Part shown: positions 1-44,533 of the stretch, piece after piece
Layout: every line of letters begins with the position of its first letter
Position numbering within the stretch: the stretch's first letter is position 1
Assembly (NCBI GenBank): GCA_031459625.1
Contig: JAVKIH010000020.1
Span: forward strand, 1 to 44,533
Direction: 5' to 3'
DNA length: 44,533 nt
From: Candidatus Geohabitans tengchongensis
GTDB taxonomy: Bacteria; Sysuimicrobiota; Sysuimicrobiia; Sysuimicrobiales; Humicultoraceae
Notes under the pieces: model-generated
What the model was told of the DNA's origin: nothing
Database searches by the model: none
The model's input: only the letters and a program-made list of their open reading frames with translations
Position numbers and translations under genes: made by a program

Positions 1-211
1 CAGATCCGCTGGCAGCGTCTTGACCAGCTCGGAGCCGACACCGCCCGTCTTGCTATTCGTGCCAACCCGCAGTACTGTGGGCATGGAAGCGGTCTCCCTT
101 CCGCATGGTGTTTGGGTTTGCACCCACTGATTCATTCACCACGCCGGGGCCGCTTCCCTCATTTCTCAACGGACTTTAGCACACGCTCAGGAAACTGGAT
201 GCTCAGAGAGA

Positions 212-874
212 ATGAGAATCGCTCGGTTGCACGTATTAGACATTCTTACACCGAGTTGGCATCCTCGGCCGAACACACTGGTCTCGAACTACGCTTATCT
301 TGTTATCTCCAGCGCTGGAGTCCTGTTATTCGATACGGGTTTGGGTCCCCCCCACAGCTGGATTGACGACCACTGTCGGCCCAAGAGGTATGATCTGGTT
401 GCTCTCCTGCGTGAGAAGGGCGTGTTGGTAAGTGACGTGGATGTGGTGGTCAACTGCCACCTGCACTTCGACCATTGCGGCGGCAATCACCTGTTCAAAG
501 GCGCTCGATTCGTGGTCCAGCGCACAGAGCTCGAGGAAGCCCGGACTCCCAATTACACGGTACGTGAATGGTTCGACTTCACGGGCGCTCGGTTTGAGAT
601 AGCTGACGGCGAGCACGAAATTTGGGCGGGCGCCACGGTTTTTCCGACCCCGGGCCACACCATGGGTCATCAGTCGCTTATCTTGGATAGTCCGAAAGGC
701 ATTGTTGTCCTCGCTGGTCAAGCCGCAGAGTCGCCCGAGGGGTTTGAGGAGGGAACTGGTAGTTGGGAGCCGGACCGCCAAGACATCGGTGCGGCCAGCA
801 TTGCTCGCTTGAAGGCGATGTCGCCGACGCGTGTGATGTTCGCTCACGACGCGTCTGAGTGGCGTCGGGGCTAA
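212..874 (+). CDS. Metallo-beta-lactamase-fold hydrolase, N-acyl homoserine lactonase (AiiA/AttM-like) family
   Basis: 220 aa ORF with LFDTG, HLHFDHCGG (HxHxDH), TPGHTMGH and a terminal FAHD motif; visibly lower GC than its neighbours. Confidence 0.85.
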   Translation: MRIARLHVLDILTPSWHPRPNTLVSNYAYLVISSAGVLLFDTGLGPPHSWIDDHCRPKRYDLVALLREKGVLVSDVDVVVNCHLHFDHCGGNHLFKGARFVVQRTELEEARTPNYTVREWFDFTGARFEIADGEHEIWAGATVFPTPGHTMGHQSLILDSPKGIVVLAGQAAESPEGFEEGTGSWEPDRQDIGAASIARLKAMSPTRVMFAHDASEWRRG

Positions 875-896
875 AGGTGCTATCTCATGAAGTGTC

Positions 897-963
897 GTAC
901 CACTGGCGCGTGCAACCGACCACTGGCTACGTGCGCGGCCGCTGACGCGCCGATCCGTTGGAC
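897..963 (+). mobile_element. attC-like integron cassette recombination site (degenerate)
   Basis: R''-like GTACCAC (897-903), 5-nt spacer, L'' CGTGCAAC with an extra G (909-916), L' GCTGACG (941-947), R' GTTGGAC (957-963, matches GTTRRRY); pairing extends GGCGCGT/ACGCGCC; lies just after the lactonase stop. Confidence 0.5.
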
Positions 964-1016
964 AGAGCTGGACGAGGGTGATCCCAAGGGGGAATGACCA
1001 GGCGGCATCCAGAGGG

Positions 1017-2498
1017 CTACCGCAGCGGCCGGAAGGTCTCGGCGAACCCCTCCGCCTGGAAGCGCACCACCTGCCCCCGAACCCGTCCCTCGACGGTGTA
1101 GACGCCCCGCACCTGCAGGAACACCAGTCGGGCGGGTGCGCCTTCCGGCGCCGCGGGGGTGGCGACGACGTCCCGCACCGCCACCGTCACGGCCAGACGG
1201 TCCCCGGCGTCGTTGGCCGCCCGGTACGTCATCCGTCCCGGCACCCGCACCGGGCGCCCATCCACCGTCCGGACCATCCGCCACGCCCCGAAGACGGGAG
1301 GGGTGGCGCGCAGCGTGGCCAGCAGGCCCGGCCGCGGACCTCCCGCGTACAGGGCGAGGAACATCTCCTGTCCGCGCACGGCCGGGTGGTGGAGTTGCCC
1401 GGCGAGGAGGGCAAACGTGGCCGTGCTGGCCGTGCCCCACTCCCACGTCACCGCCTCCCACACCCCCCAGTTGTGGTCGTGGTAGGCGACCCCCGCCAGC
1501 GGGACGGTCCGGGCGCCGAGGCGCAGCGCGCCATGGGCGGCGGCGCGCAGCGCCGGGACGACGTACCCCGAGCGGAACCCGCCGGTGCCGCTCCACTCCA
1601 CGGGGGGGAAGACCAGCCCCGGTACCGGCCGCACGGTCAGGTCGAGGCTCGCCTCCGCCCGGCGCAGGCGTATCCGGTAGATCCCGTCCTGCAGATCGAT
1701 GCGGTGGGGCCCTGCCCGGAAGGCGAGCGCGTCCGCACGCCCCGCCGGTGCCACGGGGAGGACGGTGTCGGTGTGGACCTCCTCCCAGCGCACGTGGCGG
1801 CCGTCGGGTAGCCGCAGGCTGAGACCGACCTGGACCCGCCCGTCGCGCGCGGCCACGAAGGCGAGGTAGCCGTAGGTGCCGCTGCGGTCGATGAGGTTGA
1901 AGTACCACCACTCCGCCCAGGTCCGTCCCGCCGGGCCCGGGGTCGGGCGGTGGAACCGGTCGATCGTCGCCAGCAGCGTGGCGGGGTCCGGCCGCAGCCA
2001 GGCCCGGTCGGCGGCGGTGTCGCGCCAGGCCGGCCCGGGTACGGCCAGGGCACTGCGCGCCGCCCGGGCGGCCTCGGGCAGGGCGGCGCTGGCGCGCGCC
2101 GGCAGGCCCTCCGGCGGGCCGTTCCCCTCGGCGGGCTCCACGGGGCGCACGTAGACCAGACGGTCCGTGACCTCGGGGGAGACGGCGGCGACGTCGTCGG
2201 CGTACCGCGGCCCCAGGAGGACCTGCCGCGCCAGGTAGCGCGCGTTGGGGATGGCCAGGTACATCGCCGTGACGCCGCCCACCTTGAGGAGCTCGGGGTC
2301 CACGCCCTCGGGGAGGAGGACCAGGTCGCCGCCGGCCACCAGGTCGCGGTCCTGCGCCTGCAGGAGCAGGGCGTCCCCCACCGCCAGGAGCGCCACCATC
2401 ACGCCCACGCCCAGCCCGTACCCCAGCAGGAGGACGAACGTGCGGCGCGGCCGCGTCCCCAGCGCGCGCCGGGCCAGGAGCAGCGCCGCGGCGGTCAT
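1017..2498 (-). CDS. Fusion of a MacB/FtsX-type permease N-terminal half and an AttH/CrtC-like (lipocalin-fold) domain
   Basis: N-terminus [19 protein letters not shown] followed by a TM helix, typical of MacB TM1; C-terminal part has EWWYFN and AYHDHNWG motifs typical of AttH/hydroxyneurosporene-synthase/tocopherol-cyclase-like proteins. Confidence 0.7.
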
Positions 2499-2550
2499 GC
2501 CGGCACCCCGTGGCGAGGGACCTGACGCTGGCCCGGTCCGCGCCGGCGGG

Positions 2551-3240
2551 TCACATCAGCACCCCGTCGCGGATGGTGAGCACCCGCGGCGCCCGCGCGG
2601 CCAGCTCGGGGTTGTGGGTCACCACCACCACGGCCACCCCCGCCGCGTGCACGCGCCCCAGCAGGTCGGCTACCTGCCGCCCGGTCTCCTGGTCGAGCTC
2701 CCCCGTGGGCTCGTCGGCCAGCAGGAGCGCCGGGCCGTTGGCCAGCGCGCGGGCGATGGCACCGCGCTGCAGCTCGCCGCCGCTCAGCTGGCCGGGCAGG
2801 TGGCGGGCGCGCCTCTCGAGCCCCACGTAGCGCAGCAGCGCGGCCACCCGGGCCTCGCATTCCCGCGGCGGCACTCCCGCCTCCAGCATGGGCAGCAGGA
2901 CGTTCTCGGCCAGCGTCAGCATCGGCAGGAGGAAGAAGCGCTGGAAGACGAAGCCCACACGCCGCAGCCGCAGCGCCGAGAGCGCGGCGTCGCTCAGGCG
3001 GTGGGTGGGCTGCCCGAAGAGGCGGACCTCGCCGGCGGTGGGGAGGTCCACGCCCCCCATCAGGTGGAGCAGGGTGGACTTGCCGCTCCCCGAGGGCCCC
3101 ACGATGGCGAGGAACTCCCCGGCCCGCACCTCCAGCGTCACCCCGCGCAGCGCGTGGACGGCGCTGCCGTCGAGGCGGTAGGTGCGGGTGGCCTCGCGCA
3201 CCTCCACCAGCACCTCGCCCGGGGCGGCCGGGTGCAGCAC
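2551..3240 (-). CDS. ABC transporter ATP-binding protein, LolD/MacB (MJ0796) type
   Basis: Walker [22 protein letters not shown] signature, ADEPTG, VTHN; GTG start at 3240 with GAGGTGG upstream (alternative GTG at 3249). Confidence 0.92.
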
Positions 3241-3250
3241 GGTTTCCACC

Positions 3251-4420
3251 TCACTGCACCTCCCGGTGCAGCGTGGCCGCCACGTTGAGGCGGCCGGCCA
3301 CCCAGGCTGGGTAGGCGGCGCCCAAGGTGCCGGTGAGGAGGAGCAGCGCCACGGTGCGTGCCACCGCGGCGGGGCTCCCCACGAAGAAGTGCAGTTCGCA
3401 CGGGACGCCCGGGGCGCTGCGCAGGATGGCGTCGAGCGGGTCGCTGATCGCCGCACCGAGCAGGAGGGCCAGGGGCGTGCTCACGCCGGCCACGACCAGC
3501 CCCTCCATCAGGATGAGCAGCACCAGCCGGGCGCGGGAGAGGCCGATGGCGCGCAGGGCGGCCAGTTCCCCCAGCCGCTCGCCCACCGCCAGGGTGAGGA
3601 CCGCGCCGATGAGCAGGAAGGCGACGAGCAGGCTGACGGCGCTCAGCACCGTGGCGAAGTGGGCGAAGTAGGTGAGCTGCCGGCGGATCTCCGCGACGAT
3701 GGCCGCCACGGAGAGGGCGTCCAGCGCCGGGAAGGCGTCCTCGATCCAGGCGGCCACCCGCTCGGGGTCGGCCCCCGGCCGCACCTTCACCAGGAGGAGC
3801 GAGGCCTCCCCGGCACCGGCCCCGAGCAGGGCCTGGAGGTCGGCAAGTGGCAGCGCCAGCGTACGCTGCCCCGCCAGGTCAAAGGCGAACTCGCCCAGCG
3901 CCCCCACCCGCACCGTGATCACGCGCTCGGGGGTCCCGGTCTGCGGGCTGATGCGCGTGGCCAGCCGCAGGGTGTCCCCCGGCCGGAGGTCCAGCGCCTC
4001 GGCCAGCGGGCGGTTCACCACGACGCCCGCACGGCCCGGTCCCTCGACGCGCACGATGTCGGGAACCTCGGGGGTGAGGCCGTAAGCGAAGGCGGCGCGC
4101 CGCCGTTCGTTCGCTTCCGCGTAGAGGGTCGTACCCAGCAGCGGCGCCGCCCAGGCCACCTCGGGGTGGGCGGCGATGCGCCGCGCGGCCCGCCCGGCGT
4201 CGGGGATGGTCGCCTCGGTGGCGAAGGGCAGCGTCCCCGCGGGCAGGACGCGCAGCTCGTAGTGCAGGCGTCCCAGGCTGAGGGCCAGGCTGCGCTCCAG
4301 CCCGCCGCCCAGCATCGACATGTCGAAGAGCAGCGCCCCGGCGATGGTGACCCCGGCCACGAGCAGCACCGTGCGCGAGAGGGCGCGGCGCAGCGTCCGC
4401 CGGGCCAGCAGCCAGACCAT
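3251..4420 (-). CDS. FtsX/MacB-family ABC permease (full length)
   Basis: TM1, periplasmic domain, ERLGELAALRAIG motif, three C-terminal TMs, LHRE-type tail. Confidence 0.9.
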   Translation of the reverse strand: MVWLLARRTLRRALSRTVLLVAGVTIAGALLFDMSMLGGGLERSLALSLGRLHYELRVLPAGTLPFATEATIPDAGRAARRIAAHPEVAWAAPLLGTTLYAEANERRRAAFAYGLTPEVPDIVRVEGPGRAGVVVNRPLAEALDLRPGDTLRLATRISPQTGTPERVITVRVGALGEFAFDLAGQRTLALPLADLQALLGAGAGEASLLLVKVRPGADPERVAAWIEDAFPALDALSVAAIVAEIRRQLTYFAHFATVLSAVSLLVAFLLIGAVLTLAVGERLGELAALRAIGLSRARLVLLILMEGLVVAGVSTPLALLLGAAISDPLDAILRSAPGVPCELHFFVGSPAAVARTVALLLLTGTLGAAYPAWVAGRLNVAATLHREVQ

Positions 4421-5431
4421 CAGCGTCCCACCTGCTCCAGCGGCGGCCGACGGAGCAGCCGGGCCGCCACCGCCGCCCCCGCCCCCACCCCCAGGACGAC
4501 CGCCAGCACCGCGGCGGCCAGCAGGGTCTGCGGCACCAGCACCGCGAAGCGCAGGCGCGTCTCGAAGAGCGGGCGGTAGTAGGCGTTGATGGCGGCGACG
4601 AGGGCGGCGCCCACTCCCATCCCCACCAGCGTCCCCAGCAGCGCCGCCGCGGCGGCGATGGCCAGGACGGCCAGCCCGATGGTGGCGCGGCTCACGCCCA
4701 GCAGGCGCAGGGCGCCGATCTCGCGCCGCATCTCCGTGAGCTTCAGGCTCATGATCGTCACGAGGAAGATGGCGCCGGCCAGCAGCGTGACGACGCCGAT
4801 GGCGCGGTGGAAGCGGGAGACCACGACGAAGGTGCGCGAGACGTGGCGCGCCACCTCCTCCGCCGTGTAGACGTCCACCCCCGGGACCAGCGCGTCCAGG
4901 TCGCGCGCCACGACCTCGGCACGCTGCCGGTGGCGCAGGCGCACCACCACCCGGTCGACCACGTCCGCCGGCCCGGCTCCATCGCCGGCATCCTGCGCCG
5001 GATTGCCGCCGCGCGCGGGGAGGCGGTCCGGGGCCGGGGGGCGGCCGGGGGGCGCAGGGCGGTCGCGCGCCAGTTGGCGGTTGCGCACCGGGGTGCGGTC
5101 AGCGGCCAGGAGGGATTCCAGGTCGGGCAGGTGGAAGCGGAGGAGGAGGTCCTCGCGGGCCACGTCCGCCGGGTGCTCGGGCGGCGCCCAGACCACGGCC
5201 ACGCGGAAGCGGCGGCGGGCGCCCTGCTCCGTGAAGGGGCGGGGGCTGACCTCGATCACAGCGCCGGGGCGCAGTCCCAGGCGCCGGGCGGTGCGCTCGG
5301 GTACGGCGACGGCGGGAAGGTCGTCGGTCGAGGCCGCAGCGGCCGTCCCCGCCGCAGCGTCCGCGGCGACGGGGCGTGCGCTCACCAGGGTAAGGACGAG
5401 CAGGAGGAGGAGCATCCCGACCCACCTTACC

Positions 5432-5433
<2 letters not shown>
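4420..5433 (-). CDS. FtsX-family ABC permease C-terminal half with N-terminal signal peptide
   Basis: MVRWVGMLLLLLVLTLVSARPVAA (signal-peptide-like); EMRREIGALRLLG motif and C-terminal TMs; start at ATG 5433 or ATG 5415. Confidence 0.8.
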
Positions 5434-6220
<787 letters not shown>

Positions 6221-6247
6221 GCGAGGCTGTCCGGGCCTGAGCGGTCA

Positions 6248-6277
6248 TTGCGGCCCCCGCACGGGGCCCGCTATAAT
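6248..6277 (+). promoter_or_regulatory. Sigma70-type promoter of tRNA-Gly/tRNA-Cys
   Basis: TTGCGG (6248-6253), 18-nt spacer, TATAAT (6272-6277), 10 nt before the tRNA. Confidence 0.7.
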
Positions 6278-6287
6278 CGGCGTGAGT

Positions 6288-6362
6288 GCGGGAGTAGCTC
6301 AGAGGCAGAGCGTCTCCTTGCCAAGGAGAAGGCCGCGGGTTCAATTCCCGTCTCCCGCTCCA
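6288..6362 (+). tRNA. tRNA-Gly(GCC)
   Basis: GCGGGAG/CTCCCGC acceptor stem, TCTCC-TTGCCAA-GGAGA anticodon arm, TTCAATT T loop, encoded CCA. Confidence 0.97.
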
Positions 6363-6438
6363 GCGGACTGCCGAACACAACTCGGTCCGGACCGGGTTCA
6401 TCACGATACGGACAGTCGGTCGGACGACCGGCGCCCGA

Positions 6439-6513
6439 GGCGGCGTAGCCAAGAGGCAAGGCAGGGGTCTGCAAAACCCCCATTCCCCGGTTCGAATCCG
6501 GGCGCCGCCTCCA
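6439..6513 (+). tRNA. tRNA-Cys(GCA)
   Basis: GGCGGCG/CGCCGCC acceptor stem, GGGGT-CTGCAAA-ACCCC anticodon arm, TTCGAAT, U73 discriminator, CCA. Confidence 0.97.
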
Positions 6514-6560
6514 ATCCTTAGTCAGGCCCGGAACCTCACACGCGCTGCTGCAGACCACTC

Positions 6561-6647
6561 TGGTGGGCAGGGTGGGATTCGAACCCACAAGCCCTGGCGG
6601 GCAAGGGGGTTTAAGCCCCTCGCGTATCCCTGTTCCGCCACCTGCCC
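6561..6647 (-). tRNA. tRNA-Leu(TAA)
   Basis: Reverse strand: GGGCAGG/CCTGCCC acceptor stem, AGGGG-CTTAAAC-CCCCT anticodon arm, long variable arm, TTCGAAT, ACCA end. Confidence 0.96.
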
Positions 6648-6651
6648 GGCC

Positions 6652-8076
6652 TCATTGTACCTGCAGGTGCGCCGTCGGGTCGATGCCCGCGGCCTCCGGG
6701 TCCACCGCCCGCACGATGTGCCGCTCCGGGTCGTCCTCCAGGTCCAGCGTGTACGGCGCGATGGGGTCGTGGAAGCGGTTCTGCACGACCCGCAGCACCG
6801 GGCGCGTGAGCTCCCGCTCGCCCGGCCGGAGGACGACCCCCAGCTCCCCGGTGTCCAGCTCCACCAGCGACCCCACCGGGTACAGCCCCAGGGCGTGGAC
6901 GAAGATACGCGCCAGCACCGGGTCGAAGATCGTGCCGGCCTTGTCCAGGATGAAGCGCATCGCCTCGACCGGGGCCATGGGCCGGTGGTAGGGGCGGCGC
7001 GCGGAGGTGGCGGCGTCGAAGAAGTCGGCGATCTGCACGATGCGGGTGACCAGGTGGGGGAAGCGGCGGGTGCCGATGCGTGGGTAGCCGGAGAGGTCGT
7101 AGTTGGCGTGGTGCTCGAAGGCGGCGATGAAGGCCACGCGGGCCAGGCCCGGCAGGTTGCGCAGCAGGTGGGCCCCGTAGACCGGGTGGCGGCGCATCAC
7201 CACCTGCTCCTCGGGCGTGAGCGCTGCCGCCTTTAGCAGGATCTCCCGCGGCACCCGCACCTTGCCGATGTCGTGCAGCAGCCCGGCCAGCCCGATGGCG
7301 ATGAGCCGGGCCCGGTCGACGTTCAGGCGCTCCGCCATGAGCAGCGCCAGGACGGCGACGTTGAGCGAGTGGTGCGCGGTGTCCTCGTCGTAGGCGCGCA
7401 GCGCGCTGATGCCCAGCAACCCGGCGCGGTCCTCCATGATGATGTCCACCAGCGAGTTCACGACCATCCGGGCCTTGCGCATCTCCAGGGGCAGGCCGCG
7501 GGAGGCCTGGAAGGTCAGCTCGTCCGCCACGCGCAGCCCGGCCCGGTAGGCGTCGCGCGGGTCCACCCGGAGGCGCAATTCCTCCGGCGCGGCCGGCGCC
7601 GGCCCGACGGTGATGTGGCGCACGCCGCGCCGGGCCAGGGCGTGGCTGGCGCCGCCCCCGCGGCGCAGTTCCGCCGCCGGCAGGTTGAGGACCTCGACGA
7701 GGTGCTGCAGCTCCTCCACCTCCACCCCGGCGTGGAACTCCAGCACGCCGACCTCCCGCTCGCGCAGGTCGAGGAGCAGGGCGTAGAGCTGCAGGCTCTC
7801 CTCCAGCAGGACGGTCCGCTCCACGTAGAAGGTGTCCTCGTGGATGGCCAGGCGCAGGGAGTGCCCGGCGGCCACCAGGCCGGCCAGGATGCCGTGGGCC
7901 TCGCGCATCGTCGAGGCCACGACGGGGTGGCCCGCCCCGTAGAGGGCCGCCGTGCGGCGGGCGCGGGCGATGACCCGCAGGACGTCGCCCGGCTGCAGCG
8001 GCCGCCGACGGGCCTCCCCCTCGGTCTGGCCCCACAGGCTGCGGGACGGGGTGGGCACTGCGGCCGCCTCGCTCAT
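6652..8076 (-). CDS. HD-GYP domain c-di-GMP phosphodiesterase-like protein
   Basis: HSLNVA, LHDIGK, EHHANYDLSGYP, IADFFDA, RPYHRPM motifs; ATG overlaps the upstream stop (ATGA) with GGAGG upstream. Confidence 0.88.
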   Translation of the reverse strand: MSEAAAVPTPSRSLWGQTEGEARRRPLQPGDVLRVIARARRTAALYGAGHPVVASTMREAHGILAGLVAAGHSLRLAIHEDTFYVERTVLLEESLQLYALLLDLREREVGVLEFHAGVEVEELQHLVEVLNLPAAELRRGGGASHALARRGVRHITVGPAPAAPEELRLRVDPRDAYRAGLRVADELTFQASRGLPLEMRKARMVVNSLVDIIMEDRAGLLGISALRAYDEDTAHHSLNVAVLALLMAERLNVDRARLIAIGLAGLLHDIGKVRVPREILLKAAALTPEEQVVMRRHPVYGAHLLRNLPGLARVAFIAAFEHHANYDLSGYPRIGTRRFPHLVTRIVQIADFFDAATSARRPYHRPMAPVEAMRFILDKAGTIFDPVLARIFVHALGLYPVGSLVELDTGELGVVLRPGERELTRPVLRVVQNRFHDPIAPYTLDLEDDPERHIVRAVDPEAAGIDPTAHLQVQ

Positions 8077-10127
8077 CGCGACGACCTCCCGCTCCCTGCG
8101 GCGACGGCCGCCTCGGCGGCGGCCAGGGCGCGGCGGGCCAGGTCGCGCAGCGTGCGCTGGCGCCCCCAGGCGAGCCGTCCACTCACCAGGCGGCGGAGGA
8201 TGGGGACGACCTCCGGCCCGCCCAGGCGCTCCAGCGCCTCGAGGGCCGCCCGCTTCAGCTCGAAGAGCCGGTGCATGGGGTCGGGGCGATCCAGCAGCGC
8301 GGTGAGCTCCGGGAGCGCCAGGCGCAACCCCTCGGCGTTGAGCGCCTGCAGCGCCCGCAGGACGATGCGCCCGTCCGGGTCGCGCAGCAGCGCCACCAGG
8401 TGGCGCTGCGCCTCGGCCGTCCCGAGGCGCGCCAGCGCGTCCACCGCCTCGCGCCGGACGCGGTACTCCTCGTGGCGGAGCAATCCCGCCAGCGCCGGGA
8501 CGGCCGAGGGGTCGCCGATCCGGCCCAGCACGTCCGCCAGGTTGCGGACCAGGTACCAGCGTCCGTCGCTCAGGTGCGCGGTCAGTTCCGCCACGCGTCC
8601 CCGGCCCAGCGCCGCCAGCAGGTCGCACAACATGGCGCGCATCCCCGCGCGCGGTTCGCTGCCCAGCGCCCGCACCAGCGGGCCCACTGCCGTCCTGCCC
8701 AGGGCCTGCAGGCAGGCCCGTGCCCCAGCCTCGTCGGGGGTCCCGCGCGTGGCCCAGAGCACGGTGAGCAGCGTCTCCAGGGTCTTGCCCTCGGCGGCCC
8801 GGCCGAGCACCTGGGCGGCGGCGGCCTGGGCCGGCCCGGCGGTCTGGGCCAGGGGGTTCAGCTCCCGCAGCAGGCCCTCCAGGACCGCCAGGTGGCGCCG
8901 CTCTGCCAGCCAGGGGAGGTGGGCGCTCAGGGCGTCGGCGACCTCGGCCAGCTCCGCCGGGTCCTCCTCGTTGCGCAGGACGTCGACGAGCGTGCGCACC
9001 GCGTCCACGGTCAGGCTCTCGTCGCTGATGGCCTGTGCCTCGCGCACCCGCTGTTCGAACTCCTCCTGGCGGACGATGGCCTGGCTCTCGTCGAAGGCGA
9101 ACTCCGCCAGCAGCTCGGCGGCGGTGGCGATCGTGGGCTGGAGCAGCGGGCGCAGGGCCTCGCGCAGCCACCCTTCGGGCGTCCCCAGCCGGGGCGCCAG
9201 CGCCGCCACCACTGCCTCCGCGCGCAGGGGCCCGGGAGCCAGTTCGGTGAGGAGCCGGACCGCCTCCGGGACGTCTGCCCCCGAACGCACGATCAGGTCG
9301 GCGAGCTCCGCCGGGGCCAGCTGGTCGACGAGGAGGCGGGCGGAACTGTCGTTGCCGGCCCGGAAGAGCAGCGTGCGTGCCAGCGCTGAGCCGAGCGGCT
9401 CCTCCAGGTGGAAGGGGGCGTGGGCCAGGGCGTCGTAGAGGGTGGGCTGCTCCTCGAACGGTTCGTCGAGGGCCAGCCGGTCCAGGGTCCGCAGGGCGCG
9501 GTAGACGCGGTCGACCTGGTCGGCGGGCGGGCTCTCCGGGAAGACCTCCAGGGTCAGGGCGTGGACGTTCTGGAGGAGCCGCGCGGCCGACCCGGCGCCG
9601 CCGCGCACGATCTCCAGCAGGCGCTCCCGTTCGGGCCCGGCCAGTCGCCCCGCGCCGATCAGCTCGTAGAAGACGCTCATGCCGAGGCTCTCCGCCGCCT
9701 CTTCCTGCTCGAGCGCCATCTCGACGACCTGGACGGTGCCCACCTCGGCCGCCCAAAGGAGGTCCGCGACCCCGCCGGAGGCCTCCAGGCTCATCCGATC
9801 GCGCGCCACCGCGCCGAGGAAGGCGGCCAGGTCCCGCCGGGTCGCCGCCGGCAGGATGGTCACCTGGGCGACCTTGCGCGTGTAGAGGTGGAAGGCCAGG
9901 TCGGCGAAGGGGACGCCGTCCAGGACCTGCCCGTCGACCGTCAGCGCGTGCTTCGCCACCCGGACCGTGAAGGGCCCGGTGCCGTCCAGGTACGGGCGCA
10001 GTTCGCCCTCGAACCTCTCGAGCGCCTGGTCGGCTGCCGGATGCGGCGGCGGGTAGAGGGTGAAGGCTTTGACCGCCGCGTTGAGCCGTCGCAGCAGCCG
10101 GTCCGCCGCCTGCCCCTGCGACTCCAT
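8073..10127 (-). CDS. HEAT/PBS-lyase repeat protein
   Basis: C-terminal HEAT repeats (WYLVRNLADVLGRIG, VRREAVDALARLG, LKRAALEALERLG); ATG 10127 with GAGGGAG upstream (alternative GTG at 10163). Confidence 0.8.
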   Translation of the reverse strand: MESQGQAADRLLRRLNAAVKAFTLYPPPHPAADQALERFEGELRPYLDGTGPFTVRVAKHALTVDGQVLDGVPFADLAFHLYTRKVAQVTILPAATRRDLAAFLGAVARDRMSLEASGGVADLLWAAEVGTVQVVEMALEQEEAAESLGMSVFYELIGAGRLAGPERERLLEIVRGGAGSAARLLQNVHALTLEVFPESPPADQVDRVYRALRTLDRLALDEPFEEQPTLYDALAHAPFHLEEPLGSALARTLLFRAGNDSSARLLVDQLAPAELADLIVRSGADVPEAVRLLTELAPGPLRAEAVVAALAPRLGTPEGWLREALRPLLQPTIATAAELLAEFAFDESQAIVRQEEFEQRVREAQAISDESLTVDAVRTLVDVLRNEEDPAELAEVADALSAHLPWLAERRHLAVLEGLLRELNPLAQTAGPAQAAAAQVLGRAAEGKTLETLLTVLWATRGTPDEAGARACLQALGRTAVGPLVRALGSEPRAGMRAMLCDLLAALGRGRVAELTAHLSDGRWYLVRNLADVLGRIGDPSAVPALAGLLRHEEYRVRREAVDALARLGTAEAQRHLVALLRDPDGRIVLRALQALNAEGLRLALPELTALLDRPDPMHRLFELKRAALEALERLGGPEVVPILRRLVSGRLAWGRQRTLRDLARRALAAAEAAVAAGSGRSSR

Positions 10128-10255
10128 CGCTCCCTCGAACGCCCCCCCCTGCGCGTGCTCCACAGGGCGGCGACCTGTCCCCCAGCGGACATGCCCAAGA
10201 CCGCGCCGCCGTTAGTCGGCTATCCTGAGGGGCGATGACCGGGGCAGGGGGCGTC

Positions 10256-11524
10256 ATGGCCGACCTCATCGACGACCGCGAGGTGGACGTCGCGGTCATC
10301 GGCGCCGGCATCGTCGGCCTGGCCACCGCCGACGCCCTGCTGCAGCACCTCCCCGCCCTGCGCCTGGTGGTGCTGGAGCGGGAAGGGCGCGTCGGCGCCC
10401 ACCAGACCGGCCACAACAGCGGCGTGGTCCACTCGGGGTTCTACTACCGGCCGGGGTCGGCCAAGGCGCGGCTGTGCGTGGAGGGCGGCCGGCTGCTGGC
10501 CGCGTTCTGCGAGCAGCACGGGATCCCCCTGGAGCGGTGCGGGAAGGTGGTCGTCGCCGCCACGCCGGAGGAGGTCCCGCGGCTGGAGGTCCTCTACGAG
10601 CGGGGGCGGGCCAACGGTGTGCCCGGGCTCGAGCGCATCGGCCCCGAGCGCCTGCGCGAGCTCGAACCGCACGCGACCGGGGTGGCGGCGCTCTGGTCGC
10701 CCGGGACGGCCATCGTGGACTTCGGGGCGGTGGCCCGGGCGCTGGCCGAGCGGGTGAGCCGGGCGGGCGGCCAGGTCGCGTTGGGCGCGCGGGTCGTGGG
10801 CTTCGCCCGCCGGGAGGGACGCTGGCTCGTCCACACGGAGCGGGGGACGGTGCGGGCGCGGGTGGTGGTGAACTGTGGGGGCGTCTACGCCGACCGCCTC
10901 GCCCGCCTGGCCGGCGGGCGTCCGGACGTGCAGATCGTCCCCTTCCGCGGCGAGTACTACCGCCTGCGCCCGGCGTGGCGGCACCTGGTCCGCGGGCTCA
11001 TCTACCCGGTCCCCGACCCCGCCTTCCCCTTCCTCGGGGTGCACCTGACCCGCACGGTCCACGGCGAGGTGGAGGCCGGCCCCAACGCCGTCCTGGCCTT
11101 CGCCCGGGACGGCTACCGCCCGACCGATGTGCGCCTGCGCGACCTGACCGAGTTGCTGCGCTACCGGGGGTGGTGGCGGATGGTGCGCCGCTCCTGGCGC
11201 GCCGGCGGGATGGAGCTGGCCCGCTCGCTCAGCCGCCGGGCCTTCGTGCGCAGCGTGCAGCGCCTGGTGCCGGCGGTGACGCCGGCGGCGGTGGAGCGCC
11301 ATGGTGCGGGGGTGCGGGCGCAGGCGGTGGCCCCGGACGGCACGTTGGTGGACGACTTCCGGATCGTGGAGGCGCCGGGCGCCGTCCACGTCCTGAACGC
11401 CCCCTCACCAGCGGCCACCGCCTCGCTGGCCATCGGCCGGCACATCGCCGGCCTGGCCGCGGTGCACCTCGAGGGGCCTCGGGCCGCCGTGCGCGGGGTG
11501 CCCGCCCCTCACATCGGCCCGTAG
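10256..11524 (+). CDS. lhgO: L-2-hydroxyglutarate oxidase (FAD-dependent)
   Basis: IGAGIVG Rossmann motif, HQTGHNSGVVHSG, PFRGEYY, IYPVPDP-FPFLGVH, AGVRAQA, NAPSPAATASL. Confidence 0.9.
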   Translation: MADLIDDREVDVAVIGAGIVGLATADALLQHLPALRLVVLEREGRVGAHQTGHNSGVVHSGFYYRPGSAKARLCVEGGRLLAAFCEQHGIPLERCGKVVVAATPEEVPRLEVLYERGRANGVPGLERIGPERLRELEPHATGVAALWSPGTAIVDFGAVARALAERVSRAGGQVALGARVVGFARREGRWLVHTERGTVRARVVVNCGGVYADRLARLAGGRPDVQIVPFRGEYYRLRPAWRHLVRGLIYPVPDPAFPFLGVHLTRTVHGEVEAGPNAVLAFARDGYRPTDVRLRDLTELLRYRGWWRMVRRSWRAGGMELARSLSRRAFVRSVQRLVPAVTPAAVERHGAGVRAQAVAPDGTLVDDFRIVEAPGAVHVLNAPSPAATASLAIGRHIAGLAAVHLEGPRAAVRGVPAPHIGP

Positions 11525-12516
11525 GGGCCGGCGAGCTCCTCGAAGTCCTCCTCCACGGGCTGCTCCTCCAGCAGGGTGAGCGGCCGGAAGACCGCGCGCG
11601 CCTTGCCCTGGGCCTTCGCCTCGCGTAGCGCGCGGTCGGCCTGCTCCAGGAGGGCGCTCGTGGGCGCATCGCCGTGCTCCGCCGGGACGTAAGTGGAGAC
11701 GCCGATGCTGATGGAGACGCGGATGGTGGCCTCGCTGGTGTGCACCGTCTCCTCGGCGACGGTCCGCCGCAGCCACTCGGCCAGCTCCATGGCGTTCTCC
11801 GTGCTGGCCCCCGGGAGGAGCCAGACGAACTCCTCGCCCCCGTACCGGGCGACCAGGTCCACCGCCCGCCGCCGGCCGGCCAGCACGCGGCCGATCCGCC
11901 GCAGCACCTCGTCCCCCGACTGGTGCCCGTAGCGGGCGTTGATCTGCTTGAAGTCGTCGATGTCGAAGAGCAGGACGGAGAGCGGCTGGCCGCTCCGCCG
12001 CGCCCGCTCCATCTCCAGGAAGACCTGCTCGTCAAACGTCCGGCGGTTGGGCAGGGCGGTGAGGGGGTCGCTGCTGGCCAGCTGCTCCAGGAGGCGGTTC
12101 TTCTCCCGCAGCTCGTCCTGCAGCGCTTTGACCCGCAGCGCCGCCCGCACCCGCGCCAGCAGCTCGGCGGTGTTGAAAGGCTTGGTGACGTAGTCGTGGC
12201 CTCCGAGCTCCAACCCCTGGATGCGGCTGTCGACCTCGTCCCGGGCGGTCATGAAGATCACGGGGATCTCCCGGGTGACGGGGTCGGCCTTCAGCTCCCC
12301 GATCACCGTGAAGCCGTCCACGTCCGGCATCATCACGTCGAGCAGCACCAGGTCGGGCTCGTGGGTGCGCGCCAACGCCAGGGCCTCGGCCCCCCGCGGC
12401 GTCGTGACCACCGCCGCGCCCATCGATTCGAGGCGCAGGCGCAGCATGCTCAGGATGGAGGGCTCGTCGTCGACGACGAGGATGCGGGGCGTCTGGCCGT
12501 CCTTGGAGAGACTCAT
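11509..12516 (-). CDS. Response regulator diguanylate cyclase (REC-GGDEF, PleD/WspR-like)
   Basis: REC domain (VVDDE, DLVLLDVMMP, TKPF), DPLT, GGEEF active site with RAVD I-site; GGAGG RBS. Confidence 0.93.
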   Translation of the reverse strand: MSLSKDGQTPRILVVDDEPSILSMLRLRLESMGAAVVTTPRGAEALALARTHEPDLVLLDVMMPDVDGFTVIGELKADPVTREIPVIFMTARDEVDSRIQGLELGGHDYVTKPFNTAELLARVRAALRVKALQDELREKNRLLEQLASSDPLTALPNRRTFDEQVFLEMERARRSGQPLSVLLFDIDDFKQINARYGHQSGDEVLRRIGRVLAGRRRAVDLVARYGGEEFVWLLPGASTENAMELAEWLRRTVAEETVHTSEATIRVSISIGVSTYVPAEHGDAPTSALLEQADRALREAKAQGKARAVFRPLTLLEEQPVEEDFEELAGPYGPM

Positions 12517-12660
12517 GCCGGCACCTCCCCCCGCCGCGGGGTGGCTGCCGGTCGGGTCAGGCCTGTGGGGACGGCCATTGGGGCACATAGGAGACGTGCA
12601 CCCCGTCGCATGCCCCGGGAGTTCCCGCAGCCCGGTCCGCCGCCGGGGTCAGGCTGACCC

Positions 12661-15033
12661 ATGCCCCGACTGACCGCCTCCACCCTGCCGCTGGCCATCG
12701 GCTTCATTGAGATCCTGCTCGGGACCGCCATGCTCATCTCCGCCCCTGCGGCGTTCGCCGAGCCGGGGCGGCGGATCACCGTCGCGGGCACCGCCTACGT
12801 CTCGGCCGGCGTCATCGCCTGCATCCTGCACGTCCACGGCCCCGGCCTGGGACGCCGCGTCCGCCTGCTCGGGGGCCTGTTGGTGGCCGTGCCGCTGCTC
12901 GTCGGCGCCTGGAACGCCGGGCGGATGGGCGTTCCGGGCGGCGTCGTGGTCTTCGGCCTGCTGGCCCCGCTCTACGTGCTGGCCGGGTGGCAGGACGACC
13001 CCCGCGACCCGGAGCCGGTCGGCCTCGACGCGCTGGTCTGCGCCGTCCTGCTGATCGAGGCCGCGCTGGGGGCGCTCCTCCTGGCCGCCCCCGGCACCTT
13101 CCGCCATCCGCTCTATGCCCAGGTTCTGCGCATCCGCCCCCTGGTGGCGGGGGCGTTACTGACCGGCGCGGCGGCGCTGGCCCTGTCGCTGCGCCTGCGC
13201 CACGTGCTCCTCCGCCTGGCGGCCTACACCGCGGGGGCGGTCCCGCTGGTCGGGCTGGCCGTCCTCTTCGTCCGCGCCCTGGGATGGTGGCCGGGGTTCT
13301 TCGTCTACCCGATGCTGGCGGCCTTCCTGGTGGCGCACCCCTGGTTCCAGGAGGCGCTGGCCGACCGGGTGCGTGCGGCGGCGGCGCGGCCGAGCTCCGC
13401 CGCGGTCGAGCGCATCATCGAGGCGGTGGTGTGGGCCGCCATCCTGCTCGTCACGCTGGCCGGGAACATGGCCCAGGCGCCGGTGAACCGCGTCGGGCTG
13501 TACAGCCTGGCCTTCGCCGCCAGCCTCTTCACCCTGGTCTGGTTCCGGTTGCGCCCGGGGCCCAACCCGCGCTTGCGCACCCTCTACGGCAACGCGTTCT
13601 ACACCATCTTCGTGGCGCTGACGGCGCGTTTCACCGGCGGGCTCCATAGCCCGCTCTTCTTCCTCTACTATCTGCCCATCCTGGCCACGGCCTGGACCCT
13701 GGCCCCGCGCGACATCCGCGTGCCTGCCGGCATCGGGGTGGTCAGCATGGGCCTGGAGACAGCGCTGGCCGTGCGCGGCGGCGCCCCGCTGGGCGAGGTG
13801 GCCGGACTGGCCGTCTTCCGGGTGACGGGGCTGCTCTTCGTCGCGGTCTTCGCCTACCTCCTCTCCCGGCGGGCCGTCGAGCAGCGGGCGCTGCGGCGTC
13901 AGGAGCGGGAGCGCCTGGAGGCCATCCTCGGCAACATGGCCGAGGGCCTGGTGGTCCTCGACCAGGCGGGGCGGATCGCGCTGCTCAACCGCGGCGCCGA
14001 GCGCCTGGTCGAGGGGTCGGCCGCCACGGTCACCGGGATGCCTTTCCAGGAGGTCTTCCACCTCCAGCGGGAGAACGGCGGCCAGTTCCGGGACGCCGAC
14101 CACCCCGTCACCGCCGCCCTGCGGCGCGGCCAGGCCACCCGCCAGCGCGTCCTGGTGCGCCGGGCCGGCGGCGACCTCCTCCCCGTCTCCCTCACCGCCG
14201 CACCCTTCTACGACCCGGCGGGCGGCGCGCTCGGGGTGATCTGCACCCTGCAGGACGTGCGGGTCGAGGTGGAGATGGAGCGGATGCGCGAGGACTTCTT
14301 CTACATCGCCTCGCACGAGATCCGCACGCCGCTGACGGTCATCAAGGGGAACATCGAGCTGGCCCTGGACGGGTCGCTGGGGGCGCTCTCGGACGGGGTC
14401 CGCCGCGTCCTCGGGGAGGTGCACGAGGCGACGGTGCGCCTGATCCGGCTGGTGAACGACTTCCTCAACGCCGCCCGCCTGGAGCACGGGAAGATCACCC
14501 TGCACATCGAACGGAGCCACCTGCCGGAGGTCGTCGGGCAGGTCATCGAGACGCTGGCCCCCGATGCCCGGCGCAAGGGCCTGACGCTCACCTACCGGCT
14601 GCCCGAGGTGGGGACGCTCCCGGCGGTGCTGATGGACCCGGAGAAGGCCATCCAGGTCCTGCTGAACCTGGTGGGCAACGGGATCAAGTTCACTGAGCGG
14701 GGCGGGGTGGAGATCTGGCACGAGGTGCGCGACGGGCTGGTGGAGACCCACATCCGCGACACCGGCCCGGGGATCCCCGCCGACCAGCGCCACCGCCTCT
14801 TCGAGCGCTTCAGCCAGCTCGGCCGGGGGCTCACCCGGGACACCGGCGGCAGCGGCCTGGGGCTGTACATCTCCCTGAAGCTGGCCGAGCGGATGAACGG
14901 GACGGTCTACCTGCGCGCCAGCGAGCCGGGCGCCGGCAGCACCTTCGTCTTCGCCCTGCCGGTGGCGGCGGAGGAGGAGCGGCGCGCCTGGCCCCGCCCT
15001 CCGGCCGTCAGCGAACGAACAGGAACCAGATAA
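12661..15033 (+). CDS. Multi-TM PAS-domain sensor histidine kinase
   Basis: Hydrophobic N-terminal ~400 aa, PAS (MAEGLVVLD...LNRGAERL), H-box ASHEIRTPL, NGIKFT, DTGPGI, GSGLGL. Confidence 0.92.
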   Translation: MPRLTASTLPLAIGFIEILLGTAMLISAPAAFAEPGRRITVAGTAYVSAGVIACILHVHGPGLGRRVRLLGGLLVAVPLLVGAWNAGRMGVPGGVVVFGLLAPLYVLAGWQDDPRDPEPVGLDALVCAVLLIEAALGALLLAAPGTFRHPLYAQVLRIRPLVAGALLTGAAALALSLRLRHVLLRLAAYTAGAVPLVGLAVLFVRALGWWPGFFVYPMLAAFLVAHPWFQEALADRVRAAAARPSSAAVERIIEAVVWAAILLVTLAGNMAQAPVNRVGLYSLAFAASLFTLVWFRLRPGPNPRLRTLYGNAFYTIFVALTARFTGGLHSPLFFLYYLPILATAWTLAPRDIRVPAGIGVVSMGLETALAVRGGAPLGEVAGLAVFRVTGLLFVAVFAYLLSRRAVEQRALRRQERERLEAILGNMAEGLVVLDQAGRIALLNRGAERLVEGSAATVTGMPFQEVFHLQRENGGQFRDADHPVTAALRRGQATRQRVLVRRAGGDLLPVSLTAAPFYDPAGGALGVICTLQDVRVEVEMERMREDFFYIASHEIRTPLTVIKGNIELALDGSLGALSDGVRRVLGEVHEATVRLIRLVNDFLNAARLEHGKITLHIERSHLPEVVGQVIETLAPDARRKGLTLTYRLPEVGTLPAVLMDPEKAIQVLLNLVGNGIKFTERGGVEIWHEVRDGLVETHIRDTGPGIPADQRHRLFERFSQLGRGLTRDTGGSGLGLYISLKLAERMNGTVYLRASEPGAGSTFVFALPVAAEEERRAWPRPPAVSERTGTR

Positions 15034-15121
15034 CGGCGACTGCCAGCAGCACGAAGAGCCAGTCCATCGCCCACCTCCTCCACAGAGACCTTCCGCATCC
15101 TCCCGGCACTTCCTGGCGCCG

Positions 15122-15151
15122 TTGACGCTCTTTCTGGGCCTGGCCTACAAT
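15122..15151 (+). promoter_or_regulatory. Sigma70-type promoter of tRNA-Thr/tuf
   Basis: TTGACG (15122-15127), 18-nt spacer, TACAAT (15146-15151). Confidence 0.75.
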
Positions 15152-15164
15152 GGCCCCGAACCGG

Positions 15165-15240
15165 GCCCACGTAGCTCAGGCGGCAGAGCGTGTCCTTGGT
15201 AAGGACAAGGTCACCGGTTCGAGTCCGGTCGTGGGCTCCA
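15165..15240 (+). tRNA. tRNA-Thr(GGT)
   Basis: GCCCACG/CGTGGGC acceptor stem, TGTCC-TTGGTAA-GGACA anticodon arm, TTCGAGT, CCA. Confidence 0.97.
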
Positions 15241-15272
15241 CGACTGCGGGCGGTCGCGCCCGAGGCCACCGG

Positions 15273-15304
15273 GGGTTAGGGGACGCAGGTCCCTTAACCC
15301 TTTT
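15273..15304 (+). terminator. Intrinsic terminator-like hairpin between tRNA-Thr and tuf
   Basis: GGGTTAGGGGAC-GCAG-GTCCCTTAACCC 12-bp stem followed by TTTT. Confidence 0.6.
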
Positions 15305-15366
15305 CAGCGCTCGCCCGTCGGGCGGGCCCGGCCGGGGGGACCAGGGCCTCATACGGGAGGACGGGG

Positions 15367-16590
<1,224 letters not shown>

Positions 16591-16657
16591 GGCACCGCGC
16601 CTCCCCGGCCTGCGGTCCCGCCGTGGCGCGGTGAGCGTCTAGAGGGGATGGACGAGG

Positions 16658-16810
16658 ATGCCGAGGGATGTGATCACGCTGGCGTGTTCCGTGTGCAAGC
16701 GGCGGAACTACGTCACGACCAAGAACAAGAAGAATGATCCGGACCGCCTGGAGCTGAGAAAGTACTGCCGGTGGTGCCGGAAGCACACGCCGCACAAGGA
16801 GACCCGCTGA
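16658..16810 (+). CDS. rpmG: 50S ribosomal protein L33 (zinc-binding C+ type)
   Basis: Hand translation [50 protein letters not shown]; below the ORF-track size cutoff. Confidence 0.97.
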
Positions 16811-16813
16811 GCG

Positions 16814-16843
16814 TTGTCAGCCGGTCGGGACGCGCCCTATACT
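16814..16843 (+). promoter_or_regulatory. Sigma70-type promoter of tRNA-Trp
   Basis: TTGTCA (16814-16819), 18-nt spacer, TATACT (16838-16843). Confidence 0.7.
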
Positions 16844-16858
16844 GAGGTCGTCGGCCGC

Positions 16859-16933
16859 AGGGGCGTTCGTTAATAGGCAAGCGGCCGGTCTCCAAAACCG
16901 GTGCTGGGGGTTCGAGTCCCTCCGCCCCTGCCA
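16859..16933 (+). tRNA. tRNA-Trp(CCA)
   Basis: AGGGGCG/CGCCCCT acceptor stem, CCGGT-CTCCAAA-ACCGG anticodon arm, TTCGAGT, G73, CCA; canonical position after rpmG. Confidence 0.95.
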
Positions 16934-16939
16934 GGGATC

Positions 16940-16976
16940 GCTGCCGGAGGCGTAGCCTCCGGCAGCTTGTTTTGTT
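16940..16976 (+). terminator. Intrinsic terminator after tRNA-Trp
   Basis: GCTGCCGGAGG / CCTCCGGCAGC stem followed by TTGTTTTGTT. Confidence 0.8.
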
Positions 16977-16978
16977 CC

Positions 16979-17713
16979 TCAACGCAGGAGTCCCAGTTCC
17001 TCCAGCCGGACGCGCATGGCGGCGGGCGTCACCTGGAACTCCCGCGCCAGCTCCCCTACCGCCCGCCGCGCGGCCTCCTCACGCTCGGCCCGCCCGGACG
17101 GCACCGCCAGCAGGGCCTGGTACCGCCGGAACCGCTGGCGGACCTCTCCGGCCGGCATCAGCAGCTCGGCGGCAAAGGCCCGGGCCTCCCGCTCCTCCCG
17201 CGCCCGTTCCGCTTCGAGGAGGCGGTCCGGGGCGCCCGGGGCCGGGCTGGCCGCCAGCGCGGTGTGGCCGAGCACGGCGTGGGCCAGCTCCTCCGCGATG
17301 ACCCACCGGCGCTCGCCTACTGAGGTGAACGGGTAGTCCCGGTTCAGCAGCAGACGCACGCCGCCCTCCGTCCGGGCCACGCCGCCCCGCTCCCCCGCCG
17401 GCCGCCGCACCCACTCCACAGGGTGGGCCAGGAGGGCGGCCACCTGCTCCACGTCGACGGGCACACCCAGCCCGAACGCCGAGCGCACCTCCCGCGCTGT
17501 CCGCACCGCCGGCCGGTCGGCGGCCGCGGCCGGGGCCTCCACGGACCGGCGGCCGATCTCGCGGATCACCTCGGCCTGCTCAGGCGTGAAGGGGCGCCCG
17601 CCCGTCTCGAGCTGGAGGGTGCCGCAGGCGGGGCAGGTCCAGGCGACGGGGTCCTCGCAGGGGCTGGCGAACTCCGGCCCCATCTCCTCCCCGCACACGG
17701 GACACCAGCGCAC
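16979..17713 (-). CDS. Zn-ribbon + ImmA/IrrE (DUF955/peptidase M78)-like protein with an EExxH variant motif
   Basis: GTG start with GGAGGAGG RBS; CPVC...CPAC; PVDVEQVA; RRWVIAEELAH; EREARAFAAELLMP; LAREFQVTPAAMRVRL. Confidence 0.82.
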   Translation of the reverse strand: MRWCPVCGEEMGPEFASPCEDPVAWTCPACGTLQLETGGRPFTPEQAEVIREIGRRSVEAPAAAADRPAVRTAREVRSAFGLGVPVDVEQVAALLAHPVEWVRRPAGERGGVARTEGGVRLLLNRDYPFTSVGERRWVIAEELAHAVLGHTALAASPAPGAPDRLLEAERAREEREARAFAAELLMPAGEVRQRFRRYQALLAVPSGRAEREEAARRAVGELAREFQVTPAAMRVRLEELGLLR

Positions 17714-17980
17714 GTCTCCGCCTCCTCCGCTCCTGGCCCCAAATGGTCGTCTGATAGCGGCAGTGTACCGCGGATCCCCCCGGGTCTGCACGGCGGGTAC
17801 GTCGCCGACGTCGCGTCGCCGGGAGGGCCGAGCAGCGTGCCGTGGGGCGTAATCCCGCCCGCCGGGAACGGGCGCATCAGGAGCGCCGGGCCCAGCGGGT
17901 GGGGGGTATAGCCAGGGCCGAGCCGGATGCACGCGGGCTGGTGGGCCGGGATCCGCCCCGGCATAGGAGTTGCCCGACTT

Positions 17981-18200
17981 TCGGCGTATCTCACCCTCCA
18001 CAAGCGCCCGGCAGATTGCGGGTCCAGCCCGTCGTGGGAGGGTCGGTCCGTTGAGCGCACACTGCCCCGCCGGTGACGCCGCGGTCCCGGCAGCGTTCAG
18101 GCCGTCGGCCAGGGCCGGGGGCGGATCGTCGCGCTCACCGGTGAGCCCGGCATCGGCCCGTCGCGCCTTGTGGCGGAGCTGCAGGGTGAGACTCCGCGGC
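17981..18200 (+). pseudogene. Relic fragment of a cyclase-associated AAA ATPase gene
   Basis: One frame reads SAYLTLHKRPADCGSSPSWEGRSVERTLPRR*RRGPGSVQAVGQGRGRIVALTGEPGIGPSRLVAELQ; degenerate Walker A (K to P) and an internal TGA at 18074. Confidence 0.6.
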
Positions 18201-18290
18201 TGCGCCTCTGTCCGGGGATGGTGGTCCACGCCCCCCCCAGTCGGCTCCTCTCGCCGACGTCGTCGTGGAACGGGAGCGTCAGGAGTAGGC

Positions 18291-21200
18291 GTGCGCTGCC
18301 CGACCTGCGGCTTCGACAATCCCGCCGGCATGCGGTTGTGCGGCAATTGCGGCACCGCGCTGGAGGGGGTGGCGGGCGCGGGCGAGGAGCGCAAACTCGT
18401 CACCGTCCTCTTTGCCGACGTCGTCGGCTCCACGGCCCTGGCTGCCGCGGTCGACCCGGAACGCCTCCGCGGGCAGATGGCGCGGTTCTTTGCCGTCGCC
18501 CGCGAGGAGGTCGAGCGCTACGGCGGCACCGTGGAGAAGTTCATCGGCGACGCCGTCATGGCCGTCTTCGGCCTGCCGGTCATCCACGAGGACGACGCGG
18601 AACGGGCCGCCCGCGCCGTCAGTGCCATCCGCGCCCGGATCGAGCCGGAGGTCGCCGCCGGACGCCTGCCGCCGATCCGCGCCGGCCTGGCCACCGGCGA
18701 GGTCGTGGCCAACCCCCGCGCCGTGGAGAAAGGGGAGTTCCTGGTCACCGGCGAGGTGGTCAACCTGGCGGCGCGCCTCCAGCAGCACGCCGAGCCCGGC
18801 CAGATCCTGGTCAGCGCACGGACGATGCGCGCCCTGCAGCACGCCGCCGCCTTGCGGGCCGCGCCTCCCCTGACGGTCAAGGGGCCCGCGGACCCGCTGC
18901 CGGCCTGGGAACTGCGCGACCTGGCCCCGCCGCGGGAGCGGGAGGTGCGGGCCACGCCCTTCGTCGGCCGGGAGGAGGAACTCGACCTGCTGGTCGGGCA
19001 CCTGCGCCGCACGCGCCGGGAGGGGCGCGGCCACGTGGTGACGATCCTCGGTCCGGCCGGCGTCGGCAAGACCCGCCTGGTGCAGGAGTTCCGCCAGCGG
19101 GCGGGCGACGTGCACAGCCTCCGCGGCCGCGCGCTGCCGTACGGCACCGGCGTCCCGCTCTGGGCACTGGGCGAGACCATCCGAGAGGAGTGCGGCATCC
19201 TCTTCGGCGATCCGCTGGACACGGCTCGCCGCAAGGTCACCGCGGCGGCAGGGCGCCTGGACGTGGTGGATGGCGTCCCCGCGCTGCTCTCCGTCCTCGG
19301 GCTGGGCCCGGCGGGGCGTGATCTCACCCGGCAAGAGCTCTTCGCCGGCATGCGCGTCTTCTTCCGGGCCCTGGCCGAACGGGGGCCGCTGCTCCTGATC
19401 CTGGAAGATATGCACTCGGCGGATGACGTTACCCTGGATTACCTGGAGCACAGCGCCGACTGGATCCGGGAGATTCCCCTGCTCCTGCTCGTCCTCTCCC
19501 GGGCGGAACTGCTGGAGCGCCGCCCGACCTGGCTCGGGGGAAAACGCAGCGCGTCCACCCTCTCCCTCGACCCGCTGGGAGGCCAGGAGAGCCTCGCCCT
19601 GGCCCGGGGGATTCTGGGCGGCCGGGACGCGCCGGAGGAGTTGCTCGACCGTGTGCTCAAGCGCGCCGAGGGCAACCCGCTCTTTATGGAGGAAATGCTC
19701 CGCGCCTGGATCGAGGGGGGAGTGCTCACTCCCGCCGGCGACCGCTGGACGCTGGCGGTCCCGCTGGCCGAGGTGCCGGTCCCCGACACGGTGCACGCCG
19801 TCATCGCGGCGCGCGTGGACACGCTGCCCGCCGCGGAGAAGCAGGTCCTCCAGGTGGCCGCGGTCCAGGGGAAGGACTTCTGGCTGGGAGGCGTGCGCCA
19901 CATCGTGACCGACGACCACGTGGACCAGGCGCTGGCCGGGCTGGAACAAAGAGAGTTCGTGATCCGCAAGCCGCGGTCCGTGCTGGCGGCCGAGGAGGAG
20001 TTCACCTTCCGGCACATCCTCATCCGCGACGTCGCCTACGGCCTGATCCCCAAGGCGCAGCGCTGGCCGATGCACGCCCGGCTGGCCGAGTGGAGCGCGC
20101 GGACGGTCGGAGACCGGCAGGCCGAGTAGGCCTTCTACATCGCGCACCACTGGCTGCAGGTGGTGGCCCTGCGCCAGGAACTCGGCCTGCCTCCCGACGC
20201 CCGCGCTCAGGCGCAGGCTCGCCGGAACCTGCTCCTGGCCGGGCAGCGGGCGGCGCGCGTCTACGCCAACGCCACGGCGCTGGACCACTACACCCGGGCG
20301 CTCGACCTCGACCCGCCCCCGCCGGACCGCCTCCAGGCCCTCCTGGGGCGAGGCGCCGTCTGGATGCTGCTGGGCCAGTACGAACGGGCGCGCGAGGACT
20401 TCACGGCCGCCAGGGCGCTGGCGCATCGGACCGGCGACCGGCGCGCCGAAGCCATGGCGCTCGACGACCTCGGCCACTCCTACCGGCGCCAGGACCTCAT
20501 CACCGAGGCGCTCGGCCACCTGGAGCCGGCGCTGGCGCTCAGCCGGGAGGTGGGAGACCCCGCCCTGACCGGCCGCATCCTCAACCACATCGGGTTTACG
20601 TACTTCAGCGCCACCCGGCATGCCGAGGCCACTCGCCACCACGAGGAGGCCCGCCGCCTGCTCGAGCAGACGGGCGACCGGGCCGGGCTGGCCGAGAGCC
20701 TGCACGGGCTGGCCGAGAACCTGTTCTTCCAGGGTGCCTTTCCCGACGCGCTCGCCTGGCTGAAAGAGTCGGCCCGGCTCAGCGAGGAGGTCGGCAACCG
20801 CTCGCTCGCCGGGGAGAACCGGTTCATGATCGCCTTCGCCCAGTCGCGACTGGCCCAGTACGAGGAGGCGCAGGTGAACCTGCAGCGCAGCCTGGAGACG
20901 CTGGTGGAGATCGGCGATGTCTGGAATGAGGCCATCGCCTTGTGGAACGCCGCCGTCCTCTCCACGATCCTCGGCGACATCGGACCGGCGCTCACCCGGG
21001 CCGCCAGGGGGCTGACCCTGGCCCGCCAGATCGGTGCCCGCCGCTTCCAAATCTTCCACCTGACCCAGCTGGGTGTCATCCACCGGGAAATCGAAGACTT
21101 CCACAGCGCCCTGCAGGCCGACACCGAGGCGGCGGCGCTGGCGCAGCAGGTTGAGGCAGGCTGGATGGCGACGATCCTCGCCGGGCTCGCGCTCCACACG

Positions 21201-21668
21201 CTGGGCCTGGGGCGGCCGGTGGAGAGCCGGCAGCACCTGGCGCAGGCCGAGGAGCACCTGGCCAGGACGGAAGTCAGGTGGGACATTCCTCTCCTGCTCA
21301 CAGAGACGGCGGGGCGGGTCCTCCTGGCCGCGGGACAGCCGGAGGAGGCAGGGCTGCGGGCACGGGAGCTCGCCCGCCTGGTGGAACAGACCGGGCTCAC
21401 CCACTGGCAATTGCCGGCGCTCCACCTCCAGGCCGCCGCCGCCGCGGCGCACGGCGAGAGGGATCAGGGCGTCCGGCTCTCTCGGGAGGCGGAGGCGCTG
21501 GCCGAACGGCAATCCAGTCCCCTCGCGTTCAGCAGGTCGCCGCCCTGGCGGGGGTCTGAGGGTCGAGCGCAGCCCGCCGGCCCGGCTACCAGAGGGCCCT
21601 GCGGCCAGCTCGGCCATCTCGGGATCCCGGTCGTTGAACAGGGAGGGAGTCCTGCCTGCGTGAGGTAG
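18291..21668 (+). pseudogene. Double Zn-ribbon + class III adenylate cyclase + AAA/STAND ATPase + TPR protein, interrupted by an in-frame TAG at 20127-20129
   Basis: GTG start after AGGAG; CPTC/CGNC; FADVVGST, EKFIGDAVM, VNLAARLQ; GPAGVGKT; LEDMH; EGNPLF; FRHILIRD. The frame continues past the TAG (AE*AFYIAHHW) into TPR repeats. The last ~50 codons look degraded. Confidence 0.75.
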
Positions 21669-21715
21669 AAAGGATAGCCCGATCCCGGGCGGGGGACGCG
21701 GTGCCACAGGTCCCT

Positions 21716-21743
21716 TTGACACCCGGTCCGGTCGGCTTATAAT
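21716..21743 (+). promoter_or_regulatory. Consensus sigma70 promoter upstream of secE
   Basis: TTGACA (21716-21721), 16-nt spacer, TATAAT (21738-21743). Confidence 0.8.
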
Positions 21744-21792
21744 GAGAGGCGCTTGACAGGCCGCGACGGTCTTTTTCTTTTTTGGAGGGTTC

Positions 21793-22074
21793 ATGGCCCG
21801 GATCGGCAACCTCAAGGCGGCGCGCGTGGTGGCCCGGCCGGCGCGCCCGGCGGCGGCGCCCCGGCGCCTCCCGGCCGTGCTGGAGCGCGTCCTCCGCTAC
21901 CTGCGGGAGGTGCGCACCGAGCTGAGCCGGGTGGACTGGCCCTCGCGGCGCGAGCTCGTGGGGTCCACGACCATCGTCGTCGTCGTGCTGGTGGTGCTGG
22001 CGCTCTACCTGGGGTTCTGGGACTACCTCTTCACGGTGGGGGTGCGGCGCTGGGTCATCGGCCCGGTGCCGTGA
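21793..22074 (+). CDS. secE: Preprotein translocase subunit SecE
   Basis: YLREVRTELSRVDWPSRREL plus one TM helix; located before nusG; GGAGG RBS. Confidence 0.95.
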   Translation: MARIGNLKAARVVARPARPAAAPRRLPAVLERVLRYLREVRTELSRVDWPSRRELVGSTTIVVVVLVVLALYLGFWDYLFTVGVRRWVIGPVP

Positions 22075-22149
22075 GGCCGTGGCCCCGGACCGCCGCGGGG
22101 CCGCAGGGCCGGGAGTGGCCGGTGGCCAGAGGGTGAGCGAGGGATCCCC

Positions 22150-22779
22150 ATGAGCACGTTCGACCCACTGAAGGACCTCTTCCGGGACGAGCCAGTCGTC
22201 ACGGAGGAGCCGGCCCAGGAGGTGCCCGAGGAGGAGCCGGAACCCCCGCGCGACCCGCGGGCGCGCTGGTACGTCGTCCACACCTACTCCGGGTACGAGA
22301 ACAAGGTCAAGACCAACCTGGAGCGCCGCATCGAGTCGATGAACATGCGGGAGAAGATCTTCCAGGTCCTCGTGCCCATGGAGAAGGAGAAGGAGATCAA
22401 GGGTGGCCGGCGGCGCGAGGTGGAGAAGAAGATCTTCCCCGGCTACGTCCTCGTGCAGATGGTCATGGACGACGACTCCTGGTACGTCGTCCGCAACACC
22501 CCCGGGGTGACGGGGTTCGTGGGCTCCGGGTCGCGGCCCATCCCGCTGGAGGACAAGGAGGTCCGCCAGCTGCTGCGGCAGCTGAAGGACGAGACGCCCA
22601 AGTACCGGATCACCTTCCAGAAGGGGTCGGCGGTGCGCATCACCTCGGGTCCCTTCCAGGACTTCACGGGGCTCGTGGACGAGATCATGATGGAGAAGGA
22701 GAAGGTGCGGGTGCTCGTCTCTATCTTCGGGCGCGAGACCCCCGTCGAACTCGATTTCGGCCAGGTGGAGAAGGTCTGA
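22150..22779 (+). CDS. nusG: Transcription termination/antitermination factor NusG
   Basis: WYVVHTYSGYENKV, FPGYVLV, VRNTPGVTGFVG, IFGRETPVEL. Confidence 0.99.
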   Translation: MSTFDPLKDLFRDEPVVTEEPAQEVPEEEPEPPRDPRARWYVVHTYSGYENKVKTNLERRIESMNMREKIFQVLVPMEKEKEIKGGRRREVEKKIFPGYVLVQMVMDDDSWYVVRNTPGVTGFVGSGSRPIPLEDKEVRQLLRQLKDETPKYRITFQKGSAVRITSGPFQDFTGLVDEIMMEKEKVRVLVSIFGRETPVELDFGQVEKV

Positions 22780-22839
22780 GGGCCTGGGCCGGGCCCGGCG
22801 CGGCCGGCCCCGCGGCCAGGCCTGTGAGGGTGTGAGCGG

Positions 22840-23265
22840 ATGGCCAAGAAGGTCGTCGCGGTGGTGAAGCTGCAGATCCCGGCGGGCAAGGCCACGCCGG
22901 CGCCCCCCGTGGGCCCCGCCCTGGGGCAGCACGGGGTGAATATCATGGAGTTCGTCAAGGCCTACAACGAGCGCACGGCGCGCCAGGCCGGGACCATCGT
23001 CCCCGTGGAGATCACCATCTACGCCGACCGCACCTTCTCCTTCGTCACCAAGACCCCGCCGGCGTCGGTCCTGCTCAAGCAGGCGGCGAAGGTGGAGAAG
23101 GGCTCGGGCGAGCCCAACAAGACCACGGTCGGGCAGATCACCCGCCGCCAGCTGCGGGAGATCGCCGAGCAGAAGATGCAGGACCTCAACGCCCCCACCG
23201 TCGAGGCGGCCATGAAGATGATCGAAGGGACCGCCCGGTCGATGGGGATCGAGATCACCGGATAG
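22840..23265 (+). CDS. rplK: 50S ribosomal protein L11
   Basis: [33 protein letters not shown]. Confidence 0.99.
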
Positions 23266-23305
23266 CCGGCCCTCGGGGGCCGGCCGGCCCGTCCAGGAGG
23301 GCGAC

Positions 23306-23338
23306 GTGGGAGGGCGGCGCGGCCGCCCGGCAGACCAC
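23306..23338 (+). promoter_or_regulatory. Putative L1-binding autoregulatory RNA site in the rplK-rplA spacer
   Basis: GTGGGAGG-hairpin-ACCAC pattern directly before the rplA RBS, as in L1 operator mimics of 23S rRNA. Confidence 0.65.
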
Positions 23339-23352
23339 CAGGAGGGACCACC

Positions 23353-24069
23353 ATGGCCAGGCACGGCAAGCGGTACCTCGAGGCCAGCCAGCGCATCGAC
23401 CGGACCCGGCTCTACGACCCGGAGGAGGCGGTCCGCCTCCTCAAGCAGACCGCCACGGCGAAGTTCCCGGAGACGGTGGAGGCCCACGTCCGGCTCGGGG
23501 TCGACCCCAAGCACGCCGACCAGCAGGTGCGCGGCACCGTGACGCTGCCGGCGGGGACGGGGAAGCGCGTGCGGGTGGCGGTCTTCGCCAAGGGGGAGAA
23601 GGCGAAGGAGGCGGAGGCGGCCGGGGCGGACGTGGTCGGGCTGGAGGACCTGGTGGAGAAGGTCCAGGGCGGGTGGACGGAGTTCGACGTGGCCGTGGCC
23701 ACGCCGGACGTCATGGGCGTGGTGGGGCGGCTCGGCCGGATCCTGGGCCCGCGCGGGCTGATGCCCAACCCCAAGGCCGGGACGGTCACGCCGGACGTGG
23801 GGCGGGCGGTCCGGGAGATCAAGGCGGGCAAGATCGAGTTCCGCGTGGACAAGTTCGGCATCGTGCACGTCCCCATCGGCAAGGCCACTTTCAGCGAGCC
23901 GGACCTGCTGCGCAACCTGGCCGCGCTCATCGACGCCCTGGTGCGGGCGCGGCCGGCCGCCGCCAAGGGGCAGTACCTGCGCTCGGTCACCTTGACGACG
24001 ACGATGGGGCCCGGAATCAAGGTCGACCCGGCGAAGGCCCAAGCGCTGGTCCAGAGCATCGCGGCGTAA
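23353..24069 (+). CDS. rplA: 50S ribosomal protein L1
   Basis: [36 protein letters not shown]. Confidence 0.99.
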
Positions 24070-24100
24070 GGGAGCCGGTCCGCCCGGCCTGGTCGGTCCT

Positions 24101-24130
24101 TTGACGCCGGCGGGGAGGCCATGGTAGACT
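24101..24130 (+). promoter_or_regulatory. Promoter of rplJL
   Basis: TTGACG (24101-24106), 18-nt spacer, extended -10 TGG-TAGACT (24125-24130). Confidence 0.65.
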
Positions 24131-24169
24131 CCGCCGCGGCCGACCCCGGCGGGGCCGGCCAGCGATCGG

Positions 24170-24313
24170 CCCGAGACCGCAGGTGCGTCTTGCTTAAACG
24201 GCGGGGTGTCCCGCCGCCTGCCGAGGCCCGACCGACCATGCTGAGGACGCGCCCAGGGGTGCGTCCCGCCCTGTCGCAGGCGGCCGTCTCGGGCAGGCCG
24301 CCTGTCCGTTTTT
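24170..24313 (+). ncRNA. L10 leader (rplJ autoregulatory RNA)
   Basis: CCGAGACCGCAGGTG...CTTAAA...CCTGCCGAGG...GTCTCGG, followed by an alternative hairpin CAGGCGGCC/GGCCGCCTG and a T run, upstream of rplJ. Confidence 0.8.
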
Positions 24314-24419
24314 GGGGGGCCGCCGGCGGGGCGCGAGGGTCCCGGGTGCGGGCCGGCAGCGGCAGGGTGGGCAGCGCGCGCGGGCCCCGGGGATCGGGTC
24401 GGGAAGGGAGCAGAGCGTG

Positions 24420-24986
24420 ATGGTACGGCCGGAGAAGGTCGAGGAGGTCGAGGCCCTGCGGGAGCGGCTGGCCCGCGCGCGGGGCGTCGTCCTCACCGAC
24501 TTCCGCGGGCTCACCGTCCCGGAGATGAACCAGCTCCGCACCCGGCTGCGGGAGGCGCGCGTGGAGTACCGGGTGGTGAAGAACCGGCTCCTCCTGCGGG
24601 CGGCCCGGGCGGCCGGCATCGAGGGCCTGGAACCCTACCTGGAAGGGCCGACCGCCGCCGCCTTCGGCTACGACGACCCGGTCGTGGCCGCCAGGGTGAT
24701 CCAGGAGTTCATCCGGCAGATGCGCAAGCTCGAGACCAAGGGGGGCATCGTGGAGGGGCGGGCGGTGACCCCGGAACAGGTGCGGACCCTGGCCGACCTC
24801 CCGCCGCGCCCGGTCCTGCTGGCCCAGGTGGTGGGCGGCATCCAGGCGCCGCTCGGCCGCCTGGTGGGCGTGCTCACGGGCCTGCAGCGGAACCTGGTCT
24901 GGGTGCTGGCGCAGGTCCAGGCCAGGCGGGTCGAGAGGGCGCCGGAGGGTGCGGCCGCCCCCGGGGCCGGGGCGGGCACGGCGTAG
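24420..24986 (+). CDS. rplJ: 50S ribosomal protein L10
   Basis: DFRGLTV, YRVVKNRL, LEGPTA, LADLP. Confidence 0.98.
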   Translation: MVRPEKVEEVEALRERLARARGVVLTDFRGLTVPEMNQLRTRLREARVEYRVVKNRLLLRAARAAGIEGLEPYLEGPTAAAFGYDDPVVAARVIQEFIRQMRKLETKGGIVEGRAVTPEQVRTLADLPPRPVLLAQVVGGIQAPLGRLVGVLTGLQRNLVWVLAQVQARRVERAPEGAAAPGAGAGTA

Positions 24987-25074
24987 GGTGTGAAGCAACG
25001 AGCGTGCGCCCCCCTGGCGGGCGGAGGCAGGGAGGGACAGGCTGACGCGGGCAGGCGTCAGGAGGAGGCAGGCG

Positions 25075-25479
25075 ATGGCAACCCAGGTGAAGCTCTCGAA
25101 GGACGAGATCGTGGCGGCGATCGAGAACCTGACGGTCCTCGAGCTCGCCGAACTGGTGAAGGCGCTGGAGGAGCGCTTCGGGGTGAGCGCGGCCGCCCCG
25201 GTGGCCGTGGCCGCGGGTCCGGCCCCGGCGGGCGCCCCCGCCGCGGCGGCGCCGCCGGCCGAGGAGCAGACCGAGTTCGACGTGATCCTCGCCAGCGTGG
25301 GCGAGAAGAAGATCCAGGTGATCAAGGTCGTCCGGGAGCTCACCGGGCTGGGCCTGAAGGAGGCCAAGGACCTGGTGGACAACGCTCCCCGGCCGGTGAA
25401 AGAGAAGGTCAGCCGGCAGGAGGCCGAGCAGATCAAGGCGAAGCTGGAAGCGGAAGGCGCCAAGGTCGAGATCAAGTAA
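25075..25479 (+). CDS. rplL: 50S ribosomal protein L7/L12
   Basis: [39 protein letters not shown]. Confidence 0.99.
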
Positions 25480-25521
25480 CGGCGGGGCGCTCGGTCGCCC
25501 CGCCCGTCCAGTATCCCCCTC

Positions 25522-25550
25522 TTGACGCTCCCGGGGCGGGGCGGTAGCAT
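25522..25550 (+). promoter_or_regulatory. Promoter of rpoBC
   Basis: TTGACG (25522-25527), 17-nt spacer, TAGCAT (25545-25550). Confidence 0.65.
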
Positions 25551-25797
25551 CTTTTTTACTGCGAAAATGCCTGGGGCACCGTAGCGACGGGGCTCTGCCG
25601 GGCCGCGGGCCGGCAGAGCGAGCGGGGGGCAAGTGAGGCACAACGGCAGGTGGTGGACGAAAGCGAGGCACCTCTGGTCGCCTTGCTTTCTCCATTTCCG
25701 GCCCTCCCTCCCCGGGGCGGCCCCTGGCCTGGTATCCGGTCTGCTCGCGTAACCGCCCGCAGTCCAGCCCGATCGTCCTGGAGGTGGGTCTGCCGAC

Positions 25798-29184
<3,387 letters not shown>

Positions 29185-29227
29185 CGCCCCCCGCGCCCCA
29201 CTGTCCGAAGGGGAGACGAACGCGACC

Positions 29228-32648
<3,421 letters not shown>

Positions 32649-32665
<17 letters not shown>

Positions 32666-34079
32666 GGCCCTGCCCGGCCGCGCCCGCCGATCCGACCGGG
32701 TCCGGACGGGGCGAGACCCCCGTCGCCCCGTCCGCCGGCGCGGTTGCCGCCCCCAGGGCCAGGATCGCCCAGGCGAGGTTCATCGGCCCGAGCAGGCTCC
32801 ACCCGGACTGCAGCCACACTGCGTAGCCCCCCAGGCCGGCGAGGCACCCCGCGGCCAGCCGGTCGCCGCCCCGCCGCCACCGTCCCCACAGGCCCCGTGC
32901 CGCTCGTACCCACGCCCACAGGTAGGCGGCGAGGCCTACCAGGCCCGTGCTCAGGGCCACGTGCAGCAGCTCGTTGTGCGGGGAGTCGATCAGGTGCAGC
33001 CGCTCGCCGAAGAGTCGCCGGTAGGTCGGCGAGCCGTAGTCGGGGAAGCGCCCGACCAGCGCGGAGAAACCCCAGCCCAGCAGCGGCCGCTCGGCGACGA
33101 GCGGCAGGGTGTGGCGCCACAGGTAGAGGCGGATCTGCAGCGACGGCGTGGAGAGGTCGGCGGTGGAGGCGACCCGCCCGCCGAGGGCCGCCTGCGGACG
33201 GGTGAGGCCCATGAGCGCCGCCACGGCGGCGAAGAGGACCGCGGCCTGCACCACGCGGCGGGATGGCCTGCTCGCGCTGGCGGCGCGTCCCTGTCTCCCG
33301 ACTGTCCTCCCCGGCTGCTCCCCCACTGTGGGCCGCCCGCGCGCCAGTCCCGCCAGGACGAGCAGCGCCACGACCAGGCCGACCCAGGCCCCCCGCGTCT
33401 GGGAGGCCACCAGCCCGGCGAAGAGCACGCCGGCAGCGAGCAGCGTCAGTGCCCAGGTGCGCCGCGGGCGGTCGAGCCCTGCCGCCAGCGCCAGCGGCAG
33501 GGCCAGCACCATGTGCGCGCCCAGGAAGATCGGGTTCCCCATCGTGACGTAGGCGCGCCCGTCGAAGAGGCCCGCCGGTGAACGCCGCAGCCCCCACGCT
33601 GGCAGCGGGTCCAGCCCGTAGAACTCCAGCACGGCGACGACGCCGATCATCACGGCGCCGGTGACCGTCGCGACCATCATCCACCAGCCCGCGCGGGGGC
33701 CGAGGCGGGCCCCGGCCAGCGTGAGCGCGCCCAGGGCGAGGAGGACGGCCAGGCCCTCGCCGCGGAAGCGCGAGGGGTAGAAGCTCACGAGCGGGTCGGG
33801 CGCAGCGAGCGTGGCCAGGGCGGCGGCGCCCAGGTAGAGGAGGACCGGGCCATCCAGCGAGGTGCGCCGCGTCCCGGTGCGCGCCCACAGGTAGAGGGCT
33901 CCGAGCGCCAGCGCTCCCAGGGCGAGCGTGGCCCGGGCCTTGAGCGCCACGGGCGGCAGCAGCGGGACGAGGGCGACGGAGGCCAGCAGGGCGCCGCCGG
34001 CCAGGAGCCCCGCGAGGCGGCGTCCGGCCTGCGCGGGGGCGAGGCAAGCGCCGGCTGCGGCTGCGGACAGGGCGCTCAC
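32649..34079 (-). CDS. O-antigen ligase (Wzy_C) family membrane protein, probable pilin O-oligosaccharyltransferase
   Basis: Multi-[42 protein letters not shown] motifs; last gene of the pilin operon (GTGA-coupled). Confidence 0.85.
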
Positions 34080-34693
34080 GGGTAGACCTCTTCCCAGCGG
34101 AGGATGGTCACCTGGTCCGGGGCGCGCGTCGGCCCCGGGCCGGCGTAGACCACCTCCACCAGCGCGCGGACCGTGCGGTCCTGCAGGAGGGTGAAGCTGC
34201 CGTCCGGCTCCTGGCGCCGCACTTCGCCCGTGGAGAGGAGCTCCCAGCGGCGGGTGCCGGGGTTGGTGCCGAGGGCCCCGGGGGCGACCGGGCAGAGCGT
34301 GGCGCCGCAGTTGAGGACACAGGTGCAGGTGACGGTGTAGCGGTGCGGTCCGCTCGCAGGCACGAGGACCGACCCCACGGCCCCCGCGTCGCGGTTGGCC
34401 TTGAAGGCGTAGAGCTGGTGTTCCACGCCGGCGGTGGCCAGGTAGAGGGCCTGCGTGTCCCAGCGGGTGCGCAGCTGGACCTCGAGCTCGGCCGTCGTCG
34501 TCTCGGCCAGGGCGGTGACGAGGAGCGCCAGGACGACCACGATGAGCAGGGCCAGCGGCAGCGCCACCCCCCGCTCGTCGCGCAGGACGGACGTCGAACC
34601 GCTACGGAACAGCACGGGGCCCGGACCCAGTGGTGGTTGGTGGTGAGGGCGGACGCCGCTCGCCCATGGATCGAGGGCAGGAATCGGTCTCAC
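34076..34693 (-). CDS. PilX-like minor pilin
   Basis: DERG|VALPLALLIVVVL (class III signal without E5), QALYLATAGVE, C-terminal WEE; start probably the GTG overlapping the upstream stop (alternative 34615). Confidence 0.75.
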   Translation of the reverse strand: MRPIPALDPWASGVRPHHQPPLGPGPVLFRSGSTSVLRDERGVALPLALLIVVVLALLVTALAETTTAELEVQLRTRWDTQALYLATAGVEHQLYAFKANRDAGAVGSVLVPASGPHRYTVTCTCVLNCGATLCPVAPGALGTNPGTRRWELLSTGEVRRQEPDGSFTLLQDRTVRALVEVVYAGPGPTRAPDQVTILRWEEVYP

Positions 34694-36195
34694 GGGCTCT
34701 GCCGCATCGCCCGTCCGCGGAACGTCATGTCCGGGACGCGCCCGGCGGGATCCATGGCCACCAGGGTGACTTCCACCGTCCGCACCAGCGTCGGGGTGGC
34801 GCACGAGATCGCCGTCCCGGCGTCGTCGAGGCAGGCGACCGTCAGGGAGCGGAAGGGCCCGCCCAGTGCCGCCAGAGGATCGTTACGAGCCCCGGCGACC
34901 TCTGGCCCGAGCGTGATCTGCGGTTCGCGGTCCACCAGCGTCCGCACGATGATGCGGTAGGACCGGTGATCCATCGGGTCATTCACCCCATTGACCAGGG
35001 CGATGTGGTTGCCCGAGGAGCGGAACGCACCCCGCAACCGCTCCGAGAGCCAGCCGCCCGGTTCGGCGTTCCCCTCCTGCCAGATCCGCGCGCGAAAGGT
35101 CCTCCCCAGCAGGTGCAGCCGGGCCAGGTAACGAACGTCGTTTGCGATTGCGACGCTCCCCTGGTCATCGAGGGGGGTTCCCGGATTACCCCAGCCCGGG
35201 GATTCCCACAGCCGAAGCTCGTCATTACTCTCCGTCCTGCCCGGTGTGACCCAATAGCCCTCACCGGCATCGCTCAGCCTGGCGCTCATCCCCACCTGCC
35301 GGCCGTTGTTGCTGCTCGCGACGGTGACAAACCCCCAGAGGATCTCCACGTCGTCGTGGACCAGAGCTTTGGATAGCTGCCGGTACGCATTTGGGCTGCC
35401 GGGGGTGGCGTCGACGAACCGGAGCCCTCCGGGGGAGGCGCTGTAGGTCCCGTCCCGCGTGTCGCGTCGGATCCACTCGCCGGTGTACATGGCGGTGCCG
35501 TCCTCGTCGACGAGGAAGACATGGTCGCCATTGGCCGGCGGGGGGCCCGCGGCGGGATTCCCGTAGTAGAGGTAGTAGTTGGCGTTCGTCGTGCCATCGG
35601 CCATGGCCGTCTGCAGCCGGAACCAGATCCGGGTGTCGTTCTGGTTCCAGCCGTGGAGGGGGTCGGGGTCCACCACCCGGTCCAGCTCGACGAGCCGCGT
35701 CCCCGTCCAGTAGCGCACGCGCACGTCGTCTCCGCTGGCCAGGCTCCGTCCTGCCCTCACCAGCGCCGCGTGGTTGAACTGCAGGACCACGCTGTACCCG
35801 GCCGGCACCGCATCCCGGGCTCGGACCGTGATTTGCCGCCGGTAGTCCCAGTTGTCGCGCCAGCGGTACCCCAGCTCCCCGGTGGCGCCGTTCAGGCTGT
35901 ACTCCACCGTGGGCGCGGCACCGGTGCCGTCGCCCCAAAAGAGCGTGAAGCGGATCATCCCCGGCGCCAGCGTCCGGAACGACTCTGCGGCGCGCACCTC
36001 GCGCAAGAGCCTGTCCAGGGCCACCCGGGCGGTCCGGCTCATCGCCTGTCGAGGGTCGGTCTCCTCGGCGATCAGCTGCCCCGTGCTCAGCAGCGGCAGC
36101 AACCCACCGACGACGAGCCCCAGCAGGAGCAGCGCCGCCAGCACCTCGAGGAGGGTGGCGCCGGTCTCAGGGGCGCGAGGTGACCTTGGTGGCAT
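34690..36195 (-). CDS. PilW-like minor pilin with an inserted DUF2341-like domain
   Basis: ETG|ATLLEVLAAL, ARVALDRLLREVR; internal WDYRRQITV...DDVRV...IWFRL...YYLYYGNP; C-terminal VRTVEVTL. Confidence 0.75.
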   Translation of the reverse strand: MPPRSPRAPETGATLLEVLAALLLLGLVVGGLLPLLSTGQLIAEETDPRQAMSRTARVALDRLLREVRAAESFRTLAPGMIRFTLFWGDGTGAAPTVEYSLNGATGELGYRWRDNWDYRRQITVRARDAVPAGYSVVLQFNHAALVRAGRSLASGDDVRVRYWTGTRLVELDRVVDPDPLHGWNQNDTRIWFRLQTAMADGTTNANYYLYYGNPAAGPPPANGDHVFLVDEDGTAMYTGEWIRRDTRDGTYSASPGGLRFVDATPGSPNAYRQLSKALVHDDVEILWGFVTVASSNNGRQVGMSARLSDAGEGYWVTPGRTESNDELRLWESPGWGNPGTPLDDQGSVAIANDVRYLARLHLLGRTFRARIWQEGNAEPGGWLSERLRGAFRSSGNHIALVNGVNDPMDHRSYRIIVRTLVDREPQITLGPEVAGARNDPLAALGGPFRSLTVACLDDAGTAISCATPTLVRTVEVTLVAMDPAGRVPDMTFRGRAMRQSP

Positions 36196-36583
36196 AGCCC
36201 ACCTGGGGCTCGGCCGCTCCGCAGGTGCCGTCGCCGTCCCCGTCCAGGCAGGCCGTCACCTGCACTGCCCGCAGCGAGCCCACCCCCGGCGACGGGCTGC
36301 TCCCTTCGACCTCGACCGTCCAGGTGAGCAGACACTGCGGTCGGTCCGAGCAGGGCTCGCTCCCGGAGGAGACGCTGGTGATGTCGGCGCGCAGGCGGGT
36401 GAGGATCTCCTCGGCCTTGCGGCTGGCGACGACGCCCAGCACCAGGTCGGTCTCCGCGCCGGCTGTCCCGGACAGGACCACGGGGTAGAGTTCCATCAGC
36501 GGCACCAGGGCCAGGCCGATGAGGACCACGGCCACCAGGAGCTCGACCAGGCTGGCGCCGCCCTCGCCCGCCGACGGCTTCAT
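36167..36583 (-). CDS. PilV-like minor pilin
   Basis: GEGG|ASLVELLVAVVLIG class III signal peptide; ATGA-coupled to the upstream gene. Confidence 0.8.
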   Translation of the reverse strand: MKPSAGEGGASLVELLVAVVLIGLALVPLMELYPVVLSGTAGAETDLVLGVVASRKAEEILTRLRADITSVSSGSEPCSDRPQCLLTWTVEVEGSSPSPGVGSLRAVQVTACLDGDGDGTCGAAEPQVGYATKVTSRP

Positions 36584-37023
36584 GGCAGCGTCAGGCGCAC
36601 GTGGCCCGTGGCCGCCACCACCTCGACCTGCCCCGAGACCGCTCCCACGCTGAAGCTGAGCAGGGCGGCGACGTCGGCCGCCCCCGACGGGGCGAAGGTC
36701 AGGCGCTCCGTGCCGGTGACGGTCACCCCGGCCGGCAGCGTCTTCGGGAAGTCGGGCTCGGTCGGGCCGCCGGCGGGCTGGACGGTGTAGCTGGTATAGG
36801 GGCCGCCGGGCGGGGTGAAGGTGACGACGTAATCGCGCCGGCGGGCGATGGCCAGCCGCCGGCTCATGGCCAGGTCGGCGGCCACGATCTGCGCAGCGCG
36901 CCGCACCTCGACCTCCGCGGGGGTCGCGAGCTGGGGCAGGGTGACCAGCAGCAGGAGGGCAAGGAGGGAGACGGCGATGATGACCTCGACGAACGAGACT
37001 CCCGCCTCGCCGACACCCCGCAT
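36580..37023 (-). CDS. FimT/FimU (GspH-like) minor pilin
   Basis: EAG|VSFVEVIIAV, AADLAMSRRLAI, LTFAPSG, ATGHVR. Confidence 0.8.
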   Translation of the reverse strand: MRGVGEAGVSFVEVIIAVSLLALLLLVTLPQLATPAEVEVRRAAQIVAADLAMSRRLAIARRRDYVVTFTPPGGPYTSYTVQPAGGPTEPDFPKTLPAGVTVTGTERLTFAPSGAADVAALLSFSVGAVSGQVEVVAATGHVRLTLP

Positions 37024-37035
37024 GCTCGTAGGGTT

Positions 37036-37059
37036 GGGGCTCGCCCGAAGGCGAGCCCC
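37036..37059 (-). other. Stable cUUCGg-tetraloop hairpin between the major and minor pilin genes
   Basis: GGGGCTCGCC / GGCGAGCCCC 10-bp stem; loop reads TTCG on the minus strand; no U tract. Confidence 0.6.
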
Positions 37060-37066
37060 GCCGGTC

Positions 37067-37438
37067 TCAGTCGTGTGAGTGGCTGGCCGGCAGTCGGCAC
37101 GAGCTCGCGCTGTAGGCGGCGACGTAGTCGTCGGCGTCGGGTGTGCCGTCTGCATCACGCGGGTCCACCGGGCTGCCATCCGGGAAGTACGCCGTGTCCG
37201 CCAGGAAGCTGGCAAAGGACGGCTGGGCCCCCTGGCCCGGGCAGGCGTTGTTCTTGAACCGGTACAGCGCCAGGGCCGCGTTGATCGCCCGCACGTTGGC
37301 GTTGTCCACGGCGACCTTGGCGTCGTTCTCCGCCCCGAAGTAGTTGGGCAGCGCCACCAGGACCAGGATGCCCAGCAGCAGCACGACGGCGAGTAGCTCG
37401 ACGAAGGTGAAGCCACCTTCTCTAGACGAGTCCTGCAT
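37067..37438 (-). CDS. Major type IV pilin (PilA/ComGC/GspG-like)
   Basis: EGG|FTFVELLAVVLLLGILVLVALP; strong AAAGGAGG RBS; 123 aa. Confidence 0.88.
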   Translation of the reverse strand: MQDSSREGGFTFVELLAVVLLLGILVLVALPNYFGAENDAKVAVDNANVRAINAALALYRFKNNACPGQGAQPSFASFLADTAYFPDGSPVDPRDADGTPDADDYVAAYSASSCRLPASHSHD

Positions 37439-37521
37439 TGCCTGTCCTCCTTTCTCATGTAGTACCAGGGCTATATGCCCGGCTTGCCATACACCGAGAC
37501 CCCCGGCCTGTGCCGTGCCGC

Positions 37522-38715
37522 TCAACGGGTGAGCGACCGACCCAGCCCGAAGATCGGCAGGTAGAGCGCCAGCAGTATGAAGCCGACGAGCGCCCCCAGG
37601 GCCAGCGTCAGCACCGGCTCGAGGAAGGCCAGCAGGCGGCGCACCGCGCGTTCGAACTCGCGGTCGAGGACCTCCCCGACCCGCACCACCATGGCGTCCA
37701 GCCGCCCCGACTCCTCGCCCAGGGCCACCATCCGCACCACCAGCGGCGGGAAGGTGCCGGTGGCGCGCATGCCCTCGCTGAGACGCCGCCCCTCACTGAT
37801 GGACGCCTGCAACGCTTCCGTCACCCGGGCGAATGCGGGGGAGGCGCCCGCCTCGCGCGCCACCTCGATGGCCGTCAGCACGGGCACCCCGCTCTGCAGC
37901 AGCGCGCCCAGGGCCTGGGTGAAGCGGGCCAGCTGCAGGGTGTGGGCCAGCCCACGGATCGGCCCCACCCGTTGCCCGAGGGCCAGCAGCGGCGCGGCCA
38001 CCGCCTCCCAGAAACGCCGGCGCACCGGGGGCAGCAGGACGACCGGCACCCCGGCGACCAGGACGAGGAGGTTCGCCCGCACCAGGCGGCTGGCCATGAC
38101 TAGGGCCTGTGTCAGCGCCGGCAGTTCCGCCCCGGCGCTGCGGTAGACCCGGTCGAAGGCCGGGATGATCACCGCGAGGAAGACGCCCAGGACCGCCAGC
38201 GCCAGGACCAAGACGAACCCGGGGTAGAGCAGGGCGTCGCGGACGCGGCGGCGGAATTCCAGCTCCCGCTCCAGATAGGCGGCCAGCCGGGCCAGGGCCT
38301 CGTCCAGGCGGCCCCCCACCTCGCCGCTGCGGACGATGCCCACGACGACGGGGGAGAAGACGTCCGGCCGCCGGGCCATGGCGGCCGAGAGCTGGCGGCC
38401 CTCCTGGATGTCGGCGGCCAGGGCCTCGACCAGTGCCCGCAGGCGTGGGTCGTCCAGCTGCTCGGCCAGGGCCTGGAACCCCTGCAGCAGCGGCAGCCCC
38501 GCCCCCACCAGGGTGGCCAGGTGGTATGCCAGGAGGGCGACATCCGCGACGGTTCGCGTCGTTCCCCGCCGGGGCGGCCGCCGTTCCGTCAGCGCGGTGA
38601 CGAACAGCCCCTGCTGCCGGAGCCAGGCGCGGGCCTCGGCGTCGGTGAGCGCCTCTACCTGGCCGCGGACCAGGGCGCTGCGCGCGTCCCGCGAGACGTA
38701 CTCGAAGCTCGGCAT
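37522..38715 (-). CDS. pilC: Type IV pilus platform protein PilC/GspF
   Basis: LATLVGAGLPL, GEVGGRLD, ALLYP, GEESGRLD, LEPVL, LYLPIF. Confidence 0.93.
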   Translation of the reverse strand: MPSFEYVSRDARSALVRGQVEALTDAEARAWLRQQGLFVTALTERRPPRRGTTRTVADVALLAYHLATLVGAGLPLLQGFQALAEQLDDPRLRALVEALAADIQEGRQLSAAMARRPDVFSPVVVGIVRSGEVGGRLDEALARLAAYLERELEFRRRVRDALLYPGFVLVLALAVLGVFLAVIIPAFDRVYRSAGAELPALTQALVMASRLVRANLLVLVAGVPVVLLPPVRRRFWEAVAAPLLALGQRVGPIRGLAHTLQLARFTQALGALLQSGVPVLTAIEVAREAGASPAFARVTEALQASISEGRRLSEGMRATGTFPPLVVRMVALGEESGRLDAMVVRVGEVLDREFERAVRRLLAFLEPVLTLALGALVGFILLALYLPIFGLGRSLTR

Positions 38716-38719
38716 CCCC

Positions 38720-40606
38720 TCACTCCACCTCCGCGAGGACCAGCCGCTGCAGCTCCTCCAGGCTGGTCACGCCCTCGAGGACCTTGCGCACCGCCGCCTG
38801 GCGGAGGGAGAGCATCTCCGCCTCCCGCGCCGCGGCCTGGATCGCCCGGGCCGGGCGGCGCTCCAGGACCATCTCGCGGATGGTGTCGTTGAGCACGAGG
38901 ATCTCGAAGACGCCCGTCCGTCCGTGGTAGCCGATGCCGCCGCACTCCGGGCACCCGACCGGGCGGTAGAGGGTCACCCGCCGGTCGGGAGGCAGGTCGA
39001 GGAGGCGCAGCTCGGCCTCCCGGGCCCGGGTGCGCCGCCGGCACGCCGAGCACAGGATGCGCACCAGCCGCTGCCCCAGCACGGCGATCACTGAGGAGGT
39101 CAGCAGGTAGGGCTCGATGCGCATCTCCATCAGCCGCACCAGCGCCCCGGCGGCGCTGCTGGTGTGCAGGGTGCTGAGCACCAGGTGCCCGGTGAGGGCG
39201 GCCTGGACGGCGATGGCGGCCGTCTCCGCGTCGCGGATCTCCCCGACCATCACGATGTCGGGGTCCTGGCGCAGGATCGCCCGCAGCCCCACCCCGAAGG
39301 TGATCCCGGCCTTCTCCCGCACGGGGATCTGGGCGATCCCTGGCAGCCGGTACTCCACCGGGTCTTCGATGGTCATGATGTTGCGGGTGCGCTGGTTCAG
39401 GTGGCTGAGGGCGGCGTACAGCGTCGTCGTCTTGCCACTCCCCGTCGGCCCGGTGACCAGCAGCATGCCATGCGGACGTTGCAGGAGCGCCTGCAGCAGC
39501 TCCTGCTGCTCGAGGAAGAGACCCAGCCGCCCCAGCCCGAGGAGGACGGTCCGGGTGCTGAGCAGCCGGACGGCCACGCGCTCACCGAAGGCCGTCCCCA
39601 CCGTGGCCACGCGCAGGTCGACCTCGCGCCCCTCCACGGAGAGGACGATGCGGCCGTCCTGTGGGCGCGTGCGCTCGGAGATGTCCATCCCGGCCAGCAC
39701 CTTCAGCCGCGAGATGACCGCAGCGGCCGCGCCCCGGGGCAGGAGGGTCTTGTCGTAGAGGACGCCGTCGATGCGGAAGCGCACCCGGGCGCGCTCCACG
39801 TCGGGCTCGATGTGGACGTCGGTGGCCCCGCTGCGCAGGGCGTCCAGGATGATCGAGTTGAGGACGCGAACGACCGGCGCCTCGTCCGCGACGTCCGCCA
39901 CGGCCACGGGACGGGCGGCGTCCCCCTCGCCCTCCCCGACCGGCAGGCCGGGGAGGCTCTCACCCACCCGGCGGTCGACGTCGAAGAAGCGGCTGAGCGC
40001 CCAGTCGAAATCCCGCTCGGTGATGAGGAAGGGCCGCACCCGCCCCCGCAGCAGGCGGCCCACGATGTCCATGGCCACCACGTCGGTGGGGTCGAGCATG
40101 GCCAGGTGGATCTCCCCCCCGGCGCGGCCCAGCGGCAGCACCTTGTGCTGGATGACCACCCATTCCGGGAGGCGGCGGACCAGCCCCTCGTCGATGGGGT
40201 AGGCGGGGAGGTTGACGTAGGGGATGCCTCGCTGGGCCTCGAGGAACTGCCCCAGCGTCTGCTTGGAGACGTACCCCCGCTCGAGCAGGATCCTCCCGAG
40301 GCGGTCGCCGGTCTGGGCCTGCTCGGCCAGGGCCTCCTGCAACTGGTGGGGGGTGAGGATCCCGGCTTCCACCAGCATGGCCCCCAGGAGGCGGCGGCGG
40401 GGGCCCGCGCTGTACCGCACCTCTCCCTCGGGGCCGGCCTTGCGGGTGAGGTTCCCCAGGCGGGCCAGGGTCTCCAGCTCGGCGGCCACCTCCTCGACCG
40501 GAGCGCCGAGCTGACCGGCCAGGAGGTGGGCGGTCACCTCCTCAGCGTCGGCGCGGTGGTCGTCGAAGTGGGCCAGGATGCGACGCTGCAGGGTGTTCTG
40601 GGCCAT
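38720..40606 (-). CDS. pilB: Type IV pilus assembly ATPase PilB/GspE with MshEN domain and an extra N-terminal domain
   Basis: ATDVHIEP, ERTRPQDGR, GPTGSGKT, IEDPVE, LRQDPDIVMVGEIRD, CSAC/CPEC zinc motif; tandem MshEN motifs. Confidence 0.93.
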   Translation of the reverse strand: MAQNTLQRRILAHFDDHRADAEEVTAHLLAGQLGAPVEEVAAELETLARLGNLTRKAGPEGEVRYSAGPRRRLLGAMLVEAGILTPHQLQEALAEQAQTGDRLGRILLERGYVSKQTLGQFLEAQRGIPYVNLPAYPIDEGLVRRLPEWVVIQHKVLPLGRAGGEIHLAMLDPTDVVAMDIVGRLLRGRVRPFLITERDFDWALSRFFDVDRRVGESLPGLPVGEGEGDAARPVAVADVADEAPVVRVLNSIILDALRSGATDVHIEPDVERARVRFRIDGVLYDKTLLPRGAAAAVISRLKVLAGMDISERTRPQDGRIVLSVEGREVDLRVATVGTAFGERVAVRLLSTRTVLLGLGRLGLFLEQQELLQALLQRPHGMLLVTGPTGSGKTTTLYAALSHLNQRTRNIMTIEDPVEYRLPGIAQIPVREKAGITFGVGLRAILRQDPDIVMVGEIRDAETAAIAVQAALTGHLVLSTLHTSSAAGALVRLMEMRIEPYLLTSSVIAVLGQRLVRILCSACRRRTRAREAELRLLDLPPDRRVTLYRPVGCPECGGIGYHGRTGVFEILVLNDTIREMVLERRPARAIQAAAREAEMLSLRQAAVRKVLEGVTSLEELQRLVLAEVE

Positions 40607-40696
40607 TCGACCACCATCCGTATGCTCAATTAGGGGAAGCTTCAGACGTTCCCGGGTCAGGGCGGTTGGGATGCTCCAGGGGCTCCGGACCGCCCT

Positions 40697-40725
40697 TTGA
40701 CATCCCCAAAGAGGGGTGCTATCCT
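40697..40725 (+). promoter_or_regulatory. Sigma70 promoter of the L7Ae-rpsL operon
   Basis: TTGACA (40697-40702), 17-nt spacer, extended -10 TG-C-TATCCT (40720-40725). Confidence 0.75.
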
Positions 40726-40740
40726 TCCTCGGGTTACGCC

Positions 40741-41103
40741 ATGGCCGAACAGGCTGAGGTGCGTGGCCCACAGGACGCCGGCGGGTCCCAGGAGGGGCTG
40801 GAGCGGATCCGGCACGCGCCAGCCCGCGCCGTGGGCGCCAACCAGACGCTCAAGGCGGTGGAGCGGGGCCGGGCGGTCCTGGTGGTCGTCGCCCGGGACG
40901 CCGACCGGCGGGTGACCGAACCGGTCCTCCGGGCGGCGCAGGCGCGGGGCGTGCCTGTCCTCGAGGTGGACGGGATGCGTGACCTGGGCCGCGCCTGCGG
41001 GATCGCCGTGGGCGCCTCTGCCGCGGCGGTCGTGAGGCCGACAATACCGCCGGAGGCCGGTGGCGATCCGGCGGACGAGACGGGGCTCTCCACCGTACCG
41101 TAG
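40741..41103 (+). CDS. L7Ae/L30e-family K-turn binding protein (YbxF-like)
   Basis: VGANQTLKAV, VVVARDAD, DLGRACGIAVGASAAA; located before rpsL. Confidence 0.92.
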   Translation: MAEQAEVRGPQDAGGSQEGLERIRHAPARAVGANQTLKAVERGRAVLVVVARDADRRVTEPVLRAAQARGVPVLEVDGMRDLGRACGIAVGASAAAVVRPTIPPEAGGDPADETGLSTVP

Positions 41104-41359
41104 CATCGCTCCCCGTCCCCTCGGAGAGGCCCTTGGATGCGCCGCAGGGCACCAGCCTGGGTGCCTCGTATGGCGCAGCGTCAATCGCAGGGAGACGAAG
41201 ACGTAGCGATAATCCGGGCCGCCGGTCCGGACATCGCACGGGCTTCCGCCCCTCGGCCGGGTCCGGGGGGTGCCGTCTCTCTACGGTCCGTCGCGGGCGT
41301 GACCGTGACGGGAGGGAGCGGGGAGGGACCGTGACCGTGCCCGAGGAGGCGAGGAACGC

Positions 41360-41737
41360 GTGCCGACGATTGCCCAACTGGTGCGCCACGGGCGGGAGCC
41401 GCTCCGCGGCAAGAGCAAGTCGCCTGCGCTGCAGGGCAGCCCGCAAAAGCGGGGCGTCTGCATCCAGGTGAAGACGACGACGCCCAAGAAGCCGAACTCG
41501 GCGCTGCGGAAGATCGCCCGGGTGCGGCTGACCAACGGGATGGAGGTGACCGCCTACATCCCGGGGATCGGGCACAACCTGCAGGAGCACTCGGTCGTCC
41601 TCATCCGCGGCGGGCGGGTGAAGGACCTGCCGGGCATCCGCTACCACATCATTCGCGGCGCGCTCGACGCCGCGGGGGTGGCCGAGCGCCGGCGGGGCCG
41701 GTCGAAGTACGGGGCCAAGCGCCCGAAGACGGCCTGA
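41360..41737 (+). CDS. rpsL: 30S ribosomal protein S12
   Basis: [31 protein letters not shown] start. Confidence 0.99.
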
Positions 41738-41755
41738 GGCGGAGCGGGAGGAGCG

Positions 41756-42229
41756 ATGCCACGCAAGGGTCCGGTGCCGCAGCGCGAGATCCCGGGCGAT
41801 CCGGTCTACGGGAACTCGGTGGTGGCCCGCCTGATCAACCGGGTGATGGAGCGCGGCAAGAAGAGCCTGGCCGAGCGGATCGTCTACCAGGCCTTCCGCG
41901 AGGTGCAGGAGAAGGCGGGGCAGGACCCGGTCAAGGTGCTGGACCGGGCCCTGCAAAACGTCATGCCGGTCCTGGAGGTGCGGCCGCGCCGGGTGGGCGG
42001 GGCGACCTACCAGGTGCCGGTGGAGGTGCGCCCGGAGCGGCGGCTGTCGCTGGGGCTGCGCTGGCTGGTGGTCTACGCCCGACAGCGCAAGGACCGGCGG
42101 GGCATGCCGGCCAAGCTGGCGGCGGAGCTCCTGGACGCCGCCGCGGGCCAGGGCGGCGCCGTGAAGAAGCGGGAGGACACGCACCGGATGGCCGAGGCCA
42201 ACAAGGCGTTCGCGCACTATCGGTGGTAA
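41756..42229 (+). CDS. rpsG: 30S ribosomal protein S7
   Basis: [24 protein letters not shown]. Confidence 0.99.
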
Positions 42230-42313
42230 GTGGCCGTCCGGCCGGGCGTCGTCCGGGCGGGCGGGGCGCGGCGGGCGGATCGTGACGGGAGTGCGATGGC
42301 TGTGAGTGTGGTC

Positions 42314-44395
42314 ATGACAGCGAAAATCGGACTGCAGCGGACGCGCAACATCGGCATCGTCGCCCACATCGACGCGGGGAAGACGACGACGACGGAGCGC
42401 ATCCTCTTCTACACCGGTCGCGTGCACCGGCTGGGCGAGGTGGACGAGGGCTCCGCCACCATGGACTGGATGGTCCAGGAGCGCGAGCGGGGCATCACCA
42501 TCACCTCGGCCGCCACCACCTGCCTGTGGCGGGACCACCGCATCAACATCATCGACACGCCCGGGCACGTGGACTTCACCGTGGAGGTGGAGCGGTCGCT
42601 GCGGGTCCTCGACGGCGCCGTCGTCCTGGTGACGGCGGTGGAGGGGGTGCAGCCGCAGTCGGAGACGGTCTGGCGGCAGGCCGACCGCTACCGCGTCCCG
42701 CGCATCGTCTTCGTGAACAAGATGGACCGCGTCGGGGCGGACTTCCTGCGCGTCGTGCACATGCTGCGGGAACGCCTGGGCGCCCCCGCCGTCCCGGTGC
42801 AGCTGCCCATCGGTGCCGAGGAGGACTTCCGTGGCGTCGTCGACCTCATCCGCATGCGCTCCATCATCTACCTGGACGACCTGGGGACGCGGTCGGACGA
42901 GACGGCCATCCCCGAGGCGCTGCGGCCGCAGGCGGAGGCCCTGCGGGAGCGCCTGGTGGAGGCGGCGGCCGAGCTCGACGAGGCGCTGCTGCACAAGTAC
43001 CTGGAGGGCGAGCCCATCGGCGAGGAGGAGCTGCGGGCCGCCCTGCGGCAGGGCACCCTCGCCTCCCGACTCGTCCCCGTGCTCTGCGGCAGCGCCTTCC
43101 GCAACAAGGGGGTCCAGCCGCTGCTGGACGCCATCGTCGACTACCTCCCCTCGCCCCTGGACCTCCCGCCGGTGCAGGGGGTCGACCCGCGCACAGGGGA
43201 GGCCGTCGTGCGCCACCCCAGCGAGGAGGAACCCTTCACCGCCCTGGCCTTCAAGATCGTCAGCGACCCCTACGTGGGGAAGCTGACCTACTTCCGCGTC
43301 TACGCCGGGCGGCTGCGCGCGGGCTCCTACGTCTACAACAGCACCAAGGGGCAGCGCGAGCGCGTCTCCCGCATCCTGCAGATGCACGCCAACCACCGGG
43401 AGGACATCCCGGAGGTCACCGCCGGGAACGTCGTGGCCGCGGTCGGGCTGCGGATCACCACCACCGGGGACACGCTGTGCGACGAGCAGTCCCCCATCGT
43501 GCTGGAGGCCATCCAGTTCCCGGAGCCGGTGATCGCCGTGGCCGTCGAGCCCAAGACGAAGGCCGACGAGGACAAGCTCGCCGCCGCCCTGGCGAAGCTG
43601 GCCGAGGAGGACCCCACCTTCAAGGTGCGCTACGACCGCGAGACCGGCCAGACGCTCATCGCCGGCATGGGCGAGCTGCACCTGGAGATCATCGTCGACC
43701 GGCTGCTGCGGGAGTTCAAGGTCGAGGCCAACGTCGGCCGCCCGCAGGTGGCCTACAAGGAGACCATCCGCGGCCCGGCGCGGGCGGAGGGGCGCTACAT
43801 CCGCCAGACCGGGGGGCGGGGCCAGTACGGCCACGTCGTCCTGGCGCTGGAGCCGCTGCCGCGCGGTCAGGGGATCGAGTTCGTCGACCGGATCACCGGC
43901 GGGGTCATCCCCCGCGAGTTCATCCCGGCCGTGGAGGCGGGGGTGCGGGAGGCCGCCGAGGCGGGGATCCTGGCCGGCTACCCGGTCGTGGACGTCCGGG
44001 CCACGCTGCTCGACGGCTCCGCCCACGAGGTGGACTCCAGCGAGATGGCGTTCAAGATCGCCGCCTCCCTGGCCTTCAAGGAGGCGGCGCAGCGGGCCGG
44101 CCCGGTGCTGCTCGAGCCCATGATGAAGGTGGAGGTCATCACCCCGGAGACGTACCTGGGCGAGGTGATCAGCGACCTGAACGCCCGCCGGGGCCGCATC
44201 GTGGCCATGGAGGCGCAGGGCACGGCCCGGGTGGTCCGGGCGATCGTGCCGCTGGCGGAGATGTTCGGGTACGCGACGACGGTGCGGTCCATCACGCAGG
44301 GCCGGGCGACCTACACCATGGAGCCCTCGCACTACGAGGAGGTCCCGGCCCAGATCGCCGAGCAGGTGAAGGGGCAGGTGGCGGCGCGCGCGTAG
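42314..44395 (+). CDS. fusA: Elongation factor G
   Basis: [46 protein letters not shown]. Confidence 0.99.

Positions 44396-44533
<138 letters not shown>

Follow-up and report, generated by a model that had tools for sequence, protein, structure and literature searches.

In the window, that is, the whole 44,533-nucleotide stretch of DNA analysed, an operon of four genes runs on the minus strand from 5433 to 1017, in the order C-half permease, full permease, ATPase and N-half–barrel fusion; all open reading frames listed by an initial annotation were found at their positions on this strand. The C-half gene P0001 (5433-4420; 337 aa, with a start at 5433 or at an ATG at 5415) ends in a TGA that shares one base with the ATG of P0002 (4420-3251; 389 aa), which encodes a full-length 4-TM MacB/LolC-type permease. 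The GTG start of P0004 (3249-2551), a LolD/MacB-type ABC ATPase with intact motifs (ABC_tran, E 8e-32), lies one base past the P0002 stop. P0003 (2498-1017; 493 aa) joins an N-half permease (residues 1-160, 2498-2019) to an AttH-fold double beta-barrel (residues 174-493, 1979-1017).

The operon encodes type VII permeases and an ATPase of the LolD/MacB/FtsE class. P0002 has four hydrophobic segments and matched both MacB_PCD (positions 1-206 of 207, E 1.4e-12) and FtsX (E 4.2e-12), and its family profile found LolF, MacB and LolE in the PDB. Among NCBIfam models, LolD, MacB and FtsE matched P0004 best. In 111 operons, the corresponding ATPase invariably carried Walker A, D-loop and H-switch, whereas the signature motif was present in 108 and the Walker B pattern in 103.

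A frameshift or assembly artefact as the source of the split was rejected, since the operon begins with one half and ends with the other, and 68/158 C-half ORFs have an in-frame stop no more than 45 codons away from their first conserved strand. The sole flagged upstream match among these ORFs, L112, was a 326-codon frame, shorter than a whole permease. In one RNA run, a contig spanned 437-5562 without differences. Given a depth equal to that of the flanks and contigs of up to 97 kb, this contig probably stems from DNA carry-over, and the run gave no evidence for transcription of the operon.

Complementarity and joint inheritance of the permease halves

The initial annotation had noticed that P0003 resembles the first half of the full permease and that P0001 resumes the match almost where P0003 stops. 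Pairwise BLASTP recovered this in part: P0001 matched P0002 over P0001 residues 150-301 only (E 2e-9), and the match of the N-half was not significant (best E 2.9). Comparison of family profiles by hhalign bore out both observations. The N family (4-144) aligned moderately well to full-permease positions 1-120 (prob 91.3, E 1e-6), and a narrower alignment, A1, gave prob 43.9; the C family (39-331) aligned to positions 130-380 (prob 99.7), with neither overlap nor a large gap between the two. The Pfam boundaries agreed. P0003 covered positions 1-95 of the 207-position MacB_PCD model (E 0.008) and 21/30 N-fusion homologs matched from 1-4 to 78-117, all below the curated cut-off, while a distant homolog, P0339, exceeded it over positions 1-108. 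On the other side, 15/17 C-halves matched from 112-125 to 202-207, so that the two halves meet near position 112-125, and 17/17 had the FtsX domain (E 4.5e-13 for P0001). PDB sequence searches with P0003, A1 and A4 returned only a MacB-type TM1 at E 0.06-0.1, and none for the barrel.

Both halves together add up to the domains and membrane segments of P0002. Hydropathy gave a single TM in P0003 (18-48), and in P0001 a leader (peak at 1-28) followed by three TMs, against four in the full permease. The N-half contains an amphipathic helix, TM1, the first Porter motif and the first half of the Sabre subdomain; P0001 contains, after its leader, the second half of Sabre, the second Porter motif, TM2, the major coupling helix, TM3 and TM4. 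In the models, P0003 formed helices at 3-15 and 17-49 and a hairpin at 109-139, the first of these being the amphipathic helix before TM1, and P0001 had the coupling helix between TM2 and TM3 at 236-244, with invariant E234, R236, R243 and G246. Type VII transporters feature both of these helices (PMC5985334). No strand was formed in P0003 51-108 or P0001 83-190. Such unformed Porter strands are expected if each single chain lacks its partner. The P0001 model aligned from LolC 138-142, LolE 144 and MacB 396 onward. As the Sabre of MacB comprises residues 347-465 (PMC5985334), the chain break, judged from this model, falls inside Sabre.

The leader of P0001 had been described as signal-peptide-like, and we agree: in 150/158 C-half ORFs, the 45 codons next to the first conserved strand contained a hydrophobic 9-mer, compared with 6/31 control stretches. 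Leaders in relatives were short and hydrophobic, commonly with an A-x-A-Q end, and a lipobox occurred in 3/158. From its sequence and hydropathy, the segment of about residues 1-24 (5433-5362), with V-A-A at its end, is predicted to be a Sec-type signal peptide, which may be cleaved or may stay on as an uncleaved anchor. Another peculiarity of P0001 is a Pro/Arg-rich insertion of 40-45 aa (about residues 114-156, 5094-4966; pLDDT 54-63). Comparison with relatives showed it to be lineage-specific, being present in P0001, P0124 and P0125 and missing from most others, namely P0126, P0127, P0133, P0139 and P0149.

The halves were also inherited together, as the proposed split led one to expect of other genomes. 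All four genes were present in 60/60 N-anchored loci with 3.2 kb upstream and in 33/33 C-anchored loci with 2.3 kb downstream, including loci from Armatimonadota, Gemmatimonadota, Acidobacteriota and Eisenbacteria. Among relatives, the C-half occurred in 20/21 with the fusion and in 0/40 without it; in the one exception, a contig edge lay inside the full permease. In a second phylum, it was found in 20/20 fusion carriers and 0/50 others. Gene trees agreed well (N-C rho 0.927, N-F 0.923, C-F 0.918), but with N-C no better than the pairs with the full permease, they show operon inheritance only. Likewise, inter-gene covariation (MI-APC over 111 operons, a shallow set with an effective number of 75 at 80% identity) reached a top N-C z of 6.3, which was not above the controls (N-ATPase 7.1, C-ATPase 8.3). 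Of 1755 representatives, the best 150 contained no unsplit permease with the barrel inside; the two long matches (704 and 720 aa) resembled an ATPase and a fusion run together by frameshift. The top matches among proteins >1009 aa gave one barrel-only match without permease. As lengths 864-1008 lay outside the word search, an unsplit form may still exist.

It might be argued that no subunit is rebuilt at all, the C-half being a 3-TM partner in its own right and the N-piece the remnant of an old fusion that only anchors the barrel. The N-half did remain below the Pfam cut-off in 21/21 MacB_PCD matches. This reading is nevertheless very improbable in view of the exact complementarity of the halves and of the finding that no locus with sufficient room lacked either piece. 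The N-half matched the barrel in conservation (0.56-0.64 vs 0.49-0.54), and its conserved positions extended beyond the TM to periplasmic residues (G56, G57, P108, A136, P141). The two halves likely rebuild one permease subunit.

The AttH-fold barrel

The C-terminal domain of P0003 had been proposed to be AttH/lipocalin-like. This held for its fold, but not for its Pfam assignment. The AlphaFold2 model (pLDDT 88.6) consists of two orthogonal flattened lipocalin-like barrels and was matched by Foldseek to 2ICH (E 6e-11). Structure comparison gave Z values of 25.2 for Fsa2, 25.0 for NE1406, 24.0 for CghA, 22.7 for kievitone hydratase and 21.5 for phosphosteroid lyase, the next unrelated entry being at Z 9.2. 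With NE1406, 281 residues aligned at an rmsd of 3.3 and 15% identity, a level of identity that does not inform on the substrate. Pfam CrtC (PF07143) and Lipocalin_9 (PF17186), however, did not match P0003 at E up to 1 nor any of 30 N-fusion homologs at E 0.05, and PF07143 was not found in this genome or in five others. Weak matches among the 30 homologs were to Tocopherol_cycl (15/30) and DUF7065 (3/30). The barrel was fused to the N-half in 73/80 loci covering the whole model.

Two motifs are invariant, W194-x-E196-W197 and Y339-H-D341-H-N343-W-G345. The double-barrel fold is common to lipid and terpenoid hydratases, a lyase and cyclases (PMC4717167; 10.1101/2025.10.20.683597), and CrtC, kievitone hydratase, hydroxy-GDGT synthase, 25-phosphosteroid lyase and the Diels-Alderases Fsa2, Phm7 and CghA all resemble the barrel at Z 21-25, yet at 10-15% identity. 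In CrtC, Tyr266/Asp268 are catalytic and a His239/Trp241 pair lies upstream (PMC4717167). The Y-x-D-x-N spacing of the barrel is the same as that of Tyr266/Asp268, an equivalence by spacing and fold class only; the His239/Trp241 pair had no counterpart at the same spacing, 27 residues upstream, where P0003 has Tyr312/Val314. By analogy, Asp341 might serve the barrel in acid-base chemistry, be it hydration, elimination or cyclisation. This is the least certain part of our interpretation.

The halves could also reassemble around a barrel that is a non-catalytic binder or buffer and passes on a hydrophobic molecule, like a tethered LolA or lipocalin. NE1406 was proposed as a lipid binder from a family tied to ABC transporters (PMC2954199), Svf1 clusters are among the structural look-alikes of the barrel and many of its invariant residues are aromatic. 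We consider this role rather unlikely, though it is the strongest of the alternatives. The invariant polar residues E196, D341, H340, H342, N343, Q462 and E487 suit catalysis, the solved AttH folds of known activity in the structure comparison are enzymes, and a stand-alone barrel relative without leader kept the same motifs. A tethered barrel would, moreover, be unable to shuttle to the outer membrane.

Alternatively, no transport may be involved and ABC motion may turn the fused barrel on and off toward an envelope substrate, similar to FtsEX-EnvC. Some type VII systems act purely as regulators (PMC5985334), and the direct connection of the barrel to the moving periplasmic head would fit such a switch. 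The operon, however, kept the full Sabre, of which FtsX is largely devoid, and two distinct permease subunits with invariant periplasmic residues. Invariant residues in P0002 (D33, M34, Y251, F252, P337-G338, F345-F346) and in the C-half (F202, R207, F208, H209) map to the periplasmic ends of TM1/TM2 and to the shoulder loop, which suggests a conserved ligand site. We therefore regard a pure switch as improbable.

Proposed machine and related systems

Our preferred interpretation, in which we have somewhat more confidence than doubt, is that the second subunit of a type VII machine is split, likely reassembled, and holds an AttH barrel for a lipid-like molecule. By reference to MacB-family structure, the N-piece would provide all elements up to the break halfway through Sabre, from the amphipathic helix over TM1 to the first Porter motif. 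Since it follows a single TM, the barrel would be located outside the cell membrane, in the periplasm, a compartment expected here because the genome encodes Omp85/BamA. The C-piece would be exported via its own leader and supply what remains of Sabre along with the second Porter motif, the coupling helix and TM2-4. Both pieces, one full permease and two copies of the ATPase would make up an asymmetric complex of five chains from four genes. In analogy to YbbAP-TesA and LolCDE, ATP binding may zip the stalk helices and drive a hydrophobic substrate out of the outer leaflet towards the barrel, where this lipid-like molecule would be taken up and probably modified.

Such a machine most likely resembles YbbAP-TesA of E. 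coli, a type VII system proposed to extract a hydrophobic molecule from the inner membrane and present it to a periplasmic enzyme attached to it (PMC12646458), but with its partner covalently built in. TesA is a separate SGNH hydrolase docking on the fused 10-TM YbbP (PMC12646458), whereas here the partner is an all-beta barrel joined to a split subunit, and the YbbP NCBIfam model scored 15.6 of 999 bits. Agrobacterium attEFGH, M. tuberculosis Rv0986-Rv0988 and Nitrosomonas NE1404-NE1406 likewise combine a LolD-like ATPase, two permease units and an AttH-fold protein, and free AttH proteins are tied to LolD-like ABC genes. In the available text on these loci, AttH has a gene of its own and the permeases are either complete or joined to one another (PMC3982062, PMC2954199); in the present operon, the barrel forms one polypeptide with half a permease, and a separate gene encodes the remaining half.

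LolCDE-LolA and MacB share the 4-TM fold with Porter/Sabre head, heterodimeric permeases and a separate LolD-like ATPase (PMC5985334, PMC11671585). In contrast to MacB, no MacA or TolC gene was conserved near the operon (80 loci). A replacement of the Lol lipoprotein pathway, with the barrel standing in for LolA, came into consideration as LolA had no match in this genome (94% complete) and, apart from FtsX, the operon contains its only FtsX-domain genes above cut-off. Coexistence with true Lol genes largely refuted this idea, which we regard as scarcely credible: a separate LolC/E-like gene (about 330-390 bits) was found in 5/5 other operon-bearing genomes and LolA in 4/5. The operon was missing from 40/61 relatives searched, and its proteins scored far under the NCBIfam cut-offs, with 38.8 bits for P0002 against 362 for lolCE and 220 bits for P0004 against 308 for LolD, its best model.

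Against the preferred interpretation, no conserved biosynthetic gene was found beside the operon across phyla (80 loci). Genes mntR/mntH upstream (30/80) and DUF72 downstream (25/80) all came from Gemmatimonadota-rich entries, and none of these neighbours is shared with this window.

In the available text of PMC5985334 and PMC11671585, the review list of type VII domain permutations contains fusions, but no monomer cut in two, and in that of PMC4717167 and 10.1101/2025.10.20.683597 no AttH-fold enzyme is described as part of an ABC permease. No earlier description of a split permease with an AttH barrel appeared in the literature searched. Speculatively, the present gene order may go back to a single step, the insertion of a circularly permuted permease-permease-ATPase unit downstream of the signal peptide of a free attH-like gene. 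Taken to its full extent, this would make the operon a widespread, undescribed type VII class with a Sabre-cut subunit and a catalytic AttH barrel, an ATP-fed lipid/terpenoid hydratase or cyclase that arose by circular permutation. We put this forward tentatively, leaning slightly against it.

Type VII ABC systems are defined by the partner on their periplasmic head, LolA, EnvC, MacA or TesA. The AttH-fold barrel would be a fifth kind of partner, hard-wired via a cut permease, and the break would mark a site within Sabre at which the chain can be interrupted. For the link between AttH proteins and LolD-like transporters, so far unexplained, the fusion may act like a Rosetta stone, and a four-gene system from a non-pathogen would allow this link to be tested directly. 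If the reading as an undescribed class holds, the free AttH proteins of attEFGH-type operons would be docked transporter partners.

Organization of the operon and of the divided permease

The operon comprises four tightly packed minus-strand genes. Fold and motifs make it a type VII ABC system, but its family scores rule out LolCDE, MacAB and YbbAP. Its first gene encodes the C-half of a permease (P0001, 5433-4420, 337 aa), for which Pfam detected FtsX only, and its stop shares one base with the start of a whole MacB/LolC-type permease (P0002, 4420-3251, 389 aa; MacB_PCD 1-206 of 207 plus FtsX). The third gene, an ABC ATPase (3249-2551), starts one base past the P0002 stop and is followed by the N-fusion (P0003, 2498-1017, 493 aa), which had a weak MacB_PCD match (profile positions 1-95, E 0.008) and no other match in Pfam or NCBIfam. 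The closest named relatives of the latter carry the label Armatimonadota. The ATPase motifs were intact in 103-111 of 111 operons. The D-loop (within 2551-3249, minus strand) read DEPTGELD in 111/111, with a Glu where LolD and FtsE usually have Asn, and could be a family marker.

The initial annotation had described a second permease subunit split into two genes, and its observation of these genes was confirmed overall. Pairwise BLASTP between the N-half of P0003 and the whole permease did not show the match seen by eye (best E 2.9), so that a profile test was needed. With alignments made from related loci as hhalign inputs, residues 4-144 of the N-fusion family aligned to 1-120 of the whole permease (probability 91.3, E 1e-6; 43.9 with a narrower alignment, A1), and residues 39-331 of the C family to 130-380 (probability 99.7). 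The N-half match therefore holds for family profiles and not for the pair of sequences. Pfam MacB_PCD, an independent ruler, agreed with these boundaries: positions 1-4 to 78-117 were covered by 21 of 30 N-fusion homologs, all below cut-off, positions 1-108 by one distant homolog (P0339) above it, and positions 112-125 to 202-207 by 15/17 C-halves. Two remote fusion-family members that look low in GC (P0339 and P0324, about 200 bits) had a clearer MacB_PCD N-half. By family hydropathy, the N-fusion has one TM, the C-half three after its leader and the whole permease four. Profile boundaries, Pfam ranges and this 1 + 3 division all bear out the claim that the halves are complementary.

The AlphaFold2 model of P0001 (pLDDT 82) began to align with solved type VII permeases at LolC 138-142, LolE 144 and A. 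actinomycetemcomitans MacB 396 (Z 10-12, rmsd 5-10 Å over the whole chain); residues 38-113 lay on the LolC periplasmic domain at 2.6 Å. In the MacB review, the Sabre subdomain of the periplasmic head spans 347-465 and the Porter subdomain 306-346 and 466-503 (PMC5985334), which places the break within Sabre and leaves each gene with a single Porter motif of the pair. The Porter motif strands were absent in both single-chain models (P0003 and P0001), as would be expected if the motifs need each other.

In 68 of 158 C-half reading frames an in-frame stop occurred no more than 45 codons from the first conserved strand, leaving no space for an N-half. A strongly hydrophobic 9-mer was found in that 45-codon stretch in 150/158 frames versus 6/31 control stretches further upstream; many leaders end in A-x-A-Q, and 3/158 frames have a lipobox. 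From these sequences the C-half is indeed a short protein with its own predicted leader, and the signal-peptide-like segment proposed initially was upheld.

The fused barrel

In the AlphaFold2 model of P0003 (pLDDT 88.6, pTM 0.82), residues from roughly 190 to 491 are all-beta and match the AttH fold with scores well above background (Fsa2 Z 25.2, NE1406 25.0, CghA 24.0, kievitone hydratase 22.7, 25-phosphosteroid lyase 21.5; next row 9.2). Foldseek agreed, and language-model look-alikes fell into CrtC/Lipocalin, Svf1 and Diels-Alderase clusters. NE1406 superposed with an rmsd of 3.3 over 281 aligned residues at 15% identity. None of 30 N-fusion homologs matched CrtC or Lipocalin_9 in Pfam; 15/30 matched Tocopherol_cycl (4 above cut-off) and three DUF7065. 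The domain annotated as AttH/lipocalin-like is thus so in fold (NE1406 Z 25.0) and not by profile, and by sequence it lies outside the AttH/NE1406 Pfam family.

Invariant barrel residues include W194, E196, W197, G311-Y312, Y339-H-D341-H-N343-W-G345, Q462 and E487. In CrtC, Tyr266 and Asp268 are essential, Asp268 being the proposed acid (PMC4717167); their spacing equals that of Y339 and D341, whereas the CrtC His239/Trp241 pair has no P0003 counterpart at the same distance. That the barrel is catalytic belongs to the reading we favor; a barrel that only binds its ligand is a less probable, though not negligible, alternative. Archaeal membrane lipids are also a substrate of an AttH-like hydratase (10.1101/2025.10.20.683597).

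A stand-alone relative (346 aa, L201:1100-2140, contig C8 of genome G116), without leader or ABC genes, retains both motifs, which hence belong to the barrel itself. It lies downstream of a 240-aa unknown gene and had no Pfam or NCBIfam match at the thresholds used. Barrel relatives also occur within two other proteins, P0291 and P0381: one, of 553 aa, has a domain resembling class A beta-lactamases after the barrel (this may be a gene-call artefact), and the other, of 1201 aa, opens with the barrel.

Distribution and genomic surroundings

A scan of species genomes matched at least 603 stretches, of which 492 were confirmed and 80 kept. Among the matches listed, the kept loci were mostly from Gemmatimonadota, with others from Armatimonadota, Eisenbacteria and Vicinamibacterales, and the gene order was C-half, whole permease, ATPase, N-fusion. 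All four genes lay on one strand in 64/80 kept loci, including 60/60 with at least 3.2 kb upstream. In a metagenome test anchored on the C-half (80 loci), the other three genes were present in 33/33 loci that had 2.3 kb or more of downstream sequence. Among 61 related genomes the fusion was found in 21 and the C-half in 20, all within those 21; the exception is 72% complete, with a contig ending inside the whole permease. Three more gave a weak N-terminal match only. In a second phylum (71 genomes) both halves lay on one contig in 20, neither was found in 50 and one had the barrel only. Each tally includes one unpublished genome (G018, G118); when these are left out, the fusion is in 20 and the C-half in 19 of 60 genomes, and both halves are in 19 of 70. 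The expected co-occurrence of the halves was thus recovered elsewhere; although kin are not independent samples, no locus with sufficient room in any tally broke it.

No neighboring gene was conserved beside the operon across phyla. A DtxR/MntR regulator and Nramp/MntH lay directly upstream on the same strand in 30/80 loci, in Gemmatimonadota rows only (L024-L100). Here, a DrrA-like ABC ATPase gene (5432-6220, plus strand) stands head-to-head with the C-half, the ATG codons overlapping at 5431-5434; in database annotations, however, the C-half begins at ATG 5415. This ATPase gene adjoins no permease, had no close match in the other operon loci examined and is followed by a tRNA-Gly, -Cys, -Leu cluster (6288-6647). 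Beyond lie HD-domain, HEAT-repeat, response-regulator GGDEF and PAS histidine kinase genes (6655-15033), tRNA-Thr, EF-Tu and tRNA-Trp (15165-16933), an IrrE/M78-domain gene after tRNA-Trp (16979-18433), perhaps the sign of an inserted element, and O-antigen-ligase-like, type II/IV secretion ATPase (with MshEN) and PilC-like genes (32649-40771). Positions 1-900 (GC 58% vs 73% for the genome) look recently acquired; a metallo-beta-lactamase-fold gene at this contig end (212-874, plus strand) is convergent with the operon, its best NCBIfam match being AHL lactonase AiiA, far below cut-off.

Proposed mechanism, origin and relatives

Since Omp85 is present in the Candidatus Geohabitans tengchongensis genome, a periplasm is expected outside the membrane. 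P0003 begins with an amphipathic helix in the cytoplasm and a single TM, which would put its N-half head and its barrel in that space, and the leader would bring the N-terminus of the C-half there as well. Of the two helices that touch the ATPase in MacB (PMC5985334), the major coupling helix belongs to the C-half and the amphipathic one to the N-half, so that a working second subunit would need both genes. Invariant residues lie where TM1 and TM2 reach the periplasm and within the shoulder loop, which would fit a conserved ligand site. We consider it reasonably probable that the halves reassemble and that the machine feeds a catalytic barrel; an FtsEX-like switch appears improbable. Covariation between the halves was no stronger than for control pairs (111 operons), gene trees of all three membrane genes agreed equally, and the signal of one RNA run over the operon looks like DNA carry-over. 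Least probable of all is that the halves do not reassemble or that the operon substitutes for Lol: no LolA was found in this genome, but the weakness of the Lol proposal follows from five other operon-bearing genomes (one, G063, unpublished), which have their own LolC/E-like gene (5/5) and LolA (4/5).

The gene order is unusual, with the C-half first and the N-half last. Speculatively, this order would arise if a circular permease-permease-ATPase unit had been cut within one of its permeases and had then landed just after the signal peptide of a free attH-like gene. An unsplit form was not seen among the best 150 of 1755 representatives or the top-scoring proteins over 1009 aa.

Conceptually, the operon comes closest to attEFGH and Rv0986-Rv0988, loci that combine an ATPase and two permease units with an AttH encoded by its own gene (PMC3982062), and to NE1406, a member of a family with links to LolD-like genes (PMC2954199). 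Searches of open-access literature gave no description of a split subunit with a fused barrel.

All in all, sequences and models support the overall interpretation in the initial annotation, in which reassembly of the halves is a prediction and a lipid-like molecule a candidate substrate, and the patchy spread of the operon suggests an accessory function.
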